Of a DNA stretch of 64,000 bases, positions 1 through 64,000 are shown one piece after another. Where the stretch lies: positions 24,929-88,928 of IMG/VR virus record IMGVR_UViG_3300005663_001084; one strand, written 5' to 3'. The stretch comes from a virus. The notes beneath the pieces were generated by a model. It did not search any database and was not told the origin of the DNA. It saw only the letters and a list, made by a program, of their open reading frames with translations. Numbering within the stretch: position 1 is the stretch's first letter; each line of letters starts with the position of its first letter. The position numbers were made by a program, and so were the translations under genes.

Positions 1-530
1 ATGCCCGAACACGCGAACAGTTTGTAGGCTTGTCGGTACATGCGGGTGAACTGGAAGCCTGCCACCTTGCTGATCGCGTAGGGTGATTGGGGATCGAGCG
101 GTGTCTCCTCACTTTGTGGGGCGTCGGTCGAAGCGTTCCCGAACATCTCACTCGTGCCTGCAAAGTAGAAACGACAGTCCGGTGCGAGATGCCGCAAAGC
201 CTCCAACAGATGCAATGTGCCGACGGCGTTGATCTGGAACGTATCGAACGGAGAGTCGAACGACTCCTTGACGAAGCTCTGGGCTCCGAGATGGTAGCAC
301 TCGTCCGGCATCACGTTCCGCACCACGTCGAATACGCTGGCGTAGACCTGCAAATCTCCGCTGTGCAACACCAGATCGTTCGCAATGTGGTGGATGCGAC
401 CTGCCCGATCTGCCGGGTCTTCGACAGCCGCTCTCCTGACGAGCCCGTGAACTTCGTAGCCCTTCTCCAGCAGAAGCTCAGACAGATACGATCCATCCTG
501 CCCCGTGATTCCAGTAATGAATGCTCTCAT
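1..530 (-). CDS. gmd: GDP-mannose 4,6-dehydratase, N-terminal part; the C-terminus lies beyond the window start
   Basis: The reverse-complement translation from ATG 528-530 reads MRAFITGITGQDGSYLSELLLEKGYEVHGLVRR...YHLGAQSFVKESFDSPF...SPYAISKVAGF. This carries the Rossmann GxxGxxG and the Gmd and SDR signature blocks. The plus-strand ORF 87..689 is its antisense. Confidence 0.85.
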   Translation of the reverse strand, partial: MRAFITGITGQDGSYLSELLLEKGYEVHGLVRRAAVEDPADRAGRIHHIANDLVLHSGDLQVYASVFDVVRNVMPDECYHLGAQSFVKESFDSPFDTFQINAVGTLHLLEALRHLAPDCRFYFAGTSEMFGNASTDAPQSEETPLDPQSPYAISKVAGFQFTRMYRQAYKLFACSG

Positions 531-559
531 GGTCGGCCCCAGCCCCTTCGGCCATCCGG

Positions 560-886
560 TCACCCCGGCGGCATGTCGTCCGGCTCTCCAGTGTTTAGAT
601 CGAGGTGCTCGCCTTCGCCCTCATCTGGATACTCGGACAGACCCGCAGTCCCATGGACGCGCAGATCGGTTTCGTGGACCAGCTTGTAGAACTCCGCCCA
701 CATCGACTCCTCGTACTCCTCGGCCGACATGTCGTCAGGCGGAGCGGTCTGAGCCCCGATCTTCTGATTCGGCGTGCCGGTCTTCTCGTCGTGGTAATCC
801 GCGAAGGCACGCAGCGCCTCGCTGAGACCGCCCTCGAAATCGTCGGGCAGTCTGAAGTACAGCATGCCGAAGTGAAGGATCTTCAT
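560..886 (-). CDS. hypothetical acidic protein
   Basis: Internal Met (MKILHFG...) of ORF 560..1066. Its start overlaps the stop of the upstream gene as ATGA at 884-888. Confidence 0.5.
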   Translation of the reverse strand: MKILHFGMLYFRLPDDFEGGLSEALRAFADYHDEKTGTPNQKIGAQTAPPDDMSAEEYEESMWAEFYKLVHETDLRVHGTAGLSEYPDEGEGEHLDLNTGEPDDMPPG

Positions 887-1185
887 CACGCCTTCTCCAG
901 GTTCATCAGCATCTCGATGGCCTCGCTCAGCAGCGACCTCGGGATCGACGTATCTTCCCACCAGCCGTCTGCATCCTCCAGCATCGACACGCCCAGCACA
1001 AAGCCGTTTGGCTCGCCCCGGGTGAGGCAGGGCCTCGGGTAGGTGCCAATAGACAGCAGCGGCCACTCCGCGTCGCTTGGACGGTAGATCCGCTTCTCCA
1101 ACATCTGGTCGAGTGACTTCACCGGCCGGGCCAGGATGTCCAGGTCCTCAACTTTGACGCGGGTCCACTCGATGCTCATACCCAT
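886..1185 (-). CDS. hypothetical protein
   Basis: ORF directly downstream of a class-1 leaderless promoter. The second ATG (MSIEWT) lies 6 nt after the GATAAC -10. Confidence 0.55.
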   Translation of the reverse strand: MGMSIEWTRVKVEDLDILARPVKSLDQMLEKRIYRPSDAEWPLLSIGTYPRPCLTRGEPNGFVLGVSMLEDADGWWEDTSIPRSLLSEAIEMLMNLEKA

Positions 1186-1230
1186 GTTATCGGGACGGAG
1201 GGGCTATTCGGGCAGGTAAATTTACACGGC
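1186..1230 (-). promoter_or_regulatory. class-1 conserved promoter, minus-strand copy
   Basis: The reverse complement reads taCCTGCCcGAATAGCCccTCCgtcCCGATAACatgggtATG. This matches the window-wide consensus. Confidence 0.6.
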
Positions 1231-1737
1231 GGCTTTTCTACCTCGCTTTCGCTTGGCCTTGATACGGTCGATGGCGTCGAAAACGATCCGAAGCTCATCG
1301 AGGTGCTTCCAGCGTTCGCGCCACTGCTCGGCCTCCTGCAACGCAATTGCCAACAGGTTCGCGCGCCGATCCGCGTCGCTGAGGATCTCCACGGTGGGAA
1401 AGTACGCCCCGCCCTGGGACGTGGGATTCTCCGTGTAGAACGCGCGCACGACTGTGGGCTCCTGCTTCCCCATGGGCTTGCGGTAGATCGTGACTTCGAT
1501 GTTCCGGATGAGGAGCCGCGCCTGCTCCAAGCGATGATCGTTGGCTGCGCTATGATTATCCCAAGTGAAGAAACTGTGCATCGGACTCTTCTTCGCGTGT
1601 GCTCGTCGCAGAACCTCCTCGGGGAGAATCCCGCCCTCGTCTTTCCGGATGGTTTCGAGTTCCTGACCGATGTCGTTGGCCAGCGCTTTCTGTACCTTCG
1701 TGTACCGAGATCCCTTTTTGAAATTGTACTTCGCCAT
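1222..1737 (-). CDS. hypothetical protein
   Basis: ORF 1222..1794. The internal start MAKYNFKK is preceded by GGAGG 6 nt upstream. Confidence 0.55.
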   Translation of the reverse strand: MAKYNFKKGSRYTKVQKALANDIGQELETIRKDEGGILPEEVLRRAHAKKSPMHSFFTWDNHSAANDHRLEQARLLIRNIEVTIYRKPMGKQEPTVVRAFYTENPTSQGGAYFPTVEILSDADRRANLLAIALQEAEQWRERWKHLDELRIVFDAIDRIKAKRKRGRKAAV

Positions 1738-1802
1738 GATGACCTCCAGGAAAAAGTTGGAGGGAGGACCCCTCCATGGAGCCCTCCCTCGCAACCAAGA
1801 AA

Positions 1803-2123
1803 CTACCCAGCCGCAGCGCTGTGCGACTTACGTGTCTTGCCGCCGCTGGCGACCTGGAAGCCGCCCCACGTGCCGCCCTTCTCCGTACGCCATTCGCCGA
1901 GGCCGACGGAGATACCCGCTTCCGCCAGCAAGTTCACGATGGTCGTCTCGTCGATACGATCCGCGTTGAACAGGATCGACACATTGGTCTTCCATCCCGC
2001 AGGGAACTCCCCTCGGTAGCGAAGATCCATTGGACGTGCCGGGCCTACCGATCCATGCCTAACTGCCACTTCTGTCAAACCAACCCTCAACGCTGGAGAC
2101 ACAGCGCTGCCTACCCAACCCAA
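1803..2123 (-). CDS. hypothetical protein
   Basis: ORF in the same orientation as its neighbours; no recognisable motif. Confidence 0.3.
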   Translation of the reverse strand: MGWVGSAVSPALRVGLTEVAVRHGSVGPARPMDLRYRGEFPAGWKTNVSILFNADRIDETTIVNLLAEAGISVGLGEWRTEKGGTWGGFQVASGGKTRKSHSAAAG

Positions 2124-2130
2124 ATTCAGA

Positions 2131-2622
2131 TCATTCCCCTTCCGGCGGAATAATGGCGGCTATCAACATCTCTCCAAGTTTTGGCCAGTACTCCTTAAAT
2201 TTGGAGCCGCCTTTGATATACGTTATCCTGTAGCCACTATCCTCAGCCGAGTTCGTAGGCCCATTTTTAATGGCGACCCACCCATGCGCCTCCCAGCACT
2301 TCAACACCTCGACACGCTGCAAAGTTCGCAACTCAAACTCCGCCACGGCCAACTGATTGTGGCTGAAGTAGCAGTCGTTATCTTCGCGCCACAGGCAAGT
2401 TCGTTTGATGACGTCCAGGATGACGTTCTCTCTCAGCATTCCAACCAAGAGAGGCATTGCCATAAGACTGGTCAGGATATCGATCTGCTGCTGCTTGTCT
2501 GTTGTGAATTTGTGCTCCGCCAAGATATCCAACACAGCGCGAGTCAGACTCAACGCAGCGAGCCGACGCGTAGAGCCGCTGTTCAGAGGGACCTTGGTAA
2601 CCGTGATACTGTCTCTACCCAT
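2131..2622 (-). CDS. hypothetical protein; paralog of 9076..9558
   Basis: Start MGRDSITV lies directly after a class-1-like promoter. The C-terminal half aligns with 9076..9558: CWEAHGWV and YWESKGWV, and YWPKLGEML and YWPKLLEML. Confidence 0.6.
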   Translation of the reverse strand: MGRDSITVTKVPLNSGSTRRLAALSLTRAVLDILAEHKFTTDKQQQIDILTSLMAMPLLVGMLRENVILDVIKRTCLWREDNDCYFSHNQLAVAEFELRTLQRVEVLKCWEAHGWVAIKNGPTNSAEDSGYRITYIKGGSKFKEYWPKLGEMLIAAIIPPEGE

Positions 2623-2665
2623 AATAATATCATCGGATTGGCCGAGCATCCTGCTCAGACCAAAT
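2623..2665 (-). promoter_or_regulatory. class-1-like leaderless promoter
   Basis: The reverse complement reads ggCCAATCCGATGATattattATG. The -10 and spacer are conserved; the upstream part has diverged. Confidence 0.5.
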
Positions 2666-2699
2666 CCGAAAAATATTTGGAGACCGCTGAATTTTAGGA

Positions 2700-3092
2700 T
2701 CAGCGCAACCTGCGCCCGGTGCCGCCACGGTCCAGTTCTCCCCAGGGGAAGTACCAGATCTCGAAGTCGTCCGGGAGGTGCTCCGCCAGCCGCTTCGCGA
2801 CGTGATTTGCCTTCCGGGCGGCCATACGCTGCTCGAAAGCCCACGGCGTGAGGCTGGCCATGCGCTTCGTAACGTCGATGCGCCCGGCAAACTGCGGGGG
2901 TCCTTCCATGCCAACGTCGAGGTGGTAGGTGTCCGGATCGACACCTTCCTGGCTGGCGAAGCTGAACTGACCATCTGACCACTTCCAGGCGTCGAAGTCC
3001 TTGGAGCCGCTGCGGTAGTGGCCGATGTCGGTGTAGTGCTGAGGAGCGGCCTCGCAGAGCAGCTTACGGATGACTTGGCGGGTGGAGTCCAT
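2700..3092 (-). CDS. L-family protein 1; shares its C-terminal domain with 3092..4057
   Basis: N-terminus MDSTRQVIRKLLCEAA. ATGA-coupled to the upstream gene. Confidence 0.7.
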   Translation of the reverse strand: MDSTRQVIRKLLCEAAPQHYTDIGHYRSGSKDFDAWKWSDGQFSFASQEGVDPDTYHLDVGMEGPPQFAGRIDVTKRMASLTPWAFEQRMAARKANHVAKRLAEHLPDDFEIWYFPWGELDRGGTGRRLR

Positions 3093-4057
3093 CAGTACAT
3101 TCTCTGCCCAGGCCTGCCGCGTTGCTGCCCGCTGAAGTACCAGACCGCCTCGACCTCGGGGAACCGGTCGACGAGCCGCTTCACGACGACCTTCGCTTTC
3201 CGTGCAGCGATGGGATTGTCGAGCAGGTCCCAGGCCGTGATGCTGGCCTCGCGCCGCTGAGGGTCGTAGCGTCCGCCGAAGTCAGGAGCGCCCTGAGTGT
3301 CGTAAATCAGGTTGTGGAACTTGTTCGGATCGACGCCTTCATCGCTGGCAACGCGCAGCCGACCTTCGTCCCAGATCCACGCGTCGGTACCTTCGCCGTG
3401 GCCGACGGTGAGGTAGTTGGCGGGGGCTTCGTCCAGGACCGCCTCGGCCCGGACCAGGGATTTGTCCTGGATCTCGTAGCCCTCAACGGCACCGACGTTC
3501 GCATAGTCGAAGCCTTGCAGGACCGCAACTTTCTGTTCGGCGAACCGACCGTGGACGATGTAGTAGGCAGCCTGCCCAACGACCTCGGTGAACAGCGCAG
3601 GCCGGGCTTCCACGGTAGCCAGCTTGGCGTGCGTGTTGTACGCGGCGAGTTCCCCACGGAGTGTGAACGGCTGACCGCGGGCGATGTGCGTGAAGTAATC
3701 GTGGACGGTCCGGAATAGCAGATTGTCCTCGACGCTGAAGACCGGGTGCTCAGAATCTCCGCTGTAGATTTTTAGAACGCCTGTCTCGCGGAAGTCCCGC
3801 TGCATTTCTTCAGACGACTCGTACGGGTCCTCGTCCGTGTACTCGACACGGGACCGGCCCAGGAACCGGCGAAACAGAATTTTGTTGCTGCTGTTGAGCG
3901 CCTCCCAGTGGCGGGCCGCGTCCGGGTCGTAACTGGGAGCCTCCTCGTAGGCGTCAGCGACGAGCCGCGCGTACTCGTTAAAATCTTTAAGTTCGAGCTT
4001 CTCGCGCACGTCCGCTTCGAGAAGCAGCTTCCGGATGGCTGTGCGGGTAGCGTCCAT
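3092..4057 (-). CDS. L-family protein 2 (321 aa)
   Basis: N-terminus MDATRTAIRKLLLEAD. The C-terminal approximately 110 aa are homologous to protein 1 (EGVDP..., AARKA..KRL...WYF). Confidence 0.7.
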   Translation of the reverse strand: MDATRTAIRKLLLEADVREKLELKDFNEYARLVADAYEEAPSYDPDAARHWEALNSSNKILFRRFLGRSRVEYTDEDPYESSEEMQRDFRETGVLKIYSGDSEHPVFSVEDNLLFRTVHDYFTHIARGQPFTLRGELAAYNTHAKLATVEARPALFTEVVGQAAYYIVHGRFAEQKVAVLQGFDYANVGAVEGYEIQDKSLVRAEAVLDEAPANYLTVGHGEGTDAWIWDEGRLRVASDEGVDPNKFHNLIYDTQGAPDFGGRYDPQRREASITAWDLLDNPIAARKAKVVVKRLVDRFPEVEAVWYFSGQQRGRPGQRMY

Positions 4058-4431
4058 CAGATCTTCACGTCCTTCCGCAACGAAATGTGGACACCGGGGT
4101 TGATCTCGTCCAGCTTCAACCTGAGCTTGATGACCTCGACCTGATGCGGCCTGAGATTACGATCCCGCGCGGCGTAGAACGCGGCGTCCTTCGGGCTGTC
4201 AGCAACATACGTACCTGCCCGCAGAACGTCGTAATCACTGCGCTTCGGACGACCGTGATACAGTTCGACGGTCCCATCGAGCAGGATCGGGATGCCGTGG
4301 CGCTCCAGGTACTCGCCTACGGTTTCCTTGCCGAGAACCGGGTGGTCGAGCCAGACGCGGTTCAGACCCCCCTCGTCGTCGGCATCAGCCTCGTAGAGGA
4401 TCTTCCGGATGGCTTGGCGGGTGGCGTCCAT
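4057..4431 (-). CDS. L-family protein 3; possible H-Y-E ADP-ribosyltransferase- or Tpt1-like fold
   Basis: N-terminus MDATRQAIRKILYEAD. Motifs LYHGRP, GTYVADS and VEV. Confidence 0.65.
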   Translation of the reverse strand: MDATRQAIRKILYEADADDEGGLNRVWLDHPVLGKETVGEYLERHGIPILLDGTVELYHGRPKRSDYDVLRAGTYVADSPKDAAFYAARDRNLRPHQVEVIKLRLKLDEINPGVHISLRKDVKI

Positions 4432-4907
4432 CAGCGGCCCTCGATCTTGTCCGCGACGTTCACCATCTGCGAGAGCATGTTCCGGTAGCCGCCGCCGTGT
4501 TCGATGTTGGGGACGTCCGCGCTGTGAACCGCATCGATCTCGGTCTCACCGCGCTGAAGCGCCTCAATCGCCCGGTGGTGACCGTCCAGTATGAACCAGG
4601 CAGCGCGCTTTTCGAGCTTGCTGACCAGGAGCGGACTCTTAGCAGCATGGTAGGATAACTCCCCTTTCTCGATTTCACTGAAGGTTTTATCAATCTTCGG
4701 TTCCCAGGCGTACAGGCTGCGCAGCCGGACGCGCCAGGGTTTTCCCTTGATCGCGGCCTCAGCCAACAGACGCTTCACAAGATCGGGTGGGTAGCCCCGG
4801 TCAGAGCAGCCAGGAGGGGGTGCGGAGATCGAGCCGTCGCCGACCTGTTGGAAGACGCCGCGACCCTCGTTGAGGATGGAGCGAATGGCTTTGCGGGTGG
4901 GGTCCAT
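4431..4907 (-). CDS. L-family protein 4 with ParB/DGQHR-like nuclease domain
   Basis: N-terminus MDPTRKAIRSILNEG. Motif WFILDGHHRAIEALQRG, which is the ParB/Srx-type DGxHR signature. Confidence 0.7.
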   Translation of the reverse strand: MDPTRKAIRSILNEGRGVFQQVGDGSISAPPPGCSDRGYPPDLVKRLLAEAAIKGKPWRVRLRSLYAWEPKIDKTFSEIEKGELSYHAAKSPLLVSKLEKRAAWFILDGHHRAIEALQRGETEIDAVHSADVPNIEHGGGYRNMLSQMVNVADKIEGR

Positions 4908-4976
4908 CAGTCGTTTAGCATCCGCCGGGATTGTCCTCGTGGAATGAACTCGTCAGGTCGGCGTAGTGCATCGCAG

Positions 4977-5414
4977 TCAGTCTTCCTTGCCACCGCATAC
5001 GAGGGCGTTGTAGGTCAGCGCCACAGTCAGCAGGTTGTTGTGCTCGTAGGACAGCTTGGGGATCTCCAGCGACCGGAGGGTCATCTGCGGCTCGCCGTCG
5101 ATGTAGAGCATCCATCGGCCGGTGCGCACCGGCTCCCAGTCCGGGGAGTCCGGGCTGGTCTCGATGAGGTCGTTGCCGTCCCGGTCGAGGAACTTCAGCA
5201 CCATCTCGGGGACACGGCTCAGCAGGATCTGCCGGAACGAGACGGGCACCTCGAAGGCGACCCCCTCGTCGCGCATGTACTGGAGGACTTTCTCAGTGGC
5301 CTCTTCACCGATCCGGTCAGCGAGGTTCTGCGCCCACGGGTGGTCCATGGTCATCAGGTCGTAGGGCGCAGCGTCGAGGATCTGGAAGACGTTGCTGGGC
5401 TTCGGGAAGGGCAT
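4977..5414 (-). CDS. hypothetical protein
   Basis: ORF. Upstream sequence is TTGGCC-N18-TATACT followed by an AGGAGA ribosome-binding site. Confidence 0.5.
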   Translation of the reverse strand: MPFPKPSNVFQILDAAPYDLMTMDHPWAQNLADRIGEEATEKVLQYMRDEGVAFEVPVSFRQILLSRVPEMVLKFLDRDGNDLIETSPDSPDWEPVRTGRWMLYIDGEPQMTLRSLEIPKLSYEHNNLLTVALTYNALVCGGKED

Positions 5415-5480
5415 GGCAGGTCTCCTGGTAGGTGGCAGATAGTATACCCGACCACCGGACAGGAGGCCAACAGTCAGATA

Positions 5481-6059
5481 TCAGGTCCCGATCTGGTCGG
5501 CGTCCACGTACTTGACCTGCTGTCCGCAGCCGATGCAACGGTCGAGCATCTCGATCCGTCCGTCGTCATCCCGGCGGAGCAGCAGTGTGCCCACCACGCA
5601 GAACGGACACTCCCGCGAGAACGAGTCTGCCCGCACCGGCTCCAGGTCAGCGTAGTAGATCCGGAGGATAGGCTTCTCGATGTTACTTGGCTTCGTCGGC
5701 TCAAGTTTCGTCGAAATCAGCACCCGGCTGTAATAGTCGCCCCGGAACCCCTCAGAGTCGAAACGGGTCCGCTTGGGATCGATAGCATCCGTCGGGTCCA
5801 TGTAACCCACCCGAGCGCCTGCGTCCTCCAGATGACCGCCGATGATACGAGCCAAGGTGGTCTTCCCGCAGCCGAGGATACCGCTCAAGGAGATCTCGAC
5901 CATGCCGTGGCCTTCGACGTTGCAATCTTTCACGAGCGCATCCACCTTCTCGGCCATCTCCGGAGAGAAGACCTCGTTCCCACGAACAGTGCTCTCCAGG
6001 ATCTCGTCCTGCGCGCCGTACACGCGGTCTACCAGCTTCTTCCTGTGATCGTCGTCCAT
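5481..6059 (-). CDS. P-loop NTPase, possibly (d)NMP-kinase-like, with C-terminal zinc ribbon
   Basis: Walker A GILGCGKTTLARIIG. C-terminal CPFC...CIGCG. Confidence 0.55.
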   Translation of the reverse strand: MDDDHRKKLVDRVYGAQDEILESTVRGNEVFSPEMAEKVDALVKDCNVEGHGMVEISLSGILGCGKTTLARIIGGHLEDAGARVGYMDPTDAIDPKRTRFDSEGFRGDYYSRVLISTKLEPTKPSNIEKPILRIYYADLEPVRADSFSRECPFCVVGTLLLRRDDDGRIEMLDRCIGCGQQVKYVDADQIGT

Positions 6060-6103
6060 CGCTACTCCAAGTTGATCGGATCTTCAAGGTCATTCATAGT
6101 CAG

Positions 6104-6592
6104 TTACTCCTCAAGAATCTCCGGGTCGTCCAGAACCAAGCCGACGGCGACCCCGGCGGCCAGCCCCCACTTGAACTCGTCCATAAACTCAGGCATCTCA
6201 GCGTCACGCGCGAGAAGATCCGTCTGCGGGTACACCGCTTCAAGCGCATCGAACATCCGGATCATCGCCAAACTTTGCTTGGCGTCCGGCCCGTACAGCC
6301 CGATCCCGTTGAGGCTAAGGCGAACCATGTCGAGCGCAGCTTCGATGATGTGGGTAGTCGCCCTGTCCCCGTACTGCTCACGGAATGCCTGCATCGCCTT
6401 CTCAGCGACCTGGATTACCATCTTCTTCCCGCTGGTCAAGGTGACGATCCGGCACGTGGACGGCAGGACTAAGTTCCCGTCAGCGTCAAAAGATGACTGG
6501 TTGAGCTTGCAATCCCACAGAGCGATGATCCGCTCGAAGTCCTTCAGCGTGAAAGTGAGGGGGTTAGTGGTATCAGCCGCTGTACCGCTCAT
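6104..6592 (-). CDS. hypothetical protein
   Basis: ORF, ATGA-coupled to its downstream gene. Confidence 0.5.
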   Translation of the reverse strand: MSGTAADTTNPLTFTLKDFERIIALWDCKLNQSSFDADGNLVLPSTCRIVTLTSGKKMVIQVAEKAMQAFREQYGDRATTHIIEAALDMVRLSLNGIGLYGPDAKQSLAMIRMFDALEAVYPQTDLLARDAEMPEFMDEFKWGLAAGVAVGLVLDDPEILEE

Positions 6593-6771
6593 CGGGGTGT
6601 CTCCTTCTTCCTCAACGCCAGCATACCGCCCGTCGACGAGAGCAGAATCAGCATCGACGCTCCAAAGCCTGTGAGCAAGTGACTCTCCAACGACTGGCCC
6701 GTGGCTCCCAGGTACAGGAAGAACACGGCCATGAGCGTCAGCATGGTGACGTTAATTTTGACCAGCAGCAT
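6589..6771 (-). CDS. small membrane protein (60 aa)
   Basis: Internal start MLLVKINVTMLTLMAVFFLYLG, which is hydrophobic. Confidence 0.4.
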   Translation of the reverse strand: MLLVKINVTMLTLMAVFFLYLGATGQSLESHLLTGFGASMLILLSSTGGMLALRKKETPR

Positions 6772-7022
6772 CACGCCTCCAGTGGAATCGCCGGGACCCA
6801 GGCCCCATGACGGTGAGCCTCGGTATGGGAGCCGTCCGACTTGGCCAGACGCTTCTCCCAGACCCGGATGGTGCGCTCCAGCAGCTTCTTGCCGCCCGCG
6901 TCCCATTGCCGGAGGCAGTCGACGGCACAGACGACCCCGCGCTCGTCGCCTTTGTACTCAGCGATCTTTTGGGCAAGATCAGCGATGGCGGCAGCCGGGT
7001 TTTTACCGAAACAGATTCTCAT
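6771..7022 (-). CDS. hypothetical protein
   Basis: ORF with stop-start overlap to its neighbours. Confidence 0.45.
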   Translation of the reverse strand: MRICFGKNPAAAIADLAQKIAEYKGDERGVVCAVDCLRQWDAGGKKLLERTIRVWEKRLAKSDGSHTEAHRHGAWVPAIPLEA

Positions 7023-7234
7023 CAGTCCTTCTCCATGTGCTCGCGGACACTCAGTTCTTCTTTAAGCACGTCGTAGTGATCCTGCCACGTGGACGAGTCC
7101 TTCGTGAGAAGCTGCGCGGTGTCCACAGGGTTGTCCCAACTGGGATTCTCCCGGCACGCAAGCAGCCGTTTGCGATAGGCCAGCAGGCGAGGCGTAGTGA
7201 GTTTTTTGAGTTCGTCAGCCGTGAGGAGCTTCAT
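7022..7234 (-). CDS. hypothetical protein
   Basis: Internal start MKLLTADELKK, ATGA-coupled. Confidence 0.4.
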   Translation of the reverse strand: MKLLTADELKKLTTPRLLAYRKRLLACRENPSWDNPVDTAQLLTKDSSTWQDHYDVLKEELSVREHMEKD

Positions 7235-7728
7235 CAGAGCCCCACATCCAGGGCTTCCTGATGCCGACAGTGATAACAAGTCGAAACCTGCGGATACTGC
7301 GTCCAGTGATGGTCTTTATGCCACTCGCGCGGGACGCCCTCCATGCCGCACAACGCCTTACCGTGGTAGAGGATGTGGACGATCAGGAACGAACGGGGCT
7401 TGGATGTCAAACCGTGCATGCGGGTGGCCGTCTCCAGGTCGTCGGCGAACGGCTGAACCAAGCGGTAGCCCACCGACTCACCGCCGCCGGACTGCGTCCC
7501 GTCGAGGGCAATCTTGAATATCACAGCGGAAGCGCCATGAGATTGGACCCGGATCAGGCCCCGGAGGCTCCTTTCACGGTCGTAGGTCGTCATCTCCATG
7601 TCGCCGTCGGGCATCGGGTCGTCGGTGAACGGGATCTCGGCGCGGGCCTGCTCGCAGGCCGCAACAAGCTCGCGGAGGGTCGTCTCGGTGAGAAGAACCC
7701 GGGCGGCGTTGATTTGGATCTCAGACAT
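7234..7728 (-). CDS. hypothetical protein
   Basis: ORF, coupled to its neighbours. Confidence 0.5.
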   Translation of the reverse strand: MSEIQINAARVLLTETTLRELVAACEQARAEIPFTDDPMPDGDMEMTTYDRERSLRGLIRVQSHGASAVIFKIALDGTQSGGGESVGYRLVQPFADDLETATRMHGLTSKPRSFLIVHILYHGKALCGMEGVPREWHKDHHWTQYPQVSTCYHCRHQEALDVGL

Positions 7729-7970
7729 CAGGCATCCCTATCCAGGTCGACCGCGTCAGCTTCCAGGTACCGCTTAGCGAAGTCGATGACCTCCAGAGTC
7801 GTGTTGAACACGAAGCGCTCAGTCGTCGCTTCCTTGCGGATCTTCTCGTCGAACCCGCGAGTTTTCTTGAGCACCTTGATATCCACGGTGAAGCCATTCT
7901 CCACGCGCTTGATCTTGATCTCCCGGTGGGAGGGAGGACCGACCTCAGGCATTATGCTAGCATTGGCCAT
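7728..7970 (-). CDS. hypothetical protein
   Basis: Internal start MANASIMPEV. Confidence 0.4.
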   Translation of the reverse strand: MANASIMPEVGPPSHREIKIKRVENGFTVDIKVLKKTRGFDEKIRKEATTERFVFNTTLEVIDFAKRYLEADAVDLDRDA

Positions 7971-8233
7971 CAGGAGTTCTCCTCGATCTCGGCAATGCGC
8001 TCCCAGACCCAGTCGGCGTGACAATGATGGGTCGTGTGCGGTCCGGTCACGTGGTAGCGCCGCCCATGCTCATGGATCTTCTGGCCCGGCTCTCGCCCTT
8101 TGGCCTCCCGGCACCGCTTACACAGGCGGGCGGCGGTACGCTTCAGTTCATCAATCCGAACCCGCGTCTCAAGCAACCTGTCCCGCTCCGCTTGGTTCGC
8201 CTCGTCTTGTTCTGCGCGCAGGTCAACCACCAT
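7970..8233 (-). CDS. hypothetical basic protein
   Basis: ORF with a CxxC...HHCH motif. Confidence 0.45.
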   Translation of the reverse strand: MVVDLRAEQDEANQAERDRLLETRVRIDELKRTAARLCKRCREAKGREPGQKIHEHGRRYHVTGPHTTHHCHADWVWERIAEIEENS

Positions 8234-8829
8234 CAGGATTCCTTATTTTTCTCGTGCACCACTCTGGCGATGGCAATCGGGCATTCGTCGTCGTGTTCCA
8301 ACTCCTCAGGGTTCACAGACCGGTTGTTGCAGAACTTGCAGGACCAGCCCCGGACCATTGACTCGATACCCTTGGGGTCCAACTCCAGCCAATCGATATC
8401 CGCACTGCCCTTGAGATCGACAAAGACACCTTCGTACCTCGCGGCCACGTCGAACAGGTTGCTGCACTCCAGGGACATGTGATCCAGGGCGCGAAGGATC
8501 TGGTCCCGGACGATCCGCTCGATCTGCGGGCCGTCGTCCACGTCCACGTCGTTATCTTCGACGAGACCCCTGATCTCACGAGACGCTTCCTCGACGCAAG
8601 CCTGGACAACGACGTCCCGCTCGGTCAGAGTCCGGACACGCGTCACACGTTCGAGCAGTTCGGCGTACTCAGGGATCGCGCTATGTGCGGGCGGCAGCCG
8701 CATCACCACTTCGCGCAGGGGCGTCTCTCGTGGCTTGACCTCGGACCCCGGTGTGACAACGGGTTTCTTGGTCGTGGAGAACACGATGTGTTCGTAATCA
8801 TCGACCCCTTTGAATTCGTCAGGCATCAA
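8233..8829 (-). CDS. hypothetical protein
   Basis: ORF with C-terminal CKFC...ECP cysteines. Confidence 0.5.
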   Translation of the reverse strand: MMPDEFKGVDDYEHIVFSTTKKPVVTPGSEVKPRETPLREVVMRLPPAHSAIPEYAELLERVTRVRTLTERDVVVQACVEEASREIRGLVEDNDVDVDDGPQIERIVRDQILRALDHMSLECSNLFDVAARYEGVFVDLKGSADIDWLELDPKGIESMVRGWSCKFCNNRSVNPEELEHDDECPIAIARVVHEKNKES

Positions 8830-9041
8830 TCAGGCCTCCTGGACCCCTGACCGAAGCCCTTCTCCGGCTCGGCCCCTTCCGCGTGGAAAGTGTGGTCCTG
8901 GCGAATCGCGGCAGGCAGGACCACGGTGGAGAGCCACTTGATGGCGTCTGCGACCGCGCGAGCGTGGCCATGGTCCATGGCCGAGAACGTCTCCTTGCGC
9001 TGCGGAAAGCTGCCCATTGTCTCGATTTTGATCAGACCCAT
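8826..9041 (-). CDS. hypothetical protein
   Basis: ORF coupled to 8233..8829. Confidence 0.4.
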   Translation of the reverse strand: MGLIKIETMGSFPQRKETFSAMDHGHARAVADAIKWLSTVVLPAAIRQDHTFHAEGAEPEKGFGQGSRRPD

Positions 9042-9075
9042 CGCAGTTCCTCTTCGGCCTCGAACTCCACGTCAA

Positions 9076-9558
9076 TCACGCAATGGCAGGAAGCGTGACA
9101 GCGCGGAGCATCTCCAGGAGTTTGGGCCAATACTCCTCAACTGGAGATCCATCTTCGATGTACCGCATGCAGTACACGAAATCCTCTTCGGAGCGTTTGG
9201 CATGCAACTCGACCCAACCCTTCGACTCCCAGTACTTTAGAACCTCAATACGCTGCAAATACACCAACTCTGTGTGCAGCGCTTCCAACCGGCTTTGAGT
9301 GAAGTGGTGGCTATCCACAGTACTCAGCAGGCAGTTCCGGTCAACGACTTCCAGAATGGTCTCCAGGCTGAGCGTACCGACCAGGGCAGGTAGCTTCTTC
9401 AGCTTGTTCATAATCTCCAAGACCTGCTCATCGCGTACCGAGAAATCCCAGTCTTCCAGGATTCCCTGCACTGCGGTTCCCAGACTAGCTGCGGCCGTAA
9501 GCCGGTAGGCCTCCTCACAACGGGGCATCAGAATCCTGTCGTCATCTGGTCTGCTCAT
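9076..9558 (-). CDS. hypothetical protein; paralog of 2131..2622
   Basis: The ATG sits 6 nt after the GATAAT of a class-1 promoter. Shares the YWPKLLEML block with its paralog. Confidence 0.6.
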   Translation of the reverse strand: MSRPDDDRILMPRCEEAYRLTAAASLGTAVQGILEDWDFSVRDEQVLEIMNKLKKLPALVGTLSLETILEVVDRNCLLSTVDSHHFTQSRLEALHTELVYLQRIEVLKYWESKGWVELHAKRSEEDFVYCMRYIEDGSPVEEYWPKLLEMLRAVTLPAIA

Positions 9559-9605
9559 AACAGTATTATCGGATCGGGGCGGCTATTTAGCCAAGGAAAA
9601 TTATC
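9559..9605 (-). promoter_or_regulatory. class-1 conserved leaderless promoter
   Basis: The reverse complement reads aattttccTTGGCTAAATAGCCgcCCcGATCCGATAATactgttATG. Confidence 0.65.
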
Positions 9606-11514
9606 CGGCAGCGTTTAACCGCTCAACCGCCTTGGAGAACGCAAGAACACGTAAGTAGGTAGTGTCTCTCACTTTTCCTGAAATCGCCTCGATGATCTTT
9701 TTTGCAGTACACTCGGCGATCCTGGCCCCTCTGGACAGTTCCTTCACAGAGTATCCCGCACACAGCGAGCGCATCACATGCGTGTCGACGAACACGGGAA
9801 GGTCCTCCCAGTGCCGGAGGCATACCTGCATCAGCATCCGCTTAAACAAATCCTTTTCCACACTGACCTGGGCACGCGCTATGCCGGAGACAAGCGCGCT
9901 GCCCTTCCGAGCCCTAGGTTGCCGTGGGCGATTTACCTTCGGACGCTTGACCACGCGAGTCCTCGCCTCTTTCAAGGCCTCGGCCGCTTGCGTGATCTGA
10001 TCAGCCCAGTGCTGCCGAACCCGACGGCCGGGCTTGTCCAAGTCGTAGAGGTACTCGTAAATGGTGTACCGTTTCATCCCGGTCACTTCCGCTACAACGC
10101 TGGCGGCCATCCCTCGAATCAGTGGCGCAATCTCCGAGAGCAGCACCGACCGTATAGGATTACAACGCAGTTGTACTTCCCGAGCCACCTTCGCTGCACA
10201 AGCACCCACGCAGTACCGGGACCGCCAGTTGAGCGGGAGGTCCGCCTTGCAGACGCAACACGCACGATAAGCCAGGGGCAGGTCTGGGCGAACGGTACCA
10301 AAAGCTGCCTGACTCACACGAACAATTCCCACGCTGACCTCGGCCACAACCTTTTGCTGCGTCTGCCCGGCGGCGTAGCGTTCGCGGATATCGCGGATGA
10401 GATCGTCATCGTCGAACCAATCCGGCTTTGGCTCTCGCAGCAACGCCTGTAACCGATACCGCTCCTTCTGCTTGGCTTCTACGAATTTCTCCAAACATTT
10501 CGTAGAACAATAAACCCAGCGACTGGGCGGCAAAGGAGACTTCCCACACTGCTTACATACGGTGCCAACCTGACTTTCCTTCCGCTCCTTCTTTAGCTCC
10601 CTCGACCGCCGAACCCCAGCGACCGCGCGCACCTGGGCGTGTCCCGCCGCGACACACTCACCCGTACAGTACTTGATGTACTTTCTTGGTCTTCCGAATC
10701 GGACGTAGAAGCGGTTGCATTTCGCACACCGTGGAGCGACCCGACCGCGACGCGTTCGCTGCTTCTTGCTTGGTGTAACCGGTTTATTGCCTATGAGGAA
10801 GTTTGCCGCATCTGCCTGCATTCCGTCGTAAGCGACGTCCAGCGCGGCTTTGCGAAGACGCACGCGCATAGCCTTCTGCCCACAGCCCCTACGCTGCGTC
10901 GAGCTTGGGCAGAACAGGGGCAGCTTGCCACCCTTCGGCGGTCGGCGAGCTTTGAATGTTTTTTCACAGTGCGCACAGACGATACTGATTGCACGAAGCG
11001 GGATCAGGGGAAGGTGCTTGTACGTCTTTCCAACCGCGACAGCGTATACCGATGCCGAGCAGACATCGAACTCCTCGGCCAGGGAATAGGATGTCTGACC
11101 ATCCGCCCAACGATCCCGGACTTCCATTACCTCGGCGTCGCTAAACAGTCCTCTACTGCCCCGACGACTCCGCCCTCTCGGGATAGTCCTTGCCCGGACG
11201 TCGTTTTCTATGGCACGCGCCTTACGGATTGCATACTTGGACGCGGCCTCACCGATCTGAGGGTACAGCGCCCGGTAGCTCCGCTTCTTAACGACGTCTT
11301 TGCAGGCGTCGTCACAGTACTGCTGATTGTAATTCTCGGCGTAAAAAGGCCCCTCGCAGGCGTTACACTCTCGGGCAGTGTCCCAGGCCCAGGTCTTACC
11401 CCGCAAAATATTACCGACGCAGGACTTATCTACGCTGTACGTCTTCGCAATACGTGCCCGGCTCCACCCCTGCCGGGCGCGCTTCCGAATCAGATCCGCC
11501 CGGCGGCGAGTCAT
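9601..11514 (-). CDS. multi-domain DNA-binding protein with four to five tandem HTH plus zinc-ribbon modules
   Basis: Repeated HTH-like segments: RARQGWSRARIAKTYSV, RDRWADGQTSYSLAEEF, RERYAAGQTQQKVVAEV. Each is followed by Cxx C...YC(S/T)xxC zinc ribbons. The start is taken at the internal Met MTRRRADL. Confidence 0.6.
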   Translation of the reverse strand: MTRRRADLIRKRARQGWSRARIAKTYSVDKSCVGNILRGKTWAWDTARECNACEGPFYAENYNQQYCDDACKDVVKKRSYRALYPQIGEAASKYAIRKARAIENDVRARTIPRGRSRRGSRGLFSDAEVMEVRDRWADGQTSYSLAEEFDVCSASVYAVAVGKTYKHLPLIPLRAISIVCAHCEKTFKARRPPKGGKLPLFCPSSTQRRGCGQKAMRVRLRKAALDVAYDGMQADAANFLIGNKPVTPSKKQRTRRGRVAPRCAKCNRFYVRFGRPRKYIKYCTGECVAAGHAQVRAVAGVRRSRELKKERKESQVGTVCKQCGKSPLPPSRWVYCSTKCLEKFVEAKQKERYRLQALLREPKPDWFDDDDLIRDIRERYAAGQTQQKVVAEVSVGIVRVSQAAFGTVRPDLPLAYRACCVCKADLPLNWRSRYCVGACAAKVAREVQLRCNPIRSVLLSEIAPLIRGMAASVVAEVTGMKRYTIYEYLYDLDKPGRRVRQHWADQITQAAEALKEARTRVVKRPKVNRPRQPRARKGSALVSGIARAQVSVEKDLFKRMLMQVCLRHWEDLPVFVDTHVMRSLCAGYSVKELSRGARIAECTAKKIIEAISGKVRDTTYLRVLAFSKAVERLNAAG

Positions 11515-12152
11515 CTTTTGCGTTTTTTGCTTGCCTTGGTGCGCAATAGCTGTTGGATCTTCTTGATCACGGTGCCCCGAGTGACGCGGTACCGCGTTCC
11601 GGTCGACATAATGGCCCATACGACGCCCTTGTCATCCAGTTCCGCGTCCGCGACGAACGGGACGGTCTTGCGGGTCCGGTTGAGCGGCAGCTTCGGCCTA
11701 GTGAACCCGAGCGCATCCGACAGAGGACGCGGGTCGGCGATCTCCAGGGCTTTGTCGATGGCCTTGTCGATCTTGACCCGGGTGATGCCGCCCTGGTTCT
11801 GCTTGACCCGCAGCATGTTCAGGTAGCTCGCACCGATCCCGCGCATCATGGCCACCTTGAGCGACTTGTCGGGCAGGTTCCCCCGGCCGACTTCGAGCAT
11901 CACCTTGAGGTGCTCCAGGCTGCGGAACAGGACGCCGTGCTCGACGAGGCAGCGGTCCGTGAACTTGACGAACTCCTCGGGGGGCAGCTTATCAGACACT
12001 TCGACCATGATGTACGAGACCTCCAGAAGGAAGTCGGACTCGGCCTCCCCGTACTGGTCGATGATGCGCATCGCGGCGGCTGCGGACTTGACTGCGCGGA
12101 TCTCCTTCATCGTGGTGTAGGACAGCTTGCGGCGCGTTTTAACTTTGGGCAC
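11511..12152 (-). CDS. hypothetical protein
   Basis: ORF; basic C-terminal tail KKRKR. Confidence 0.5.
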   Translation of the reverse strand: MPKVKTRRKLSYTTMKEIRAVKSAAAAMRIIDQYGEAESDFLLEVSYIMVEVSDKLPPEEFVKFTDRCLVEHGVLFRSLEHLKVMLEVGRGNLPDKSLKVAMMRGIGASYLNMLRVKQNQGGITRVKIDKAIDKALEIADPRPLSDALGFTRPKLPLNRTRKTVPFVADAELDDKGVVWAIMSTGTRYRVTRGTVIKKIQQLLRTKASKKRKR

Positions 12153-12585
12153 GGTGCTTCTCCTTGTGTGGAGGTAACATTTTGTACGTAGATTCCATCA
12201 GGTCCACCTCGACCAGCTTCGCCAGTTCGTCCGGTAGGGCCATGATGCTCGTGATGATGTCAAAGTGGTCGGTGACGCCTTCTGCGGTGATGCCATCAGA
12301 CATGCCGTCCGCGATCCAGTCCATCAGGATCAGGAAGTCCGTCAGATCGTAGGCAAACCCACTGTCTGCGTGTCGACGCTCCCAATAGCGATCCAGGTAC
12401 TTCTCGGCGCGGACAACTGCCCCAGCATCGCACAGGGAGGGGTACGCATCGCAGTGCTGAACGGTCATCTGCTCGACGGTGGCCGTCAGCCACTGCTTGA
12501 TCTCGTAGCCAGTGCAGATATCAGCGATCTGGGGTACTTCGGCGTCCATACCTGTATCATCGGGGTGGCCGGAATCGAAGCTCAT
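12139..12585 (-). CDS. hypothetical acidic protein
   Basis: ORF directly downstream of a class-1 promoter. Confidence 0.5.
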   Translation of the reverse strand: MSFDSGHPDDTGMDAEVPQIADICTGYEIKQWLTATVEQMTVQHCDAYPSLCDAGAVVRAEKYLDRYWERRHADSGFAYDLTDFLILMDWIADGMSDGITAEGVTDHFDIITSIMALPDELAKLVEVDLMESTYKMLPPHKEKHRAQS

Positions 12586-12640
12586 AATAGTACTATCGGA
12601 TTCGGACAGCTATTTGGTCAGGTAATTTTGTGGGTCAAGC
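12586..12640 (-). promoter_or_regulatory. class-1 conserved leaderless promoter
   Basis: The reverse complement reads cacaaaattacCTGACCAAATAGCtgTCCgaATCCGATAGTactattATG. Confidence 0.65.
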
Positions 12641-13144
12641 CATCGCCTCCACGCAGTTGTACCACCGGCAGGAGCCCTGAGCAATGCCCGACAGCGGCAG
12701 TCCACACCCAGGGCAGGGCCTCAACGCGGGCCGGTCCAGTTGGAACTCAGACTCCAGGCCGCTCGCCTCGTAGATGCTGCCAGTCAGCAGGTACGGCGGC
12801 ACCCAGCCCGTACCCCGGCGACCCTCCTCGAAGCCCTTCATCTCGCAGTCGGAAGGGATCTCCTCGTGAAGAACCGTGAGCCGGTGGGCCGTCACGGGGC
12901 ACCAATCGTGGATCTTGGCGGCCAGCCGCGCGAACCATTCGATGGGCTGTGTTTCCTCCAGGTCCTCGGGCTCGATTACGTCCTCCAGGATCATCGTGTC
13001 GGCCAGAGCCTGCGGGGTGGAACCGATGTCGTCCAGCGTGAAGTAGCGGACCTTGGTAGGGAAATGACTGTGCCATATCCACTTGCCGAGATTGAATAGC
13101 TCGCTGTTGTCGATATTGAGAAGGTAGCAGATGTTGGCCCTCAC
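12635..13144 (-). CDS. hypothetical protein
   Basis: ORF with a C-terminal CPGC...CRWYNC cysteine cluster. Confidence 0.5.
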   Translation of the reverse strand: MRANICYLLNIDNSELFNLGKWIWHSHFPTKVRYFTLDDIGSTPQALADTMILEDVIEPEDLEETQPIEWFARLAAKIHDWCPVTAHRLTVLHEEIPSDCEMKGFEEGRRGTGWVPPYLLTGSIYEASGLESEFQLDRPALRPCPGCGLPLSGIAQGSCRWYNCVEAMA

Positions 13145-13217
13145 GCCTTCTCCAGACTACCCGTTTTCGTCACAGAGCCAGCAGGAGCGGCAAGTTGAAT
13201 AGTCATCCCGATTCCGT

Positions 13218-13544
13218 TCAGTGGACGAGGGATATGGACTGGAGTAATTCAGCGGTTTCGTGGATGTCCTTGTTGCGGGTGACGATATGATGTGCGGAAG
13301 CGTGCGCGGTCTGCTGACGGGCGAGGGGGAGTTCTCGGTAGACGTGAACGACGTATCCATTACTTCCCTTCTTCAGACCCCGGTGGGCCAACGTCGTGAC
13401 GATGCCATTGTGAAAAGTCAGAAAGAAGCAGTTTTCCGCGCGGGGTCCATTGTGGGGGAGGGTAGTCTCTGCCACGGCTGCACGGGTCTTCTGTACGTCG
13501 TCAAGTTCAGACCACCTCTTCCAGTCTTTCGTCGGGCGCTTCAT
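13218..13544 (-). CDS. hypothetical protein
   Basis: ORF; a GAGGAC-type ribosome-binding site lies upstream. Confidence 0.45.
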   Translation of the reverse strand: MKRPTKDWKRWSELDDVQKTRAAVAETTLPHNGPRAENCFFLTFHNGIVTTLAHRGLKKGSNGYVVHVYRELPLARQQTAHASAHHIVTRNKDIHETAELLQSISLVH

Positions 13545-13592
13545 GTCGGGTCCTCGTCTGACGTCTCCTAAATCATAAAGAGGTAGCAGATG

Positions 13593-13700
13593 TTACCCAT
13601 CAGCCTTCATCTGGTCCTTGGCTTTCTTGCGTTCCTTACGACGCGCCTGCCTGCGGCGCTTCTGAGACGCACTCGCATGTCTGATCTTTGTCCTGGCCAT
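13593..13700 (-). CDS. possible small basic peptide (35 aa)
   Basis: MARTKIRHASASQKRRRQARRKERKKAKDQMKADG, with a strong GGAGAGG ribosome-binding site 4 nt upstream. Absent from the ORF track because it is shorter than 60 aa. Confidence 0.3.
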   Translation of the reverse strand: MARTKIRHASASQKRRRQARRKERKKAKDQMKADG

Positions 13701-13774
13701 TTATCCTCTCCAATGTTCGGCCGCGAAGAGCCGGGCAAGACCAACGAGTATCCAAACCCACCAGTACTTGTCGC

Positions 13775-14113
13775 TCACGTCGGCCTCTTCAGCAGGCCCG
13801 GCTCCATGCGATTGTACCCGGAGTGCGGGTAGGCGCAGATGCGGCAGCTTAGCTGCGGAATGACCGACGTATGGCCGCAGTTGGGACAGTCAAAGAACCG
13901 GTTCAAGTCGGCCTCCGCCGCCTTTCTCACGGTTTCTTCGTAGCGCGCCTCCATCAGGTCCTGCGCAGCCTCAAACGCTTCCATTGCCTCAAGAATCTGG
14001 CGATACTCCGCATCGCTGAACTCACACAAGGTTCCGTGGGACTCGTCTTCCTCATCCTCGATCACCGAGAAATGCGGGTAGTGCTCGTCGCAGTCGATTG
14101 AGATCTTGGGCAT
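13775..14113 (-). CDS. zinc-ribbon protein
   Basis: Internal start MPKISIDCDEHYP. Cysteines CPNCGH...CRIC. Confidence 0.45.
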   Translation of the reverse strand: MPKISIDCDEHYPHFSVIEDEEDESHGTLCEFSDAEYRQILEAMEAFEAAQDLMEARYEETVRKAAEADLNRFFDCPNCGHTSVIPQLSCRICAYPHSGYNRMEPGLLKRPT

Positions 14114-14145
14114 GGGACGCGCTCCTCTCCTACCCTGTGGCATCT

Positions 14146-14364
14146 TCAGGCCACGTGGCCTGTCGGTTTCTTGATGGACTCCTCCAGGACGGCCTTCACC
14201 TCGATGCGCCAGCGCCCGTGCCAACCGCACTTGTCACAATCCAGAGTCAGATCCTCGTCGCGACCCATGTGCCCGCAGTCTACGCTGAACTTCGAGCCGC
14301 AGCCCGGACAGGTGGCCCTCACGTGCATGTGGCTAATTTCGCAGTAGTCGATCTTGACGTCCAT
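14146..14364 (-). CDS. zinc-ribbon protein (72 aa)
   Basis: CPGCGSK...CDKCGWHG. Its ATG abuts a class-1 promoter. Confidence 0.5.
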   Translation of the reverse strand: MDVKIDYCEISHMHVRATCPGCGSKFSVDCGHMGRDEDLTLDCDKCGWHGRWRIEVKAVLEESIKKPTGHVA

Positions 14365-14418
14365 AACAGTGTTATCGGATCGGGACGGCTATTTGGTCAG
14401 ATAATTTTGCGGGTCAGA
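14365..14418 (-). promoter_or_regulatory. class-1 conserved leaderless promoter
   Basis: The reverse complement reads cgcaaaattatCTGACCAAATAGCCgTCCcgATCCGATAACactgttATG. Confidence 0.65.
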
Positions 14419-14437
14419 GGAGGGAGAGAAATTTCGC

Positions 14438-14773
14438 TTAGTTGCCCCTCGTACGCGGCTGCCGCGTCTCGGGGTCCATCTCGTACGTCATCACTTCGTT
14501 GCAGAAAGTAATCGTCCCGCCGCCAGACAGTTTGCCGTCCCACACCTTGCCCCACGTCTCGTCTTCCCGCGAGCCAGTGATTGTGACACGGAACCCTACG
14601 TGTTCGCCTTCAGCGAGAACCCATGATGCCCCCGTCCAGTCTACACCTTCCGCCGGTTCCGCAACCCGCTGTCCCAGCGGATAACACAGCACCGTCTTGT
14701 TGCTAGGCATGGGAGTCTCGTCTTCAGGAGCCTCAGTGAGGAGGTGTCGGAGAGCTTTGCGGGTCTGATCCAT
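14438..14773 (-). CDS. L-family protein 5 (111 aa)
   Basis: Internal start MDQTRKALRHLLTEAPE of ORF 14438..15253. Confidence 0.65.
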   Translation of the reverse strand: MDQTRKALRHLLTEAPEDETPMPSNKTVLCYPLGQRVAEPAEGVDWTGASWVLAEGEHVGFRVTITGSREDETWGKVWDGKLSGGGTITFCNEVMTYEMDPETRQPRTRGN

Positions 14774-14836
14774 GGGCAGCAGTATACCTGGATATTCGAG
14801 GATTGCGAAATTGAAACGGGCAAAAATTTTGTGTGG
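14774..14836 (-). promoter_or_regulatory. class-2 upstream motif with a TATACT leaderless -10
   Basis: The reverse complement reads CACACAAAATTTTTGCCCGTTTCAATTTCGCAatcctcgaatatccaggTATACTgctgcccATG. Confidence 0.55.
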
Positions 14837-14837
14837 C

Positions 14838-15362
14838 TCAGGTCTGTAGGTCCAGGCGCAGGAAGATGGCTTCGTAATTCTCCCGGGACTCGCGATGCGT
14901 CTCCACAAAGCCAAAACGCTCGTACAAGTGGTGGGCCGCCCGCTCGTCGTCGAGATCAGACGTAAACAGCTTGAGGCACTCGTAGCCCTCATCCTTGGCC
15001 CGCTGAATCGTGAAGCGCAGCAAATCGGTCCCCAGGCCCTGCTTCCGGTGGTCGGGATGAACGCAGAACCAACCGACCCAGATCGCCTCGGGCGTAGGAA
15101 TCTCGTTGTAGAAGCCAGTAACCCCAGTGACCACACCGTTTTCAATAGCAACCCAGTAGCGAATGTCGGAGCACTCGTGGGCTTCCATGAAATCGGTGTG
15201 GGACCCAGGACGGGTGGCCTCCTCAAAGCAGCGCTTGATGGATTCCTGGTCATCGTCCTTGAACACCTGCTGCGTCAACAGCATGGCCTGATCGGCGAAC
15301 TCAGCGGTGAGCGGCAAGGGCTTCACAACAGTATTATTGGATCGGAAGGCCTGTTTACCCAA
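14838..15362 (-). CDS. GNAT family N-acetyltransferase
   Basis: Motif VHPDHRKQGLGTDLL (GNAT motif A) and C-terminal YERFGF. A GTG start near 15326, 6 nt after the promoter GATAAT-like -10, is equally likely. Confidence 0.7.
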   Translation of the reverse strand: MGKQAFRSNNTVVKPLPLTAEFADQAMLLTQQVFKDDDQESIKRCFEEATRPGSHTDFMEAHECSDIRYWVAIENGVVTGVTGFYNEIPTPEAIWVGWFCVHPDHRKQGLGTDLLRFTIQRAKDEGYECLKLFTSDLDDERAAHHLYERFGFVETHRESRENYEAIFLRLDLQT

Positions 15363-15375
15363 GGAAATCCGACTC
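15327..15375 (-). promoter_or_regulatory. class-1 leaderless promoter variant
   Basis: The reverse complement reads atttccTTGGGTAAAcAGgCCtTCCgATCCaATAATactgttGTG. Confidence 0.5.
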
Positions 15376-15867
15376 GGGAAACCTCTTCGCGCGTCGCATG
15401 AGAGCCTCAGGCGTCATCCGGGGGTGCATCAGGTCGGTGACATCGACCTTGATGGCCTCCCGCTGATCCCAGACGTCGAGGTAGACCGTGTCGCCCAGCG
15501 TCAGGCCGGGCAGCAGGACGCGCAGGCGATTCAGAACCTCGGAGTCGAGCGTGGGCACCGTAATCCCGTCGTCGTAGCCGCGAATCCAGCCGTGTTCTAG
15601 CGCTTCGGCCTCAACCCGTTGGCGGTCGTGGGGATCGTCGGAAACCGTGCTCACCTCGTCCAGCAACTCCTCGATGCCCGGGTCGCCAGGGTACATCTCA
15701 GGAAAGCGCCTCAAGGCCTCAGCGGCGTGCGTCGTCCAGCCACTCCCAGTCCAGCCACTCCCAATGTTGATGTACTCGCCGTCGGGCAGGAGCCACCAGC
15801 GGCCCAGCCATGTGGACTCGCGGGCCTCGGTGAGGATGGAACGGATGGCGTGACGGGTGGAATCCAT
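15355..15867 (-). CDS. L-family protein 6; WxLPDG-domain paralog of protein 7
   Basis: N-terminus MDSTRHAIRSILTEAR. Motifs WWLLPDGEYINIGSGW and HGWIRGYDDG. Confidence 0.7.
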   Translation of the reverse strand: MDSTRHAIRSILTEARESTWLGRWWLLPDGEYINIGSGWTGSGWTTHAAEALRRFPEMYPGDPGIEELLDEVSTVSDDPHDRQRVEAEALEHGWIRGYDDGITVPTLDSEVLNRLRVLLPGLTLGDTVYLDVWDQREAIKVDVTDLMHPRMTPEALMRRAKRFPESDFLG

Positions 15868-16391
15868 TAGGCCTGCCGCGTGACTTGGGCAGGATGCTTT
15901 GCCAGCAGAACCGTCTCCACATCGGCGTACATGTACCCACTGCCATATTCGAGCAGGATTTTGCCCTTCGTGGCACCCCGGTCGAGCAGGAACGTCTGTA
16001 TACGCCTCAGCGACTCAGCATCGAACTCCAGCATGTCGAAGCCGCCGGTATCGGTTACACGAATCCAGCCATCCCGGATCGCCACCTGCTCAGGGTTGTT
16101 CATGTAGCGCGCGACGAAGTCAGGCTTCTTGGCGTACTCCCGAGCAATATCGGCGTGGACGTCGTACCAGGGGCCGTCGAAGGTCTCGTCCATGATGTCC
16201 TGCTCAGAGGCCGACAGGAACCCCCAGTCGATCTCAGCAGCGACGGCCAGAGCAGCCGCCTCGTGATTCCAGCCACTGTCTTCAACAGTCACAACCTCGC
16301 CATCAGGCAGAATCCAGTAATCAGCACGGAGCACGTCGGCAGCATCGGACTCAGTGAGCAGCTTTCGGATGGCGTGACGGGTCTGATCCAT
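15867..16391 (-). CDS. L-family protein 7; WxLPDG-domain paralog of protein 6
   Basis: N-terminus MDQTRHAIRKLLTESD. Motifs YWILPDGEVVTVEDSGW and DGWIRVTDTGG. Confidence 0.7.
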   Translation of the reverse strand: MDQTRHAIRKLLTESDAADVLRADYWILPDGEVVTVEDSGWNHEAAALAVAAEIDWGFLSASEQDIMDETFDGPWYDVHADIAREYAKKPDFVARYMNNPEQVAIRDGWIRVTDTGGFDMLEFDAESLRRIQTFLLDRGATKGKILLEYGSGYMYADVETVLLAKHPAQVTRQA

Positions 16392-16460
16392 GGCGAAAAC
16401 ATCATATCAGGGAATCCGGGGATCTCGAAATTGAAACGGCCCAAAATTTTGTGTGTTCGG
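16392..16460 (-). promoter_or_regulatory. class-2 upstream motif
   Basis: The reverse complement reads CGAACACACAAAATTTTGGGCCGTTTCAATTTCGAGatccccggattccctGATATGatgttttcgccATG. Confidence 0.5.
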
Positions 16461-16461
16461 A

Positions 16462-16992
16462 TCAGGCCTCATCCCGTTGGATAGCCTCGTCAAGCGCCTT
16501 TACCCAGCCCGACCACTTGTTGTGCCTGCGCTGCGTTGTTTCGAGAGACGTCTCGGCACGCCGGATCTGTCTGGTGTCGGCCTCCTTACGGGCCTTGTTA
16601 AGCCACTCTTGAGCGTTGCGAAGGCGGGTCTCAGTCTGCACCTGATATTTGTAGCAGTAGCCGCGCAGGCTCGCCAGAGGGGAGGTGTGCAGTTCCATAC
16701 CGCAGTGCGGACAGAAGCGGGTGTCTCGGTTTTGTCCGCAACAGAAACGACGTCCGGCCATGGGGAGAGGACCGATCATACCACGTGCCCAGGTACTGAT
16801 CTCGGCCTCCGTCGCCGAACCGCAGCGGGGGCGCGCGAGCAAGCGAACAGACAAGGCCTCGCGCGGGTGCTCGCCGTCAAGCAGGTCGCGGCCGACTTTT
16901 ATGTCAGATGAGGATAAGACATTCTTCGCCCCGGTAGTCAGGTCGTCGAAGCCCGGCAAGTCTCGCACAGGTGTGTCCAGCGGGACGTCCAT
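16462..16992 (-). CDS. zinc-ribbon protein (176 aa)
   Basis: Internal start MDVPLDTPV lies exactly 6 nt after the GATAAT of a class-1 promoter. Cysteines CPHCGMEL and CCGQNRDTRFC. Confidence 0.55.
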   Translation of the reverse strand: MDVPLDTPVRDLPGFDDLTTGAKNVLSSSDIKVGRDLLDGEHPREALSVRLLARPRCGSATEAEISTWARGMIGPLPMAGRRFCCGQNRDTRFCPHCGMELHTSPLASLRGYCYKYQVQTETRLRNAQEWLNKARKEADTRQIRRAETSLETTQRRHNKWSGWVKALDEAIQRDEA

Positions 16993-17040
16993 AACAGTAT
17001 TATCGGCCTGCGAGGGCAATTTGGGCAGGTGAAAATCAGG
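16993..17040 (-). promoter_or_regulatory. class-1 leaderless promoter variant
   Basis: The reverse complement reads gattttcaCCTGCCCAAATtGCCcTCgcaggCCGATAATactgttATG. Confidence 0.55.
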
Positions 17041-17761
17041 AAACCAGGATCTTAATGCCCAGCCCGGCCTCCAGCTTCTCAACGGTAGAGCGACGAACAG
17101 CCTTCTTGCTCTGATAGAATATGTGATAGATCGTGTCTTCCGGCACGCCACAAGTCCGCGCAGTCTCGGCCAGATTTCGATCACGCAGAACTTCTCGGAC
17201 GACCTCAACTGGAACGTTGCGGCCTGCATCCGGACGTGGCATGTCCTCGGAGGCGTGACGTTTTCCATGACAGTCGGAGCAGAGCCAAAGCACATCCAGG
17301 CGACGGCTGTAGTCCTCGTGGTGAGCCTCCAGCCGCCCATCGGCACCACACTCCGAACAGCAGTCCGGTTTGACCATACGGCCACGCAGAACAGCGCTCT
17401 CAACCGCACTGCGCGCCAGATAGCGGTCACGGTGCTTGGCATACGAACGGTTCCTGTACTCGCGTTGCTGCTTGTTGATGTGCTCTCGATTATTCGTGGC
17501 GTAGGCCTTCGCAGAAGAATTACGACAGTCCCGGCACTGATTCGCGAGACCGTCGGCCTTCTTTCGATTTCGATGGTGGGCAGAGATGGGTTGGGTCTGG
17601 CGGCACTTCGAGCAACGCTTTACAGCCACGTCCTTACAGTGCGGACACAAAGTCAGGCCCTCGTCTATCGCATCAGCGAGACGTATGATCCTTGGCTCAG
17701 CCATGCAGCTTGCGATCACGTGGTAGTGCTCGTCTTGGCCAGCGAAGTAGGAAATAAGCAT
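17036..17761 (-). CDS. HNH endonuclease with N-terminal Cys-rich region and C-terminal HTH
   Basis: HNH signature CSECGADGRLEAHHEDYSRRLDVLWLCSDCHGKRH. C-terminal segment TARTCGVPEDTIYHIF. Confidence 0.65.
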   Translation of the reverse strand: MLISYFAGQDEHYHVIASCMAEPRIIRLADAIDEGLTLCPHCKDVAVKRCSKCRQTQPISAHHRNRKKADGLANQCRDCRNSSAKAYATNNREHINKQQREYRNRSYAKHRDRYLARSAVESAVLRGRMVKPDCCSECGADGRLEAHHEDYSRRLDVLWLCSDCHGKRHASEDMPRPDAGRNVPVEVVREVLRDRNLAETARTCGVPEDTIYHIFYQSKKAVRRSTVEKLEAGLGIKILVS

Positions 17762-18060
17762 AATGTATCCTCAAAACGTATCTTCTCCAACGTACCAGGA
17801 AATTAGGCGATTTCAAAGAGTAAAGGTGAAAAATTTCTGTGTGTTCGCCTGGGCCACCCCCACCCACCCCCTTTCTATCCCACAGGGGACCCCTGATATC
17901 CAAGGGATAGAAAGGACCCCCCTCCCAGGGGCCGGTGTACCGGCCTGGGGCGTCACTGGGCTGCCCACCGGCCCGCAGAGCGGGCTTGTGGGTCACAGGT
18001 GGCTGGGAGTGAGCGACAACAGGTGTTGAGGTGCACAGGTGAGCGGCAACGATGTTCCAC

Positions 18061-18108
18061 GGGGAACAAAGCGGCCCCTGATTGCGAGACATGGCAATCA
18101 GGGGCCGC
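18061..18108 (-). terminator. possible intrinsic terminator hairpin
   Basis: Perfect 15-bp stem GCGGCCCCTGATTGC, 8-nt loop, then GCAATCAGGGGCCGC. A TTTGTT tract follows on the minus strand. Confidence 0.45.
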
Positions 18109-18369
18109 TGGTGTATTGAGGCCGGAAGGCCGAGGTCAGACCACAGCCCTCCGGCTGGACAGGACCTGCTCGTCTCTGGTGGACGGGTGCAGGAGCTTGG
18201 GCTCACTCTACCTCTGGCTGATGGGCGTGTCAACCCTAGCGTTGGGCTGGCAGTCAGGCTGGCTGACCGAATAGAACCCCTCCGTTGATAGCGCTTCGCT
18301 AGGCCTCTCTTATAGAGAGAGTCTAGCGAGAGGCTGTACCCAGATAAAGATCATCCAGCGCTCCTTAGC

Positions 18370-18398
18370 TCTTGACAGACAGAGCCACAGAGTATAAG
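18370..18398 (+). promoter_or_regulatory. sigma70-like promoter for the HNH gene
   Basis: TCTTGACA-N15/17-TATAAG. A GGAGAG ribosome-binding site lies 7 nt before ATG 18427. Confidence 0.45.
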
Positions 18399-18426
18399 CT
18401 CCCTGAACCAGTTACGGAGAGCCAGA

Positions 18427-18954
18427 ATGGAAGAGCAGTGGAGGGTTATCCCCAGCGTCCCGTACTACGAGATCAGCGACCATGGTAGGGTTAGACGACT
18501 GGTGCCAGCTATTGGTACCTGGGTTGGCAGGGTCAAGACACCCTACGTCACAGCCAACGGCTACCTGAAGATCTCGTTGTCCGTGGACAAGAAGAGGTTC
18601 CAGCGCTTCGTCCACAGGTTGGTGGCAGAGGCGTTCATCGGTCCGATCCCAGACCTGCACCACGTCCATCACCTGGACCACGACAAGCAGAACAACCGGG
18701 CCACGAACCTGGAATGCCTGTCCCGCCGCCAGAACCAGCAGCTTACCCACACCACGCCGGTCAAGCGCAGCGCCATGGGCGGCATCCCTGAGATGCTGGT
18801 CCAGGCCTGGGCCAGGGGCTGGATGTTATGCGACGTGGCCGCTCAGCTTGAAGTGGACGAGGCACAGCTTAGCCGCTGGCTGCTACGGGAGGAGCTACCC
18901 AACGGTCGGCAGGCTGAGATCAGCCAGCGCCTGTGGTCGCTCGTGATAGGCTAG
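18427..18954 (+). CDS. HNH homing endonuclease (NUMOD4 plus HNH_3 type)
   Basis: Motifs PYYEISDHGRVRRL and HHVHHLDHDKQNNRATNLECLSRRQN. Confidence 0.75.
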   Translation: MEEQWRVIPSVPYYEISDHGRVRRLVPAIGTWVGRVKTPYVTANGYLKISLSVDKKRFQRFVHRLVAEAFIGPIPDLHHVHHLDHDKQNNRATNLECLSRRQNQQLTHTTPVKRSAMGGIPEMLVQAWARGWMLCDVAAQLEVDEAQLSRWLLREELPNGRQAEISQRLWSLVIG

Positions 18955-19176
18955 GCTACGAGGAGGACCAGCGCTGTGACAAGACCCACGCCAACCACGC
19001 CCAGGAATGCTAGGAGGATCAGGAGCCAGAACCCCAGGTACGCCATCATCGCCGCGAAGATGATCTTCTCCAGGAAGCGCAGCATCAGGCCACTCCCGTT
19101 AAGAAGCAGTAGATCCCCACGGCCACGATGAGGACGATCAGGAACAGGGTGAGGTCGTCGAGTTGGGGCTCGTGCA

Positions 19177-20166
19177 TCAGGCCACCGCCTCGACCAGACG
19201 GCCAGGGCCGGTGGGCTCAGTTACGAGGTCGCCGCCGAACAGCGCGTGGTACCGCGTCGTCGCCTCGACCCAGGCCTCAGCCACGTGGCAGTTGGGAATG
19301 CGCTTGCCCTTCACGCCGCTGAGGTAGCGGGCCAGGGCCTTCAGGTCGAAGCAGGCCGGGGTCGGCCGCACGGTCAGTTGTTCGTACTCGCCATGGTAGC
19401 CGTCGCTGAGAACGATCAGCTTGAACTCGAACTCCAGCCTCCACATATCGGTATCATCTGACACGGTCATATTGCCATGGCTGGTCTCTATGACACCCCC
19501 GGCCAGTGGCCCCTCCCACGTTATGGTGTAGCCAGTCGAGGTGTAGCCCTCACGCGGCTCCACATTCATGCGTGAGAGGCCGTAGCGTTCCTGTGACGCC
19601 ACGATCTCCACGTCACCATAGGCTCGCTTGGTCCGCTGGCTGAGGAAGTTCTCCTGAAGCGCAGCGGGCGGGTTGAGCAGTACGTCGATGATCCGGCGGG
19701 CCAGTGGCCGCAAGCCGTCACGATACTGATCCACCCGGTCGATGCTGGCGTAGTCGACCTCGTAGTTGTTGAGCGTATCCATGTAGCCGATTTGCCCGCG
19801 ACCGTCCGGACGGTCGCTGATCTCGTTGTTCACGTTCCAGGTCTTCCCGGCATCGCGCCCCTCGGCCCGGGTTGTCTCCCACATGTCGTCCATGCGCCGC
19901 TGGCAGAAGATCTGGACGAACTTCTCCAGGTGGTTCTCGTCGCTCGCCAGCATGGCCAGGGTCTCCGGCCGGTGGCCCGAGATCCACTCCAGCAGGACCA
20001 TCACGCCGTATTGGTAGTAATCATCCTGGCACAGGGACGGGTCGCGCGTGATCCTGGCGAAGCGGGCCGCCACGCGGCCGATGATGATATCGCTGCGCGA
20101 CAGCACATCTGAGAGGACAGCGTCGGATGACACCGGCGCGTCCGGCAACGGGAATTTAGGTGGCAT
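19177..20166 (-). CDS. hypothetical protein (329 aa)
   Basis: Long ORF on its own between two non-coding regions. No confident motif. Confidence 0.5.
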   Translation of the reverse strand: MPPKFPLPDAPVSSDAVLSDVLSRSDIIIGRVAARFARITRDPSLCQDDYYQYGVMVLLEWISGHRPETLAMLASDENHLEKFVQIFCQRRMDDMWETTRAEGRDAGKTWNVNNEISDRPDGRGQIGYMDTLNNYEVDYASIDRVDQYRDGLRPLARRIIDVLLNPPAALQENFLSQRTKRAYGDVEIVASQERYGLSRMNVEPREGYTSTGYTITWEGPLAGGVIETSHGNMTVSDDTDMWRLEFEFKLIVLSDGYHGEYEQLTVRPTPACFDLKALARYLSGVKGKRIPNCHVAEAWVEATTRYHALFGGDLVTEPTGPGRLVEAVA

Positions 20167-20919
20167 GGGGTGGGGCTCTCCTGCACTCGGGTCCTATCCG
20201 CCAGTCACCATACCGGGACGCGCCACGCGCGTCAAGGACTTTTCGTGAGATTTGCTACATTTTCTTGTGGGAGTTTATCAACAGGTCGTCAACAACGCCT
20301 CCTCCGCCCGGCCGCCAGCGTAGTCAGAGCCAATACCTGTGTAGCATACGTCCAGTCTCACCGGGGTGGAGCGGAGGAGGGGCCAACGAAGTGTTCAGAA
20401 ACTCGCGGAAATCTCGCGTGCCAGCGTGACCCCTCGCACCCCCGACACTTATCTTCTGTCTATGTGTAGGCTATCACTACACTTAGTTGTGTAACACGTT
20501 ACATTGCTACATATAGCATGCTACATCCTTCTCACCTGCCCGATCCCCAGGTCGCTGCACCGTGACCACCCGACATCTGTGTCCGCCGGTGGCGGCTGGT
20601 GACTCTGTAACCCGTTGGCCTCATTGACCTCACTCATTGTTGCACTTTTGTTGCAGTCTTATTTCAATGGGCTGCCGGTAGCCGCTGTCCAAGTTGAGCC
20701 GCTGTCTGGACTGGGGGCGCTGGGCTGTCCACATCTTGGACTGCCAGCTTATCCACATACTGTCAACATGACCATGTCGTTATGGCGCAGTGACACACCT
20801 AACGCATCCCAATCCAGTTCAATTTGGAGCCTATTATTTACATTGAGCCGTTGTTGTTGCAGTTATTTACAGTTACTGCGTTGAGGGCACCGGCCGCACG
20901 GCGGCCCGGCCCATGGGAG

Positions 20920-20970
20920 GGTGGGAGGATTTACATGACCAAAAAGCCGTCCGAATCCGATAATACCTGT
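20920..20970 (+). promoter_or_regulatory. class-1 conserved leaderless promoter
   Basis: ttaCATGACCAAAAAGCCgTCCgaATCCGATAATAcctgtATG. It lies inside track ORF 20824..21969. Confidence 0.6.
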
Positions 20971-21969
20971 ATGACCACCGCAGCGACCACCGACGTAGAC
21001 ACGCTCTTCAACCGGTTCGCCAAGATGGCCTCGGACACGTTCAAGCCCACCGGCCTGTACCCGGACAGTGCAGTGCTGTCGATGCTTCAGCGGGCTGAGG
21101 TGTTCTGCTTCCCCTCCATGCTCACCGCTGAAGAGAGGCCCGAAAGCGCCACGATCCTGAAGACTCGCCTGCCCCATAAGGCCTGTGCTATGGTCTCCCC
21201 TCGGGCAGTCACAGTGTTCGGTGGTCAAACCTTACACCACGGTCGCCAAGGCATCGATATCGATACAATCGAGAACCTGGACTCAGCGTGGGGTGCTAGG
21301 CTCAAGCGAATCGCTGACAGTACGCAAACAGATCTCAACACGAGTCTCGACAGCGTAAAGCTCTGGACAGGGTTCGACTCTGTCGTCATGTACTACCCGG
21401 GCGAGAAGACGAGTGGCGACCTGTTGGCCTACGGGTGGGCGTTGCTGGTTGAGGACGACACCAGTGGTGGTGCAACGAGGATAATCATGCCGCCAAAAGT
21501 GGTGATCATGCGTACCGGCAGGAAGCCCGAGCTACTGGTGAGCGACAGGCAGGACCACGGGATGTCTCATCAGGACGTTAAACTCGTGATAGAGAGCATG
21601 GAGCGCCACGCCATGATCGGTATGGGAGAGGTGGCTGTAGCCTCCGCTCCAATCAGTCGTGTCGTCCTGCGGGAACGTCCTGTCAAGAAGCCCAAGCGTC
21701 CTAGCCGGTACATCGGCCGGGTGGGCGAGAAGCCGAGGACCATCCTCATCGATCCCAGTAACCGTGAGTCCATTCAATACGTTGGTTTGGGTGGGCATCG
21801 TGGTCCGCTGCTCGAAGGCCACAAGCGCCGTGGCCACCACCGGACTTACCGGTCTGAGCGCTATAAGAAGATGCGGGGCAAAACCGCCTGGGTAAAGCCG
21901 ACGTGGATCGGACCCCGAAACTGGACGGACCATGGACGCGTCTACATCGTACAGGTAGTAGGAGGATGA
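20971..21969 (+). CDS. hypothetical protein (332 aa)
   Basis: Start moved to MTTAATTDV because a leaderless promoter ends 6 nt upstream. The first 49 codons of the track ORF are the promoter read through. Confidence 0.55.
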   Translation: MTTAATTDVDTLFNRFAKMASDTFKPTGLYPDSAVLSMLQRAEVFCFPSMLTAEERPESATILKTRLPHKACAMVSPRAVTVFGGQTLHHGRQGIDIDTIENLDSAWGARLKRIADSTQTDLNTSLDSVKLWTGFDSVVMYYPGEKTSGDLLAYGWALLVEDDTSGGATRIIMPPKVVIMRTGRKPELLVSDRQDHGMSHQDVKLVIESMERHAMIGMGEVAVASAPISRVVLRERPVKKPKRPSRYIGRVGEKPRTILIDPSNRESIQYVGLGGHRGPLLEGHKRRGHHRTYRSERYKKMRGKTAWVKPTWIGPRNWTDHGRVYIVQVVGG

Positions 21970-21973
21970 CAAC

Positions 21974-22276
21974 GTGACTGAGATCAACTGGCGTAGTGCC
22001 GACGAGCACATGATTGCTGATGTGGATGACGTGAAGCTGACCGCCTACAACCCTATCAACCAGTCTGCCTGGAACGTGGTGGCCAAGCGCCCCGCGTTCG
22101 AGGTCGACTACGATGATGTGAAGCGGCAGAGGATTCAGGAAGTCGAAGTCACGATGAAGGTCGTTGCTCAGGGTGCCGACACCGAGTCCCTGAACAGTGT
22201 GGGGCAGCGGGCTCTGGATGCTCTGGAAGGGATGCGCCGCCGTCTGGAGACCGATGTTACTACGGTAGGCGTGTGA
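21974..22276 (+). CDS. hypothetical protein
   Basis: ORF following 20971..21969. GGAGGATGA lies upstream. Confidence 0.45.
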   Translation: MTEINWRSADEHMIADVDDVKLTAYNPINQSAWNVVAKRPAFEVDYDDVKRQRIQEVEVTMKVVAQGADTESLNSVGQRALDALEGMRRRLETDVTTVGV

Positions 22277-22292
22277 GGGTCAGAGGCGGGTA

Positions 22293-22709
22293 CTACCGGC
22301 CAGTAACTACGTAGCGGCTCTTGAGTTCGTCCCCGTCAACACTGGGATGGCTGTAGTAGACGCCTCCCTCGGAGGTGTACAGATCCACGTCGAGGGTACT
22401 GGTGAACTGGTCTACCGTAGGATCTAGGATGTGACTGCCGACGATCACCCATGTGTGGTCCCACTCCTCAAGCTCCTCGAATCCGGGCCGGTCTCCTGTG
22501 ACTGTGATGAACTGGCCGCCTTGGATCTTTGCCTGGATTCCTTTGGCGCGGAGAAGTTTGACGAGTCCCTCGGCGGTCTCGCTGCAATCCCCGAACTGGG
22601 CAACGTCGCACACGAACTGCTTACGGGCCTGCTTGGCAAGATCAATGGTGGCGTCCGTGATCGACTCAGTGAGCATCCTGCGTATGACTGTTCTGGTGGA
22701 GTCCATCAC
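22293..22709 (-). CDS. L-family protein 8
   Basis: N-terminus MMDSTRTVIRRMLTESI. Confidence 0.65.
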   Translation of the reverse strand: MMDSTRTVIRRMLTESITDATIDLAKQARKQFVCDVAQFGDCSETAEGLVKLLRAKGIQAKIQGGQFITVTGDRPGFEELEEWDHTWVIVGSHILDPTVDQFTSTLDVDLYTSEGGVYYSHPSVDGDELKSRYVVTGR

Positions 22710-23098
22710 ATGGCTCTCAACTTCTCAATGAACTCTACGACTTCCAGGTCTGCGAATTCCCTGTCCTGAAGCCACTCGTACGTGTCGCAGGGGACCTCGT
22801 AAGCCATAATGGACCGCGCACCCGACATCATTCTGGCAATCAGCCTGTGGTGTCCGTCCAGGAGTTTGCCGCACGCGATCCAGATCGGCGGAATGTCTTT
22901 GGCCTGCCGGAGCGCCGCGATCTTCTCCGGGTCCTGGTGTAGCTCGTAGGTCAGTATCTGCCTTGGGTCCTCTTCAACCAATTCGGCGGTCAGGTCGATC
23001 CCGGCTGCGCGGGCTTCGTCAACGACCTCCCGTTCCCAGTCCTTGAGAGGGTCGGCCTCGGTGAGCATCCTGCGTATGGCTGTTCTGGTTGGGTCCAC
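22706..23098 (-). CDS. L-family protein 9 with ParB/DGQHR-like domain
   Basis: GTG start. N-terminus (V)DPTRTAIRRMLTEAD. Motif KLLDGHHRLIARMMSG. Confidence 0.65.
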   Translation of the reverse strand: MDPTRTAIRRMLTEADPLKDWEREVVDEARAAGIDLTAELVEEDPRQILTYELHQDPEKIAALRQAKDIPPIWIACGKLLDGHHRLIARMMSGARSIMAYEVPCDTYEWLQDREFADLEVVEFIEKLRAM

Positions 23099-23145
23099 GG
23101 CAGGCAGTATACCCGGTGGGCCTCAGCATGGCGAGTAGAGCCTCT
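23099..23145 (-). promoter_or_regulatory. TATACT leaderless promoter
   Basis: The reverse complement reads TTGACTcacc...ccaccgggTATACTgcctgccGTG. Compare the 14774 copy, gTATACTgctgcccATG. Confidence 0.45.
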
Positions 23146-23153
23146 TAGGTGAG

Positions 23154-23495
23154 TCAAGCCTGCGGCAGGGTGGGTCTGCGTGCCTCTTCAGACCACAGAA
23201 GGTTGTAGATGGACCCCCTGTCCAGGATCTCGCTCTGTTCGTACTCCTCGCCATACCACAGCAGGACGTCGTCGTCGCCCTCTTTACAAAGCGCCAGCAG
23301 TTCGTATCTTTGCTCCTGATGGCGTAGCATCGTCACCCTGATGTAGTAGGCCGTGTATCCGTCTTCAAAGTCATCCGGCGGATCGCTGCATTCCACCTTG
23401 AAGTCGTCGCCCCATTGGTTGAGGGCTGTCTCGAAGGCCTCGATTACGTCGTCAGTCCGGTCAGTCATACCATGGGCCTCCGTACCTGGGGTCAC
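23154..23495 (-). CDS. hypothetical acidic protein
   Basis: ORF. Confidence 0.45.
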   Translation of the reverse strand: MTPGTEAHGMTDRTDDVIEAFETALNQWGDDFKVECSDPPDDFEDGYTAYYIRVTMLRHQEQRYELLALCKEGDDDVLLWYGEEYEQSEILDRGSIYNLLWSEEARRPTLPQA

Positions 23496-23636
23496 GTCGC
23501 TTCTCCTTGGCTCGCTTCGCCTTCTGGTCCCTGAGTCGCTTGAGATCCTTCAGCGTGAACTGTGGCTTCTCGCCGCCCGCCTTGCAGATCTTCACGTAGT
23601 TCGCGTAGATCTCGGTCAGCAACTTGTCGCTCTCGA

Positions 23637-23867
23637 TCACGGCTGTGGGTCCTGCGGCCGGGCGAACTCTAACGCAACGCAGGTGTCGCAGACGTCGACG
23701 AAGGTCCATTTGTACTCATGGGTTCTGGCCATCCGGTACTCCCACCCGTGGTGCTTGGCCTCCGCTCTCAACTGGGCTGCCCCGAAGTTGGGCTGCTGGA
23801 GACCGCCGAAGTCTGAGAACTGGCGGCCGCAGTGGTCACACAGCAGGTGAACGGGGCGCTGGATCAT
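23637..23867 (-). CDS. zinc-ribbon protein
   Basis: Internal start MIQRPVHLLCDHCGRQF. Cysteines CDTC. Confidence 0.4.
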   Translation of the reverse strand: MIQRPVHLLCDHCGRQFSDFGGLQQPNFGAAQLRAEAKHHGWEYRMARTHEYKWTFVDVCDTCVALEFARPQDPQP

Positions 23868-24103
23868 CAGGCCGCCTTCGAGCGTGCCGTTATCAGCAGA
23901 CACCCGTGCTTGAAGTCGGCTCCGGTGTTCCGCAGCATGTCGGCCATGTGAGCGAGGTTGATCGTTTCGGCAAGGGCACAGGTGGCTACCGTGGGCACCT
24001 CGTAGTAGATGTAACCCGGCCCTTCCTCCACGCCATACGTCACGACCACCACAGCCTCGTCGGGAAGGTCTCCGATTGCCGCCTTCAATTCTCCCACGTT
24101 CAT
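23867..24103 (-). CDS. hypothetical protein
   Basis: Internal start MNVGELKAAIGDLP, coupled to its neighbours. Confidence 0.4.
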   Translation of the reverse strand: MNVGELKAAIGDLPDEAVVVVTYGVEEGPGYIYYEVPTVATCALAETINLAHMADMLRNTGADFKHGCLLITARSKAA

Positions 24104-24681
24104 ACCTGCTCCCTGATCTTCTTCTGGCCGGAGCCGAGACAGACAGGACACTGTACAGTCCCATCGTCACGGGGGCCTGCAAGGATCTGAATCTCCCCAC
24201 TCCCTTTGCACCGCTCGCACTTACTGACTTCCTTGATACCTTTCCGTAGCGTCACCGGCGCGGGCATACGCAACGCCGAGAGCGGCACTGACTGCTCGTC
24301 GATGTGCTCCCGTACCCTATCGATGTGGTCCCGGATCGCGTACATGGCCTCGCAGCGCATCTTCGCAGTAGCGTGGGCCATCTTGAAATCAAGGGAGTAG
24401 TTGCCCCATTGTGGTCCCTCTAGTTCACTGGCTGCCCGGATTAACTCGTCCATGTATTCGTCGCACAATCCCATTTCCGCAATCTTCACCTCGGCTTGCG
24501 CGACGGCGTCACGCGAGTGACAGAAGTCAGGAAGATGGTCGTCCCCTATCGACTCGCCACGGCCACGCCCATACGGATGCCAGAGTCGCCAGCCGTGCGG
24601 GTTCGCGTCGAACTCCCACTGCATGACGTGTTCGGCCACGAATTGGTTGTACTCCCACGTCTCCATCTTCTTGTCAATCAC
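24100..24681 (-). CDS. hypothetical protein; paralog of 25434..25799
   Basis: Shared blocks QAEVKIAEMGL and RAEAKIARMGI, and AKMRCEAMYAIRDHI and ARERCEAMYAMREQI. C-terminal CERCKGSG...CPVCLGSG. Confidence 0.5.
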   Translation of the reverse strand: MIDKKMETWEYNQFVAEHVMQWEFDANPHGWRLWHPYGRGRGESIGDDHLPDFCHSRDAVAQAEVKIAEMGLCDEYMDELIRAASELEGPQWGNYSLDFKMAHATAKMRCEAMYAIRDHIDRVREHIDEQSVPLSALRMPAPVTLRKGIKEVSKCERCKGSGEIQILAGPRDDGTVQCPVCLGSGQKKIREQV

Positions 24682-24721
24682 TGCTGGTTCTCCTTCAGAG
24701 CCGGTAGTTGGTCACGCTGGA

Positions 24722-24964
24722 TCATGCCGTCACGCCCATCTCCTTCAGCTTTTCAAAGACATCCTCGGGGATCTTCTCCCAGAAGACGATGTGCCGGAGC
24801 TTGTAGCCGCCCTGCTGAGGTTTATGGAGCCAGAGCAGCGGGTGCTTGCTAGTGATGAGGCTGCGGAAGGCGGGGCCTTGGACATGCCCGCCGTGGTCAG
24901 GCGTGCTCAGGTAGTACTGCGTCTCTTCGGTGTAGCAGACGTAGTATCGGGTCCGGCTGGGCAT
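24722..24964 (-). CDS. hypothetical protein
   Basis: ORF. Confidence 0.4.
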   Translation of the reverse strand: MPSRTRYYVCYTEETQYYLSTPDHGGHVQGPAFRSLITSKHPLLWLHKPQQGGYKLRHIVFWEKIPEDVFEKLKEMGVTA

Positions 24965-25437
24965 CAGTAAAATCCTCCGTCTGGACTGTCAGCGCCATCC
25001 TCGACCCTCAAATTGTTGGTCCTCGTTGAGGGTGTGAACGTCTGCCCGCACCCGATACACTGAATCTCTCCTGACAATCCCGACATATCATCCTTCCACT
25101 TGTAGATCGGAGCGAATACGACCTCGGCGCTGTTGGCCCCACAGTGGGGACATATTTCATCGGGATGCTTGGGGTCCTTCTCCTCCGGCCACGTCTCGCC
25201 CTTGGGGTCGGCTGGATACTTCAGGTCGCCCTGGGGGTAGGTGAAATGGTCCATGCGGTCGACGGCCTCCTTCAGTCTGGCCTCTGACCGCTTCAGCCGC
25301 TCGCCCTGCATCTTGGCGATCTCCGCGCGGGCTGCCTTCATCGCGTTGTCGACTCCCTCGGCGCGGCCGATGCGGTAGCCGACCGCTATGCCCACCACGT
25401 GGGCGATCAGTATGTAGACCAGAGTCTCGATCATCAT
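24964..25437 (-). CDS. membrane-anchored zinc-ribbon protein
   Basis: N-terminal transmembrane segment MMIETLVYILIAHVVGIAVG. Cysteines CPHCGAN...CIGCGQ. Confidence 0.45.
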   Translation of the reverse strand: MMIETLVYILIAHVVGIAVGYRIGRAEGVDNAMKAARAEIAKMQGERLKRSEARLKEAVDRMDHFTYPQGDLKYPADPKGETWPEEKDPKHPDEICPHCGANSAEVVFAPIYKWKDDMSGLSGEIQCIGCGQTFTPSTRTNNLRVEDGADSPDGGFY

Positions 25438-25799
25438 GCTGCCCTCGCTCTCTCAATCTGTTCCCGCATGGCGTACATGGCCTCGCAGCGCTCGCGGGCG
25501 GTGGCTGTAACCATTGCGAGTTTGGCACGCACGGTCAACTCCTTCAGTCCCAGGGCACTGAGAATAACGTCGCGCAGCGAGAGCCAGTATCGAGCAGGAA
25601 TCCCCATCCTTGCGATCTTCGCCTCGGCTCGCGCGGCGGCGTTGAGGTCGGTGGTGAACAAGGGACAAGTAGGCGCATTAACCCAGGCTCTGCCTTTGGG
25701 GTCGTTTTCATCCTTCTTCCAAGCGCGGTTGCCAATCATCACGGACTCGACGCCAAAGACGGCGTTCCAGACCCACGCATCCAGTTCGGAGTCAGTCAT
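25434..25799 (-). CDS. hypothetical protein; paralog of 24100..24681
   Basis: Internal start MTDSELDAWVW. Shares the blocks listed for its paralog. Confidence 0.45.
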   Translation of the reverse strand: MTDSELDAWVWNAVFGVESVMIGNRAWKKDENDPKGRAWVNAPTCPLFTTDLNAAARAEAKIARMGIPARYWLSLRDVILSALGLKELTVRAKLAMVTATARERCEAMYAMREQIERARAA

Positions 25800-26071
25800 T
25801 TCAAGGCCTCGTCGATCTGCTCCGGCGTGAAGCTCTCCGGTGCGCGGTCGGCCTGCTTCCAAAGGGCACGACCTACCTCCTTCAGCCGCTCGATCTCGTC
25901 CAGCAGGGTCGCGGTCCTGTAGGCCAGATCGTGCGCCCGTGTCACGCACAACTCCCGGTTGCCTTGGCTCCGGTGACGTTGGTAGGATGCCAACAGTTCC
26001 CTCGTTCTCGCCAGATCGGTTTCGGTCAGGTGGTCAGTCCTCATAGTGCCGGTTCTCCTTGCTTCGGTCAC
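25796..26071 (-). CDS. hypothetical protein
   Basis: ORF. Confidence 0.4.
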   Translation of the reverse strand: MTEARRTGTMRTDHLTETDLARTRELLASYQRHRSQGNRELCVTRAHDLAYRTATLLDEIERLKEVGRALWKQADRAPESFTPEQIDEALK

Positions 26072-26271
26072 GTCTTCTCCTCGACGACAGACAGTTCCAG
26101 AGAATCGCCCAGAAGCCTCGCTGTGACGGTATTGGACGTATGCGTCGTGTCCCAGTCTCTGCTGGCCAAATCCAACAACGCCTCCTCGGCGAGACGAACA
26201 GCTTCGTCTTTGGATTTGGCCATGACGTTTACATCGACAAGCACATTGAATGTGACCCGGTATCTAGCCAT
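26068..26271 (-). CDS. hypothetical protein
   Basis: ORF. Confidence 0.35.
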   Translation of the reverse strand: MARYRVTFNVLVDVNVMAKSKDEAVRLAEEALLDLASRDWDTTHTSNTVTARLLGDSLELSVVEEKT

Positions 26272-26713
26272 CGTGGGCTGCCATCTGGTCGGCCTCTTCC
26301 CGGCTGGTCACCGAGTCGCAGTTCTTGCCGTCGTATCGCTCGGCGTGCTCGCAGCAAACATCGTACTCGGCCACCACGCCCCAGCAGTTGACGTCGATCC
26401 GCTTCGTGGCTCGCTCGTGGCAGCAGTAGCACTGCTGGTCGAAGTCGAGAAGGCCGGTCTTCTTCGTGTAGCTCGTGTGCCACATGCGACCGTACCGTTC
26501 GTTGAGGTAGGCCTCGCGATTCTCCTGCTCGGCCCGGTGAATGTGGTTCTGCTCTACCTGACAGAAGCAGCGGGTGGCCTCCGGGTCGACGTGGTGCCAG
26601 CCGTCATCTTGCTTCTCGACGTCCCAGCCATCGCCGCACTGCTTGCAGCGGCTCCAGGTCAGCGACTTGATCCCGTCGGCCCGGCCACGGTAGTAGTCCT
26701 GAGACTCAGGCAT
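26264..26713 (-). CDS. Cys/His-rich protein
   Basis: Internal start MPESQDYYRGR. Many CxxC and CCH motifs. Confidence 0.45.
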   Translation of the reverse strand: MPESQDYYRGRADGIKSLTWSRCKQCGDGWDVEKQDDGWHHVDPEATRCFCQVEQNHIHRAEQENREAYLNERYGRMWHTSYTKKTGLLDFDQQCYCCHERATKRIDVNCWGVVAEYDVCCEHAERYDGKNCDSVTSREEADQMAAHDG

Positions 26714-27149
26714 CGGTGGGCTCCGGCTCGAACAGAGCGTCGCTGGCTTGTCGACGAGGACACGTACTCCGATGCGTCGATAGAGGTTCACTGTGCAGCA
26801 GGACAGGACACTGGCATGTGCCGTTCCGGATCGTGGTCAGGATCTTGCGAAGGCGGTCGTTCTCAGCGTCCCGGGCCTTGATCTGTAGTACGTTCATGGC
26901 GTTGCCCGTCAGATCCAAGGCCGCCTTCAGCGATTGAACCTTGTCCTTCAGCCGGTCCTCGCGCTTCTCGTGAAAGGCTCCCTCGGCTCGGTTCAACAGT
27001 TCGACGTACCGGTCGTTGTAGGCCTGGAGCCGCCGGACCTCGTCGATGCACTCCTCCAGGTAGTCAGCCACCGGGTCCTCACCTGTGGGACTCGCAGCCC
27101 TGAGGCGGCGCGCAGCTTGCTCCACTTCAGTCAGGCGCTCGGACGTCAT
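26706..27149 (-). CDS. coiled-coil protein
   Basis: Internal start MTSERLTEVEQAARRL. Confidence 0.4.
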   Translation of the reverse strand: MTSERLTEVEQAARRLRAASPTGEDPVADYLEECIDEVRRLQAYNDRYVELLNRAEGAFHEKREDRLKDKVQSLKAALDLTGNAMNVLQIKARDAENDRLRKILTTIRNGTCQCPVLLHSEPLSTHRSTCPRRQASDALFEPEPTDA

Positions 27150-27230
27150 GGTCAGGTCTCCGTATGCAAGAACACCCGCAACCCTGGCATTTCTCACGAA
27201 TATCCCGTTTAAGTGCCATTGTGGGTCTCC

Positions 27231-27575
27231 TTACCTGGGGTCCTTCGGCGGCATCGACACATTCGGCACCTTGCACTGAAGGCGGCCGGTCCGTACTCCT
27301 TCGAGATTCAGATTCGGCATCTCAGGCGGCTCCATCTTCACCGCGCACACGCCGAACTCGTCAGGCGACATCCGCACCATCGAACATTCCCCCTCGCCCT
27401 TTGGTTTGCACATGGACGTGAAGTGCTGCGGCACCGGGTACCCGCGCTTCATGCACCACTCGTTGATCCGCATCCGTGCCCCGATGTCGCCTTCCGCCAG
27501 TACCACAATCATCCCCTGGTGCTGTGGCATGTTCAGCTTCGCGAGGTACATCGTCACATCCTTATACGATTTCAT
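27231..27575 (-). CDS. hypothetical protein
   Basis: Internal start MKSYKDVTMYLAKL. Confidence 0.4.
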   Translation of the reverse strand: MKSYKDVTMYLAKLNMPQHQGMIVVLAEGDIGARMRINEWCMKRGYPVPQHFTSMCKPKGEGECSMVRMSPDEFGVCAVKMEPPEMPNLNLEGVRTGRLQCKVPNVSMPPKDPR

Positions 27576-27832
27576 GTCGGCTCCGGGGTGTGGGCTCTGT
27601 AGGCCAGCGCCTGTAGGTGCTCGACCTGATCCTGGTGGCTGGCGAAGTACTTCTCGCCGCCCTCCTCGATGGTGGCCAGGATCTTCTTCAGGCGGTCGAT
27701 CTCGGCGTCCTTTTCCTTGATCAGGCAATCGACATGGTAGAGCTTGCCGGTTTCGTCCAGGTGTTGTGCCGCACCGTAGGCAACTACTTCGTTACAGAAG
27801 GCGCAGTCTCGGTAGTTATTGGAGTCAGTCAT
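27572..27832 (-). CDS. hypothetical protein
   Basis: Internal start MTDSNNYRDCAFCNEVV. Confidence 0.4.
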   Translation of the reverse strand: MTDSNNYRDCAFCNEVVAYGAAQHLDETGKLYHVDCLIKEKDAEIDRLKKILATIEEGGEKYFASHQDQVEHLQALAYRAHTPEPT

Positions 27833-27833
27833 C

Positions 27834-28037
27834 TCACTCCTCCTTCGCATCTTCAGTCCGATCAAAATACCCCTTCCCATCCTTGATTGTGTACCAATGT
27901 AATTTGCACTTCCCCGGACCACTTGTATCTTCCGGATACGGAAGTCCGATCCTGCTAGGCATTAGTCCACCGTAAAGCTCGTGAACAATCCCATCGAGCG
28001 GCCCGCCGACGAAAAGAATCTGCCGGGGGGAACTCAT
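27834..28037 (-). CDS. hypothetical protein
   Basis: ORF. Confidence 0.35.
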   Translation of the reverse strand: MSSPRQILFVGGPLDGIVHELYGGLMPSRIGLPYPEDTSGPGKCKLHWYTIKDGKGYFDRTEDAKEE

Positions 28038-28333
28038 CCGGATACCCCGCCGTCTTCGGCCTCTCTAGCCTCTCTAGCCTCTCTAGCCTCTCTGGCCCGT
28101 ATGGCTGCGAGGGCTCTGTCGCGGTCTACGTCGTTGGCGTGGACATGCCAATGCTGCGACTTACGCGCTGCGGCCAACTCCTGCCGCAGCCCTTCGGCGT
28201 ACTCATCCAGCGCGGCGGTGATGACTCTCTCAGTACAGCCACTATGGAGACCTCCAAAACGTCGGCAACAACTCTCCAAGAGTGTCATTACAGTCTCGTC
28301 CACGATCTTGTCCCGCAGTTCGTTGGTCATCAC
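28034..28333 (-). CDS. NELRDK-family protein (member A) with AREAREAREARE repeat
   Basis: Blocks MMTNELRDKIV and AALDEYAEGLRQELAAAR. The C-terminal (ARE)x4 is encoded by a 9-bp tandem repeat. Confidence 0.5.
   Translation of the reverse strand: MMTNELRDKIVDETVMTLLESCCRRFGGLHSGCTERVITAALDEYAEGLRQELAAARKSQHWHVHANDVDRDRALAAIRAREAREAREAREAEDGGVSG
28063..28098. repeat. 9-bp tandem repeat (CCTCTCTAG) x4 inside a CDS
   Basis: gcctctctagcctctctagcctctctagcctctctggcc. Confidence 0.8.
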
Positions 28334-28605
28334 TCCTCCCCTTCGTCTTCAGCCTGCGATTCGCGCCAGCGTTTGAGCAGGGCCTCGCGGGCTTTCTCGT
28401 CCATCCGCATCATCGAAAGCGGGTAGTACCGCGCGCCGTCGTCATCCGTGATCCTCACGTGAGGCTCGGCGAATCGTTTGATCCCCTCGCGCACTCCAAC
28501 TCTGTAACCCACCCCGATGCCAATCAGGAAAGCGACAAACGCGCAAACGATCACCATACAAAACCACGACCAATCCCATAATGAGTCCGGCTTTGCCATC
28601 TTCAC
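28330..28605 (-). CDS. membrane protein
   Basis: Transmembrane segment WFCMVIVCAFVAFLIGIGVGY. Confidence 0.4.
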   Translation of the reverse strand: MKMAKPDSLWDWSWFCMVIVCAFVAFLIGIGVGYRVGVREGIKRFAEPHVRITDDDGARYYPLSMMRMDEKAREALLKRWRESQAEDEGEE

Positions 28606-29216
28606 TCCTCCCCGCCGCCTTCAGCTAGCTCGGCCTCGATGCCTTCCAGGATTTTTGTAGCGGCCTCACGCTCGGCATCGCTGACAGGTCCAGTACCGAG
28701 TACGATAAGAATCTCTCCATTATCCCCGGTTATGCCGATCTGTTGACCACTGGCGGAATCTCGAAGAAACCCCAGCGCGTCCTTTTGGTACTGTTCTTTG
28801 GTTAGGACCTTCATTTTTCCTGTGTCGTCTTCGTCCCGCAACTTCTCCTCGTCGTCTTTGGCTTGTATGGTAGCGAGAGCTTTCTTAGCGCAGTGAGCCC
28901 ACTGCGCTATGTCTAGGTACCAAGTCAAAGCCTTACGCGCGACGGCCAACTTGATTCGGTAGCCTTCGTTTTGAACCCGATAATTCTCTGCCAACATTTT
29001 AACAGACCGCAAACAAGCAGATTGATCTTCTAGCTCGTGCCGCAACCCCTCGGCGTATTCGTTCAGCGCGGCGGCGATGATGGGACTCACCTTTTCATAT
29101 GCTTTGTTCCGCAACGCCGCGTATTCTTTACAATCCATGTCGCAGCGGTCGCCGAAAACGCCGGACACAGCCGCTGTTATCTTCCGTGCGATATTTTCCT
29201 GTCGTTCGTCGCTCAT
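28602..29216 (-). CDS. NELRDK-family protein (member B)
   Basis: Block AALNEYAEGLRHELEDQ. Confidence 0.5.
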   Translation of the reverse strand: MSDERQENIARKITAAVSGVFGDRCDMDCKEYAALRNKAYEKVSPIIAAALNEYAEGLRHELEDQSACLRSVKMLAENYRVQNEGYRIKLAVARKALTWYLDIAQWAHCAKKALATIQAKDDEEKLRDEDDTGKMKVLTKEQYQKDALGFLRDSASGQQIGITGDNGEILIVLGTGPVSDAEREAATKILEGIEAELAEGGGEE

Positions 29217-29244
29217 CGTTCTTCCTTTCCGCCGTCTTCGACGG

Positions 29245-29349
29245 CTACCACCATCCCGTGATGACCCCGGCGATGAGAATCATATACCACACGACTATCA
29301 AGATCCCAATAATGAGCCACACCTCCGGTGGCGGGGTGTCCGGGTTCAT
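29245..29349 (-). CDS. possible small membrane peptide (34 aa)
   Basis: MNPDTPPPEVWLIIGILIVVWYMILIAGVITGWW, ATGA-coupled to 29346..29654. Not in the ORF track. Confidence 0.3.
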   Translation of the reverse strand: MNPDTPPPEVWLIIGILIVVWYMILIAGVITGWW

Positions 29350-29654
29350 GCCTTCTCGCCTTTGTCGGCCTGCATGGCTTTGAGCGCTTCACGGGCGGTG
29401 TCGGCCTGCCCCTGCGCCCAGGGTGATGCACCGCCACTATAGCGTCTGATTTCCTTCAGTGCGGTCATCGCCACATCCAAATTATCCCGCAGCCCCTTGG
29501 CGTACTCGTCCAGCGCGTCGGCGATGATGGGAACTGCCACGTCCCAGCGCACCGAGATATGGTTTGCGCCATAAAAAGTGCAATCTTCTTCGAGAGTCTC
29601 CGACAATGCCCGCGCGATCTTGTCCCGCAGTTCGTTGGAGTCAGGCATCTTCAT
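29346..29654 (-). CDS. NELRDK-family protein (member C)
   Basis: Blocks MKMPDSNELRDKIA and ADALDEYAKGLRDNL. Confidence 0.5.
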   Translation of the reverse strand: MKMPDSNELRDKIARALSETLEEDCTFYGANHISVRWDVAVPIIADALDEYAKGLRDNLDVAMTALKEIRRYSGGASPWAQGQADTAREALKAMQADKGEKA

Positions 29655-30096
29655 CCTCCCCGCCGTCCTTGTAAGCCTCTTGAATGAGCTTCAATCCTTT
29701 GCGTATCTGGTCTGGGTTGTCGCTCTCGGAGATCTTGTGCAGCACGACTGAACGAATCTTGGCCAGGAATTCGACTTTATCAATGATTAGAGCCTCTTCG
29801 GGCTGCATGGCTGCGAGAGTTTCTCGGGTAATCTCGCGACACCGAATAGTCTCTTCGGACTTACCGGTAATCCATGTAGTACATATTTCTTGGATCTTAC
29901 CCAATGCCTCCCGACTTACGGCCAACTTCTCTCGCAGCCCCTCGGCATACTCGTCCAGTGCGGCCGCGACGTAGCTAGGTAACTTGTCCAGGCCTTGGAT
30001 CATGCGTGGCTCGTGGACAAGCCATGCGTCGGCCCATTTATGTGACCACTCGTCCGCGACCTTGTCCCGCAGTTCGTTTTTGTCAGGCATCTCCAT
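29641..30096 (-). CDS. NELRDK-family protein (member D)
   Basis: Internal start MEMPDKNELRDKVA. Block AALDEYAEGLREKL. Confidence 0.5.
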   Translation of the reverse strand: MEMPDKNELRDKVADEWSHKWADAWLVHEPRMIQGLDKLPSYVAAALDEYAEGLREKLAVSREALGKIQEICTTWITGKSEETIRCREITRETLAAMQPEEALIIDKVEFLAKIRSVVLHKISESDNPDQIRKGLKLIQEAYKDGGEDEDA

Positions 30097-30400
30097 CTCC
30101 CACTTTCTCTTTGATCGCGTCCAGGGCATCTTGCGCGGCCAGCACGTGACATAAAAAACCGTGTCGAGGCTCGGTAACATCTTCATCGGTAATCACGTGC
30201 GGGCAGCTACAGCCTCTGGCGATGATGAACTTAAAAGCATTTGCAGCCACGTACAGGGCTTCGACCTGCTTTTGGCCCCGAGAGTCTTTCAGCCTCCTCA
30301 CCATCACCCCGCGATGATGAAGGCAATACCTCTTACTGTCGAGCCTTGGGTCAGTGTAGATACCAATAGTGCCACAGTCCAGAAATTCACATTTAGCCAT
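30083..30400 (-). CDS. Cys/His-rich protein
   Basis: MAKCEFLDCG...CLHH...CSCPH. Confidence 0.45.
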   Translation of the reverse strand: MAKCEFLDCGTIGIYTDPRLDSKRYCLHHRGVMVRRLKDSRGQKQVEALYVAANAFKFIIARGCSCPHVITDEDVTEPRHGFLCHVLAAQDALDAIKEKVGDGDA

Positions 30401-30422
30401 GCTCAGTTCTCCTCGTCGTCCA

Positions 30423-30962
30423 TCATAAGATGCGTCCGTCCTCGTAAGCCTTCGCGAACTCCTTCGCGAACTCCGGGCTCAGGTCCATCAGGGCATGTCG
30501 GATGGCGTTGGCTGTCCGGCCCGGGTCCCGGCCTTCCAGGAACGTCTCCTTGCAGCTATCCACGAAGCGCTGGAGAGGGTGGTTCAGGTCGTCTGCCCGC
30601 TCTAAAGCATTTAGCGCTCCACGGGCGATGTCATAGACTGAGCCTTTACTTCGGTCGGTCTCGGCCATGAGGATATTGATGGTGCTCTGGTCGATTTTTA
30701 GTAAGTCGTATCCATCTTGAGTCAGCTTGCGTTGCAGGTCGAGCGCCTCAGTCAAACGCTCGACCTCGGCCTGCTGGGCGTCGAGCGCATCCAGTAGCCG
30801 TCCGGACTCCTGGGCCAACTCCCACGCGAGGCGCACCGGACCGTTCATATCGGTCAGGTTTACCCCGTGCATCGTGTTCAGCTTCTGCATGCGGGCGAAC
30901 CTGCTCTTTAGGTTGTCCCGCTTTTCCTGGAGTAGCACGTCATCCATCGTCAGGCTCCTCAT
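30423..30962 (-). CDS. hypothetical protein
   Basis: ORF. Confidence 0.45.
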   Translation of the reverse strand: MRSLTMDDVLLQEKRDNLKSRFARMQKLNTMHGVNLTDMNGPVRLAWELAQESGRLLDALDAQQAEVERLTEALDLQRKLTQDGYDLLKIDQSTINILMAETDRSKGSVYDIARGALNALERADDLNHPLQRFVDSCKETFLEGRDPGRTANAIRHALMDLSPEFAKEFAKAYEDGRIL

Positions 30963-31221
30963 CCATTATGTCGCCCAGCCGGTCGAACAGGTAGTCCGCC
31001 TTTAGATCGACGTTGATCGCCGTGAAGCGTAACCGCTGGCAAACATTAGATATGGGAAACATATCGCCTTCGACACCTCCGGGACCAGCGGCTGACTCAG
31101 CCAGTGCTCGGATAATGTGGAAACACTCACGCAGTGCCTCCTCGGCGTCGCCCAGGTTCTCGATGAGGTCCATTCTGAAGCGGCCCCGGTCGTCTACGAT
31201 GCTGGCGAATGATCCTGCCAT
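30940..31221 (-). CDS. hypothetical protein
   Basis: Internal start MAGSFASIVDD. Confidence 0.4.
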   Translation of the reverse strand: MAGSFASIVDDRGRFRMDLIENLGDAEEALRECFHIIRALAESAAGPGGVEGDMFPISNVCQRLRFTAINVDLKADYLFDRLGDIMDEEPDDG

Positions 31222-31370
31222 CAGACTGCTCCCGTGCAGATCAGGGTGACCAGGACCCCGGCCGCGCCGCCGAGTACGACACCGATCCAGAAGGACATCC
31301 ACTGTTTGAAGCGGACCTCCCGGACCAACTGCATCGTGTGGAACTCTCTAAGCTCGTGGTCAGTGGCCAT
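31221..31370 (-). CDS. possible small membrane protein (49 aa)
   Basis: MATDHELREFHTMQLVREVRFKQWMSFWIGVVLGGAAGVLVTLICTGAV. Its stop overlaps the start of the downstream gene. Not in the ORF track. Confidence 0.35.
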   Translation of the reverse strand: MATDHELREFHTMQLVREVRFKQWMSFWIGVVLGGAAGVLVTLICTGAV

Positions 31371-31626
31371 CGGTTGACTCCTGCGGCTCGAACAAAGCGC
31401 TGGTCACGATCTCCTTCACCGCGCTCACGTTACCCATGATGACGTAGTGGCGGGCGCAGATCAGGGCGTGCCGGAGCCGGTTGATCTCGTTGACGCACTC
31501 CTTCATGTCGACGGTGTAGGTATTCTCCCAGTGGCCATCATCCGGGTCCACCGTGGCCACGAACTTCTGGTGCTCCCGCAGGCGCTTCAAGGTCATCAGG
31601 GCTGGGGTTCCTTGCTCCATGACCAT
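31360..31626 (-). CDS. hypothetical protein
   Basis: The ATG lies 6 nt after the GATAAT of a class-1 promoter. Confidence 0.5.
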   Translation of the reverse strand: MVMEQGTPALMTLKRLREHQKFVATVDPDDGHWENTYTVDMKECVNEINRLRHALICARHYVIMGNVSAVKEIVTSALFEPQESTDGH

Positions 31627-31665
31627 ATTATCGGATCGGCAGGGCAGTTTGCCCAGAATTTCTTG
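31627..31665 (-). promoter_or_regulatory. class-1 leaderless promoter, minus-strand member of a divergent pair
   Basis: The reverse complement reads aaattCTGGGCAAActGCCcTgCCgATCCGATAATatggtcATG. Confidence 0.6.
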
Positions 31666-31698
31666 CCCAAATAGCCCTCTGAATCCGATAATACAGGC
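31650..31698 (+). promoter_or_regulatory. class-1 leaderless promoter, plus-strand member of a divergent pair
   Basis: gaatttcTTGCCCAAATAGCCcTCtgaATCCGATAATAcaggcATG. Confidence 0.65.
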
Positions 31699-31953
31699 AT
31701 GAAGACCAAGACGGCCCGGCCCATGTATCTGATCGTGCCCGACAACGCGCCGCCCTACGTACTCAAAGGCAGGATGACTGTGGCCATCAAGGACAAGCTC
31801 GGTGGCTCGCGCAACAAGCTGCTCAAGATTGAAGACGGTGTCGCGTCGCAGCTATCTATGACCGGACACTTCACCGAGAAGGACCCGTGGTCCTGGGTCG
31901 AGGTGCCACGGCAGACGTTCGCGACGCCGGAGAAGGAGGCTCCCAGTGACTGA
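31699..31953 (+). CDS. hypothetical protein
   Basis: Leaderless start 6 nt after the -10. Confidence 0.55.
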   Translation: MKTKTARPMYLIVPDNAPPYVLKGRMTVAIKDKLGGSRNKLLKIEDGVASQLSMTGHFTEKDPWSWVEVPRQTFATPEKEAPSD

Positions 31954-32194
31954 GCCCGACGGCACACCGATCCAGCCCCTCGCCGCCGACGTGGTCCCGC
32001 GTATGATCCCCGAGCGTGAGGAGTGGCCGGATGCCTGTTGCGACGAGTGCGGTAATCAGCAGCACATTTGCAGTGGTGAGGGCTGGGTCTTTAACGAGCA
32101 GTACTACCGCGATACGAAGACGAACCGGGTGCTCTGCCCTCAGTGCGCGGTCGACGTGCTCCAGGGTGTAGAGCACGTGGAGGAGAAACCGTGA
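31946..32194 (+). CDS. zinc-ribbon protein
   Basis: CCDECGNQ...CPQCA. Confidence 0.5.
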   Translation: MTEPDGTPIQPLAADVVPRMIPEREEWPDACCDECGNQQHICSGEGWVFNEQYYRDTKTNRVLCPQCAVDVLQGVEHVEEKP

Positions 32195-32373
32195 AGTGTC
32201 CCAAGTGCGGAGCAGAGAACACCAGCTTGTACGGCTACTTCGATGAGCCAGAGACGATGCGCTGCAACGCCTGCCTCGACCGGCGGGAGCGCTGGGTCAG
32301 GCTCGCCATGTTGGTTGGGCTGGTGACGGCTTTCGTGATACTAATCGTGATGCTGAGGGGGCTGCTTCAATGA
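32191..32373 (+). CDS. zinc-ribbon plus transmembrane protein (60 aa)
   Basis: GTG start after GGAGGAGA. CPKCGAE...CNAC, then transmembrane segment LAMLVGLVTAFVILIVML. Confidence 0.45.
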   Translation: MKCPKCGAENTSLYGYFDEPETMRCNACLDRRERWVRLAMLVGLVTAFVILIVMLRGLLQ

Positions 32374-32849
32374 CGCTTGACCTAGAGAAGATCAAAGAAG
32401 CCCTGGCGTCACGCCCGACCAACTGCCCGTACTGCAAGATCTCCGTGCCGGGTTCGGTCCAGATGGCGTGCACGAACCTGGAGGATGACTGCGAGTTTCA
32501 GATCTGGTGCAGTGGCTGTTGGGCGCACGGACCGACGTGTAGCACTTTGCAAAGTGCACTCGACGGCTGGAACAGAGTGGCTGACGCGTCAGACGACAAG
32601 GCGCTTGACGAGTACGAGATCGCGAACCTCATGGGCCTGTTGATGCGGTCGGCCGAGCATGACAACGGCGACTGGTTTTGCCAAGTCATGTACAAGCTGA
32701 TCGCCGAGTGCCGGGTGCAGGGCCTGAAGATGCTCGACAACAACTTCGGCGACCGGATCAACGTGGAGACCCTCGCGCTCATGTCTTCAACCCAGTGGAC
32801 GCTGCGCCCCGGCCAGCAAATGCTGAGCGGAGGCTGCCAAGATGGCTGA
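32370..32849 (+). CDS. Cys-rich protein
   Basis: CPYCKI...CSGCWAHGPTC. Confidence 0.5.
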   Translation: MTLDLEKIKEALASRPTNCPYCKISVPGSVQMACTNLEDDCEFQIWCSGCWAHGPTCSTLQSALDGWNRVADASDDKALDEYEIANLMGLLMRSAEHDNGDWFCQVMYKLIAECRVQGLKMLDNNFGDRINVETLALMSSTQWTLRPGQQMLSGGCQDG

Positions 32850-32854
32850 AGGAG

Positions 32855-33052
32855 ATGAAGATGGCGAGTGAAGTTTCCAACGAGACGATGATCGAAGAAT
32901 CTCTGGAGGTCGCGTCGGATGCCCTGAACGACTGGGAGTACAAGTTTCTGATAAGCATCAAGGAACGGGTCGACCAGGGCCGCGAACTCACAGACAATCA
33001 GCAGGACAAGCTGGACCAGATCTACAAGAAGGTCTGCGACTCTCCGTACTAA
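32855..33052 (+). CDS. hypothetical acidic protein
   Basis: MKMASEVSNE, with GGAG directly upstream. Confidence 0.45.
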   Translation: MKMASEVSNETMIEESLEVASDALNDWEYKFLISIKERVDQGRELTDNQQDKLDQIYKKVCDSPY

Positions 33053-33358
33053 ATGGCGCGGAACAACATGACTGTGAAGTACTTCAAGCTGAAGGTGGCA
33101 GGGCTCTCCGTGTTCTTCGTGGTGATGGTAACCTGGGGGCTCGGAGCCTCCATCAAGAACCACAACCAGCATATGGCTAACCTGTACGCTGCCGAAGACC
33201 AGCCCTTCGTCAATCAAGCAGGCCAGCACGTCGTCACGATTACCAACTACCGACTGGCCGCGTGGCTGAAGCGGCACCCAGAAGCAGTGGTCGTCGCCTT
33301 AACGTCCCACCATGGTGGGACGGCCATCGTGGTCTACACAATTTACGAGGTGGAGTAG
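33053..33358 (+). CDS. membrane-anchored protein
   Basis: Transmembrane segment LSVFFVVMVTWGLGA. Confidence 0.45.
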   Translation: MARNNMTVKYFKLKVAGLSVFFVVMVTWGLGASIKNHNQHMANLYAAEDQPFVNQAGQHVVTITNYRLAAWLKRHPEAVVVALTSHHGGTAIVVYTIYEVE

Positions 33359-33525
33359 ATGATCAAGATCCCGCAAATACTCAACTGGATACTAGCCGTC
33401 ACGGCCGGTACCGCACTGATCGCCGCTGCTCAGTACCACGACAGCACCTTCGTGTGTGTCATTGGCGGCGTGCTGTCGGTGTTGGGCCTGATCGGACTGC
33501 TGAAAGAGATGGCTGGCGACTGATG
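33358..33525 (+). CDS. small membrane protein (55 aa)
   Basis: MIKIPQILNWILAVTAGTALIAAAQ...VIGGVLSVLGLIGLL. Not in the ORF track. Confidence 0.35.
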
Positions 33526-33548
33526 GGCAAGGTGAGGTGCGGTAGTCT

Positions 33549-33800
33549 TTGGTTAGGTCCGACATGGGAGATACAACGATGACTGAGGATCGCAATTGTC
33601 GGGTGTGGGTGTCAAGGGGGGATCTGATTCTACTGCTGGCTGCGTTGGCGTTCCTGCTCCTATGCACGATCACGATTGGCCTGAGCAGCATCAACAACAC
33701 CCTGGAACAGATCCGGGACCGCCTGCCCGCGCCCGTGGTTGAGAAGGAGAAGCCAGGACTGACGACAACGCCATCGTTGGCGACTGACTGGCCTCGTTGA
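33549..33800 (+). CDS. membrane protein
   Basis: Transmembrane segment LILLLAALAFLLLCTITIGL. Confidence 0.4.
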   Translation: MVRSDMGDTTMTEDRNCRVWVSRGDLILLLAALAFLLLCTITIGLSSINNTLEQIRDRLPAPVVEKEKPGLTTTPSLATDWPR

Positions 33801-33809
33801 GGAGGTACT

Positions 33810-33986
33810 ATGAAAATCTCACTCGCTGCAATCATAATCACGTTCCTGTCAGTGGCTATTTGCGTTGTCGAAGGCTTGGCTTGGTATCCTGACAATGAGG
33901 TTTTTGCTGGCATCTTCACGAACCACTTGCTTCTAGGTATTGTCCTCTTTGTAGTCATCGAGATGAGCTTTAGGAGACACAACTGA
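33810..33986 (+). CDS. small membrane protein (58 aa), AT-rich
   Basis: MKISLAAIIITFLSVAICVVEGLAWYPDNEVFAGIFTNHLLLGIVLFVVIEMSFRRHN. GC is markedly lower than the surroundings. Not in the ORF track. Confidence 0.35.
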   Translation: MKISLAAIIITFLSVAICVVEGLAWYPDNEVFAGIFTNHLLLGIVLFVVIEMSFRRHN

Positions 33987-34053
33987 TGGGCTGGATGTAC
34001 TGCGGACAGGACGACTTGGGCCGGGACATCGGCTACGGCGAGGAGGTTGCGAA

Positions 34054-34299
34054 GTGCTGACTCTCTGCGCCCATATCGGATGTCCGGCAAAGATCCTGCT
34101 CACCATCGAGCACATAATGACCGAAGGTATCGTTTGGTACTGCCGTCGCCACACGCCTGCGTCAGCCAGCAAGGCCAAGGCACAGTATCTGTTCGACAAG
34201 TGCGTGAAGGAACTGGGGGCGTTAGGCTACGAGATCCTGGACAGCCACGAGTCTCTGGAGCCGGTGGGGATCTTTCTCATCGAGGACAACGATGAGTGA
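34054..34299 (+). CDS. hypothetical protein
   Basis: ORF with cysteines CAHIGCP...YCRRH. Confidence 0.4.
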   Translation: MLTLCAHIGCPAKILLTIEHIMTEGIVWYCRRHTPASASKAKAQYLFDKCVKELGALGYEILDSHESLEPVGIFLIEDNDE

Positions 34300-34543
34300 C
34301 ACTGTGGTCGACTTGGTGGCCTCGTTCAAGTACTTCAATGTCCATGGGTGGCCACGGAAGAAACACCGCAAAACCCGGGACTACACGGTCGTCTGCAAGA
34401 AGGGCTCCACCCTGGGTGAGATCGTGTTCTACAGTAACTGGCGGCAGCACGTCCTGGTCCCAACATCGGGCACAGTTTGGAGCAAGGGCTGCCTCGCCAA
34501 CGTGAACGAGTTCATCGAAGGTATTGGAAGGAAGTGGAGGTGA
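34292..34543 (+). CDS. hypothetical protein
   Basis: ORF. Confidence 0.4.
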   Translation: MSDTVVDLVASFKYFNVHGWPRKKHRKTRDYTVVCKKGSTLGEIVFYSNWRQHVLVPTSGTVWSKGCLANVNEFIEGIGRKWR

Positions 34544-34546
34544 CTT

Positions 34547-34765
34547 GTGAAAGAAGCTGAAGCGACAAACGGTGAGAAGCTGAAGGCTTTAGTGGCATCG
34601 TTTAATCTCAGATGTACCTTGACGACCGCCCTGAAGCACATAGAGCCATTTGGCCCGGAACGTACGTGCTGGGATGAGTGGGCAGACCAGCTTAAACGCT
34701 TCCAGACGGAGGCTGCATTCCCTCCCGATCCCTTCTGGTCTCCGCCACCTAAGCCTAAAGCGTAA
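34547..34765 (+). CDS. hypothetical protein
   Basis: GTG start after GGAGGTGA. Confidence 0.35.
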   Translation: MKEAEATNGEKLKALVASFNLRCTLTTALKHIEPFGPERTCWDEWADQLKRFQTEAAFPPDPFWSPPPKPKA

Positions 34766-34774
34766 CTTTTCTAC

Positions 34775-34815
34775 ATTTTCTCCTAGCCAAATAGCCTTCC
34801 CAATCCGATAGTACT
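34775..34815 (+). promoter_or_regulatory. class-1 conserved promoter
   Basis: ttttctCCTAGCCAAATAGCCtTCCcaATCCGATAGTActc. It sits ahead of the NAD salvage operon. Confidence 0.6.
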
Positions 34816-34856
34816 CATAGCGGGTTTAACCGATACCGCACGCATGGAGACACCAG

Positions 34857-35786
34857 ATGAAAGAAGTCAGCCCCCCGGCGGCAGATGTCGGCGTCCTAGT
34901 CGGCAGGTTCCAAGTCCACAAACTCCACGAAGCACACCTGGAACTGATCAGGCACGTGGTCAAGCACCACGACCGCGTGATGATCTTCCTGGGCATGTCG
35001 CCGTGCCGCGTCACGAGGAACAACCCCCTCGACTTCGACGCCCGCAAAGCGATGATCCAGGACGCCTTCCCGGACGTAAGTGTCTACTACGTCAGGGACT
35101 GCCGACCCGATGACCTGTGGTCTAAGCGCCTCGACAACATGATCTATGAGCACATCAAGCCGGGCGCGAAGGTCCTGCTGTACGGTGGGCGCGACGCGTT
35201 CATCAAGCACTACGAAGGCAAGATCCCCACGCGCGAGTTGGAGCAGGAGGTCTTCATCTCGGGCACCGCCGTGCGCAACACCATCGCCAACACCGTGCCC
35301 AAGACGACCGACTTCCGCGCCGGGGTCATCTGGGCCTCCCAGAATCAGTACCCGCGTGCCATCCCCACCGTCGACGTGGCCGTCTGGGACGAGACCGGCG
35401 AGAAGCTCCTACTGGCCCGCAAGCCCGACGAGGATCTCTACCGCTTCATCGGCGGCTTTGCCACTGGCCCAACGTACGAGTCCGACGCGCGGCGCGAGGT
35501 CGACGAGGAAGCGCACATCGCCATCACCGATCCAGTCTACGTGGGCTCGCATCAGGTCGACGACTGGCGCTACCGCAGCGAGGCCGACAAGATCGTCACG
35601 CTCCTATTCGAGGCCAAGCGGCTCAGCGGCAACCCACGTCCCGACGATGACATCGCTGAACTCAAGTGGTTTGATTTCGCAACACTCCGCGACGAAATGG
35701 TCGTCCCGGAGCACCGTCCACTCCTCAAGATGCTTCAATGCAAGAGGGAGACACACCATGAAGACGAACATCGTACTGGCGACTGA
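34857..35786 (+). CDS. nadM: bifunctional NMN adenylyltransferase/Nudix hydrolase (NadM-Nudix type)
   Basis: N-terminal cytidylyltransferase-fold block VLVGRFQVHKLHEAHLELI. Nudix box GGFATGPTYESDARREVDEEAHI. The 3' end overlaps the nadV start. Confidence 0.8.
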   Translation: MKEVSPPAADVGVLVGRFQVHKLHEAHLELIRHVVKHHDRVMIFLGMSPCRVTRNNPLDFDARKAMIQDAFPDVSVYYVRDCRPDDLWSKRLDNMIYEHIKPGAKVLLYGGRDAFIKHYEGKIPTRELEQEVFISGTAVRNTIANTVPKTTDFRAGVIWASQNQYPRAIPTVDVAVWDETGEKLLLARKPDEDLYRFIGGFATGPTYESDARREVDEEAHIAITDPVYVGSHQVDDWRYRSEADKIVTLLFEAKRLSGNPRPDDDIAELKWFDFATLRDEMVVPEHRPLLKMLQCKRETHHEDEHRTGD

Positions 35787-37140
35787 CAGCTACAAGCTCA
35801 CCCACTGGAATCAGTACCCACGCGGCACGGAGAAGGTCTACTCCTACTTCGAGGCGAGGCCCGGCGCGAAGTACCGCGACACCGTGTTCTTCGGTCTCCA
35901 GTACATCATCGCCGAGTACCTCGCAGGCCACGTCGTCACGACCCAGAAGATCGACGAGGCCGAGGCGTTGGCAGCCCAGCACTTCGGCAATCCGAACATC
36001 TTCAACCGCGCCCGCTGGGACCACATCGTCGACCAGCACGACGGCCGCCTGCCTGTCCGCATCAAGGCGGTGCCCGAGGGCACGCCGGTCCCTGTCAACA
36101 ACGTGATGATGACCATCGAGAACACGGACCCGGCCTGCTACTGGCTGACCAACCACCTGGAGACGATCCTCACGCACGTGTGGTACCCGTCCACCGTGGC
36201 CACGCAGAGCCGGGAGGCCAAGCGGATCTGCAAGAGGTACCTCGAAGAGACTGCCGAGTCCGCTGGCGGCCTGGACTTCATGCTGCACGACTTCGGCTAC
36301 CGTGGCGTGTCGTCGGTGGAGTCGGCTGGCCTCGGCGGCGCTGGTCACCTCGTCAACTTCCACGGCACTGACACCATCGCGGCGATGGAACTGCTGCGTC
36401 AGTACTACGATGCCGACGTACCCGCGTTCAGCGTACCGGCCACCGAACACAGCGTGATGACCGCGCACGGTGCAGACGGTGAGAACTGGGTGCTGTCGCA
36501 ACTGCTCGATGCCTACCCTACCGGCATCCTGTCCATCGTGATCGACTCGTACGACTACCGGAAGTTCATCAAGATGGCAGGCACGACGTTCAAGGATCGC
36601 ATCCTTGCCCGCGACGGCAAGGTCGTCTTCCGTCCCGACAGCGGAGATCCGTGCGAGGTGACACTGGAGGTCCTGGAACTGCTGGGCGAGTACTTCGGGT
36701 CAGCCGACGGTAAGCCCGGCTACAAGATCCTGCACCCCCAGGTCGGCGTGATCTGGGGCGATGGCATCGATCTCGAAGACATGGAGCGCATCCTGGCCGA
36801 CATCACCTACGCGGGTTGGAGCGCCGAGAACATGGTGTTCGGCATGGGCGGCGGCCTGCTCCAGAAAGTCAACCGCGACATCCAGCGCTTCGCGTTCAAG
36901 AGCAGCTACCAGGAGCGCGGCGGCGAAGGCCACGACATCTTCAAGGAGCCCATCGACAAGACCAAGACCAGCAAGAAGGGCCGACTGAAGCTGGTGCGCC
37001 TCGAAGGCGCGCACGGCTCCACGCTGACCACCGTCGGCATCGATGATCCACGCGAGGACCTGCTGGAGACGGTCTTCGAGGGCGGTCAGGTCCTGAAACG
37101 TTACAGCCTGGACGAGATCCGCGCGAGAGCAGCACTGTAA
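35758..37140 (+). CDS. nadV: nicotinamide phosphoribosyltransferase (NAMPT/NadV)
   Basis: MKTNIVLATDSYKLTHWNQYP...FGYRGVSS...HGTDT. It is co-linear with the NAMPT family throughout. The track ORF 35146..37140 is over-extended into the nadM alternate frame. Confidence 0.85.
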   Translation: MKTNIVLATDSYKLTHWNQYPRGTEKVYSYFEARPGAKYRDTVFFGLQYIIAEYLAGHVVTTQKIDEAEALAAQHFGNPNIFNRARWDHIVDQHDGRLPVRIKAVPEGTPVPVNNVMMTIENTDPACYWLTNHLETILTHVWYPSTVATQSREAKRICKRYLEETAESAGGLDFMLHDFGYRGVSSVESAGLGGAGHLVNFHGTDTIAAMELLRQYYDADVPAFSVPATEHSVMTAHGADGENWVLSQLLDAYPTGILSIVIDSYDYRKFIKMAGTTFKDRILARDGKVVFRPDSGDPCEVTLEVLELLGEYFGSADGKPGYKILHPQVGVIWGDGIDLEDMERILADITYAGWSAENMVFGMGGGLLQKVNRDIQRFAFKSSYQERGGEGHDIFKEPIDKTKTSKKGRLKLVRLEGAHGSTLTTVGIDDPREDLLETVFEGGQVLKRYSLDEIRARAAL

Positions 37141-37184
37141 CACCCAGAAGCAGCCCCGGATGCACGTTATTGGCCCGGGGTTGC

Positions 37185-37221
37185 TTTTTACCTGCCCGAA
37201 TAGCCATCCCGATCCGATGAT
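37185..37221 (+). promoter_or_regulatory. class-1 conserved promoter
   Basis: tttaCCTGCCCGAATAGCCaTCCcgATCCGATGATatg. Confidence 0.55.
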
Positions 37222-37692
37222 ATGGGTGGAGACAAGCAGATGCACAAGAACTACCTGGAGATCGACCCGCGCGGCGGGCCAACCAACGTACCTGCCGGTC
37301 AGGTCTTTGGTGGCGTGCGCTTCACGTTACTGAAGGGAGCCACAGAACAGCGAGTGGAAGTCAACTCGCTGTTCTGTGGACCGGCAGTGATCAGCAGGAT
37401 CAACTTGGACCCGCACGGCGCGACCTCGGCGGTGGTCTACCAGCTTGTTCACGATGGCCAGATCACATGCGTCTGGCACCAAAGACACCTTGGGCCAGCC
37501 CTCCAGATCTTTGACCGGCGCTACGACATCTCCCGGGACCGCGAGGCCGAACGGCGTGGCGAGAACCTGAAGGAGTTCGGCGAGCAGTCGGCCCGGGCAC
37601 TGGTGGGCATGACCAGGGCCGACCGGATGAGCATCATGCACCGAGCTATGGTGCCCGGTGCAGGCGAGGAGGCGTGGACATGGGTCAAGTAA
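37222..37692 (+). CDS. hypothetical protein
   Basis: ORF. The alternative start ATG 37240 (MHKNY) follows GGAG. Confidence 0.45.
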   Translation: MGGDKQMHKNYLEIDPRGGPTNVPAGQVFGGVRFTLLKGATEQRVEVNSLFCGPAVISRINLDPHGATSAVVYQLVHDGQITCVWHQRHLGPALQIFDRRYDISRDREAERRGENLKEFGEQSARALVGMTRADRMSIMHRAMVPGAGEEAWTWVK

Positions 37693-37898
37693 AGAAGGTA
37701 ACCTTGGAACTCGACGTGGAACTGACCGAGGAGCAGCTTCAGAAGATCTTGATCGCCTGCGCGCAGACCATCGCAGAGAAGCTGGGCGAGGGTCACGACG
37801 TACAGGTGATACAGAATCCTGTTGCGTTCCCCACTATGACTGGCCTGTCCCACATCGTCATGGAGCACAGCATCGTGGCGGTCGACCTGGAGAGGTAA
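37674..37898 (+). CDS. hypothetical protein
   Basis: ORF. Confidence 0.35.
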   Translation: MDMGQVKKVTLELDVELTEEQLQKILIACAQTIAEKLGEGHDVQVIQNPVAFPTMTGLSHIVMEHSIVAVDLER

Positions 37899-37900
37899 CA

Positions 37901-38518
37901 GTGGAATACTACGAGTCACATTGCCCTGACTGTAACGCGACCTACCGTTGGGTTGGCTACAAGACTGGCATCGGCAAGACGCCCGAGCAGCTTGCTGCTA
38001 TGAATCGCCTGCACACTACCTGCGAGAGATGCGGCAGCACGAACCTGAAGACTGGGCTCGACCACGGCAGCCCGGAAGCGCAGGCGTACGACTCGGCGTT
38101 GAAAGGCACGATCAGCAGAATGCTACAGCCCACCCAGGAGGTGCGGACAGTCAAGACGACCGAGACCAAGCTCAGTGACGATGTGTGCCTGACTTGCCTT
38201 TTCTCCCACATGGAGCAGGTGTCTGTTGAGGATGGGAAGCTGAAAGTCCTTGGTCGGCTCGGCTATCCACCCGTTCTCAAGGGCTCTGTGGAGGCTGACT
38301 TTAAGATCGAGGTGGAACCTGAGACGGGCCATTTACGGGCACTCGTGGCTGGCCCGATCCGAACGGATTCTCATCCCATCAAGTACCGTGTGGACGTGGC
38401 TGAATTGGGGATGAGAGTGCACTGGATTGGAGATGCAAAAAGACGATGGCTAATGAGACGGACTGGGAAGAAACGTTGGAGGAACTTTGATGGCGGTGAC
38501 CCCCCTTCGAGAACATAG
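37901..38518 (+). CDS. zinc-ribbon protein
   Basis: GTG start after GGAGAGG. CPDCNATY...CERCGS. Confidence 0.45.
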   Translation: MEYYESHCPDCNATYRWVGYKTGIGKTPEQLAAMNRLHTTCERCGSTNLKTGLDHGSPEAQAYDSALKGTISRMLQPTQEVRTVKTTETKLSDDVCLTCLFSHMEQVSVEDGKLKVLGRLGYPPVLKGSVEADFKIEVEPETGHLRALVAGPIRTDSHPIKYRVDVAELGMRVHWIGDAKRRWLMRRTGKKRWRNFDGGDPPSRT

Positions 38519-38566
38519 GCCCCCTCGGCGTCAATGACCACGATGTGAAGTACGGAGACAACCAAG

Positions 38567-38785
38567 ATGACACTCAACGGTGAAGCGCGAGGGATCGCAG
38601 ATCTGCATCGCTGCCAGATCCAGGGCTACCTCAAGGCGGTCAAGGCTACGCTGTACTCGCTGGAGGAAGACTGCTCGCTGTTCAAGCATATGCCCAAGAC
38701 GCACATTCAGATCGGTAACCTGCTCTCCCAACTTGGACACGTCATGGCTGAGTGTGACGACGAGTTCTTGACGCAGGCACGCTGA
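38567..38785 (+). CDS. hypothetical protein
   Basis: ORF. Confidence 0.4.
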   Translation: MTLNGEARGIADLHRCQIQGYLKAVKATLYSLEEDCSLFKHMPKTHIQIGNLLSQLGHVMAECDDEFLTQAR

Positions 38786-39078
38786 TGGTCCCCCCGATCC
38801 ATCTCAACGACTCCGGCCCACGCGTCGCCCACTGGATCTTCTGTCCACGCTGTGGGTGGCAGACGCCCAAGCCCAACAGCGCCTGCGCCAATACCTGTTG
38901 CGGTAATGACCTCCACTACGCTGACCTGAGTCAGGCTGACCTCGACGAGATGGAGCGCGACGGCCTCACCGTCAAGGAGTTGGTCGACCGCTACTGGCAG
39001 AAGAGACGGGACGCTCAGCCGAAGCCTAAGAAGTTGCCGGACGAGGACCCGTACGACTGGAAGCCGCCGGAGGAGTAG
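38785..39078 (+). CDS. zinc-ribbon protein
   Basis: CPRCGWQTP...CANTCCG. Confidence 0.45.
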   Translation: MVPPIHLNDSGPRVAHWIFCPRCGWQTPKPNSACANTCCGNDLHYADLSQADLDEMERDGLTVKELVDRYWQKRRDAQPKPKKLPDEDPYDWKPPEE

Positions 39079-39079
39079 G

Positions 39080-39283
39080 ATGAGCGAGTTGATCACGTTC
39101 TCCGAGGAACTGATCCCCCAGGTCGTCAGGATCATGCGGATGGGGATCGTCGTGGCCATGAAGCGAGAGGACAAGAGAGGCAACCGCGAAGAGCGTGCCC
39201 TTGTGAAACGTGCTGCGGTGGCGCTGGAAGAGCAGTGCGTCTCGCTTATGGAGTACTGGGACCAGATGCAGAGCGAGGACTGA
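39080..39283 (+). CDS. hypothetical protein
   Basis: ORF. Confidence 0.4.
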   Translation: MSELITFSEELIPQVVRIMRMGIVVAMKREDKRGNREERALVKRAAVALEEQCVSLMEYWDQMQSED

Positions 39284-39285
39284 CT

Positions 39286-39636
39286 GTGGGCGAAGCAAGG
39301 TCGTTGGTTCCCGGCAAGCCCCTCATCTGCCAAGTGTGCGAGAAGAACGAGGCCAAAGGCGTCTGCTGCGTGCCCAGCGTCCCATACTCGGCAGCGTACT
39401 GTCAGGAGTGTCTGAACGCCAATGCACACCCCTGGTTTATCATCGTGGCCAACACAGCCTGCGTGGGCAGCTACGAGGACTGCGCCCCGTGGTGGAAAGA
39501 GATGGTCGAGGATACCTGCAAGCACCTGGGCAAGACTCTGGAAGAGTTCAAGGCCGAGGTTCTCAAGGACGTCGAGGATATGGAGCGGAGTCTGCTGGAG
39601 CAACTGGGAGATCCGGATAACGGACAGGAGGACTGA
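39286..39636 (+). CDS. Cys-rich protein
   Basis: GTG start. CQVCEKNEAKGVCCVP...CQECLN. Confidence 0.45.
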   Translation: MGEARSLVPGKPLICQVCEKNEAKGVCCVPSVPYSAAYCQECLNANAHPWFIIVANTACVGSYEDCAPWWKEMVEDTCKHLGKTLEEFKAEVLKDVEDMERSLLEQLGDPDNGQED

Positions 39637-39671
39637 CACGTGTACGACTACGCAGATTTTCGTCCGGCCGC

Positions 39672-40103
39672 CTAAGCACCGTACTTCTCTCGTACGGTCT
39701 CCGCATACTTGGGCACCACAGCCACCGGGATCTGCTCGAAGCCTGCGTCACGCAGCACAGCGAAGCGGTGGCGACCGTTGGTGAATCCGGGCAGGCCGGA
39801 CTCGTACGGCCCAATCTCGGGCATGATGATCGGCACGTCCGGGTTGTCGTGGAACCACTGCTGGAACTTCTCATACCTGTTGCTGATCGTAGGCCCGGTG
39901 CCGCCGGGGCCTACGTAGTCCGACGACTGCGCCCAGGCCGCGTCGAACTTGGCCACGTCCACTACGACCTCAACATCGGTACCGGCACGTTCAGGTTTGA
40001 CGAACAGACGACCGCCAACATTGAACTTCTTGTGAGGAGAACTCTCCGGAGGCCGCTCCGCTGCCTCGGTCAGGATGTGGCGTATGGCTCGGCGCGCGTC
40101 CAT
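39672..40103 (-). CDS. L-family protein 10 with ParB-like domain
   Basis: N-terminus MDARRAIRHILTEAA. Motif GFTNGRHRFAVLRDAGF. Confidence 0.65.
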   Translation of the reverse strand: MDARRAIRHILTEAAERPPESSPHKKFNVGGRLFVKPERAGTDVEVVVDVAKFDAAWAQSSDYVGPGGTGPTISNRYEKFQQWFHDNPDVPIIMPEIGPYESGLPGFTNGRHRFAVLRDAGFEQIPVAVVPKYAETVREKYGA

Positions 40104-41095
40104 CAGTCACCTGCCTGACGCTGACGTTCCCGGCGGGCGAACAGCTTAGTCTTCTCTTTCTCCGCACGGCGTACAGACACAATCTTCACACTGGCATACT
40201 TGGTGCGTAGTTGATTGATCGCTTCGTGCCACCTGTCCACGCTTTTCATCACGTCGGTCCAGGTGTCGAAGGCGTAGCCTCGCTTACCCAAAAACGGAAA
40301 CTCCCCTGTCTTCTTCCAGTGCGGGTAAGCATCCATGTACTTCTGCTCAGGGCTGATCACCCAGATATCACTGGACTCCGGAACTTTAAGGGCACCGGAC
40401 TTCACTGCCCACTCGACCTCGGCAGAGTACAACGCGCCCATGTTCTTCACGCCCTGATGAAACCACTTCTTCCATTCGGAAGCGTCTGGGAAGTCCGGCT
40501 GGTCGTAGTCCAGGTGGCTCGTAATTGCTCTTCGGTATGGGTCGTCTGAGTTGTGCTCTTCATCCAGGAACTGCAAGAACAGCCTGACCATATCGTCGAC
40601 GCTGTTTATCCTGCGCCCTGATCTCGCGATCCAGTGGCCAAAACTCTGTAGTGGCCCGCTGTACTGGAATCCGTAGTGTTGCTGCGCCGCCCCGAAATCT
40701 CTGAGCGCTTTCAGGACGTAACTTCCCATCTTCGTAAGGATCTGCTGTGGGTCTCCGGGACTGTTGAACAGACGGCCGAGGGCTTCCATGTTGTTGGCCA
40801 TGAGGTACGCTGGATCGTCGTACCGGATCATCGATACGTCGTTGAGGGCGGCCACGTCATCGCCGGGCATGCGGATCAGGAGTTCGCGGAGTTGTCCCCA
40901 GTCCATGATCATGTCCTGAATGGACGTGGCCCCGATACCCTTCAGCCCTTCGAGGCGACCGCTCATCAGATTAGCGAGCATCTCGTCATAGTTATAGGAC
41001 CCGAAGTCCAGCGCGAGGTAGAAGTATTGAGGCACGGCAGCGTCGGCTGCCTCGGTCAGCATGATGCGGCGCATGGCTGTGCGGGTGGGGTCCAT
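40103..41095 (-). CDS. L-family protein 11 (330 aa)
   Basis: N-terminus MDPTRTAMRRIMLTEAA. ATGA-coupled. Confidence 0.7.
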   Translation of the reverse strand: MDPTRTAMRRIMLTEAADAAVPQYFYLALDFGSYNYDEMLANLMSGRLEGLKGIGATSIQDMIMDWGQLRELLIRMPGDDVAALNDVSMIRYDDPAYLMANNMEALGRLFNSPGDPQQILTKMGSYVLKALRDFGAAQQHYGFQYSGPLQSFGHWIARSGRRINSVDDMVRLFLQFLDEEHNSDDPYRRAITSHLDYDQPDFPDASEWKKWFHQGVKNMGALYSAEVEWAVKSGALKVPESSDIWVISPEQKYMDAYPHWKKTGEFPFLGKRGYAFDTWTDVMKSVDRWHEAINQLRTKYASVKIVSVRRAEKEKTKLFARRERQRQAGD

Positions 41096-41718
41096 CAGTA
41101 GTAGCTCGGGTTGTAGGGCCGGTCCTCGCCGTACTGCTCGACCAGGGCACGCAGGCTGTCGTCCAAATGCTCGACGGCCTCGCGATACTTGCTGTTGTTG
41201 AGTGGGTAGTACAGGGTGCCTGTCCGCTCGTAGACTACGAGAATCCCCAACGTCGCCTCGGCCAGCTTGATGACCACGTCGTAGCAGGCGTCAGCCGCCG
41301 CGCGGTACAGCGGGTCCTCCACCTGGAGCGAGCCCTTCATCCTGGTGGCGCGCTTGCGTAGCCGTGTCGCGGCCTTCTGCATCGACTCCAACGACTCGTC
41401 CTTGTACTTGCTGACCTCCAGGTGCTCGCGGTACACGTCGCGTACATACTCTTCGTTGACGTGGCGGATGATGCCCATCTCTTCGTTGATGTGGCCGACC
41501 TCGATGCGGAGCGGGCTGGCCTTCGCATAGACCGCAGAGCCCAGCGAGCCCAGGATGCAGTGGACCGCCTCGGCGATGCGCTGGAGGCCAATCTCGTACT
41601 CGGTGTATGCCTGGAACCAGCCGCCTTCTGGCAGGCCGCCGTAGATCGTGCCAAGGGCGCAGTGGTCAGGCGCAGCTTCGGTCAGCATCTGGCGTATGAC
41701 GTGGCGTGTCTGGTCCAT
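41095..41718 (-). CDS. L-family protein 12
   Basis: Internal start MDQTRHVIRQMLTEAA of ORF 41095..41817. Confidence 0.65.
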   Translation of the reverse strand: MDQTRHVIRQMLTEAAPDHCALGTIYGGLPEGGWFQAYTEYEIGLQRIAEAVHCILGSLGSAVYAKASPLRIEVGHINEEMGIIRHVNEEYVRDVYREHLEVSKYKDESLESMQKAATRLRKRATRMKGSLQVEDPLYRAAADACYDVVIKLAEATLGILVVYERTGTLYYPLNNSKYREAVEHLDDSLRALVEQYGEDRPYNPSYY

Positions 41719-41722
41719 CGCG

Positions 41723-43399
41723 TTACTCGAACAGGTGGATCTCTTTCGGATTGAACTCAGCTTCAAGGACTCCCTGAAGTTTGCCGGTCCACTTGTACTG
41801 ACCGGGGTTGACAACACTGAGCCTGCCGGTGTCGCCCTCGAAGTGGCCTTTCCAACGGCTATCGACAGGAGGGTCCAAGTAGTCCCAGACTAGGTTGTGC
41901 GACCACGTGGGCAGTTCACCGTGCTCCTGAAAATACTCTTCCATGGCTTCGTCGTCTTCCAGGTCGAAGTCAACCAAGTCTTCCATGATCTGTTGATGGC
42001 GCTCGACTTGACCGTGATTCAGCACCCATATCTCATGTGTTCTTGGGTCTGTATAATCCATCTCGAACTCGTCGCCAGGATCGACATGGTACGCCTCGTT
42101 GCCATGCCCAAGCTCGAAGTAGAATATCGCTGTACTTTCGTCACCAACCGTGTGCGGGACGACAGGAGACTCGGTCAGCAGGATACCGCGCATGATCTGC
42201 CGCATCGAGTCCGCCACGTGCCGCTCGCGTCCGCGCTGTCCGTAGGCGGGCTCCCCGAACTCGTCCGGCCACGGCGTGTCTTTGTACGACTGAAACTGTG
42301 GATCATCCAAGAACGTGCCAAGGTGTTTCCACCGCAGACGCAGGAGTTCCTCAGGAAGAAGCTCGTGCGTTCGGCTTTGGTTAAGCGGCCACGGGTTGGT
42401 GGGCCTTTCCTCGTCTCCCGGCATGAGGTCGCGTACGCTGCCGGGCTTGACGACGAACGTCGGTCCCACGCGCTCGATGTACTGCCTCCAGAACTCGGGG
42501 TCCGGCTTGCCGTAGAGTACCGTGTAGCGCTGGTACATGTCCGCGCCGGTCCTGGGCATCTGTCTCCAGTGCCATGCGTTGTCGTTCTGGACCGCCCAGA
42601 GGATCTTGTTGGCTCCCCGAAAGCCCACGTCCTGGTCAAGCCGGATGTTGCTGGCCCCAAACATCGCGCCTTTTGTATGCTTGGCGATCTGACCGCGCAC
42701 GGCCCGGAGCAGCTTCTCGTGCGCCTCGCGGACGATTGGCGTCGTCTTGGCTGTCCCACTCCAAGGATCGGTTGCCTTCTCTTCAATCGCCGCGCGCATC
42801 CAAGCTCGGATCATTTCCTTGTATGGGCGGAAGAGTCTCAGGGCGAACTCGCCGGGCATGCGCCGTTCGAGCTTCTCGTTCAAGAACCCGATGAAGTCCT
42901 CGAAGCTCGGCATCATGGCCCCGTCTACCTTGTCGTACCACTCCTTGTCCCAGTGCGCTGCCCCGGTCGCCTTCCGGTAGCTCTCCCAGTCAAGACTGTC
43001 AAGCGCGATCAGGATGGCCTGGGCCGTGTCCGACGAGGGGATGTTCTGGCCCACTCGGCGCATGAAGAGCGTGAGAGGGATGCTGGCCGAAAGCTGGTCT
43101 TCGTCGAACAGCGCGGTCCGCGTCTCGACCTGGAGGCCGAACACGACCGGCGCGCCGCCGAACTTCTCGGCTGCCTTTCTGGCTTCGCTCTCTGCCGTCA
43201 TCGCGTTCTGTGTAGCATAGATGCCTCCGTACGAGGCGATGGTGCCGCGCTCGGGATCGTACTGGCGCTGCTCGGGAGGAATGTCGGCACGCAGGCCCTC
43301 CTTGAAGACCAGACGGGCGCGGCCTGAAGACGTTCCGTGATAGTAGATCTCGCGGGCTTCGGTGAGCATCCTACGTATGGCTTGTCGGGCTGCGTCCAT
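41723..43399 (-). CDS. L-family protein 13 (about 558 aa); possible H-Y-E ADP-ribosyltransferase-like N-terminal domain; internal second leader motif
   Basis: N-terminus MDAARQAIRRMLTEARE. Candidate ART motifs YYHGTSSGR and YGGIYAT. Internal copy SMRQIMRGILLTES. The C-terminal approximately 170 aa are homologous to protein 14 (FYFELGHGN...LPTWSH...KGHFEGDTGRLS...EIHLFE). Confidence 0.7.
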   Translation of the reverse strand: MDAARQAIRRMLTEAREIYYHGTSSGRARLVFKEGLRADIPPEQRQYDPERGTIASYGGIYATQNAMTAESEARKAAEKFGGAPVVFGLQVETRTALFDEDQLSASIPLTLFMRRVGQNIPSSDTAQAILIALDSLDWESYRKATGAAHWDKEWYDKVDGAMMPSFEDFIGFLNEKLERRMPGEFALRLFRPYKEMIRAWMRAAIEEKATDPWSGTAKTTPIVREAHEKLLRAVRGQIAKHTKGAMFGASNIRLDQDVGFRGANKILWAVQNDNAWHWRQMPRTGADMYQRYTVLYGKPDPEFWRQYIERVGPTFVVKPGSVRDLMPGDEERPTNPWPLNQSRTHELLPEELLRLRWKHLGTFLDDPQFQSYKDTPWPDEFGEPAYGQRGRERHVADSMRQIMRGILLTESPVVPHTVGDESTAIFYFELGHGNEAYHVDPGDEFEMDYTDPRTHEIWVLNHGQVERHQQIMEDLVDFDLEDDEAMEEYFQEHGELPTWSHNLVWDYLDPPVDSRWKGHFEGDTGRLSVVNPGQYKWTGKLQGVLEAEFNPKEIHLFE

Positions 43400-43403
43400 T
43401 GCG

Positions 43404-45230
43404 CTACTCAAAAACGTGAATTTCAGTCGGGCTGAACTCGGAGCGGAGCATTCCGATCAACTGGTTGGTGAGTTTGAAGCGTCCAGGGTTCATGGCGCTG
43501 AGCCTTCCGGTGTCACCCTCATAATGACCTTTCCAGTACTGGTCGGGGTTCGGCCAGAGCATACCATGCGACCACGTGGGCAAGCCTCGTCCCTTCTCTT
43601 CTTGTTGATCGACGTAAGCCTGCAACGCTTCGGGATCGCTTAGGTCAACACCCTCGTCCTCGATGTTAGGCATGTTAAGCTGATGGTAACGCTGGATTTC
43701 GCCGTGCATCAGAACCCAAATCTCATGGGTCAGCGGATCGGTGTACTCCATCCCGTCGTCATACGAGGTGTTCCCGTGTCCGAGGTCGAAGTAAAATACG
43801 GATGTACCTTCATCGTCGATCTTGTGGAGCGTGACATCGCTGGCGACGACAGATTCGGGGAGGCTCTCCTTGTCCATCACCACAAGAGCCGGAAGCGCCT
43901 CGACACCCAGGACGTGGAGAGCGTCGTACCGGTGGCTGCCCTCCAGGACGTACGGGCCTTCTTTGTCGACAACCACGATCAGCGGCACGATCCAACCACT
44001 TGCAGCGATCTGCTGCGCCAGTTCGCGGGCCGCCTCGTTGTCATCTCCAGAAGTCTCGAAAGCAGACAAGGGAACGGCGCGGATGCCGGACAGCACCTCG
44101 TAGTCCAGAAGACTGGCCGCGATGGAACTGGTATTTGGAACTTCGTCACCCACGCGGAGGCCGCTGACCTCGTCACCAGCCCGTGGGTAGAGTTCGTCCT
44201 CCTGGGCCTCGGCGAGTATTCGACGTATCACACGTCGGCTTTCGGTCAGCGCCTCGTCCTGCCCGGCGTAAAACCTGCGGATCGCACCCATGATGCGGCG
44301 CGAGTTTTCTCCGGGATCGAACATGTAGGACTTATTCCGTTCGGCCTTCCAGTAGTAGTCGTTACGCTCGTCGAATTCGCCCAGGCCGTCCTCCATATCG
44401 ACCGGCATGCCCTCGGCGCTGAAGTTATCGATCCAGCCCTCCAAGGTCCGGTACTGCGCCGAGGTGGGCTGGACCATCATGTCGAGGCCGCCGTCTTCAG
44501 GCATCAGACGGATCGCGCCCAGGCTCATAAACTCCTGCATGCCGCGCGTGCCGCCCCCGCCGTAACCGATGTTCCGATGGTCAAAGCCGCGCCCGTAGCC
44601 GCCGCCCCCGCCCGAGATCATGTCGCCGTCAGGCAGCAAGTAGAACGCATCGGTGAAGCTGCTCGTGATCCCGAACCGGCCCTTGGCTTTCTCGAACGGG
44701 TCGGCCTCGTCCTCCGCGTCCTCTACGCCGGGCCAGTCCTCCATGGACAGCGGCATCTCGTTGTCTAGCTTTCGGAGAACCTGGAGCGGGATCTCGCGGT
44801 ACCTGGACTCCTGGCCGTTCTGCACACTACGGAATACGGAGCGAGCGTACTCTCCGGCCGACCAGCCGAACTCGTCACTGATCACTCCAATGATCCGGGC
44901 GTGGAAGTCCAGCAGTATCTGGGGTTCGTTCTGGACGAGCGCAGCCATCTCTCCCGGATTCCAGTTGAGTGCGTCGTAGACCGCGCTCCAGATAGTCCGG
45001 TGCTCACCCTCGTCGAACGTAGCCAGCGTGTACTCGGGGAACAGTTCAGTGACAATCCTCTCGTAGCGCTGCCAGTCGTAGTCCCTGTCCTCCTCACGGT
45101 TTACCGCGTCCAGGAAGAACTCCCGCAGGTGATCGTACGTCATGTTCCAGACGTGCCGAGGCTGGGTGGGAGCCTCAACGCTGGCCTGCTCGGCCAACAC
45201 CTGCCGCATCACTAGGCGAGTGGCATCCAT
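43404..45230 (-). CDS. L-family protein 14 (about 608 aa) with internal leader copy, ParB-like domain and a C-terminal domain shared with protein 13
   Basis: N-terminus MDATRLVMRQVLAEQ. Internal copy ESRRVIRRILAEAQ. ParB-like motif YVLEGSHRYDALHVLG. C-terminal FYFDLGHGN...LPTWSH...EIHVFE. Confidence 0.7.
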   Translation of the reverse strand: MDATRLVMRQVLAEQASVEAPTQPRHVWNMTYDHLREFFLDAVNREEDRDYDWQRYERIVTELFPEYTLATFDEGEHRTIWSAVYDALNWNPGEMAALVQNEPQILLDFHARIIGVISDEFGWSAGEYARSVFRSVQNGQESRYREIPLQVLRKLDNEMPLSMEDWPGVEDAEDEADPFEKAKGRFGITSSFTDAFYLLPDGDMISGGGGGYGRGFDHRNIGYGGGGTRGMQEFMSLGAIRLMPEDGGLDMMVQPTSAQYRTLEGWIDNFSAEGMPVDMEDGLGEFDERNDYYWKAERNKSYMFDPGENSRRIMGAIRRFYAGQDEALTESRRVIRRILAEAQEDELYPRAGDEVSGLRVGDEVPNTSSIAASLLDYEVLSGIRAVPLSAFETSGDDNEAARELAQQIAASGWIVPLIVVVDKEGPYVLEGSHRYDALHVLGVEALPALVVMDKESLPESVVASDVTLHKIDDEGTSVFYFDLGHGNTSYDDGMEYTDPLTHEIWVLMHGEIQRYHQLNMPNIEDEGVDLSDPEALQAYVDQQEEKGRGLPTWSHGMLWPNPDQYWKGHYEGDTGRLSAMNPGRFKLTNQLIGMLRSEFSPTEIHVFE

Positions 45231-45688
45231 CAGCCCCAGGCTTCCTTGTCGTGCTGTACCAGCGCGCGGGTCATGTCCTGGGTGAGCGGCTCGACGTTGA
45301 TGGTGTCTTCCGACGGGACCGCAGCCATCCGCTTGAGCCACTGCCCTTCCGCCCCGGCCTGCGAAAGCGGGTCTGCCGTGTCGACCTCCCACTCCTCGCC
45401 GCTCGGGCTGAACGTGACAATGGAGATGTCGCCGCTCCCCATGGCCTGATTCAGATCCCAGTCCATCTTCGAGGCCCAGCGTATGGCGTCGAACTTGTTA
45501 TCGAACGCGAAGATTTCACCCTGGCCGTAGCGCTCGCCAGTCCCAGACATGGCCCAGTTGGAGGGCTGCATCGGGACGAGCCCACGCTTCTGGATATCTG
45601 AGACCCGGTCAGTGGGGGTGACGTGGTAGTACTCGACGCCCTGGGCCTCGGTGAGTATCCGTCTGAGGGCTCTGCGGGTGGGGTCCAT
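45230..45688 (-). CDS. L-family protein 15; possible ART-like fold
   Basis: Internal start MDPTRRALRRILTEAQ. Motifs YYHVTPTDR, GEIFAFD and EEWEVD. Confidence 0.6.
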   Translation of the reverse strand: MDPTRRALRRILTEAQGVEYYHVTPTDRVSDIQKRGLVPMQPSNWAMSGTGERYGQGEIFAFDNKFDAIRWASKMDWDLNQAMGSGDISIVTFSPSGEEWEVDTADPLSQAGAEGQWLKRMAAVPSEDTINVEPLTQDMTRALVQHDKEAWG

Positions 45689-45727
45689 GGAGGTGAATCT
45701 TACTCGTTTTGGCATCCCCGAGTCAAT
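45689..45727 (-). promoter_or_regulatory. sigma70-like promoter for the 45688-to-39672 L-family operon
   Basis: The reverse complement reads TTGACT-N18-TAAGATtcacctccATG. Confidence 0.5.
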
Positions 45728-45729
45728 TT

Positions 45730-45775
45730 GGTAGAAATTCCCTGCCGAAATAGCCCTCCGAATCCGATGATATAG
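45730..45775 (+). promoter_or_regulatory. class-1 conserved promoter, divergent from the previous one
   Basis: agaaattcCCTGCCGAAATAGCCcTCCgaATCCGATGATAtagg. Confidence 0.6.
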
Positions 45776-45840
45776 GTATAAGCCCGGCAGTGGCATCCCG
45801 ATGTGGGGCGACCTACTGCTTGGCACGGTACGGTGCGGTG

Positions 45841-46206
45841 ATGATCTTCAAGGACCTGATCAAACAAGACGAGTTTGCCGGGCACATGGTGTTATGCGTG
45901 CTCACTGCGCACGCCCAGGACGTGGCCAACGGCGACTTCCGCAAGGTCCCCGGCTGGGAGAACATAGACGGCAGGGAACTCGACATCATTCTGAGCATTG
46001 ACGGTGTTGAGGTTCCGTTCCAGCCCGCCATGGAGCGTATGGCCGAATGCCGCGAGGAGTGGATCAAGAAAGAGGCGTTCAATCTGTTCCAGGAGAAGCT
46101 GAGCGGCAAGTTCCCCGAAATCGGAGACCTGCTGGAACAGATCGAACAGAAGATCCGCGACGTTGCGCGCGAGACGTTGGGAATCGAACTGGAAGAGGAC
46201 TACTAA
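45841..46206 (+). CDS. hypothetical protein
   Basis: Internal ATG start MIFKDLIKQ. Confidence 0.45.
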   Translation: MIFKDLIKQDEFAGHMVLCVLTAHAQDVANGDFRKVPGWENIDGRELDIILSIDGVEVPFQPAMERMAECREEWIKKEAFNLFQEKLSGKFPEIGDLLEQIEQKIRDVARETLGIELEEDY

Positions 46207-46608
46207 GTGCGCAAGCCCAACCTGACCGTCGACGAGCTACTGGAGGACATCGAGTGCGAGGGTCTGCGCGAAGCTCAGGAGATCGTTTGCAAGTTCTGCG
46301 GTCATCCCTCCCACTCGGACACCTCGATCAGCAGACTGATCGAGGTTGCCCTGAGTCGTCTGGGAAATCACGACCACCCATCGGATGCTACACTCAAAGA
46401 CTCAGTTAAGTTCTACCAACTGAACTACTACATCACCCTCCTGGAGTACTGCCCGAACTGTGTCTGCGGCGGCGGGGACACCTGCTCGCCATGCCACTGG
46501 TTTCTGGTCACGGCCTCAGAGATCCTGCGCATGGCGGCGCTAGTCAAGACGATCCGACACATCCAGAAAGACGAGGACAAACCATGGCCTACGAATACGA
46601 AACCCTGA
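46207..46608 (+). CDS. Cys-rich protein
   Basis: GTG start. CKFCGH...CPNCVCGGGDTCSPCH. Confidence 0.45.
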   Translation: MRKPNLTVDELLEDIECEGLREAQEIVCKFCGHPSHSDTSISRLIEVALSRLGNHDHPSDATLKDSVKFYQLNYYITLLEYCPNCVCGGGDTCSPCHWFLVTASEILRMAALVKTIRHIQKDEDKPWPTNTKP

Positions 46609-46850
46609 AGCCCCAACTCCTCACCGACGACGGGCAGCGCATGTTCATCCAGGGCCGCGACGAGGTACTCAAGCTGATGCCGAACCGCAGCGACTCCGTT
46701 CTTATGGGTCGGGCTTTGGATTTCTTCAAGGCCGGGGACAGTTGGCTGAAGATGGCCTGTGTGGATCGTATGGTCGAGATCGGAGACCTCCACGAGATCT
46801 CTGGCGACAACGTCGTTGCCCAACACCGAGTATTCGTGAGAGCGCGGTAA
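46584..46850 (+). CDS. hypothetical protein
   Basis: Internal start MAYEYETLKP. Confidence 0.4.
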   Translation: MAYEYETLKPQLLTDDGQRMFIQGRDEVLKLMPNRSDSVLMGRALDFFKAGDSWLKMACVDRMVEIGDLHEISGDNVVAQHRVFVRAR

Positions 46851-46852
46851 TC

Positions 46853-47335
46853 ATGCCAGAAGATCACGACTGGAAAGCGATCAGCCAACTGATGGAGCAG
46901 GCGTCCGTCCTGGCCCAGCGGTACAATCTGTGCATCTGGAACGGCATCAAAGCTGACGGCAGCAGGCACATCGAAGCCTACCGCATGAAGCGTGGCGAGA
47001 AGGACGTTGTGCTGACTACCCCGAGCATGGAAAAAATGATCGAGAAGCTCACCGTGATGGCTGTAGAGGGGAAGCTGGAACATCACGACCGCGCCGTCGA
47101 AGACATCGACCCAGAGATCTGGCACCTGCACATCGACAGCGCTGCGTTCAATCTGCTGCACAAGACACAGGATCTGCACCAGACGTTCAGTCATCTGATC
47201 GGCCCGGTAGGGCTGGTGTACGACCGGTACTGCGTCATCGACATGCAGCTACGGAACCTGTGCCTATCTATCCAAAACCTAACCAGTTCGATACGCAAAG
47301 TCCCCATTCGAGAAAGAGAGAAGAAGCATGGATAA
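46853..47335 (+). CDS. hypothetical protein
   Basis: Internal start MPEDHDWKAIS. Confidence 0.45.
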   Translation: MPEDHDWKAISQLMEQASVLAQRYNLCIWNGIKADGSRHIEAYRMKRGEKDVVLTTPSMEKMIEKLTVMAVEGKLEHHDRAVEDIDPEIWHLHIDSAAFNLLHKTQDLHQTFSHLIGPVGLVYDRYCVIDMQLRNLCLSIQNLTSSIRKVPIREREKKHG

Positions 47336-48002
47336 TCCGATCATCGTGGCCCTCGATGGCATCGACATGTCGAAGGCTATCGCTCTCGCGCAGCTATTGA
47401 AGGATGACGTGTGGGGGTTCAAGGTCAACGACCTGTTCTTCCAGCACGGCATCCAGGCTGCCAACAACCTCGGGGTCTTTGGCAACGTCATGCTCGATGG
47501 GAAGTTCCACGACATCCCGAATACCGTGGAGAACACCACGAAGAAGATCGCAATCTTCGGCCACCCGGCTCCCGGCATCGTTACCATACACGCCTCCGGC
47601 GGCCCTGCGATGATACGGGCTGCTGTTGAGTACCTTCCGGGAAAGGTTGCGGCTGTCACCGTGCTCACGTCATTAGACGAGGACGCCTGCATGCACGTTT
47701 ACAACGTGCGGCCTGAGGTTGCCGTCAAGCGCCTCGCCAGTATGGCCCACGAATACGGAGCCAGCTTCATTGTGTGCAGCCCTCTGGAACTTGCCGCGCT
47801 CAAAGACATCCCTCGTCCCAAGATCGTCCCAGGCATCCGCCCGCTCTGGTACCAGGAGGCTGACGATCAGGCGCGGAAAATGACTCCTGCCGAGGCAATG
47901 GAAGCCGGGGCCGGGTTCCTGGTCATGGGCCGTCCGATCCTGCGCGCGGACGATCCGGTCGAAGCCGCGCAGCGCACACTCGAAGAGATCAAGAAGGGGT
48001 AA
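47328..48002 (+). CDS. pyrF: orotidine 5'-phosphate decarboxylase
   Basis: IVALDGIDM...FKVN; LDGKFHDIPNTV (catalytic DxKxxDIPNT); HASGG; VTVLTS; PGIRP; GRPI. All OMPDC signature blocks are present, in order. Confidence 0.85.
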   Translation: MDNPIIVALDGIDMSKAIALAQLLKDDVWGFKVNDLFFQHGIQAANNLGVFGNVMLDGKFHDIPNTVENTTKKIAIFGHPAPGIVTIHASGGPAMIRAAVEYLPGKVAAVTVLTSLDEDACMHVYNVRPEVAVKRLASMAHEYGASFIVCSPLELAALKDIPRPKIVPGIRPLWYQEADDQARKMTPAEAMEAGAGFLVMGRPILRADDPVEAAQRTLEEIKKG

Positions 48003-48004
48003 CT

Positions 48005-48823
48005 ATGTCACGCGACTGGAAGAACACAGGACTCTACCAGGAGTTCAACCAGGACGATGCGGACACCCGCGTCGAACGGTTCATTGAGGCCGCCGCCAAG
48101 CTGACCGTCGAGTTCCTGGAGGACCAGGATGCCTTCTGGCATTGGGACGGCCACAAGCACGTGGCGGAGTTGACCAGCGGCAAGCTGAGCAACTTCTTCG
48201 CCAACTGCACGCCGATCTTCACACACCCCGGCATCCAGAAGGACATCGCACACGCACTGTGCGAGAAGCTGGTGCGCAGCGTGTACGTCGGGATGGATAA
48301 GTTCCTGGGGAAGCCCGCAGGATACCACGGTCAGCCACGTATACTCACCGACGATAGGCTGTTCAAGACGCACCCTAACCGCTGGGTCGTCGGCTCCGCC
48401 ATGGGCAGCATCGGCCTCGCGCAGTCCATCGCCTCGGTCCTGGGCCAGGGCTGGAAGGCCGCATTCGCCGACAAAGGTGGCGACGGCATGGAACTCAAGC
48501 GGTTCGACCTGGGGGAAGCGCCCATGGTCCTGCTCTGCGAGGATGTGTTCACAACCGGTGGGACCATCAAGTCGACGATCATGGCCGTCGAGAAGAAGCA
48601 CGAGGACGTTCTCTTCGTGCCCGAGGTCCCGACCATCATCAACCGCAACCCGGGCTACTCCTTCCAGGTCAAGCAGGGTGGACCCGGCTTCCACTTCCCG
48701 GCGCTCATCACCAAGGTCGCTGAAACCTGGGACGATGTCACCAGCCTGCCCGAGCGCATGAAAGGCTGCGTCCCGATCCGGCCGAAAGTAGGATGGAAAA
48801 AACTAACAACCGCGATGTTATAG
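48005..48823 (+). CDS. type-I phosphoribosyltransferase, putative orotate PRTase, with a roughly 100-aa N-terminal extension
   Basis: PRPP-binding motif VLLCEDVFTTGGTIKS. Adjacent to pyrF. Confidence 0.6.
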   Translation: MSRDWKNTGLYQEFNQDDADTRVERFIEAAAKLTVEFLEDQDAFWHWDGHKHVAELTSGKLSNFFANCTPIFTHPGIQKDIAHALCEKLVRSVYVGMDKFLGKPAGYHGQPRILTDDRLFKTHPNRWVVGSAMGSIGLAQSIASVLGQGWKAAFADKGGDGMELKRFDLGEAPMVLLCEDVFTTGGTIKSTIMAVEKKHEDVLFVPEVPTIINRNPGYSFQVKQGGPGFHFPALITKVAETWDDVTSLPERMKGCVPIRPKVGWKKLTTAML

Positions 48824-48832
48824 GGGTTTGGA

Positions 48833-49351
48833 ATGGCAGAAAACACGTACCGTTGCTCCGTATGTGAACGAGACTTGCCGGAGTCAAGTTTCCATAAGCA
48901 ATCCAGAAAAGCAGGCAAAGCAGTTCGGCGTCGTCCTGTGGGCTACAAGTGCAGGACATGCCGGACGGAGTACAGAAAGCGGTGGTACCGGAATGGCGGA
49001 AATGCCAGTGTCAAAAGCACGAATCAGCGGCAAAGGTTGACTAATCCAAAGATCAGAATGCTGCATGCCGCGCGGAAGAGAGCGAAAAAGTTGGGACTGC
49101 CGTGCTCTCTGAGCAAGGAAGACTTCGAGATCCCGAAGATCTGCCCTGTTTTAGGTATCCATCTTGAGATTACTCTCGGAGGGATTACCACAAACACACC
49201 GACCATGGATCGGGTAGATAACTCAAAGGGGTATGTTCCTGGAAACGTCCAGGTCATCTCTTGGAGAGCAAACATGATTAAGCGGGACGCAACTATCCCT
49301 GAGTTGGAAGCGATTATTCGGTACATGCGGAAATTCTCCCCGGCTGCATAA
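48833..49351 (+). CDS. HNH homing endonuclease, lower-GC gene
   Basis: Motif MDRVDNSKGYVPGNVQVISWRANMIK. N-terminal CSVCER...CRTCRTEY. Confidence 0.7.
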   Translation: MAENTYRCSVCERDLPESSFHKQSRKAGKAVRRRPVGYKCRTCRTEYRKRWYRNGGNASVKSTNQRQRLTNPKIRMLHAARKRAKKLGLPCSLSKEDFEIPKICPVLGIHLEITLGGITTNTPTMDRVDNSKGYVPGNVQVISWRANMIKRDATIPELEAIIRYMRKFSPAA

Positions 49352-49387
49352 CTGGCGAGCGCTGGCCGACGAGAAGCTGGAGAAGTA

Positions 49388-49600
49388 GTGGGCAGCGAGA
49401 CGCTACCTTACGAGTGTTGGGCGATCATGTCTACGAACGAGAGCCCACGTGTCGTGCGGATCAACGGCCAGTTGGCAGTGTACGACAACCAGCCCGCCGC
49501 GTTGTTTAAGCTGGGTGACATCCTAGAGGCCAACCCAGGCAAGCAACACGCATACGCAGTCAGGCCTGCCACCGTCACCCTGGAGTTTCGAGATGAGTAA
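49388..49600 (+). CDS. hypothetical protein
   Basis: GTG start. Confidence 0.35.
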   Translation: MGSETLPYECWAIMSTNESPRVVRINGQLAVYDNQPAALFKLGDILEANPGKQHAYAVRPATVTLEFRDE

Positions 49601-49973
49601 AAAGTTCGAGCGCGCACGCGTCCGGGTCAAGGGGAACTACGACACGGGAGGCAGGCTGGGCTGGCAAATCGGACCCGAGATCTATGCTGAGCAGTGGTGG
49701 ATTCCTGTGCTCTGGGACGACGACGAAGATCCAGATTGCTTCAAGAAGGTTGGGCTCAACTTCCTGGATCACGGCCAGGAGCAGCGCGAACTCCGACAGA
49801 ACATCCTCGACATAGTCACCGACCTCGTGTCTAAGTTCATGTACTACAACCGAGAAGAAGAAGATGACACGCTCTCAGTCGAACGCCTGGAGCAGGCTTT
49901 CAAAGATGGCGTGATCACCCACGAAGAGGTGGCCGCCCACTTCCTGAAGGAACTGAAGGGCAAGAATGGATGA
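49593..49973 (+). CDS. hypothetical protein
   Basis: ORF. Confidence 0.45.
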   Translation: MSKKFERARVRVKGNYDTGGRLGWQIGPEIYAEQWWIPVLWDDDEDPDCFKKVGLNFLDHGQEQRELRQNILDIVTDLVSKFMYYNREEEDDTLSVERLEQAFKDGVITHEEVAAHFLKELKGKNG

Positions 49974-50361
49974 CATCCCACCACCACTACCACCACCATC
50001 ACCACTAACACGCGCTGATGTCGCCGCCGAAGTCGCTGAGTCCTTCAAGGACTACTACGACGAAGAGGATCGTGGCAAGCTGGAGGTGGCCAGCGTCGAG
50101 GGCATCGACCAGTACGTCCGCAGTCTGAACCTGTACTTCGTCATGGGCGAAATGGACGCAGACAGCGGCGGTCGTGGCTGGATTGCAGAGATCTGGGTCG
50201 ACGAAGCCAAGGCCGAGGAGCGTGCTACGTACATCGAAAAACGCGGTAAGCCTATCTACAAGTACCCGACCTTCTTCAGCGTCCAGGAAATCAACCTTGG
50301 CGAGGAGTTAGAGATCCACAACGAGGACAGAGACCCCCTGCCTCCGCAGCAGCTACCCTGA
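49966..50361 (+). CDS. hypothetical protein
   Basis: ORF with N-terminal Pro-rich repeat PPPLPPPSPL. Confidence 0.45.
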   Translation: MDDIPPPLPPPSPLTRADVAAEVAESFKDYYDEEDRGKLEVASVEGIDQYVRSLNLYFVMGEMDADSGGRGWIAEIWVDEAKAEERATYIEKRGKPIYKYPTFFSVQEINLGEELEIHNEDRDPLPPQQLP

Positions 50362-50371
50362 GGATCGCATA

Positions 50372-50563
50372 GTGCACCTGTATATGCTCTACTGCCTGAC
50401 GACGCACCGCGCCTTCCTGTGGCACTCGCCCAAGCGGGACGACACTGCGGCCGTCGCGAAGGCCAAGACGTTGCTGGTCAAGGGTGGGCACGGAAAGCTG
50501 TACAAAGGGCCGACCGGCGTGGACGAGATGGATTTCCTGGAGAACGTCTATGGCCCGCTATAA
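50372..50563 (+). CDS. hypothetical protein
   Basis: GTG start. Confidence 0.35.
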   Translation: MHLYMLYCLTTHRAFLWHSPKRDDTAAVAKAKTLLVKGGHGKLYKGPTGVDEMDFLENVYGPL

Positions 50564-50885
50564 CGATCTGCTTAACGAGCGCCCTCTCCCTGAGATGAAG
50601 TACCGCTGCTGGTTCCGTAAGGAAGATCCCAGAAAAAGGGGAGAAGTAGTCGAGGCAACCAATATCGAGGCTGCTGCCAAGATATTCGCTGAAGAGTGGG
50701 GCGATTGGGAGGAGGGTGTCTTCGACATCCTGGTCAATCCCGTGCGCACCGGTAAGATCTACAATGTCAAAGTCTCAGTGTGGCTGGAGCTAAACACTGA
50801 GACGGACAAGGTCACGCTGACCCGCATCAAGCTGGAAGGCCGCGAGAAGCCGAAGCGAAGGCCGCGCAAGAAGAAGAAGAAGTGA
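50550..50885 (+). CDS. hypothetical basic protein
   Basis: Internal start MARYNDLLNER. C-terminal tail KRRPRKKKKK. Confidence 0.45.
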   Translation: MARYNDLLNERPLPEMKYRCWFRKEDPRKRGEVVEATNIEAAAKIFAEEWGDWEEGVFDILVNPVRTGKIYNVKVSVWLELNTETDKVTLTRIKLEGREKPKRRPRKKKKK

Positions 50886-51094
50886 CCTGGGGATCTCCCA
50901 GGTCGACCTGCGCCCCCGGCCATCGGCGCATTGAGGTGTGTACCAAAATGGCAGCAGACCAAAATGATGCTGACAAAGACGTTATAAAGTTTTCCCCAAT
51001 CCTTGAACACGGTTATCCCCATGATGAGTTACGCGACCTAGCAGAGTTCCGGCAGAAAGTGCTGGCCAGCCTTATGATCAAGCCGTGGCAGATT

Positions 51095-51136
51095 TTTCCT
51101 GACCGATTTAGTCCTCCCAATCCGATAATACATAGT
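51095..51136 (+). promoter_or_regulatory. class-1 conserved promoter inside track ORF 50882..51355
   Basis: tttcCTGACCGAtTTAGtCCtCCcaATCCGATAATAcatagtATG. It sits in a roughly 240-bp AT-rich stretch. Confidence 0.55.
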
Positions 51137-51355
51137 ATGAGCATGACGACAGACGAAGTTGTTGCCTGGATGCTGGAGATGGCGGAGAGGCGCGTTCCCT
51201 TCCGCTTGGAGTACAACATCAACTACGGCGCGAACAATCGCATAGGCTGGAGCGTGTCCATCTACGGTCACATTGTGGTCGAGTTCGCCCCGACGTTCAC
51301 AGAAGCCATCGCAGAGGCAAAACGAAAGTACGCCGAGGTCCTGGCTGATGAGTGA
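51137..51355 (+). CDS. hypothetical protein (72 aa)
   Basis: Start MSMTTDEV is 7 nt after the -10. The upstream part of the track ORF is most likely intergenic. Confidence 0.5.
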   Translation: MSMTTDEVVAWMLEMAERRVPFRLEYNINYGANNRIGWSVSIYGHIVVEFAPTFTEAIAEAKRKYAEVLADE

Positions 51356-51653
51356 CGAGAAGCAGGCCTTTGGTATACTCGGCCGGACGGGCCAGTTCGA
51401 TGGACCGTGGAATTGGTACAGGTTCGACTATGCCGAGGACAAGTTAGTGGTCTCGGCAGAGCCCGTATTCCCGTGGAACACCGTGCACATGGCTCAGCAG
51501 GAAGCGATGAAGTTGATGAAGCAGGAGCCGGACCTCTGGACGACCCAGGTCGTGATCCAGCCCGATGGCTGGGGTCCGAACCTGCCGTACGAGAACAACA
51601 CAACCACCGGGGAGCACCTCGGCTTTGCTCCCTCAGCAGGAGGTAACTGGTAA
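51348..51653 (+). CDS. hypothetical protein
   Basis: Internal start MSDEKQAFGIL. Confidence 0.45.
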   Translation: MSDEKQAFGILGRTGQFDGPWNWYRFDYAEDKLVVSAEPVFPWNTVHMAQQEAMKLMKQEPDLWTTQVVIQPDGWGPNLPYENNTTTGEHLGFAPSAGGNW

Positions 51654-52105
51654 TGGGCGACTACGACGGACCCCCGATGATCCGCGCAGACGTGCGAATC
51701 AAGGGTTTTCAGATAAGCATCATGCGTGCGCTGAGCGAGGAGGTGCGGCCCTTCGCCGAGGACATCCAGCGGCAGGTCGAGCACGCGATCCAGAACATGG
51801 ATCTGGAAAAAGAGCTTGCGGATGTCGTCTCTTACCAAGCCAAAGAAACCATCCGGGACATGGTCAAGCGCCAGTTCCGCGACACCATCCACCAGGAGAA
51901 GTGGGAACAGAAGTTCCAGGCTCTCGTCGAGGAGTACGCCGACAAGTACCTGAACGAACTCGTCGAGGCAGAGGTTAAGCACCGAGTCCGAGACACCGTG
52001 TACAGCGTGATAGGCACGAAAATGCGCGCCACGCTCGGAGAGAAGGTCGAAACCTACGTCAAGGAACTGCTACATGACTCGGAAGGAAGCGGTCAGCCTG
52101 ATTAA
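51653..52105 (+). CDS. hypothetical protein
   Basis: ORF, ATGA-coupled. Confidence 0.5.
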   Translation: MGDYDGPPMIRADVRIKGFQISIMRALSEEVRPFAEDIQRQVEHAIQNMDLEKELADVVSYQAKETIRDMVKRQFRDTIHQEKWEQKFQALVEEYADKYLNELVEAEVKHRVRDTVYSVIGTKMRATLGEKVETYVKELLHDSEGSGQPD

Positions 52106-52273
52106 GGCCCGGCTCGGCGATATCGAGCATTGGTCTGCGGAGTTCAAGGAGCGTTGCACGGACGGCGTCCTGCGGCGGGACTTGATCTTGTTCGAGAAAC
52201 AGTGCAAGGTGTTTAGCGACGAGCTATTCATCCTGTGCCTGAAGACGCACGGCCATCTTGTGAGAGACGACGT

Positions 52274-52711
52274 ATGTCAGACGACAGCCCCCTCGACTAC
52301 GACCGGGTCCTGAACCGGATTGTCGACGGTATCGAAGGTATGCTGCCCGACCCGTTACAGTGGAGTTCGGACCGCGTCAAGACAATCATACGAGCGATCC
52401 TGGTCGAGGTGGAAGAGGTCGTCCACATCTCCTCGCACAACGCGGGATGCGCCATCGCGGCCAACAAGCTGCTCGACATCGCCAAGACAGGCAGGCACGG
52501 CGGAACCTTCGGGGGCGAGTCCATGGAGGCTTGCGCCCAGGAGATCCTCAAGCTGCACGCCGACCACCTGCGCATGGAGAAGCTGGAACGAGGCGATTCT
52601 CTCTGCATCGAGAGAGGAACCCCGATCACCACACGTCAGTTAGTCCTTCCCGAGGGGGACACGCTGCGAGAGCAAATCGACAAGGCCGAATTTACCAACG
52701 AGGTGACCTGA
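52274..52711 (+). CDS. hypothetical protein
   Basis: Internal start MSDDSPLDYDR. Confidence 0.45.
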   Translation: MSDDSPLDYDRVLNRIVDGIEGMLPDPLQWSSDRVKTIIRAILVEVEEVVHISSHNAGCAIAANKLLDIAKTGRHGGTFGGESMEACAQEILKLHADHLRMEKLERGDSLCIERGTPITTRQLVLPEGDTLREQIDKAEFTNEVT

Positions 52712-52790
52712 TGGACGTAGACGAACAGTTCGACAAGATCATCCAGGACGCGATCACCGAGGCGTCTGGGATCGACTGCTCCATCAAGGT

Positions 52791-53312
52791 TCAGTCGTAG
52801 AAGACGTTCTCAGTCTTGCCGCCATAGAACATGTGAGCGGCGGCAAGACGATTTCCAAAGGGTCCGTAGAAATTCTGGTTCGAGGCCAACCAGAATTCTC
52901 CACCTCTGCGGAGAATGTACGCAGCGTGCCAGTCACCGCTCTTGCTGCCTACGTACACGCGCCAGCTTTCGGAGTACCTGTCCTTCAACACACACTCGGC
53001 GATTCGCATCATGTCGTCGCAGTCGCCGTAGTTCAGGACCACGCTGACCCAAGGCACGCTGGAGTAGTCGAGTCTGCCGCCCCAGGGGTCCTGCTTCCAC
53101 TTGAAGCCGCGCTCCTTGTACCACGCTGCAAGCTGGTAGCCGGTCCGGAACTGACCGCGCATCAGCCGCAGTTCTCGTACAGCCCGGCGGCGCTTGAAGA
53201 AGTAACGAACGTACTGGCCAAGTCCCAGGAACCAGTCCCGGACGCGAACGCCCTTGTCGAAGACGAGATCGGCTGCCTCGGGGTGGCGAGCCAGCCAGCG
53301 GGGTGCAGACAT
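52791..53312 (-). CDS. hypothetical protein; possible Cys peptidase-like fold
   Basis: Internal start MSAPRWLARHP. Motif VLNYGDCDDMMRIAEC...DWHAAY suggests a Cys-His pair, but the call is weak. Confidence 0.4.
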   Translation of the reverse strand: MSAPRWLARHPEAADLVFDKGVRVRDWFLGLGQYVRYFFKRRRAVRELRLMRGQFRTGYQLAAWYKERGFKWKQDPWGGRLDYSSVPWVSVVLNYGDCDDMMRIAECVLKDRYSESWRVYVGSKSGDWHAAYILRRGGEFWLASNQNFYGPFGNRLAAAHMFYGGKTENVFYD

Positions 53313-53322
53313 GTGGGTCTCC

Positions 53323-53739
53323 TTATGGCTGAATCCGGTACGCCGCCCCGTCCCACTCCCCACCCAGCTTCTCCCAGGCTCTCGCAGCGGCTTTGGTAAG
53401 CTGAACGTCGCTCCTGACTGCCAGACCATAGTATCCGGCCAGCGCCTTGAGCACACGGCCGTACAAACCCTGGCCTCGGTACTCATCATCGATGTTGGCG
53501 TTCCGGACGACCAGGAGGCCTTTATCCCAGCCGTGGAACAGGTGACCTTCGCCGACGCCCTCACCATCGTGAAACACCATCCAGTTGATGGAGTTAATGG
53601 CGTAGGGCTCGACACTGACAGTGAACCCGTCTCCGATGCTGAACTCGGCAGGCTGTTCCTTGCCGATCATGGCCAAGGTATGGTCATCGGCCTCGTGGAG
53701 TTCCCGGGTCACAATCTGGTGTACAGGCGGGGCTTCCAT
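53323..53739 (-). CDS. GNAT family N-acetyltransferase
   Basis: Motif A DDEYRGQGLYGRVLKAL. Confidence 0.6.
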   Translation of the reverse strand: MEAPPVHQIVTRELHEADDHTLAMIGKEQPAEFSIGDGFTVSVEPYAINSINWMVFHDGEGVGEGHLFHGWDKGLLVVRNANIDDEYRGQGLYGRVLKALAGYYGLAVRSDVQLTKAAARAWEKLGGEWDGAAYRIQP

Positions 53740-53782
53740 GCCAGAATCCTAGCATAGCGCCGATCTCTCAGCAAATCCCCAG

Positions 53783-53825
53783 TTTTCACCTAGCCAAATA
53801 GCCTTCCCAATCCGATAACATAGTT
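53783..53825 (+). promoter_or_regulatory. class-1 conserved promoter
   Basis: ttttcaCCTAGCCAAATAGCCtTCCcaATCCGATAACAtagttATG. The ATG opens only a 14-codon ORF before the real gene at 53903. Confidence 0.6.
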
Positions 53826-53902
53826 ATGGAGCCTCTCCTACAGGACCAGTTCACAGAATCCAGGCATTGAGCCGGTAGAGACAGAACCCCCGGAGTACTA
53901 CG

Positions 53903-54382
53903 ATGAGTGACAAGAGTGTTGTCGCGTTTGATCCCGATGCCCTCAAGAAGGCGATCCGTGGCCGCGTCCAAGCCGCCTTCGTCGACATGATCCCGGACGA
54001 GGCCTGGGACAAGATGGTCAGCGGGGAGATCGACAGCTTCTTCAAGGAACCGCAGAAAGTCGTCACGGCGGAGGAGAAGCGCCACAGCCGGAATCAGTCC
54101 TGGCAGAGCGACCAGTACGAAATCTCCCGCGTCGAGATGACGCCTTTCCGGCAGGTCGTCTACGATCAACTTCGGCCGCTCGTCATCGCCGAAATCGTGA
54201 AACGCATCAATTCCGCCAATTTCGAGTCTGTGTGGTTTAACGAAGGCGAGCACCGGCTCGGACCCTTTTTTGAAAAGATCCTCCGGGACTGTGTACCCGA
54301 AATGGTGGCTCTCATGTTCAAGGGCGTTTTCGCCCGTGCAGCCGGTGCCACGATGGAGAGCCTCAGGAACCAGCAGTTCTAA
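53903..54382 (+). CDS. hypothetical protein
   Basis: GGAG lies 8 nt upstream. Confidence 0.5.
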   Translation: MSDKSVVAFDPDALKKAIRGRVQAAFVDMIPDEAWDKMVSGEIDSFFKEPQKVVTAEEKRHSRNQSWQSDQYEISRVEMTPFRQVVYDQLRPLVIAEIVKRINSANFESVWFNEGEHRLGPFFEKILRDCVPEMVALMFKGVFARAAGATMESLRNQQF

Positions 54383-54696
54383 TGTGCGTCCACGTCACTA
54401 TGCAAGATATCCGGCTGGGCAAGCCTGACAGCCCGGCATACGGCCCAATCGCTTTGGCAGTTGGCCGCGCCCAGGGTGGCGGCGTAGCCAGCGTCTACTA
54501 CTCCGACATTCTCACGACACGGGGGATCTTCGAGACGCCGGAAGAGGTGTGCCAGTGGATATTGGCATTTGACCACGGAGAGGCCTCGGGATATTTACCA
54601 CCCCCATTTACCTTCACTCTAAAAAATAAAGCCCGTTTTGAAGCGTACCCGATGCCCGATCCTCCCTGGCCCCGGTGGTTGTGGAGGTGGGACTGA
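54382..54696 (+). CDS. hypothetical protein
   Basis: ORF, coupled. Confidence 0.45.
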   Translation: MCVHVTMQDIRLGKPDSPAYGPIALAVGRAQGGGVASVYYSDILTTRGIFETPEEVCQWILAFDHGEASGYLPPPFTFTLKNKARFEAYPMPDPPWPRWLWRWD

Positions 54697-54959
54697 TGCA
54701 CGACTTGTCCGAAGAACACATCGCTACGCTCCGGCTTGCGGATAAGCAGGGCGGACTCACGTTCCAATGCGAGAAGAATGGTCCCCATCTCCTAACCGTG
54801 CTCGATGAAGACGCCCCCTGCTCTCGGCCGGTCGCGGCTGACCTGTCACGTTGGGGACTCATCCAGGTAGTCGGTGCCTCGGATACACAGATAGGGTACA
54901 AACTCACTGACGAAGCCAAAGAGTGGCTTCGAGAACACCCGGAGACTGATGATGCGTAA
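54696..54959 (+). CDS. hypothetical protein
   Basis: Internal start MHDLSEEH. Confidence 0.4.
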   Translation: MHDLSEEHIATLRLADKQGGLTFQCEKNGPHLLTVLDEDAPCSRPVAADLSRWGLIQVVGASDTQIGYKLTDEAKEWLREHPETDDA

Positions 54960-55383
54960 ACCCAGCGACGAGTTCTGGGCAGCCTTCCGTTGCGGCGGAA
55001 GCCTCGTCATCCTGTGCGAGCACTGCGGACGGACACACTTCTGTACCACTTCCGGGGCTGTCGACTACAACGAAGGTGAACTGGAAGAGCTACTGGAGAA
55101 GGCCAAGAAAGACCCCGACATGTACCGTGAAGACGGCACGTACAGCAGCATCGAGTGGGGATACATCGGCGGGAAGCAGTCTGTCATGCACTGCCCCTGC
55201 AACGAAGAGAAGATCGCTCCCTACGAACAGTTCATCATCGTCCACGCCGAACAGATCCTGGAGTATCTCCAGAGCCGAGCTAATAAAAAACTCAGGAGTT
55301 CTCAGAGCCTCATGGACAAGGTCAACGAGACACTTAACGCCACAGAGGAAGCAGACAATGCGAGTAACCGTAGCCCCGAATGA
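54949..55383 (+). CDS. zinc-binding protein
   Basis: CEHCGRTHFC...HCPC. Confidence 0.45.
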   Translation: MMRKPSDEFWAAFRCGGSLVILCEHCGRTHFCTTSGAVDYNEGELEELLEKAKKDPDMYREDGTYSSIEWGYIGGKQSVMHCPCNEEKIAPYEQFIIVHAEQILEYLQSRANKKLRSSQSLMDKVNETLNATEEADNASNRSPE

Positions 55384-56566
55384 ACCGCCCGAGTCCTGGA
55401 CCTCATCGGTTTTCCTCGCCGGTCCCACGCCACGCAAAGAGGGCGACACCCGCTGGCGTGACAAAGCTATCGCGGAGTTCAAGAAGAGAGGCTTCGACGG
55501 TGTGATCCTCGACCCCGAGCGTGAGGACTGGCCCGAAGACAAAGAGGGCTACGAAGAGCAGATCCACTGGGAGCAGGAGATGCGCGAGCGGTGCGACGTA
55601 ATCCTGTTCTTCGTCCCGCGCCACATGGAACTGGCCCCCGGACTGACGACCAACATCGAGTTCGGCCAGGACCTATCAGGCTGGAAGGTCGTCTACGGCA
55701 GGCCCAACGACGCGGTCAAGATGGACTACATGGATCTCATCTACAAGCAGCGCTACAAGGTGGTCCACGAGACGTCCATCGAGGCCACGGTCCAGGCCGC
55801 CATGGACATGATCGAGACGCTCACGGAGAAGATCCACGACGTCGAGGCGGAGACGAGTGCGCTGCGTGAGGACGGCGAGACCTATGTGCCTCTTCACATC
55901 TGGTCGTCTCCCCAGTTCCAGTCCTGGTACAAGGCTCAGCTTGCCGTGGGCAACCGTCTTGACGCCGCCCGCGTGGAGTACGCGTTCGTGATGCCCAAGG
56001 CAGGGCTGCTGTTCATGTTCGTACTGTGGGTCAAGGTCTGGATCGAGGCAGAGCAGCGGCACAAGGAGAACGAGTTCATCGTCAGCCGCACCGACATCTC
56101 CACCATCGTGGCGTACAAGAAGGCGCTGTCCGGATCGCTGGCCGACACTGAACTGGTCCTGGTCCAGGAGTTCCGCAGCCCGGTCCGTAACAGCAGCGGC
56201 TTCGTCTACGAGTTGCCCGGTGGGTCAAGCATCAAGCCTGGGCAGGACCCGCTACAGATCGCGGCCGAAGAACTCCACGAGGAAACCGGCATCAAGATCG
56301 ACGACCCGAAGCGGTTCGTTCAGGTCATGCCGAAGCAGCTTGTCGCCACCATGCTCACGCACCAAGCCCACGTCTTCGCCATCGAACTGACCGAGGAGGA
56401 GATGGCTGTCGCGCGGGCCAAGGACGCGGCCGACGAGACCCACGGTCTGGAAGAGGACTCGGAGAAGACCTACGTCCGGGTCACGACGTTCGGTGAGCTT
56501 CCCGACCGCGATGTCGACTGGTCGACCATCGGGATGATCACCACGGCCCTACGCCAGGAACTCTGA
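55358..56566 (+). CDS. fusion of nucleoside 2-deoxyribosyltransferase-like (DNPH1/NDT fold) and Nudix hydrolase
   Basis: N-terminal SVFLAGPTP...CDVILFFVP...TNIEFG. C-terminal Nudix-like box GGSSIKPGQDPLQIAAEELHEETG. The start was moved from the over-extended track ORF 55076. Confidence 0.5.
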   Translation: MRVTVAPNEPPESWTSSVFLAGPTPRKEGDTRWRDKAIAEFKKRGFDGVILDPEREDWPEDKEGYEEQIHWEQEMRERCDVILFFVPRHMELAPGLTTNIEFGQDLSGWKVVYGRPNDAVKMDYMDLIYKQRYKVVHETSIEATVQAAMDMIETLTEKIHDVEAETSALREDGETYVPLHIWSSPQFQSWYKAQLAVGNRLDAARVEYAFVMPKAGLLFMFVLWVKVWIEAEQRHKENEFIVSRTDISTIVAYKKALSGSLADTELVLVQEFRSPVRNSSGFVYELPGGSSIKPGQDPLQIAAEELHEETGIKIDDPKRFVQVMPKQLVATMLTHQAHVFAIELTEEEMAVARAKDAADETHGLEEDSEKTYVRVTTFGELPDRDVDWSTIGMITTALRQEL

Positions 56567-56567
56567 C

Positions 56568-56864
56568 ATGCCTCCAGCGATTATGATGTCTTACGACCGT
56601 GTGCAGGTCTTCCGGTTTGGCGACGGCACTGATTGGGTTGCTACGCGTGACGTCGACGAGGCCATCAAGTGGTACTGTGCCGAGAACGGGTTCGAGGATG
56701 CCGACGATGCCGGATTCGATCCGAATCCCGTCTGCCTGATGACCGAGCACTACATCGAAGGGAACAACCCTGAAGCAGGTCGGGAGACCTTCCTCGACTG
56801 CATCAAGATACGCATTAAGAATGGCTGGGAGTTCCCGGCCGTCATCAGCAGCGAGAACTCCTGA
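56568..56864 (+). CDS. hypothetical protein
   Basis: ORF. Confidence 0.45.
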   Translation: MPPAIMMSYDRVQVFRFGDGTDWVATRDVDEAIKWYCAENGFEDADDAGFDPNPVCLMTEHYIEGNNPEAGRETFLDCIKIRIKNGWEFPAVISSENS

Positions 56865-56865
56865 T

Positions 56866-57687
56866 ATGAATGATGATTACCATGGTCCTCCGCCAGGAGT
56901 TACAGCCATGAATTTCGACACCGAGCTTGTGCAGTGCATGGTCGACCGCATCTGCGATTTTCACAGGGGCCAGACCCGTAAGGCCCTGCCGATCCCGTAC
57001 ACCTTTCATCTCTTCGACGTGGCCAAGACGCTGGTCAACTGGGGCATCGAAGATGCCGACGTCATTGCCGCTGGTCTGGGGCACGACCTGATCGAGGACA
57101 CCAAGGACAGTCACCCCAGCCTGATCGCACAATTCGGCACACGTATCGCCGGGATGATCGACGAACTGACTTGGGTCAAGGAGGACGGCACCAGTCGGAC
57201 GGCCAAGGTCAAGCACTGGAAGCAGTTCGCCGAGCACTCCACCATCCAGGCCCTGGTCATCAAGGCGGCCGACCGCTACTGCAACGTCCGGGACTACGCC
57301 CGGCAGCGCAGTCGGGACAACGAGTACGAAGGCGAGTACGCGGCCCGGTATGCCTGCTATCTGTACCCGGTGTGGCGGGCGATCTACACTCGGCAGGACG
57401 AGGTCTCTCGGGTCTTCGGAGACAGGGCGCAGCGGCTCATGGACCCGGACATCCGGTGGATCATCCGCCTCATCCGCTGCGACGTGAAGATTTGCCTGGA
57501 CGTCATCAACTCCAGGACGGTCCTCATCGACGGCGCTCTGGACATCGGGCTGGGCAAGGAACTTTGCGACGCTCAGGCTGATCTGGAGAGGCTGAACCAC
57601 GAGCGCTCCAAGAACGAGAAGGAGATCCAGGCAGCCGAATTGAGGCTCCATAAGCTGAATAGGCGGGCCTCCGATGAGCCTGAGTGA
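56866..57687 (+). CDS. HD-domain phosphohydrolase of the SpoT/Mesh1 small-alarmone-hydrolase type
   Basis: FHRGQTRKALPIPYTFHLFDVAKTL...AAGLGHDLIEDT matches the RelA/SpoT HD signature. The alternative start ATG 56908 has an AGGAG ribosome-binding site. Confidence 0.65.
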   Translation: MNDDYHGPPPGVTAMNFDTELVQCMVDRICDFHRGQTRKALPIPYTFHLFDVAKTLVNWGIEDADVIAAGLGHDLIEDTKDSHPSLIAQFGTRIAGMIDELTWVKEDGTSRTAKVKHWKQFAEHSTIQALVIKAADRYCNVRDYARQRSRDNEYEGEYAARYACYLYPVWRAIYTRQDEVSRVFGDRAQRLMDPDIRWIIRLIRCDVKICLDVINSRTVLIDGALDIGLGKELCDAQADLERLNHERSKNEKEIQAAELRLHKLNRRASDEPE

Positions 57688-57714
57688 CCCTCTATACATT
57701 TTTATTGGATTTGT

Positions 57715-57750
57715 AACCGTAAATACCCCTCCAAATCCGATAATATAAGT
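57715..57750 (+). promoter_or_regulatory. class-1 promoter variant
   Basis: gtAACCGTAAATAcCCcTCCaaATCCGATAATAtaagt. ATG follows 14 nt downstream. Confidence 0.5.
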
Positions 57751-57758
57751 AGTGCTAC

Positions 57759-58166
57759 ATGGACGATGAAATACTACAGCGCGAAGTGACCCTGGCCCTG
57801 GAGAAGGAACTCCAGGGCTATCAAAGCACGGTTGACCTGCTGAAGCAGGGCTTGAAGGAGGCCAAGAACCGGGCCAACATCAAGTTCAACGTGCACCTCC
57901 GCTGCATATGGGCCGACCACGGCGGCAGGGACGCCAAGGCCGAGCGCACCCGGGACCTGGAGAAGGCTCTCAAGAACGCGGTCACCCGTTACCTCAAGAT
58001 CAACAAGCGGTCCGATGTCCAGGCCCAGTGGCAGGTCACGTTCCAGCTTCCCTGCGGAGCAGGCGGGAAGGTCCCCGACAAAGTATGGAAGCCTCTCGCC
58101 ATCAAGGTGCTGGAGAAGTACGCACCCAGTACGTCCAGCTTGCAGCGTTGGAAGGGTGAGCTATGA
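57759..58166 (+). CDS. hypothetical protein
   Basis: ORF. Confidence 0.5.
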   Translation: MDDEILQREVTLALEKELQGYQSTVDLLKQGLKEAKNRANIKFNVHLRCIWADHGGRDAKAERTRDLEKALKNAVTRYLKINKRSDVQAQWQVTFQLPCGAGGKVPDKVWKPLAIKVLEKYAPSTSSLQRWKGEL

Positions 58167-58513
58167 GCACCGCCATGCAGAAGCTGAAGGAGGAGCTTGC
58201 CACGGCCGACGCCAAGGTCGATCAGATCTCAGGTGAGCTTACGAAAGCTGTCGAAATCAGGAACTCAGTCCTCGACCGCATGTTCGAGACTGACACAGGC
58301 TTCCGCATCGGGGGCGACGCTATCCAGACGCTGTCGTATGGAAGTAGGCCTCCGCGCCGTGTGAAAATCTTGCGCCTGACTAATCGCGATTGGAGCAACG
58401 GCAAAAACTGGTGGTGCGCAGTTCAAATTTACAAGAAAGACGGGACGCTTGGAAAGAACGAGGCCCGGGTATTCAGCGCCAAGGACGAACTCGCACAGGT
58501 TGACAAGGAATAG
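58163..58513 (+). CDS. hypothetical protein
   Basis: ORF, ATGA-coupled. Confidence 0.45.
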   Translation: MSTAMQKLKEELATADAKVDQISGELTKAVEIRNSVLDRMFETDTGFRIGGDAIQTLSYGSRPPRRVKILRLTNRDWSNGKNWWCAVQIYKKDGTLGKNEARVFSAKDELAQVDKE

Positions 58514-58515
58514 CT

Positions 58516-58788
58516 ATGCCTCATGGCGAGAAGACGCGAATCGGCATCGAGATCTTCAACGCTTTTGACCTGACCCGAGGTCGAGTCGAGGAAGACTTCG
58601 AGCCCGAAGCACTGGCGTACAGAGAGTGGCCGAGCGTCCCCATCAAGGGCGACCGGATCTACCTTAGCGAGACAGACAAAACGTACGAGGTCCTGTGGCG
58701 AACCTGGAGTTCCTTGGTAGACGGCAAGGCTGTGGTGATCACGACCGGAGCGTACGTCACACTCGCAGTGCAGGAGGTAGACCACTGA
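58516..58788 (+). CDS. hypothetical protein
   Basis: ORF. Confidence 0.45.
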   Translation: MPHGEKTRIGIEIFNAFDLTRGRVEEDFEPEALAYREWPSVPIKGDRIYLSETDKTYEVLWRTWSSLVDGKAVVITTGAYVTLAVQEVDH

Positions 58789-59426
58789 TGGCCAAAGTCA
58801 CCAAAGCTCAGCGTGCCAAGGTCGCGAAGGCCCTGAATAAACTGCTGGCCGAGCGCCGGATCTCTGACGGCGGCTACGCTCCGGCCACCGAACAGGACAT
58901 CGATCAAATCCACGTCCTGTTCTGCACGATCATCGAAGCCAAGTGGGGAAGCGATCCTGATGGCGATCTGCCTGTCGAATACAAGTTGATCAACCGCCAC
59001 ACAGAAGAGCGACTTCACTACTACCCGATCCCGTACGGCCACCGGCTCAAGGACTTCGAGGCGATGCGGAATCGGGTAAGCCTGCTGATGGCCAACTTGG
59101 ACATGGCTCAGGAAGCTGTGAGCAAAATGATGCGTGGCTTCATGGACTACGACATGCCTCGGATAGGCCTCACGTACCGGAACTGGTACATGGGAGGTGC
59201 CGCGCCGCACCAACGCGGCCACTACTGGGCCGCAAGCTCGAAGCTATTCAAGGGACGTCAGGTTGTCGAAGTTACGCACGGACAACCAACCGGTCGAGGC
59301 TTGGTCGTCCGGTTGCCGGGACAGGATGAACAGATTTCGCTGGACGAGATCAAGCTCTGGGGTCCCCAAGTCCTGAATTTCGACAGTGGACCGCTACCTT
59401 GGGGAGATTCCAACGATGAAAAATAA
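58788..59426 (+). CDS. hypothetical protein
   Basis: Internal start MAKVTKAQRAK overlapping the previous stop. Confidence 0.5.
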   Translation: MAKVTKAQRAKVAKALNKLLAERRISDGGYAPATEQDIDQIHVLFCTIIEAKWGSDPDGDLPVEYKLINRHTEERLHYYPIPYGHRLKDFEAMRNRVSLLMANLDMAQEAVSKMMRGFMDYDMPRIGLTYRNWYMGGAAPHQRGHYWAASSKLFKGRQVVEVTHGQPTGRGLVVRLPGQDEQISLDEIKLWGPQVLNFDSGPLPWGDSNDEK

Positions 59427-59637
59427 GTTCTTGCCTACTCTGATGGTCTGGGTAGTGGGCTACGCACTCGGTGCCGCGTCCGTAGGGTGCATTGTAGGTA
59501 TTGTCCACGTGGTCTATAATCCTCCTGATCCGGGCGAAGCGCCCCTCGGTATGCCGATAGCAGGCCTCGGGCTGTTCACCCTTGCTTTCATCCTCGGCAT
59601 CATCCTAACGACGATGTACGATACGGAGAAGAAATGA
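59416..59637 (+). CDS. membrane protein (2 transmembrane segments)
   Basis: MKNKFLPTLMVWVVGYALGAASVGCIVGIV...GLGLFTLAFILGIIL. Confidence 0.45.
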   Translation: MKNKFLPTLMVWVVGYALGAASVGCIVGIVHVVYNPPDPGEAPLGMPIAGLGLFTLAFILGIILTTMYDTEKK

Positions 59638-59906
59638 CCAACGAACACAAAGATGGGTGGAAACCCTCGCTCACATCGAAGTGTGCTGTCTGCAACGAGC
59701 GCCGGGCCGAGATCAACCTGAATAGCGTCACCGGGCACACCGGACAGTACTACGACATGTCTCCCGAGGCCATGTCGCAGACCCTGCGGTTCTGCAAGAA
59801 CAGTACCAAGTGCCGCGAGGTCGCGGGCGCGATGGTCCGCCTGAAGATGCCGTACGACCACCCAGAATGCTGGCGAGCGGAGCAAAAGAAGCTCGACGGC
59901 AGATGA
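59634..59906 (+). CDS. Cys-rich protein
   Basis: CAVCNERR...FCKNSTKC...HPECW. Confidence 0.45.
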   Translation: MTNEHKDGWKPSLTSKCAVCNERRAEINLNSVTGHTGQYYDMSPEAMSQTLRFCKNSTKCREVAGAMVRLKMPYDHPECWRAEQKKLDGR

Positions 59907-59910
59907 TTCT

Positions 59911-59955
59911 GTAAAATTTCCTTGCGTAAATACCCCTTCCGATCCGATAACATTG
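59911..59955 (+). promoter_or_regulatory. class-1 promoter variant
   Basis: aaatttcCTTGCGTAAATAcCCcTtCCgATCCGATAACAttgg. An AGGAGG ribosome-binding site follows. Confidence 0.5.
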
Positions 59956-59970
59956 GTAGGAGGACTGCTC

Positions 59971-61107
59971 ATGCCTGACCTGCTAAGCTCTGACGACTGG
60001 GAAAAGCGACTCTTCGGAGACTATAGACGTCAGTGGTGGGCGGGTGCAGAAGTCTATCGCATGGGCTCCACCCTCGACGAGCCTGTCCTCGAAGCAGATC
60101 AGGCTGCCCTCGATGCTTGGCGTGAGAAAGTCACCGATCCTCAGGCGATCAAGGCTTTCGAGGACGAGTACCTGTGCACGCGCCCGCGACAAGACGAGGC
60201 CCGGCAGCAGGCCAAGACCAAACTGTTCCGTGCGGCCTACGGCAAGTCTTCTCTTACTGACGCTACCAAAGTGTGGATGCAGGCGGAGATGCTGCGCAAG
60301 GAAAGGCAGGCCGACAGCGGCACCACGTCTCCCGAAAATGTCTCCGGCGTCGTCACAACCAAGTTCACCAGTGCCACGCAGGGCAAAGTCGACGTGGTCG
60401 ACGGCAGTAACGACGTCCATGTCAGCACCCACGACGGTGCGACACAGTGTACGTTCACCGTCGAGATCCCCGGCGTCGACCAGTGGATCGTCGACGAGTA
60501 CCGGCGGAACCTGAAGACACTGCGGGACATCTACGGAGACCAGATCAGCGATGTCGTCCTGCCGGAGCAGACCGAAGAGGCGCTACGTGAGTTCAACGAG
60601 AACTTCCGGCGGCACGCCAGCAGTCTGTACAGCAGTCCCGAAGTCGTGAAGACAACCGACTTGCTTGGCATGCTCCTGCTGGATACGCTGGGTACGCTGG
60701 CAACGGGAGTCAGCGTCAACTACTGGAGCCTGCAACGTTACACCTTGAAAGACCTGGGCGAAGAGCGGCAGGCACTGGGCATCCCAGTTGGGTGCGCCGC
60801 CCAAGGCCGGAACATCGTGATTCGCAAGGCCGGTAAGAACTACCCGCACGTCAACGGTCACGAGTGGCACATTGATCACACAGAGTGTAGCGCCAGTCTC
60901 ATCTCCCCCGCGTTCCCGACGTATGAGCGGGCGAACGCGGTGGCCGAACAACTTATCAACAACTGTCAGTGGGGGCTGTCAGGCTACGAACCTGGAGAGG
61001 TTTTCAACAACTTCCCCGCTCACATGGGCGAGTACATGCAGTACATGACTCGTCGTGACGTGGACTTTGTGGATTACCAGACGTGGCTGCTACGCTTCCA
61101 TCGTTAA
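59971..61107 (+). CDS. hypothetical protein (379 aa)
   Basis: ATG start MPDLLSSDDW after AGGAGG. The track start 59953 is a TTG. Confidence 0.55.
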   Translation: MPDLLSSDDWEKRLFGDYRRQWWAGAEVYRMGSTLDEPVLEADQAALDAWREKVTDPQAIKAFEDEYLCTRPRQDEARQQAKTKLFRAAYGKSSLTDATKVWMQAEMLRKERQADSGTTSPENVSGVVTTKFTSATQGKVDVVDGSNDVHVSTHDGATQCTFTVEIPGVDQWIVDEYRRNLKTLRDIYGDQISDVVLPEQTEEALREFNENFRRHASSLYSSPEVVKTTDLLGMLLLDTLGTLATGVSVNYWSLQRYTLKDLGEERQALGIPVGCAAQGRNIVIRKAGKNYPHVNGHEWHIDHTECSASLISPAFPTYERANAVAEQLINNCQWGLSGYEPGEVFNNFPAHMGEYMQYMTRRDVDFVDYQTWLLRFHR

Positions 61108-61508
61108 TGGCCCAGCGAGAGATCATTCATCGGCTGTCCAAATGCTTCCAGGCCCTGCCTCGCAGAGACTGGTTGGGCAACTTGGTGTGGCATGCCAAGA
61201 AGGGCAACCCGGTCCTGTGCGGGTCGACCGATCACGACTGGTACATCAAGTACGGGTTCGGATCGCCTGCTGTCATGGCCGTCACGCGCGCCGACCTCAC
61301 TAAGTTCCAGCCCACCATGAAAGTCGACGAGCTTCCGGCCCATATCCGGCACCAAGTCGTTGCGGCGTTCGAGTCGCTCTGCGTACCATACGGCTACGAT
61401 GTCTACATGGATACGTTGGAAGCGGCCTCGCAAGCGGATGTCTACGAGGCCATCCTGTCGCTGGAAGGGTCGGACTTCGAGGAAGACTCAGTTCCGAAGG
61501 GCACGTAG
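61107..61508 (+). CDS. hypothetical protein
   Basis: Internal start MAQREIIHRL overlapping the stop (TAATG). Confidence 0.45.
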   Translation: MAQREIIHRLSKCFQALPRRDWLGNLVWHAKKGNPVLCGSTDHDWYIKYGFGSPAVMAVTRADLTKFQPTMKVDELPAHIRHQVVAAFESLCVPYGYDVYMDTLEAASQADVYEAILSLEGSDFEEDSVPKGT

Positions 61509-61805
61509 GACCGTGTCCCGAACGCCGCCCTTCTTCTGGGGCGGCTCACCCAGATCCAGTTCGCCCTGAACCTCTTTCGGCTCCGGCTTGACCGGCTTCT
61601 CCTCAGGCTCCGGCTCGGAATGCTGGACTAGCTGGCCCGGCTTGGTCCGAGCGTGCACACTGCGACGGGAAGTCTCATTCTGGACGTCCTCCCAGTCCAC
61701 CTTGTAGCGCTCGGACGCCTTGAAGATGGACTGCATGAAGGGAAGGCCACGCTGGCGACGAAGCTGGGATGCGAAGTCGGCGGCTCTTTCGATACGGTCA
61801 GGCAT
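61488..61805 (-). CDS. hypothetical protein
   Basis: ORF. Confidence 0.45.
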   Translation of the reverse strand: MPDRIERAADFASQLRRQRGLPFMQSIFKASERYKVDWEDVQNETSRRSVHARTKPGQLVQHSEPEPEEKPVKPEPKEVQGELDLGEPPQKKGGVRDTVLRALRN

Positions 61806-61818
61806 GATTGGTCCTCAG

Positions 61819-62295
61819 TTATGGGCCGAACAGGGTACGGACCTGGATCTTCGACTCCAGTGTAGCCTGCTTGCTCTCGAACTTGTAGCGGCGAAGCTCT
61901 CCGGGGTTGATGATGTCGAGGAAGTCCCGGTAAGGAACCTCGAAGATCTGCATGCCCCTGCCGCCGGGACCACTGATGTCGATGTAGAACTGGGTACCCA
62001 TCTCCCGGACGCCTGCGTCGAGGTAGGTCTGCTGGACTCGGCGGAGCAGATCCTTGGTGAGCGTCTGCGCCTCAAATCCAGTCCCGACTAAGCGCGCCCA
62101 GCCCTGAGCCTTGGCCCAGTCCTCGTAGGTGCCGCCCTCCAGGTCCTTGTTGAAGCGCTCGCGGTAGTAATCCCCGGCGACCGCTTCGTGCCGACGCTGT
62201 CCGGTCACGGGCAGGATGGTCCCGTCAGGCAGGAGCCAACTGTACGTGGCGTCTGCCTCAAGCAGGAGCGTAGTGACGTCGTGCTGCGAGGTCAT
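61819..62295 (-). CDS. WxLPDG-domain protein; homolog of L-family proteins 6 and 7 but lacking the leader
   Basis: Internal start MTSQHDVTTLLLEADATYSWLLPDGTILPVTGQRRHEAVAGDYY. Compare YWILPDGEVVTV in protein 7. Confidence 0.5.
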   Translation of the reverse strand: MTSQHDVTTLLLEADATYSWLLPDGTILPVTGQRRHEAVAGDYYRERFNKDLEGGTYEDWAKAQGWARLVGTGFEAQTLTKDLLRRVQQTYLDAGVREMGTQFYIDISGPGGRGMQIFEVPYRDFLDIINPGELRRYKFESKQATLESKIQVRTLFGP

Positions 62296-62316
62296 ACTTG
62301 ACTTTCTTCCTGGGGT

Positions 62317-63219
62317 TTGTACAATAGGATCATGTACAAGACCTGCACAAACCCGACGTGCCAACAGTCTAACCCACAGTCGGTCTCAAACTTCGCTATC
62401 GACCGGCGTGTCAAGACGAAGATATCTTATCAGGCTAGGTGCAGGGACTGCAAGCGGCAAGCCGCCCGGGAGAACAGGCGGAAACGTGTACAGGAGAGCA
62501 AGGGTCTTTATTCTCGATGGAGTACGATGAAAACTCGGTGCTATAACAAGAACTGCGACGCGTATAAGTACTATGGAGCCCGAGGGATTGAGGTATGTAA
62601 AGGCTGGAGAGAATCCTACGGAGCCTTTGAGGCGTGGGCTCTAGCCTCCGGCTACGACCCGAAGAAGACGCTGGACCGCGTAGACTGCACCGGACCGTAC
62701 TCCCCAGATAACTGCCGGTGGGCGACGTGCCAGGAGCAGGCACTAAACACTCGTAGGACGAATCCTGGAAGACACAAGCCAAAGCCCAGAAAGAGTAAGT
62801 CCAGCAGAGCCCCTCTCGAAGTAGTGATGAAAAGACGCTGGTACGATATGCGAAACAGATGCAGCAATCCGAACAACAGAGCGTACCTCCACTACGGGGG
62901 CAGAGGCATTCTCATAGCCTCAGAGTGGCAGGACTTTGCCACCTTCCGCATTTGGCTGATCAGCCAGGGTTTCAAGGTAGAACTTACATTGGATCGTGTC
63001 GACGTAAACGGATCGTACTCCCCAGAAAACTGTCGGCTTGCAACAAGAACACAGCAAGCCAGAAACACACGACAGGTTAGGTTGTCCAGAGAAAAGGCAG
63101 CAGAGATCAGGATACTCTCTGCCCAAGGTGTATCCGGTAGGCAGATCGCCAAGCGATTTGGAGTTACGCCACCAACCATTTACTCAGTGCTAAACGGAAG
63201 ACTTTGGCGCACGCCATAG
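62317..63219 (+). CDS. tandem-domain DNA-binding protein (actinophage HNH-like/YGGRGI family) with C-terminal HTH; lower GC
   Basis: Two repeats of RW..M..RC.N.....Y.YYG(A/G)RGI.VC..W..F..F........LDRVD..G.Y.P.NCR.AT, followed by RQIAKRFGVTPPTIYSVLNG. Confidence 0.5.
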   Translation: MYNRIMYKTCTNPTCQQSNPQSVSNFAIDRRVKTKISYQARCRDCKRQAARENRRKRVQESKGLYSRWSTMKTRCYNKNCDAYKYYGARGIEVCKGWRESYGAFEAWALASGYDPKKTLDRVDCTGPYSPDNCRWATCQEQALNTRRTNPGRHKPKPRKSKSSRAPLEVVMKRRWYDMRNRCSNPNNRAYLHYGGRGILIASEWQDFATFRIWLISQGFKVELTLDRVDVNGSYSPENCRLATRTQQARNTRQVRLSREKAAEIRILSAQGVSGRQIAKRFGVTPPTIYSVLNGRLWRTP

Positions 63220-63663
63220 ACGACACCAACCTTCTGGTCGAATCCAATTCCTTATTTGTGAACATAAATTCTTCCCGTTCGAGACTTTCATGTACGAAAA
63301 TTCACAATTCCCGCAGCGCTGAGTCTCGCTGGCCGACTCGTCGGTGTACTCGGCGTCGGCAGGGTCCATCTTGTACGCGTCGGTGCCGCTGCCCAGGATG
63401 TAGTAGAGCAGGGGCTCACGCATCTGGACCTCGGGCGGCAGGCGGGACCAGTCGCGGATCACCTTCTTGACCGGGGAGGGAGCCTGGGTTCCGGCCTCCG
63501 GATAGCCGCGCACCCGGACCGGCTTCTCCGGTGCAGGGTCCGGTTGCGGATTGAGGTCGCGGGGCTCGACGGTGCCCTGCGACATCATCTCTTCGTCGTC
63601 CTCAGGCGGGAGCGGGGCCTGCTCGTTCAGCAGCTTCCGCATCGCCCTGCGTGTCTGGTCCAT
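63190..63663 (-). CDS. L-family protein 16
   Basis: N-terminus MDQTRRAMRKLLNEQA. C-terminal CGNCEF...C. Confidence 0.65.
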   Translation of the reverse strand: MDQTRRAMRKLLNEQAPLPPEDDEEMMSQGTVEPRDLNPQPDPAPEKPVRVRGYPEAGTQAPSPVKKVIRDWSRLPPEVQMREPLLYYILGSGTDAYKMDPADAEYTDESASETQRCGNCEFSYMKVSNGKNLCSQIRNWIRPEGWCRLWRAPKSSV

Positions 63664-64000
63664 TCATCTGCACTCCGAGTTCCTGAAGTTCCTCGTCCCA
63701 GTCCGAGGTGTCACGGTCCGAGAGTTCCTGAAGGAGCGTGGCGTCGATACTGTAGCGGCCCTCTAGGTAGTCAGCCATGCCGCCGGTCTGGTGCGTGAGG
63801 TTGACGATCTCATTTAGCTTACCGAAAAGCTGCTGCATAGGAAACTGCTGGGCGTCGGCCTCGATCTTCTCCAGTACCTCAACCCCGTCCTCGATCCGTT
63901 CGCGCGTGGCCTCGATACCCAGAGGCTGCCAGTGATCCCACCACACGGGGAAGACGAACGTCTGGTACAGTTCCCGCAGGAAGCTGCTAGGATCGGCGTC
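63602..64000 (-). CDS. hypothetical protein; the ORF continues past the window end
   Basis: The open frame extends upstream of the track start 63946 with no stop before position 64000. Confidence 0.35.
   Translation of the reverse strand, partial: DADPSSFLRELYQTFVFPVWWDHWQPLGIEATRERIEDGVEVLEKIEADAQQFPMQQLFGKLNEIVNLTHQTGGMADYLEGRYSIDATLLQELSDRDTSDWDEELQELGVQMNGPDTQGDAEAAERAGPAPA

Follow-up and report, generated by a model that had tools for sequence, protein, structure and literature searches.

NARP2 of vibriophage KVP40 consists of NadV, a nicotinamide phosphoribosyltransferase (Nampt), and NatV, an NMN adenylyltransferase (NMNAT)-Nudix fusion (Lee et al., 2017, J Bacteriol 199:e00855-16). 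Nampt and Nmnat of KVP40 produce NAD+ in vitro and raise NAD+ in infection; they also abolish the defence conferred by type I Thoeris and by DSR2 (Osterman et al., bioRxiv 10.1101/2024.02.11.579819). Nmnat is co-encoded in 94% of the phages with KVP40-type Nampt. NARP1 is composed of Adps and Namat, requires the PRPS-like Adps and uses ADPR-PP as substrate, and NARP3 is composed of PnuC and NadR and imports nicotinamide riboside (Osterman et al., bioRxiv 10.1101/2024.02.11.579819). In addition, genes for NAD+ metabolism have been described as typical of jumbo phages. Here we describe a gene pair that is probably a two-gene NAD+ salvage module equivalent to NadV/NatV of KVP40. Both the pathway and the role presumed for it are known from KVP40; the pair would extend this type of module to a jumbo phage of deep-sea sediment that is uncultured and high in GC.

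The gene pair and its source phage

The pair was found in a 64-kb window, the whole stretch of DNA analyzed, of a 225-kb (224,854-bp) contig. The contig comes from the deep-sea sediment metagenome of Loki's Castle and belongs to a high-GC jumbo phage that has not been cultured. The two genes, referred to as gene A and gene B, are co-directional and fill exactly positions 34857-37140 of the plus strand, the interval named in an earlier note on this DNA (Table 1). The true start of gene B is the ATG at 35758 (MKTNIVLATDSYK...) and not position 35146, where the long open reading frame has its first start codon. Gene A and gene B overlap by 29 nt, and the independent gene calls of public assemblies agree on the gene coordinates.

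Table 1. Features of the gene pair and its flanks (positions in the 64-kb window).
Feature	Position	Strand	Remarks
Promoter-like motif AATAGCCTTCCCAATCCGATAGTA	34790..34813	+	-10-like GATAGT at 34807-34812; ~45 nt 5' of gene A start
Shine-Dalgarno-like GGAGA	34846..34850	+	6 nt 5' of gene A ATG; sequence reading
Gene A (predicted NMNAT-Nudix fusion)	34857..35786	+	309 aa; Pfam, NCBIfam and PHROG matches
Shine-Dalgarno-like GGGAGA for gene B	35746..35751	+	Within the 3' end of gene A; sequence reading
Gene B (predicted NadV/Nampt)	35758..37140	+	460 aa; NCBIfam, PHROG and Pfam matches, NAMPT alignment
Terminator-like hairpin GAAGCAGCCCCGG ... CCGGGGTTGC, then TTTTT	37147..37189	+	Begins 7 nt past gene B stop
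Next promoter-like motif copy	37199..37222	+	Opens the following unit (gene 37240-37692)

Prediction with a codon-usage gene model gave ~130 mostly short genes in the window, nearly all without a Pfam match; when all 128 predicted proteins were scanned with Pfam, 19 families were matched at E ≤ 1e-3. The gene content of phage type included several HNH homing endonucleases, endonuclease VII and a T4_Y13H domain, and matches to phage-only PHROGs with no assigned function were also found among the window proteins. No tRNA was found in the 64-kb window, and Pfam recognized none of its 128 predicted proteins as capsid, portal or terminase. Nucleotide searches with the pair (2.8 kb) and with the surrounding 24 kb returned no match among 50,697 phage records. 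Thus, the source phage is not among the deposited phages.

NadM-NadV pairs also occur in Francisella, Synechocystis and other bacteria. Such bacterial pairs and the lack of an identified capsid, portal or terminase gene in the window would fit a bacterial chromosome or island, on which the pair would serve ordinary cellular NadM/NadV salvage. A bacterial origin is, however, highly improbable in view of the short, nearly Pfam-less genes, the homing endonucleases, endonuclease VII, T4_Y13H domain and phage-only PHROGs. Moreover, gene A has its nearest deposited relatives in four huge phages that are uncultured and in an acidobacterial phage of 309 kb, and 156 matches to gene A were found on IMG/VR viral contigs.

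Other nucleotide-metabolism genes of the window are pyrF, a pyrE-like gene, an NDT-like-Nudix fusion and a SpoT-like HD hydrolase gene. The pyrE-like gene, which is near the pair, represents a second PRPP consumer. The Pfam scan of the 128 window proteins showed no phage PRPP synthetase. The earlier note had also stated that the pair coexists with candidate ART-like, NAD+-consuming effectors. This part of the note was not borne out, as no ADP-ribosyltransferase was found among the 128 window proteins (Pfam, E ≤ 1e-3). At this threshold, which very divergent ARTs might not reach, no family of the ART, RES, TNT or DarT type was found among the 128 proteins, nor was any found by Pfam among the 20 largest window proteins at E ≤ 0.05. 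Likewise, no ART was among the 25 listed of the 40 PHROG families matched by the window.

Predicted enzymes of the pair

Gene B matched the Pfam families NAMPT_N (1.7e-40) and NAPRTase (1.1e-42), PHROG_448 (3e-160), the NCBIfam model PRK09198 (595 bits, with a cutoff of 405) and structures of human NAMPT (E ~1e-139). Its identity to human NAMPT was 49.8% over 456 aligned positions and 48% by blastp. The earlier note had named loss of the NAMPT catalytic residues as grounds for rejecting its assignment. No such loss was seen: of the human NAMPT residues checked, 12 of 12 (Y18, F193, R196, D219, H247, R311, D313, G353, D354, G383, G384, and R392) were kept in gene B. D205, H231, R182, R292, and R373 of gene B align with human D219, H247, R196, R311, and R392, respectively, of which, according to published NAMPT structures, Asp219 confers nicotinamide specificity, His247 undergoes autophosphorylation and Arg196, Arg311, and Arg392 bind PRPP.

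The blastp identities of gene B were 41% to NadV of the KVP40-like phage ValKK3, 36% to the enzyme of a Staphylococcus Kayvirus, which has a NARP1-type layout, and 34% to Namat of Felixounavirus, the last in fragments broken by insertions. The Namat gene of Felixounavirus adjoins a PRPS-like gene, which is also a NARP1-type layout. Namat and Nampt are homologous, and Nampt of KVP40 is partly active on ADPR-PP in vitro (Osterman et al., bioRxiv 10.1101/2024.02.11.579819); gene B might by these tokens be a Namat of the NARP1 type, which would link nicotinamide with ADPR-pyrophosphate, instead of a PRPP-dependent Nampt. The chance of this is very small, since gene B is nearer to human NAMPT and to KVP40-type NadV than to Felixounavirus Namat, and its partner is Nmnat, the hallmark of the NARP2 clade. 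Moreover, no family of the Adps/PRPS type was found by Pfam among the 128 predicted proteins in the examined 64 kb of the 225-kb contig. Judged by its sequence, gene B groups with KVP40-type Nampt and not with Namat of NARP1.

The N-terminal part of gene A (~aa 9-150) was predicted to be a compact NadM-type NMN adenylyltransferase domain with GRFQVHKLHEAH, NNPLDF, and ISGTAVR, and its C-terminal part (~aa 165-295) a Nudix hydrolase domain with GGF...RREVDEE. The Pfam match to NUDIX was 5.8e-12 (aa 170-291), and that to CTP_transf_like was 8e-4 (aa 14-99), its 20.0 bits being just below the 21-bit cutoff. When the family profile of gene A was compared with solved structures, the top matches were the NadM-Nudix enzymes 2QJT (1.5e-17) and 2QJO (7.5e-15), which cover both domains in the same order. 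The AlphaFold model of gene A had a pLDDT of 84.9, with low confidence in the loop of aa 48-57, and the best six Foldseek matches of this model were all NadM-Nudix chains. An archaeal NMNAT was also among the top profile and fold matches. The Pfam, NCBIfam, PHROG, profile and fold matches thus uphold the claim that an NMNAT-Nudix fusion is followed by NAMPT.

The identification of gene A as NadM-Nudix held for the architecture and failed for canonical membership. Its scores against the NadM-Nudix equivalogs of NCBIfam were 27-45 bits and did not reach the cutoffs of 354-449; the best PRK05379 score was 44.8 bits against a cutoff of 397, and six further PRK05379 models gave 27-43 bits against cutoffs of 354-449. 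Given these low scores and the identity of ~22-27% to phage NatV, gene A is a remote, shortened relative of NadM-Nudix. It is a compact, divergent fusion of predicted NMN adenylyltransferase and Nudix domains and not a curated or textbook member of NadM-Nudix.

The NMNAT HxGH motif, the loss of which was another ground for rejection in the earlier note, kept both histidines but not the glycine, and the assignment was not refuted by this. The nucleotidyltransferase signature of gene A is H24-E-A-H27 (HEAH), in which Ala replaces the canonical Gly and which is preceded by a 2-aa insertion. Of 119 family members, 82 had HxAH, 29 had HxGH and 4 had variants that begin with T; Ala and Gly alternate at the third position, and 111 of the 119 relatives carry either HxAH or HxGH. 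H24 was near-invariant among 35 gene A relatives, in which H27, N56-P57, S135, R140, E214, E217, and E218 were invariant. The family as a whole kept both histidines, together with the NPLDF loop and SGTxxR motif. ATP sulfurylases, which belong to the same superfamily, carry HxxH (HRAH). Ala in the signature is therefore plausibly tolerated, and the HxAH variant bears on how far this signature can change.

The non-canonical signature with its insertion, the sub-threshold Pfam match, the very low NCBIfam scores and the poorly modelled loop of aa 48-57 could also be read to mean that the N-terminal domain of gene A is a nucleotidyltransferase for another substrate or an inactive remnant. If so, only the Nudix domain would be functional and NAD+ synthesis would need the NMNAT of the host. 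The family-wide histidines, NPLDF loop and SGTxxR motif, where the third signature position is either Ala or Gly in turn, make this improbable, as do the NMNAT-Nudix enzymes and archaeal NMNAT at the top of the profile and fold matches. Near-obligate pairing with NAMPT, as expected of an NMN consumer, also argues for a predicted NMNAT.

The Nudix core RE-x2-EE (R213, E214, E217, and E218) was present in gene A and invariant in its clade. A loop is shortened in gene A and its nearest relatives, so that the first Glu of the Nudix box GX5EX7REUXEEXGU is missing; in gene A, the last Gly of the box is replaced by His. Moreover, the region between the two domains is ~30 residues shorter in gene A than in canonical NatV; a DxxxRS motif was common to both. 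By sequence profile, UDP-X diphosphatase and NudC/NUDT12 scored above the Nudix domain of NadM, which renders the substrate of the gene A Nudix domain uncertain. The HxAH signature, the shortened linker and the NudC/NUDT12-like score are behind a reading in which the compact clade is more than a trimmed NatV and its Nudix domain has a job other than ADPR recycling. This job might be the removal of NAD caps from RNA or, alternatively, the destruction of ADPR-derived immune signals, such as gcADPR of Thoeris; either is unlikely. If it were true, a widespread jumbo-phage lineage would couple NAD+ resynthesis with hydrolysis of signals or caps in one polypeptide.

Conservation and putative expression signals of the pair

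A total of 80 IMG/VR viral contigs carried a gene A relative with an identity of 41-72%. A NAMPT homolog was found on the same strand within 6 kb in 70 of them and directly downstream of the gene A relative in 52. Three of the ten contigs without NAMPT were too short downstream to hold a NAMPT gene. The same gene order is annotated in Tunturiibacter phage Tunturi_5 (gp218/gp217) and Ralstonia phage RSP15. In the unannotated record of the huge phage LR756502, a NAMPT-type ORF lies directly 3' of the gene A relative; the NAMPT gene was thus directly downstream in both clade records whose flanks were read (LR756502 and Tunturi_5). There are thousands of gene A relatives in databases, and only 5 of 50,697 deposited phage records contain the subfamily. 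Gene A points to a large subfamily of compact NatV-like enzymes, known mostly from metagenomes, that curated models do not recognize as NMNAT. Surveys that rely on canonical Nmnat models may thus miss part of the NARP2 in environmental huge phages.

The earlier note had assigned the pair its own promoter. The claim stood insofar as a promoter-like core motif, AATAGCCNTCCCNATCCGAT, is repeated in the window, with 13 copies versus 0.05 expected, all on the same strand as their downstream genes; a sigma-70 consensus scan upstream of gene A found nothing. Copies of the core flank the pair at 34790-34809 upstream of gene A and at 37199-37218 just past gene B, and the latter motif copy forms the right-hand boundary of the gene pair. 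The hairpin between the gene B stop and this copy had an RNA fold of -26.1 kcal/mol (z = -3.45), which was equalled by 1 of 200 shuffles. A simple terminator scan missed this hairpin because its loop is long. The motif was not seen in related loci, including those of the huge-phage clade and Tunturi_5, which give it no comparative support; by this comparison it is lineage-specific.

From the motif and the hairpin, we infer a phage-specific promoter, from which genes A and B would probably be co-transcribed, and an intrinsic terminator, which would probably end the unit. There is no barrier to read-through into the pair from upstream genes. The overlapping layout of genes A and B suggests translational coupling.

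Predicted role and comparison with known systems

Gene B would convert nicotinamide and PRPP to NMN, from which, together with ATP, the N-terminal NadM-type NMNAT of gene A would make NAD+. It is very likely, from the sequences of both genes, that the pair has this function. Such a KVP40/NARP2-type route was predicted in the earlier note, and the gene identities and the Nampt affinity of gene B agree with it. The Nudix domain of gene A would most likely split ADP-ribose, and possibly NAD(H), to AMP and a ribose-5-phosphate moiety, and a host PRPP synthetase could turn ribose-5-phosphate back into PRPP. The likely role of the pair would be to maintain the NAD+ of infected cells or bring it back, including cells in which defences of the TIR, SIR2 or DSR type cleave NAD+ into ADPR and nicotinamide. 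By analogy with the experiments on the KVP40 genes, a counter-defence benefit of the pair is somewhat favored.

The same enzymes may instead form an auxiliary metabolic module of general use, which raises NAD+ for replication irrespective of host immunity, serving redox balance, NAD+-dependent enzymes and nucleotide synthesis, and which was not selected as counter-defence. KVP40-type NARP2 raises NAD+ in defence-free cells too, because it starts from PRPP and not from the products of NAD+ cleavage. The pyrF, pyrE-like, NDT-like-Nudix and SpoT-like genes of the window and the typical presence of NAD+ metabolism genes in jumbo phages also fit such a module. However, the same KVP40 genes experimentally abolish Thoeris and DSR2 defence, and a Nudix domain able to recycle ADPR fits ongoing NAD+ cleavage. 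A purely metabolic role is therefore possible but doubtful, and both roles can coexist. The preferred reading is a predicted NAD+ salvage module that may bring a counter-defence benefit.

Among deposited phages, gene A was 35-44% identical to its homologs in LR756502, LR745206, LR756500, LR756504, and Tunturi_5, which have the same compact architecture. These are different phages, whose nucleotide sequences show no similarity to the pair or the 24 kb around it, and the homolog in LR756502 has a degenerate Nudix box, RKFMDE. Similar to the NadM-Nudix enzymes of Francisella tularensis and Synechocystis (PDB 2QJT, 2R5W, and 2QJO), gene A has both domains in collinear order, and they share the motifs GRFQ...H-x-(G/A)-H, NP(F/L), SxTxxR-type and RE-x2-EE. 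The identity of gene A to these bacterial enzymes was only 18-22%, and its model compared with them at a global TM-score of only ~0.45 and an rmsd of 12 A. The likeness is per domain, and the inter-domain arrangement is different in the model.

Similar to NARP1 and NARP3, the pair is a two-gene phage module predicted to rebuild NAD+, and Namat of NARP1 is homologous to gene B. The Pfam scan of the 64-kb window, with its 128 predicted proteins, found no PnuC or NadR gene of NARP3. Compared with KVP40-like NatV, gene A was ~22% identical (E = 0.02, tblastn) and ~30 residues shorter, and differed by HxAH with a 2-aa insertion and by the missing first Glu of the Nudix box. Different from the KVP40-like phage ValKK3, the NMNAT-Nudix and NAMPT genes are adjacent and overlap here; none of the six ORFs around nadV of ValKK3 (three per side) had the GRF or RE-x2-EE signatures of NatV. 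Similar to NARP2 of KVP40, however, the pair combines the same two enzymes, with the same predicted reactions from nicotinamide to NAD+ and the same NMNAT-Nudix domain order, in a large phage and, in the 64-kb window, without Adps. Because Adps is absent from the window and gene B groups with KVP40-type Nampt, the pair is, as predicted from its sequence, a pathway of the NARP2 type encoded by a jumbo phage that is as yet uncultured.

Layout and putative transcription of the gene pair

The two genes are co-directional, overlap by 29 nt and lie where the earlier note had placed an NAD+ salvage pair (see table). Gene A is predicted to encode an NMN adenylyltransferase (NMNAT)-Nudix fusion and gene B a nicotinamide phosphoribosyltransferase (NAMPT). 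Gene B begins with the ATG at 35758 and not at 35146, where its long ORF has the first possible start. GGGAGA is found 6 nt 5' of this ATG, within gene A, and public gene calls from two independent assemblies of one sample gave the same coordinates. The identical gene A protein is deposited in NCBI as 'hypothetical protein LCGC14_0164130 [marine sediment metagenome]'; its contig has 224,854 bp (samples SRR1555743 and SRR1555744).

The promoter that had been assigned to the pair corresponds to a real repeated element. This motif, the 20-nt AATAGCCNTCCCNATCCGAT with a GATAAT-like hexamer after it, has 13 copies in the window where 0.05 were expected, always on the same strand as its downstream genes. 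One copy is 45 nt 5' of gene A and the next is 59 nt past the stop of gene B. A hairpin with a 14-bp stem followed by TTTTT (-26.1 kcal/mol, z = -3.45) lies between this stop and the latter copy. We infer that the motif acts as a promoter and that the pair probably forms a unit of its own. No terminator was found between the pair and the genes upstream, so read-through is possible. The motif was not found in related phage loci and is specific to the phage of the window. Its -35-like and -10-like parts are separated by a spacer of unusually high conservation. In five or six cases, the start codon is predicted 9–10 nt past ...CCGAT, near the expected transcription start, which suggests leaderless mRNAs; other copies, including that of gene A, are followed by a leader with a GGAGA-type Shine-Dalgarno sequence.

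Features of the window and their coordinates
Feature	Position	Strand	Remarks
Gene A	34857-35786	+	309 aa
Gene B	35758-37140	+	460 aa; ATG start; protein start MKTNIVLATDSYK
558-aa gene, just downstream	41723-43399	-	no family match
608-aa gene, just downstream	43404-45230	-	faint ParB_N/Noc-like stretch, otherwise no family match
pyrF, orotidine-5'-phosphate decarboxylase	47328-48002	+	Pfam OMPdecase 2.3e-35; TIGR01740 above cutoff
Divergent orotate phosphoribosyltransferase-like (pyrE-like) gene, directly after pyrF	48005-48823	+	TIGR01367 3.5e-14, below cutoff
Nucleoside 2-deoxyribosyltransferase (NDT)-like fusion with second Nudix domain	55358-56566	+	402 aa; PF15891 1.5e-12; Nudix 1.4e-4
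Stand-alone HD_4/RelA-SpoT hydrolase-like protein	56908-57687	+	9.8e-13; TIGR00691 1e-15, N-terminal part only
Other AATAGCCNTCCCNATCCGAT copies	9568-9587, 12595-12614, 14374-14393, 31630-31649	-	
Other AATAGCCNTCCCNATCCGAT copies	20942-20961, 31670-31689	+	
Other AATAGCCNTCCCNATCCGAT copies	45749, 51107, 53797, 57722, 59929	+	

Predicted functions of genes A and B

Gene B is predicted to be a bona fide NAMPT. It matched NCBIfam PRK09198 with 595 bits (cutoff 405), PHROG_448 at 3e-160 and human NAMPT structures over the full length at about 1e-139 to 1e-142. In the HMMER alignment mapped to human numbering, it was 49.8% identical to human NAMPT over 456 positions and kept Y18, F193, R196, D219, H247, R311, D313, G353, D354, G383, G384, and R392, which we take, from published NAMPT structures, to serve in stacking, PRPP binding, nicotinamide specificity and autophosphorylation. 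As Namat of the NARP1 pathway is homologous to gene B, representatives of both were compared. The identities of gene B were 48% to both human NAMPT and gp14 of Ralstonia phage RsoM2USA, 47% to the copy of huge phage LR756502, 41% to NadV of the KVP40-like phage ValKK3 and only 36% to the Staphylococcus Kayvirus enzyme. The identity to Felixounavirus Namat, whose gene adjoins a PRPS-like gene, was 34%, with an alignment broken up by insertions.

Pfam NUDIX was found in gene A at residues 170-291 (5.8e-12), and a cytidylyltransferase-like domain at residues 14-99 was sub-threshold (20.0 bits vs. a cutoff of 21). As a single sequence, gene A weakly matched two solved bifunctional NMNAT/ADPR-pyrophosphatases (2e-5 and 3e-5) and an archaeal NMNAT (7e-5). 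The profile of 35 relatives matched NadM-Nudix structures at 1.5e-17 and 7.5e-15, with both domains in the same order. Moreover, the best Foldseek matches of its AlphaFold model (pLDDT 84.9) were six NadM-Nudix chains, with a global TM-score of about 0.45 because domain orientation differs, followed by NudC/NUDT12 with the Nudix domain alone. Since gene A scored below all NCBIfam NadM-Nudix equivalog cutoffs (27–45 bits vs. 354–449), it is termed a remote, compact NadM-Nudix relative, not a curated family member, and most likely works like NatV.

The nucleotidyltransferase signature of gene A, GRFQVHKLHEAH, differs from GRFQPFHxGH by a 2-residue insertion and a Gly to Ala replacement. Among the 35 relatives, H27 was invariant and H24 nearly so. 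The 119 relatives with an N-terminus had HxAH (82), HxGH (29) or TxAH/TxGH (4), a pattern that would fit a functional (H/T)xGH site in which Ala is plausibly tolerated. N56-P57-L58-D59, S135, and R140 (ISGTAVR) were also invariant in the family, as were E214, E217, and E218 of the Nudix core, with R213 nearly so. Owing to a shortened loop, gene A and its nearest relatives lack the first Nudix-box Glu. Different from the canonical phage NatV of KVP40-like R10Z, RSP15 and RsoM2USA (gp22), the gene A clade lacks about 30 inter-domain residues; both share a DxxxRS motif after the Nudix box. In the LR756502 copy (L001, 6001-6930), RKFMDE is found where the RE-x2-EE Nudix core is expected and the NMNAT signature is retained; its Nudix domain may be inactive.

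Neighboring genes

The codon-usage gene model of the 64-kb window comprised about 130 genes, mostly short and without Pfam match. The recognizable genes were of phage type or metabolic and comprised endonuclease VII, several endonucleases of the HNH type, a protein with a T4_Y13H domain, a GNAT and the pyrF, pyrE-like, NDT-like-Nudix and SpoT-like HD hydrolase genes. The candidate ART-like effectors proposed earlier are unsupported, as no ADP-ribosyltransferase family was detected by Pfam among the 128 predicted proteins of the window; neither were Adps, Prs, PnuC, or NadR. The pyrE-like gene encodes a second PRPP consumer in a window without PRPP synthetase. The SpoT-like product is possibly a (p)ppGpp hydrolase. 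Tunturiibacter phage Tunturi_5 likewise has a gene for an NDT-like protein, located about 5 kb 3' of its NAD pair. The zinc ribbon of NADH pyrophosphatase (Pfam Zn_ribbon_NUD) was matched at 6.1e-5 by one of the 128 proteins; at the thresholds used, it was not found in the products of 55358-56566 and 37901-38518.

Distribution and comparison with NARP2

In 70 of the 80 IMG/VR contigs with a gene A relative (41–72% identity), a NAMPT homolog was found on the same strand and no more than 6 kb away: directly downstream (gap <350 nt) in 52, further downstream in 16 and upstream in 2. In 3 of the 10 contigs without NAMPT, the remaining downstream sequence was too short for the gene. The same annotated gene order was found in Tunturi_5 (gp218 then gp217) and Ralstonia phage RSP15, and in the unannotated LR756502 (642-kb uncultured phage) a NAMPT-type ORF is directly 3' of the gene A relative. 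Of the 50,697 phage records on deposit, only those of Tunturi_5 and of four uncultured huge phages, five in all, held gene A relatives of at least 35% identity; metagenomic relatives numbered thousands. At seven IMG/VR loci (L034, L059, L070, L072, L076, L078, and L089), the gene A relative was partnered with a far more distant phosphoribosyltransferase, 26–29% identical to gene B, which may represent a different PRTase subfamily alongside the same NatV-like clade.

Homology, motifs, fold and conserved synteny support well the core interpretation of the earlier note, an NAD+ salvage pair, and such chemistry is very probable. A counter-defence benefit is slightly favored. NARP2 was defined as Nampt and Nmnat of vibriophage KVP40, which make NAD+ via NMN, abolish type I Thoeris and DSR2 defence and raise NAD+ also in cells that have no defence system; about 1.1% of phage genomes carry it, and an Nmnat accompanies Nampt in 94% of the phages with the latter (Osterman et al., bioRxiv 10.1101/2024.02.11.579819). 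Reading the genes alone, the pair matched NARP2 in every feature tested. The assignment of this locus to NARP2-type NAD+ salvage, a known pathway, is well supported; its carrier is an uncultured jumbo phage, and its NatV is divergent and compact.

Follow-up and report, generated by a model that had tools for sequence, protein, structure and literature searches.

Results and Discussion

Leader-bearing genes in the window

The window analysed here is a stretch of 64,000 nucleotides within a phage contig of 224,854 bp, on which a match to the Pfam family T4_Y13H, a T4-related small gene, is found nearby. The source phage, known from a marine sediment metagenome, has not been cultured. A profile search put at 16 the number of minus-strand genes in the window that open with a 14-residue leader, MD.TR..hR.hL.E, and a loose regular expression applied to the whole six-frame translation returned 13 matches, 13 of 13 on the minus strand, at 11 gene starts and two internal positions. 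The 16 leaders agree without exception at D2, R5, R9, L12 and E14, which are encoded by varied synonymous codons, so the leader is conserved at the protein level; conservation as a DNA or RNA signal was rejected on this ground. As a sequence pattern, L12-x-E14 occurs in all 16 leaders with T, N, A, Y, L or C at x, and the residue directly after E14 is A, S, G or Q. When the leaders were removed, an all-vs-all BLAST recovered only three related pairs besides the match between the C-terminal domains (CTDs) of two large members, P13 and P14; the leader is a short peptide common to otherwise unrelated proteins. It was modelled as a helix with low confidence, and Pro- and acid-rich linkers come after this short amphipathic segment.

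The family genes sit in operons and are translationally coupled, with a TGATG stop/start overlap or a spacing of 4 nt, and no Shine-Dalgarno sequences were seen in them. The features of the locus are compiled in Table 1. The promoter-like element ahead of the six-gene operon is a consensus match only, and the number of such sites in the region is not above chance; the sigma-70-like appearance of the cluster promoters would fit early expression better than late expression, which is the rule for T4 head proteins, and counts weakly against a role of the family in the head. The first gene of the operon is 88% identical to its counterpart in a syntenic locus, L006, and is paralogous to the first ~130 aa of the N-part of P13. 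A free-standing 280-aa homologue of this N-part (P0035) exists elsewhere, and phmmer found no match to the P13 N-domain among PDB sequences. An ADP-ribosyltransferase-like pattern is a lead only. The long ORFs are no assembly artefacts: an identical P13 product is present on four contigs, two listed places of which come from two sequencing runs, SRR1555744 and SRR1555743, and gene calling gives 558 aa for P13 and 608 aa for P14.

Table 1. Features of P13, P14 and associated members of the leader family (window coordinates)
Feature	Position	Strand	Residues or size	Remarks
Promoter-like TTGACT-18-TAAGAT	45697..45726	-		consensus match; ends 8 nt before ATG at 45688
First gene of six-gene leader operon	45230..45688	-	152 aa	paralogue of P13 N-terminus
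P14	43404..45230	-	608 aa	ORF and gene call
P14 N-terminal leader	45189..45230	-		MDATRLVMRQVLAE; ATG overlaps upstream gene's TGA (TGATG)
P14 N-domain	44250..45188	-	15-327	ends ..IRRFYAG-QDEA
P14 internal leader	44208..44249	-	328-341	LTESRRVIRRILAE; 18.1 bits
P14 ParB-like module	43878..44207	-	342-451	
P14 decayed third leader	43854..43877	-	452-459	MDKESLPE; aligned with P0003 leader
P14 CTD	43407..43850	-	148 aa	
P13	41723..43399	-	558 aa	ORF and gene call; leader 1, N-part, internal leader, CTD
P13 N-terminal leader	43358..43399	-		MDAARQAIRRMLTE
P13 N-part	42215..43357	-	15-395	
P13 internal leader	42170..42214	-	396-410	ADSMRQIMRGILLTE; 18.9 bits, one-residue insertion allowed
P13 CTD	41726..42163	-	146 aa	uncharacterised family
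Last gene of operon	39672..40103	-	143 aa	free-standing, leader plus ParB-like motif
Decayed internal leader of 321-aa member	3428..3469	-	leader-length	QDKSLVRAEAVLDE
Third fused family member	3092..4057	-	321 aa	

Internal copies of the leader

An earlier note on this DNA had pointed to a second, internal leader in both P13 and P14, and both of the peptides it quoted are present. Their significance was assessed with a position matrix built from the 16 N-terminal leaders only, with the initiator Met left out; the P13 score of 18.9 bits allows for a one-residue insertion that is also found in the neighbouring gene 40103-41095. An ungapped HMM of the N-terminal leaders, which gave the P13 internal copy just 1.7 bits because of this insertion, was replaced by the insertion-tolerant matrix. 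Chance resemblance, which the note had named as the finding that would undo its claim, does not account for the matches: none of 5000 composition-preserving shuffles reached the scores of the internal copies (maxima of 16.7 bits for P13 and 13.4 for P14), and elsewhere among the window's predicted ORFs no internal position scored above 3.6 bits.

The P13 copy retains D2, R5, R9, L12 and E14, with Met1 replaced, and the P14 copy keeps R5, I8, R9, I11, L12 and E14, only M1 and D2 being lost. The P14 copy is bracketed by two L-x-E sites, LTE at 328-330 and LAE at 339-341. It would be conceivable that the internal leaders mark internal translation starts, by which the downstream module is also made separately from the same mRNA, and P13 does carry a GTG (V395) directly ahead of ADSMRQ and an ATG (M399) inside the motif. 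However, no start codon is conserved, because the corresponding codons are ATT, GTC and TGT in the related protein P0005 and CTG in P14; moreover, translation of this family, in which no Shine-Dalgarno sequences were seen, seems to depend on overlapping stop and start codons, and the interior of the fusions offers no such overlap. We regard internal initiation as scarcely credible.

Behind its internal leader, P14 carries the ParB-like module that the earlier note had placed there, recognised weakly but reproducibly by Pfam (ParB_N, E 2.2e-4, with 21.7 bits against a curated cut-off of 26.3) and by PHROG (ParB-like, E 1.6e-5). The precomputed ParB-like annotation is graded 'faint' for P14 and 'weak' for P0005, and the module weakly resembles the 143-aa member that closes the operon.

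A shared C-terminal domain

The CTD match spans P13 residues 408-558 and P14 residues 461-608 at 50% identity (E 9e-44). This bears out the common C-terminal domain described previously, at ~147 aa and not the 170 aa first given. In three related metagenomic contigs, the CTD is a free-standing gene of 157-175 aa with its own N-terminal leader (MDASRQVMRRIMLMTEA in P0003; MSVR(T/S)VVLS(L/M)LTEA in P0001 and P0002). For the CTD, neither Pfam, PHROG nor PDB yielded a relative, no structural neighbour was clear, and a scan of IMG/VR and JGI metagenome contigs found no relatives; one remote homologue (P0011, locus L008) lies in surroundings that look bacterial and are uninformative. Altogether, these sequences define a new, widespread small domain family.

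Origin of P13 and P14 by fusion of leader-bearing genes

Comparison with related loci shows P13 and P14 to be, by their homology, end-to-end fusions of formerly separate leader-bearing genes. The P13 internal leader has two orthologues, the leader at the N-terminus of free-standing P0003 and the one inside P0005. The leader-plus-CTD cassette is common to P13 and P0005, with unrelated modules upstream of it in the two proteins. In L006, the gene following the conserved 152-aa gene encodes P0005, which begins with MDATRTAIRSILNEAQVEEPYPLAGAEVSGLRVGDEVPNT; this true N-terminal leader is orthologous to the internal leader of P14, and P0005 residues 4-139 align with P14 residues 331-460 (internal leader and ParB-like module) at 55% identity. 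P0005 accordingly has the leader and ParB-like module at a true N-terminus, with further modules behind. The end of the P14 N-domain coincides with the natural C-terminus of the free-standing homologues P0032 and P0034, and the homology breakpoints of the fused modules fall at the leader's first codons.

On this homology, P13 is established as leader plus N-part joined to leader plus CTD, and P14 as leader plus N-domain, leader plus ParB-like module, and decayed leader plus CTD. The two-part make-up previously assigned to P14 has to be given up, as three former genes are found rather than two. The third junction of P14, with its decayed leader before the CTD, is also present in P0005, and the DNA at this point, GTGGTGATGGAC, retains a canonical TGATG stop/start overlap, out of frame. 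A third fused family member of 321 aa has a C-terminal domain (207-320) homologous to the whole of the neighbouring 130-aa member (2700-3092). The leader-length stretch at its junction, QDKSLVRAEAVLDE, keeps D2, L12 and E14 (then A), with R5 and R9 lost. The proposal that modules had been fused at the leader is borne out by the free-standing leader-bearing versions in related phages and by the position of the breakpoints, whereas recombination between leaders, the route suggested with it, looks less likely than end-to-end fusion of coupled neighbours, given the TGATG overlaps, one of them kept out of frame.

Searches over a wider range added little. No match was obtained in INPHARED phages when the region was searched by megablast or, across 50,697 records, when P13 and the 330-aa member served as tblastn queries. 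The conserved 152-aa gene led to three distant loci, one of them on a 436-kb contig, with no usable extra junctions: no leader motif was found in L009 and L011, and L010 holds one sub-threshold match of 16.5 bits, 109 residues into an ORF.

Constraint on the internal leaders

In the internal leader core RQIMRGILLTESPV, P13 and P0005 are identical at 14 of 14 residues, with five synonymous and no non-synonymous changes, whereas the 25 codons that follow have four synonymous and 13 non-synonymous ones (Fisher p = 0.005). The test covers one sequence pair and 14 codons, and there are blocks of the CTD conserved just as well. The contrast points to an internal leader that is still constrained by purifying selection. 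Three junctions have lost R5 and R9 yet keep L-x-E (MDKESLPE in P14, MDTGEVSESLTE in P0005 and QDKSLVRAEAVLDE in the 321-aa member), with an ascertainment bias in that decayed leaders are partly spotted by their retained L-x-E. As these relics make plain, some internal leaders have been allowed to decay. [LI]xE occurs in the mature parts of family proteins at 0.81 times the shuffled expectation, compared with 1.28 times in non-family ORFs (Poisson p ~0.005; the control is a heuristic ORF set), and three of the five non-N-terminal [LI]xE sites of P14 lie at module junctions.

These observations bear on the view that the internal leaders are scars left by recent fusions, without a function of their own, in single multidomain proteins in which the motif decays neutrally. 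Such a view accommodates the fusion origin itself, the decay at the older junctions and the loss of M1 (and in P14 of D2) from the internal copies. Additionally, P0030 and P0034 combine the ParB-like module with the N-domain, in one order or the other, which suggests joint action as one protein. Neutral decay is harder to reconcile with the excess of synonymous change in the P13/P0005 leader over the codons alongside, with the retention of all other invariant core residues in the P14 copy, and with the survival of L-x-E at decayed junctions where the equally invariant R5 and R9 have gone. We consider it rather unlikely that the internal leaders are scars and nothing else.

A second view takes the internal leaders as extra docking helices, each copy binding the same partner (scaffold, core or another receptor) for multivalent, stronger loading of large cargo, with cleavage not the selected function. 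It would explain why the whole helix, beyond L-x-E, is conserved in P13, P0005 and P14, why the well-kept second copies occur in the two largest members, and it agrees with the low-confidence helix model. The decayed junctions argue the opposite way, having lost the helix core and kept L-x-E; the 321-aa member makes do with one intact leader, and the binding partner is hypothetical. We judge this explanation improbable.

A possible loading and processing scheme

On balance, we lean towards reading the leader as a T4-type capsid-targeting propeptide that ends in an L-x-E protease site, and the fusions as processed polyproteins. As expected of a processed polyprotein, each junction has an L-x-E and the modules are also found as separate genes elsewhere. 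A prohead protease and its specificity are assumed in this reading, because the window holds no gene for a prohead protease, scaffold, capsid or portal, nor any other structural gene.

Since the stop and start codons of coupled neighbour genes overlap (TGATG) or lie 4 nt apart and Shine-Dalgarno sequences are lacking, a small frame-restoring change suffices to join such genes, and the leader of the downstream gene then becomes an internal linker. Under the proposed scheme, the leader, as an amphipathic helix, would dock cargo onto the prohead core, as in T4 internal proteins, and the prohead protease would cut at its terminal L-x-E, with a small residue next. In a fusion, the first leader alone would be needed for loading and the internal ones would persist as protease sites, so that the fusion would enter the head whole, as a single polyprotein, and come apart into its modules there. 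Because two L-x-E sites bracket the internal leader of P14, a peptide of 10-11 residues would be excised there. The candidate cleavage sites are after E410 in P13 and after E330, E341 and E459 in P14. The earlier suggestion, cleavage of each protein into packaged pieces, is plausible and indirectly supported by the selection on the internal leader, the L-x-E kept at every junction and the relative scarcity of [LI]xE elsewhere in the family. The leader may serve both as a loading tag and as an evolutionary joint where cargo modules can be merged, exchanged and set free again.

The short amphipathic helix with its Pro- and acid-rich linkers, common to unrelated cargo, could also be a targeting or docking helix for a destination other than the capsid (an encapsulin or microcompartment-like shell, a phage nucleus-like compartment, a membrane or an oligomerisation partner), with the internal copies as inter-domain versions. 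Bacterial microcompartment encapsulation peptides look similar and are reported both at termini and between domains; this resemblance, and the sigma-70-like promoters of the cluster, would suit such a destination. On the other hand, scans of 41 window proteins with Pfam and/or PHROGs brought up no shell, encapsulin or chimallin-like protein, the invariant terminal L-x-E with its small following residue matches a gp21-type cleavage site, and the genome belongs to a phage no smaller than 225 kb that also has a T4-related small gene. A non-capsid destination appears very improbable.

If the leader is a capsid-targeting propeptide, the 64 kb would hold no fewer than 16 genes for tagged cargo, an unusually large candidate set of injected proteins with functions known for almost none, and a simple sequence tag would find candidate injected proteins directly in metagenomes. 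The fusions would additionally illustrate how cargo sets evolve, tightly coupled neighbours merging and the downstream leader being reused as a possibly cleavable linker. More tentatively than the capsid-targeting reading itself, it can be proposed that a giant phage loads multi-enzyme polyproteins by means of a single T4-like leader and cuts them at retained L-x-E sites into separate injected effectors, with the CTD as the main cargo domain.

Comparison with known systems

Residues 397-451 of P14 match the core of the ParB N-terminal domain (PF02195; ..LEGSHRYDAL..), as does the equivalent stretch of P0005, but only ~55 residues match, below the Pfam cut-off, and no DNA-binding or dimerisation domains were found by Pfam or PHROG.

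The herpesvirus protease-scaffold fusion is a capsid-internal polyprotein from which parts are released by the maturation protease. The scheme proposed here resembles it in that one targeting element would import the fused protein and internal cleavage, here predicted, would free the parts. The herpesvirus fusion consists of structural and assembly proteins and is self-cleaving, whereas accessory cargo modules and a hypothetical cleavage are involved here.

The giant phage context recalls the ejection and inner-body proteins of phiKZ, 201phi2-1 and SPN3US, where processed inner-body proteins are cut by a gp21-like protease and form large paralogous head-internal sets, each protein receiving several cuts after Glu in a three-residue motif (PMC9026906, PMC5694885, PMC10052503). 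The present family shares with them the large set and a three-residue motif ending in Glu at several sites per protein. In the giant-phage proteins, however, the motif is S/A/G-x-E and propeptides often exceed 100 residues, compared with L-x-E and 14 residues here, and those families are paralogous over the whole protein, whereas unrelated domains share a short leader alone in this window.

The closest parallels are with the capsid-targeting sequence (CTS) of T4. This 10-residue N-terminal peptide loads internal proteins and Alt and is then removed, gp21 cleaves after L/I-x-E, and the CTS-bearing cargo proteins are otherwise unrelated (PMC9026906, PMC3012670, PMC5694885). Like the CTS of IPI, IPII, IPIII and Alt, the leader is a short N-terminal peptide on otherwise unrelated proteins and ends in [LI]-x-E with a small residue next, and its genes form variable clusters that differ between related phages. 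It is longer (14 residues, not 10), its evident sequence likeness to the CTS is limited to the terminal [IL]-x-E, and no Pfam or PHROG match to internal-protein families was found. T4 has a handful of members, compared with at least 16 in 64 kb here, and the T4 protease and packaging are a demonstrated system, whereas this leader family is known from sequence alone. The cited T4 literature does not describe multi-cargo fusions that occur naturally and retain their internal leaders. An extra protein fused behind a CTS-bearing protein is loaded into T4 heads (PMC9026906); if the proposed scheme is true, P13 and P14 would be a natural counterpart of this engineered T4 CTS-fusion packaging system.

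Internal leaders in P13 and P14

Sixteen genes of the window, all on the minus strand, begin with the 14-residue leader MD.TR..hR.hL.E. Its invariant positions are D2, R5, R9, L12 and E14; T, N, A, Y, L or C stands between the L and the E, and A follows the E in 11/16. Synonymous codons vary at invariant positions (four at R5, five at R9 and four at L12), and therefore the constraint acts on the peptide; the same variation rules out the leader as a DNA or RNA signal. Once the leaders are stripped, the family members are mostly without relationship to each other.

An earlier note on this DNA claimed that two large family members, P13 and P14, carry a second, internal copy of the leader. Both peptides are indeed present, and a matrix built only from the 16 N-terminal leaders, with the Met left out, scored them at 18.9 bits (P13) and 18.1 bits (P14), compared with a top internal score of 3.6 bits for the other predicted ORFs of the window. 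The permutation proposed as a check against chance matches gave 0/5000 shuffles per protein reaching these scores, and a loose regular expression returned no false positives in the whole six-frame translation. The C-terminal domain (CTD) described as common to both proteins was also recovered (50% identity, E 9e-44), with a length of ~147 aa instead of the ~170 aa originally given.

Features of the window and of related loci
Feature	Position	Strand	Description
P13	41723-43399	-	558 aa
P13 internal leader	P13 residues 396-410		ADSMRQIMRGILLTE
P14	43404-45230	-	608 aa
P14 internal leader	P14 residues 328-341		LTESRRVIRRILAE
P14 N-domain and ParB-like module	43878-45188		
152-aa gene	45230-45688	-	first gene of the P14-P13 operon
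Third fusion	3092-4057	-	321 aa
Gene adjoining it	2700-3092		130 aa
HIPIP-matching protein	63190-63663	-	157 aa, leader-bearing
Nucleotide/NAD-metabolism genes	35146-37140; 47328-48823; 55076-57687	+	
-10-like hexamer sites, window	45697-45726	-	
	upstream of starts 23098, 16391, 14773		
-10-like hexamer sites, relatives	L003 ~285-325; L004 ~1265-1307; L005 ~1560-1601; L006 ~795-837		
[YF]H[GV]T..QVE pattern	43000-43357	-	P13 residues 15-130
	45230-45646	-	152-aa gene
	P0035; L005 2488-2970		distant homologues
Diverged CTD-like domain	L006 1713-2063		P0005 residues 140-256

Fusion origin of the internal leaders

The earlier suggestion that modules were fused at the leader is well supported by free-standing homologues, by synteny and by a breakpoint at the leader itself. 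A query consisting of the P13 internal leader and CTD retrieved three proteins of 157-175 aa, each encoded by a free-standing gene with an N-terminal leader; P0003 begins with MDASRQVMRRIMLMTEA, and P0001 and P0002 (the latter with its start corrected) begin with MSVR(T/S)VVLS(L/M)LTEA. Other leader-family genes are amongst their neighbours. P0005 (420 aa) came from an exhaustive profile search; its locus, L006, is syntenic with window positions 46600-43400, the two having in common divergent genes, a promoter-like site and a 152-aa first gene (88% identical). The L006 gene in the place of P14 starts with MDATRTAIRSILNEAQVEEPYPLAGAEVSGLRVGDEVPNT and has 55% identity to P14 residues 331-460; the P14 internal leader is therefore orthologous to the true N-terminal leader of a gene beginning with the ParB-like module.

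Homologues of the first module of P14 include two with leaders of their own (P0031 and P0033) and two, P0032 and P0034, that stop directly after ..IRRFFGG and ..IRRFFTPP; P14 runs on from exactly that point (..IRRFYAG-QDEA-LTESRR..). Ahead of the P14 CTD, the peptide MDKESLPE aligns with the P0003 leader, and in its DNA, GTGGTGATGGAC, the canonical TGATG overlap persists but is out of frame. P14 is therefore made up of three former genes. In addition, P13 and P0005 have in common a leader-plus-CTD cassette (65% identity); upstream of this cassette the two sequences are unrelated, and the break lies at the leader's first codons. These comparisons show a fusion origin for the internal leaders.

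The 321-aa family member is a third fusion with the same history: its last 114 aa have homology to the complete adjoining 130-aa gene (39% identity, E 3e-24), and QDKSLVRAEAVLDE, at the junction ahead of this C-terminal domain, is a decayed leader with the length expected of one. Both genes are distant CTD relatives (profile E 3e-5), and the N-domain of the longer product matches phrog_3170.

Constraint on the internal leaders

The core RQIMRGILLTESPV is identical in P13 and P0005, all 5 of its codon changes being synonymous (0 non-synonymous), compared with 4 synonymous and 13 non-synonymous changes in the next 25 codons (Fisher p = 0.005). This pattern of substitution shows constraint on one internal leader and does not fit a reading of these peptides as neutral scars of fusion, with which the decayed junctions do agree. 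The P14 internal copy keeps all invariant or hydrophobic core positions; M1 and D2 are its only losses, and these two may be needed solely at a genuine N-terminus. For such well-kept copies, a role as extra docking helices is possible. Use of the internal leaders as internal translation starts is unlikely, because no conserved start codon is present and a ribosome-binding signal is absent.

At the three decayed junctions R5 and R9 are lost and L-x-E is kept in 3/3; two of these go back to one ancestral event, so that they represent two independent cases. In the mature portions of family proteins the motif [LI]xE occurs at 0.81x the shuffled expectation, versus 1.28x in other ORFs (Poisson p ~0.005), and 3/5 of the non-N-terminal [LI]xE sites of P14 lie at junctions, with two of these bracketing the internal leader. 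These indirect, small-sample signals agree in suggesting that in old fusions the helix is dispensable and L-x-E not.

Gene organization and genomic context

The leader-family genes fall into five clusters, four of them multi-gene. A later gene either has its start overlapping the preceding stop as TGATG or follows after a spacer of 4 nt. Shine-Dalgarno sequences were not visible at these genes, and in the four multi-gene clusters a -10-like hexamer, TAnnAT, ends ~7-8 nt ahead of the first start codon. At a distance of 17-18 nt, a TTGACx -35 element stands out clearly at 45688, L003, L004 and L006; at the remaining sites it is degenerate or missing. This layout suggests leaderless or nearly leaderless mRNAs. 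The first gene at 23098 starts with GTG, an unusual start codon if the mRNA is leaderless.

The source is an uncultured phage from marine sediment metagenomes. Four contigs carry the exact P13 product, with runs SRR1555744 and SRR1555743 as the two places shown, and P0004, on a 224,854 bp contig, is P13 called from a later start. No structural gene was found in the window (GC ~0.59), and neither a DNA search with the region nor protein-level searches with P13 and a 330-aa family member matched a cultured phage. Nearby are accessory genes typical of large phages: a T4_Y13H-family gene and genes for NAMPT, NUDIX and OMP decarboxylase, HNH genes and endonuclease VII-like genes. The nucleotide/NAD-metabolism cluster includes the NAMPT and OMP decarboxylase genes, a weak phosphoribosyltransferase-like ORF, a nucleoside 2-deoxyribosyltransferase-like domain fused to NUDIX, and an HD_4 phosphohydrolase whose best phage relatives are from Erwinia jumbo phages (~31% identity).

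Homologues of the 152-aa domain occur at loci L009 and L011; on the contig of L009 (Ga0326728_10000058; 436,173 bp; GC 0.594, similar to the window) they make up the C-terminal ends of larger ORFs. No leader motif was found within 20 kb of these homologues, so the leader system appears lineage-specific.

Modules of the fused proteins

The CTD family is widespread, in proteins of 113-336 aa, with no relatives in Pfam, PHROG or PDB sequences; its confident structural model (pLDDT 87.5) had no convincing structural neighbour. P0005 contains a second, diverged CTD-like domain (profile E 6.6e-5; ..YGHG..FHGRYDPE..), and therefore has two tandem CTD-type domains with a well-kept leader between them. 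In a distant CTD branch, the conserved peptide W[VI][RK].NC[RK]FA[KE]P lies just ahead of the domain, N-terminally in the short P0006, P0009 and P0011 and internally in the long P0008, P0010, P0012 and P0018, a placement that echoes the leader-then-fusion pattern of P13 and P14; the single context viewed for this branch, L008, was bacterial-looking. Further branches have common N-termini, such as MNW[YL]KKI.. and MILT[QK].YSR[VI].

The ParB-like assignment in P14 is sub-threshold. This module and the P14 N-domain (..FYLLPDG.M..GGG..DHRNI.YG.GGT.GMQEFM.LGAIRLMPE..) co-occur in both orders, N-domain first in P14 and ParB-like module first in P0030 and P0034, which suggests that they are functional partners. 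The P13 N-domain has no family assignment. It has in common with the 152-aa gene and distant homologues the pattern [YF]H[GV]T .. G[IS/E][YI]F/A[ST/F] .. QVE, which resembles the H-Y-E signature of PARP-like ADP-ribosyltransferases and would then parallel the packaged T4 enzyme Alt; no match in Pfam, PHROG or PDB sequences supported this resemblance. Another leader-bearing protein has a C-terminal match to Pfam HIPIP (high-potential iron-sulfur protein; 25 bits against a cut-off of 22), a surprising cargo for a protein putatively located inside the head.

Comparison with capsid targeting in T4

In T4, Alt and the internal proteins, which otherwise lack relationship, have in common a 10-residue N-terminal capsid targeting sequence (CTS) that brings them to the prohead core and is removed after loading; gp21 cleaves after L/I-x-E, and a protein fused behind one that bears a CTS is packaged along with it (PMC9026906, PMC3012670, PMC5694885). 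Like the CTS, the leader is a short N-terminal peptide common to diverse proteins; it ends in L-x-E followed by a small residue, and the proteins that bear it are encoded in variable clusters. Since the leader follows the same logic, P13 and P14 can be read as cargo polyproteins; a less likely alternative is that it directs its proteins to a non-capsid destination. By analogy with T4, we infer capsid targeting, a protease and cleavage for the cargo polyproteins: the first leader would load P13 or P14 into the capsid, and the loaded protein would be split at the internal leader remnants. The cleavage proposed in the earlier note is plausible. The system would represent CTS-type cargo tagging, differing from it in its natural multi-cargo fusions.

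What the first reader, a model, noticed from the sequence alone, without database searches (positions are those of the whole stretch)
47328..48823. Phage-encoded OMP decarboxylase plus phosphoribosyltransferase with a novel N-terminal extension
A clear pyrF is immediately followed by a type-I PRTase (VLLCEDVFTTGGT) whose first approximately 100 residues have no obvious homology. Together they form a UMP-synthase-like route (orotate plus PRPP to OMP to UMP).

This is unusual in a phage. Pyrimidine nucleotide boosting is one possibility. By analogy with NAD+ reconstitution, another is a rebuilt or modified nucleotide pool countering nucleotide-depleting defences. The substrate of the PRTase is unknown.
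Basis: partly seen in the sequence, partly recalled or inferred. Interest (0 to 1): 0.55.

Follow-up and report, generated by a model that had tools for sequence, protein, structure and literature searches.

The report
Phage-borne pyrF plus divergent pyrE cassette
Two adjacent genes on what looks like a large phage genome encode the last two enzymes of UMP synthesis, a normal OMP decarboxylase and a divergent but recognisable orotate phosphoribosyltransferase, so this is a rare but fairly ordinary nucleotide-supply gene pair rather than a new kind of system.

Summary
The two ORFs are real and lie exactly where reported: pyrF at 47328-48002 and a type-I PRTase at 48005-48823. They are 2 nt apart, and the Shine-Dalgarno of the second gene sits inside the first.

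- **PyrF** is canonical. It passes Pfam and TIGR01740 cut-offs and has every catalytic motif.
- **The claim of about 100 novel N-terminal residues is wrong.** Residues ~35-95 are the OPRT hood. Only residues 1-~30 and an insertion at 96-122 are specific to a five-sequence clade.
- **The family is small.** Only 14 clusters reach E<=1e-30 among 1.84 billion representatives, and every examined member lies on a phage-like contig.
- **It is linked to pyrF.** At least 23 of 40 homologues share a contig with pyrF, in either gene order. One more distant viral lineage fuses the two genes. One contig also carries pyrD-like, pyrC-like and thyX genes.
- **Nearest cellular relatives** are chromosomal pyrE-pyrF pairs of Patescibacteria.

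Best reading: an auxiliary-metabolism cassette converting orotate plus PRPP to UMP. A counter-defence role has no direct support.

The parts
47328..48002 (+). pyrF, orotidine-5'-phosphate decarboxylase, 224 aa
   Evidence: PF00215 scores 122.9 bits (cut-off 27) and TIGR01740 scores 114 bits (cut-off 92.3). The best PDB hits are all OMPDC: 3tfx 9e-28 and E. coli 1eix 5.6e-26.
47496..47513 (+). PyrF catalytic D57-G-K59-F-H-D62 (DxKxxD) motif
   Evidence: It aligns to LDlKfHDIPnT of E. coli OMPDC 1eix. Also conserved are D10 (VALD), K32 (FKVN), TVLTS, PGIRP, DDQxR..TP and the VMGRPI phosphate gripper.
47994..47999 (+). Shine-Dalgarno AAGGGG for the PRTase, inside the last codons of pyrF
   Evidence: Read directly from the sequence. 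The pyrF stop TAA is at 48000-48002, followed by CT and then ATG at 48005.
48005..48823 (+). Divergent orotate phosphoribosyltransferase (PyrE-like, Thermus/TIGR01367-type), 272 aa
48005..48106 (+). Clade-specific N-terminal extension (residues 1-34). Residues 1-18 have low model confidence and a helix starts at residue 19.
   Evidence: It is present only in P0001-P0005. It is 76-94% identical among them, against 60-70% for residues 123-272. Block-mean pLDDT is 46-60 for residues 1-20.
48167..48205 (+). OPRT hood motif ELTSGKLSNFFAN (residues 55-67)
   Evidence: hhalign to E. coli PyrE residues 24-36, TLKSGRKSPYFFN. S58 and G59 are invariant, and F64/F65/A66 correspond to Y33/F34/F35.
48290..48370 (+). 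Clade-specific insertion (residues 96-122), predicted as a low-confidence loop
   Evidence: It is a gap in 33 of 38 homologues. Block-mean pLDDT is 58-60 for residues 101-120.
48527..48565 (+). PRPP-binding motif VLLCEDVFTTGGT (residues 175-187)
   Evidence: It aligns to E. coli VMLVDDVITAGTA. E179/D180 correspond to D124/D125 and T183 to T128. E179, D180 and V181 are invariant in the family.
48644..48646 (+). Codon for R214, equivalent to the orotate-binding R156 of E. coli OPRT
   Evidence: It is invariant in all 38 homologues and in the joint alignment with the Patescibacteria, Methylacidiphilum and E. coli enzymes.
48767..48796 (+). C-terminal motif CVPIRPKVGW (residues 255-264)
   Evidence: R259, P260 and W264 are invariant. 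The IRP element is shared with the C-terminus of cellular Thermus-type PyrE of Methylacidiphilum, which ends ...TQAIRP.
46853..47335 (+). Upstream ORF of unknown function (160 aa in the public gene call). It overlaps the pyrF start by 8 nt and belongs to the same + strand gene block. It is context, not part of the cassette.
   Evidence: Gene call in L096 and ORF list. No Pfam or PHROG match. It is not conserved next to the cassette in related loci.
48833..49351 (+). HNH / endonuclease VII-like gene directly downstream. It is context and likely a mobile insertion.
   Evidence: phrog_3322 at 7.8e-32 and phrog_1035 at 1.4e-27. It is absent at this position in the closest relative L001.

Best explanation
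This is a two-gene, translationally coupled cassette on a large phage-like genome. The contig is 224,854 bp, from the Loki's Castle marine-sediment metagenome. It encodes the last two steps of de novo UMP synthesis.

The 272-aa protein is a virus-lineage offshoot of the Thermus/Helicobacter-type orotate phosphoribosyltransferase. It would condense orotate with PRPP to give OMP and PPi. The 224-aa PyrF would then decarboxylate OMP to UMP. Expressed during infection, the pair would pull host orotate and PRPP into the pyrimidine nucleotide pool needed to replicate and transcribe a very large genome, independently of host regulation of pyrE and pyrF.

Shown:
- the identity of PyrF;
- the OPRT-type fold, motifs and nearest relatives of the PRTase;
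- tight gene coupling;
- recurrent co-inheritance of the pair on phage-like contigs.

Inferred:
- orotate as the substrate;
- a viral replicon;
- the physiological role of boosting nucleotide supply.

The ~30-residue N-terminal extension and the 96-122 loop are lineage-specific decorations of unknown role. Subunit or partner contacts are one possibility.
For: PyrF:
- It scores above the curated cut-offs of Pfam PF00215 and TIGR01740.
- All OMPDC catalytic and phosphate-binding motifs align to E. coli 1eix.

PRTase:
- Every family member tested has TIGR01367 pyrE_Therm as its best NCBIfam hit, at 53-98 bits.
- The profile of 38 homologues hits OPRT 4paw at 2.1e-15, then OPRTs 2yzk, 2wns and 3qw4. 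The best APRT is 1e-5.
- The AF2 model has pLDDT 87.2 and pTM 0.85.
- The Foldseek top 15 are all OPRT or UMP synthase.
- hhalign to E. coli PyrE conserves S27/G28, F34, D124/D125, T128 and R156. The E. coli sequence was verified identical to 1oro_A.
- The K26 and K73 substitutions are shared with bona fide Thermus-type enzymes, 4paw and Methylacidiphilum PyrE.

Linkage:
- The genes are 2 nt apart with an SD inside pyrF, and there is no + strand terminator.
- pyrF is adjacent or overlapping in L001, L004, L006, L007 and L008, in both gene orders, and lies on the same contig about 1.2 kb away in L010.
- 20 of 40 PRTase homologues share an identical longest-contig length with a top pyrF homologue, and 3 more were verified directly.
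- A single 448-aa ORF in IMG/VR contigs L011, L012 and L014 fuses pyrF to a more distant TIGR01367-type OPRT domain (77.8 bits), 34% identical to the window protein over 70 residues and placed outside the close family.
- L008 also carries a pyrD-like gene (217 bits), a pyrC-like fragment and thyX. This leaves the PRTase as the only candidate for the OPRT step.

Viral setting:
- 82 window ORFs give only 12 Pfam families, with no cellular housekeeping genes. The hits include several HNH endonucleases, NAMPT and T4_Y13H.
- The related contigs examined are dense single-strand arrays of small ORFs without matches, and one (L010) is an IMG/VR viral contig.
Against: - The PRTase fails every curated family cut-off: TIGR01367 52.8 against 150.25, TIGR00336 21.9 against 106.8, and PF00156 15.7 against 26.3.
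- hhalign probability to E. coli PyrE is only 75%.
- The equivalents of E. coli K26 and K73, and the R99/K100/K103 loop, are not conserved in sequence.
- The family has its own invariant residues next to the hood (W45, W47, H50, H52) that could reshape the base pocket.
- No phage structural hallmark gene lies in the window. The window carries no other pyrimidine-pathway gene.
- There are no expression or enzymatic data.
Confidence: 0.78

Rival explanations
1. The cassette is a counter-defence module. It rebuilds the pyrimidine nucleotide pool after a host immune system depletes nucleotides, by analogy with phage NAD+ reconstitution pathways.
For: - The same window carries a phage-type NAMPT at 35146..37140 (phrog_448, 3.5e-160) and a Nudix-containing protein at 55076..56566.
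- In the closest relative contig, L001, an Acb2/Tad1-hairpin protein is encoded two genes downstream of the cassette.
- The cassette moves between otherwise unrelated genomic contexts, as accessory genes do.
Against: - No defence system I know of acts by depleting UMP, OMP or orotate. Known depleters target dCTP, dGTP, ATP or NAD+ (own knowledge).
- The NAMPT lies 11 kb away in another gene block.
- The association with pyrD, pyrC and thyX in L008 points to plain biosynthesis.
- This reading concerns biological role and does not conflict with the OPRT/OMPDC biochemistry.
Confidence: 0.1
2. The PRTase uses a base other than orotate, such as a substituted orotate or another carboxylated heterocycle. 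Together with the decarboxylase it would make a non-canonical nucleotide, for example for genome modification.
For: - The protein scores below all OPRT cut-offs.
- It has family-specific invariant W45/W47/H50/H52 beside the hood, a clade-specific N-terminal extension and an insertion.
- The lysines equivalent to E. coli K26 and K73 are absent.
Against: - The same K26 and K73 substitutions occur in cellular Thermus-type OPRTs.
- R156, T128 and D124/D125 equivalents are invariant.
- PyrF is entirely canonical.
- Patescibacteria chromosomes carry the intermediate clade in ordinary pyrE-pyrF pairs.
- L008 supplies the upstream enzymes that make orotate.
- No DNA-modification genes are linked to the cassette.
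Confidence: 0.07
3. The region is not viral. It is a cellular or plasmid pyrF-pyrE operon on a mis-assumed contig, so nothing is phage-encoded.
For: - No capsid, portal or terminase gene was found among the 82 window ORFs.
- The contig itself is not in IMG/VR.
- pyrF-pyrE adjacency is common in bacteria.
Against: - About 85% of the window ORFs match nothing. There are no ribosomal, tRNA or other housekeeping genes.
- There are several HNH homing-endonuclease genes, a phage-type NAMPT and a T4_Y13H protein.
- Genes lie in long same-strand blocks of short overlapping ORFs.
- All close homologues examined lie in equally phage-like contexts, and one (L010) is on an IMG/VR viral contig.
Confidence: 0.05

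Closest known systems
Thermus/Helicobacter-type orotate phosphoribosyltransferase (NCBIfam TIGR01367 pyrE_Therm; PDB 4paw, H. pylori HP1257)
   Same: - Shared features are the SGxxSxF/Y-F/Y hood, the GxAxGG segment in place of E. coli K73, the TE...M.L(K/R)RF loop, the (C/V)EDVxTTG PRPP motif, the (D/N)R arginine and a C-terminal IRP element.
   Different: - It scores 52.8 bits against a 150.25 cut-off and is only ~20-30% identical.
- It is 272 aa against ~190 aa. The extra length comes from a ~30-aa N-terminal extension, a W-x-W-D-G-H-K-H hairpin before the hood, a 27-aa insertion and a longer C-terminal helix.
- It forms a separate cluster in a rough NJ tree, sister to a Patescibacteria clade.
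Cyanophage pyrE auxiliary metabolic gene
   Same: A phage-carried OPRT interpreted as boosting pyrimidine nucleotide synthesis during infection (PMC9983427; PMC4022391).
   Different: - In the two papers I read (PMC9983427, PMC4022391), cyanophage pyrE is listed without pyrF.
- Here a different OPRT subfamily is coupled to pyrF.
- No similar protein was found by tblastn in 50,697 phage records.
UMP synthase (fused OPRT-OMPDC) of eukaryotes and giant viruses
   Same: - It performs the same two consecutive reactions.
- BFVD lists UMP synthases in Marseillevirus LCMAC103 and Fadolivirus, and a PyrE in an uncultured caudovirus, among the best viral fold matches.
- Three IMG/VR contigs encode a fused 448-aa OMPDC-OPRT whose OPRT domain is a more distant TIGR01367-type relative (34% identity over 70 residues).
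   Different: In the window the two proteins are separate ORFs in different frames, with a stop codon and 2 nt between them. No fusion is present.
Phage NAD+ reconstitution pathways (NARP1/NARP2)
   Same: Phage-encoded PRPP-dependent nucleotide-cofactor synthesis. A NAMPT is present elsewhere in the window.
   Different: The chemistry and product differ. There is no evidence that this cassette answers a defence system, and the NAMPT is 11 kb away in a different gene block.

Membership tests
Orotidine-5'-phosphate decarboxylase (PyrF; Pfam PF00215, TIGR01740) | Score above the curated family cut-off | tested here: met
   PF00215 scores 122.9 against 27 and TIGR01740 scores 114 against 92.3. The stricter NF001273 model scores 169.4 against 193 and is missed.
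Orotidine-5'-phosphate decarboxylase (PyrF; Pfam PF00215, TIGR01740) | Catalytic Asp/Lys and the DxKxxD motif, plus the Q..R and G-R phosphate/pyrimidine-binding motifs | tested here: met
   D10, K32, D57-x-K59-x-x-D62, TVLTS, PGIRP, DDQxR..TP and VMGRPI all align to E. coli 1eix.
Orotidine-5'-phosphate decarboxylase (PyrF; Pfam PF00215, TIGR01740) | Decarboxylation of OMP to UMP | not testable with these tools
   Needs an enzyme assay or pyrF complementation.
Orotate phosphoribosyltransferase (PyrE), Thermus-type TIGR01367 | Score above the curated family cut-off | tested here: not met
   TIGR01367 scores 52.8 against 150.25, TIGR00336 21.9 against 106.8 and PF00156 15.7 against 26.3. All relatives tested score 55-98 bits, also below cut-off.
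Orotate phosphoribosyltransferase (PyrE), Thermus-type TIGR01367 | Type-I PRT fold with an acidic-acidic PRPP motif followed by T-x-G | tested here: met
   [not shown]
Orotate phosphoribosyltransferase (PyrE), Thermus-type TIGR01367 | Closer to OPRTs than to purine, uracil or other PRT families | tested here: met
   [not shown]
Orotate phosphoribosyltransferase (PyrE), Thermus-type TIGR01367 | Orotate- and PRPP-contacting residues of characterised OPRT (E. coli K26, F34/F35, K73, R99/K100/K103, D124/D125, T128, R156) | tested here: inconclusive
   Conserved: F34 (F65), D124/D125 (E179/D180), T128 (T183) and R156 (R214). Not conserved: K26 (T57) and K73 (G134), and the loop cannot be aligned residue by residue. 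The same substitutions occur in the Thermus-type enzymes 4paw and Methylacidiphilum PyrE.
Orotate phosphoribosyltransferase (PyrE), Thermus-type TIGR01367 | Pathway context: linked to pyrF and other pyr genes | tested here: met
   It is adjacent to pyrF here and adjacent or overlapping in L001, L004, L006, L007 and L008, and on the same contig about 1.2 kb away in L010. A more distant TIGR01367-type OPRT domain is fused to pyrF in L011, L012 and L014. pyrD-like and pyrC-like genes lie in L008.
Orotate phosphoribosyltransferase (PyrE), Thermus-type TIGR01367 | Catalysis of orotate + PRPP -> OMP + PPi | not testable with these tools
   Needs an enzyme assay or pyrE complementation.
Phage auxiliary metabolic gene | Encoded on a bona fide viral genome | tested here: inconclusive
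   Gene content and architecture are phage-like, and relatives lie on phage-like contigs, one of them an IMG/VR contig. No structural hallmark gene lies in the 64-kb window, and the rest of the 225-kb contig could not be read.
Fused UMP synthase | OPRT and OMPDC domains in one polypeptide | tested here: not met
   There are two ORFs in different frames, separated by TAA plus 2 nt. A fusion does exist in the more distant viral loci L011, L012 and L014.
Anti-defence nucleotide-reconstitution pathway (NARP-like) | Restores a metabolite that a host defence system depletes | not testable with these tools
   The only circumstantial links are a NAMPT elsewhere in the window and an Acb2/Tad1-like neighbour in L001.

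The most novel reading that the evidence does not exclude
The clade-specific N-terminal ~34 residues are more conserved than the catalytic core among the five closest sequences. Together with the 96-122 insertion, they could be a docking or regulatory element. It might assemble the phage OPRT with its PyrF into a non-covalent UMP-synthase complex, or it might alter regulation or base specificity. The cassette could then be deployed specifically to escape host control or depletion of pyrimidine nucleotides, rather than merely to add flux.
Probability: 0.12. Interest if true: 0.5.

Novelty: new member of a known kind. Interest (0 to 1): 0.3.

Why it matters
- It adds pyrF, coupled to a previously unrecognised virus-lineage branch of Thermus-type OPRT, to the list of nucleotide-biosynthesis genes carried by large phages. 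In one relative (L008) the pair sits alongside pyrC-like, pyrD-like and thyX genes.
- It shows that curated OPRT models miss this whole branch. These genes are therefore labelled 'hypothetical' or a generic PRTase in metagenomes.
- The practical value is better annotation and a testable pair of small enzymes. It does not open a new biological principle.

Tried and rejected
- **DNA similarity.** blastn of 46000-50000 against 50,697 phage records found no match.
- **PRTase against phage records.** tblastn found no match.
- **PHROGs.** Neither gene matched any family.
- **PF15609 (PRTase_2, Ter-operon family).** This is flagged on some homologues in precomputed tables. It is only 'faint' there and absent for the window protein at E<=1, so I rejected it.
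- **APRT, HGPRT or PRPP-synthetase assignment.** These score consistently weaker than OPRT in HMM, profile and fold searches.
- **A conserved third gene in the cassette.** An all-against-all BLASTP of ORFs from window 40-56 kb against 14 related loci found only pyrF and the PRTase shared. The remaining hits were shadow ORFs on the opposite strand.
- **pyrF hits in 'phage' records.** The two I inspected are host chromosome next to prophages or mis-assigned contigs.
- **Promoter and terminator scan.** Nothing exceeded shuffled expectation. The one + strand promoter-like site overlaps the pyrF start codon and is not credible.
- **Literature.** No paper combined orotidine, decarboxylase and jumbo phage. 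General pyrE/pyrF searches returned only bacterial genetics.
- **AFDB50 fold library.** It was unavailable.
- **tRNAs.** None in the window.
Full report
**Observation**

The coordinates given match two ORFs on the + strand exactly: 47328..48002 (224 aa) and 48005..48823 (272 aa). The stop codon of the first (TAA, 48000-48002) is followed by CT and then the ATG of the second. An AAGGGG Shine-Dalgarno lies at 47994-47999, inside the last codons of the first gene. A purine-rich stretch precedes the first ATG, and an upstream ORF overlaps that start by 8 nt. No + strand terminator-like site lies in 45-52 kb. The two genes are therefore almost certainly co-transcribed and probably translationally coupled, within a + strand block of tightly packed small genes that starts near 45.8 kb.

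**Gene 1 is a canonical PyrF**

- It scores 122.9 bits on Pfam OMPdecase (cut-off 27) and 114 bits on TIGR01740 (cut-off 92.3).
- Its best solved relatives are all OMP decarboxylases: 3tfx at 9e-28 and E. coli 1eix at 5.6e-26.
- The alignment keeps D10, K32, the D57-x-K59-x-x-D62 motif, TVLTS, PGIRP, DDQxR..TP and the GRP phosphate gripper.

**Gene 2 is a divergent OPRT, not an orphan PRTase**

On its own the protein gives only weak hits. Pfam Pribosyltran scores 15.7 bits. TIGR01367 (pyrE_Therm) gives 3.5e-14 but only 52.8 bits against a 150.25 cut-off. APRT models score 1e-3 or worse.

A database search found 40 homologues, and I aligned 38 of them (A1). The family is conserved from window residue ~35 to the C-terminus. 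Its motifs are:

- AELTSGKLSxFFANCTPIF
- GSAMGAIGLAQ
- TE...M.LKRFDLG
- CEDVxTTGGT
- an invariant Arg (R214)
- C.PIRPK..W

The evidence that this family belongs with OPRTs is as follows.

- **Profile search.** The A1 profile hits the H. pylori OPRT 4paw at 2.1e-15, then other OPRT or UMP-synthase chains (2yzk, 2wns, 3qw4). The best APRT is at 1e-5.
- **Residue mapping to E. coli PyrE.** hhalign of A1 against it (probability 75%, E 2.5e-5) and a joint alignment (A3) give the mapping below.

| Window residue(s) | E. coli PyrE residue(s) | Role / note |
|---|---|---|
| S58-G59 | S27-G28 | hood |
| F64-F65-A66-N67 | Y33-F34-F35-N36 | hood |
| E179-D180 | D124-D125 | PRPP motif |
| T183 | T128 | PRPP motif |
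| R214 | R156 | orotate-binding Arg |
| T57 | K26 | not conserved |
| G134 | K73 | not conserved |

The functional roles of these E. coli and Salmonella residues are from my own knowledge of the OPRT structural literature. The two non-conserved positions carry the same kind of replacement in genuine Thermus-type enzymes, 4paw and the PyrE of Methylacidiphilum fumariolicum SolV. The Methylacidiphilum enzyme also shares the loop pattern and a C-terminal ...AIRP.

**The 'novel N-terminal 100 residues'**

This part of the finding does not hold. Residues ~35-95 are the conserved OPRT hood. What is truly lineage-specific is present only in the five closest sequences (P0001-P0005, 64-100% identical):

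- residues 1-~30, with low model confidence for 1-18 and a helix from residue 19;
- an insertion at 96-122, predicted as a low-confidence loop.

The first 34 residues are 76-94% identical among those relatives, against 60-70% for residues 123-272. The short extension is therefore under constraint, but its role is unknown.

**Linkage to pyrF and the pathway**

- Genomic contexts were fetched for seven homologues. pyrF is adjacent or overlapping in L001 (pyrF then PRT), L004, L006 and L007 (PRT then pyrF, with 8-nt overlaps in L004 and L006) and L008/L009 (4-nt overlap). In L010 it lies on the same contig about 1.2 kb upstream. Only L002/L003 lack it within 6 kb.
- The independent pyrF homologue list shares identical longest-contig lengths with 20 of the 40 PRTase homologues, and three more were verified directly.
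- Apart from these two genes, nothing is shared between window 40-56 kb and the related loci. This is a mobile two-gene cassette.
- In three IMG/VR contigs of 112-192 kb, a single 448-aa ORF joins an OMPDC domain to an OPRT domain. That OPRT domain is a more distant TIGR01367-type relative, 34% identical to the window protein over 70 residues, and falls outside the close family in the tree.
- L008 also carries a quinone-type dihydroorotate dehydrogenase-like gene (217 bits), the start of a dihydroorotase-like gene and thyX. This leaves the PRTase as the only candidate for the step between PyrD and PyrF.

**Distribution and origin**

- Among 1.84 billion cluster representatives, only 14 reach E<=1e-30 and 63 reach E<=1e-10.
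- In one genome per GTDB species, the best hits are 30-32% identical proteins in Patescibacteria and Saccharibacteria MAGs. These are again next to pyrF and sit in cellular contexts with DapB, PgeF-like and TspO genes.
- Thermus-type PyrE of Verrucomicrobiota and Clostridia follow.
- A rough neighbour-joining tree puts the phage-contig sequences in one cluster. That cluster is sister to the Patescibacteria clade, and both are nested with Thermus-type OPRTs relative to E. coli PyrE (no support values).

**Is it a phage?**

- The protein is identical to LCGC14_0164330 from the Loki's Castle marine-sediment metagenome, on a 224,854-bp contig.
- The window has no tRNA.
- Of 82 ORFs, only 12 Pfam families are hit: NAMPT, OMPdecase, HNH_3, NUMOD4, GNAT, HD_4 and NDT-like. 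PHROG hits are mostly HNH endonucleases and NAMPT. A 70-aa ORF carries T4_Y13H.
- No structural hallmark gene lies in the window, so 'phage' is a well-supported inference rather than a demonstration.

**Comparison with what is known**

- Cyanophage pyrE is an established auxiliary metabolic gene (PMC9983427, PMC4022391).
- BFVD lists UMP synthases in giant viruses and a PyrE in an uncultured caudovirus.
- Among 50,697 deposited phage records, nothing resembles this PRTase. The few pyrF hits I checked are host DNA.
- I found no paper describing a phage pyrF-pyrE cassette.

**Verdict**

This is a rare, previously unannotated member of a known category: phage nucleotide-biosynthesis genes. It contains a canonical PyrF and a virus-lineage branch of Thermus-type OPRT that escapes curated models.

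The most likely mechanism is orotate + PRPP -> OMP -> UMP to feed replication of a very large genome (confidence about 0.78). Alternative substrates, a dedicated counter-defence role and a non-viral origin remain possible but are weakly supported. Interest is modest (0.3).

Noticed in passing
L014:3053-4399 (also L011 and L012; IMG/VR contigs of 112-192 kb): A single 448-aa ORF fuses an N-terminal OMP decarboxylase (TIGR01740, 132.6 bits) to a C-terminal Thermus-type OPRT domain (TIGR01367, 77.8 bits). This is a viral UMP synthase in OMPDC-OPRT order.
   Followed up: partly
L008:231-10690 (Logan SRR17165173, 34-kb contig): A phage-like contig carries pyrF and the PRTase overlapping by 4 nt. 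It also has a quinone-type DHODH-like gene, the start of a dihydroorotase-like gene, a thyX with a LAGLIDADG insertion and an RfaE-domain-II-like adenylyltransferase. This is most of the late pyrimidine pathway.
   Followed up: partly
L001:1637-1918: In the closest relative contig (66% identical PRTase), a 93-aa protein with an Acb2/Tad1 hairpin domain (anti-CBASS/anti-Thoeris sponge family) lies two genes downstream of the cassette. No counterpart was found in window 40-56 kb.
   Followed up: partly
window 48833-49351 (+): An HNH/endonuclease VII-like gene (phrog_3322, 7.8e-32) sits 9 nt after the PRTase stop. It has atypical codon usage and is absent from this position in L001, so it is probably a homing-endonuclease insertion. 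The window holds several other HNH genes.
   Followed up: partly
window 35146-37140 (+): A phage-type nicotinamide phosphoribosyltransferase (phrog_448, 3.5e-160). The NAMPT domains begin only at residue ~208 of the longest ORF. Either the true start is later or there is a ~200-aa N-terminal extension.
   Followed up: no
window 55076-56566 (+): A 496-aa protein combines a nucleoside 2-deoxyribosyltransferase-like domain (residues 110-187, 1.8e-12) with a NUDIX domain (residues 357-435). This is an unusual pairing in the same genome as NAMPT and may relate to NAD or nucleotide metabolism.
   Followed up: no
window 43404-45392 (-): A large ORF of up to 662 aa has a weak ParB N-terminal-domain match (residues ~450-505). 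It lies at the strand switch just upstream of the + strand block that contains the cassette.
   Followed up: no
window 49388-49600 (+): A 70-aa ORF is recorded with Pfam PF25744 (T4_Y13H) in public gene calls of the same sequence. It is a small T4-like phage protein family.
   Followed up: no
L016-L028 (e.g. L017:3953-5357, L023:3971-5391): Patescibacteria and Saccharibacteria MAG contigs with cellular neighbours (DapB, PgeF-like, TspO) carry an intermediate clade of PRTase-pyrF pairs. These are 30-32% and 36-40% identical to the window proteins and also score below the TIGR01367 cut-off (98 bits). They are the nearest cellular relatives of the phage cassette.
   Followed up: partly
L099 (MK416013.1:1-6641) and L100 (CAKLQH020000011.1:60607-71278): The pyrF genes found in records labelled as phages are flanked by host chromosomal genes: lapA-lapB-pyrF-yciH in one and cmk-rpsA-himD-pyrF in the other. 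These records include host DNA.
   Followed up: yes
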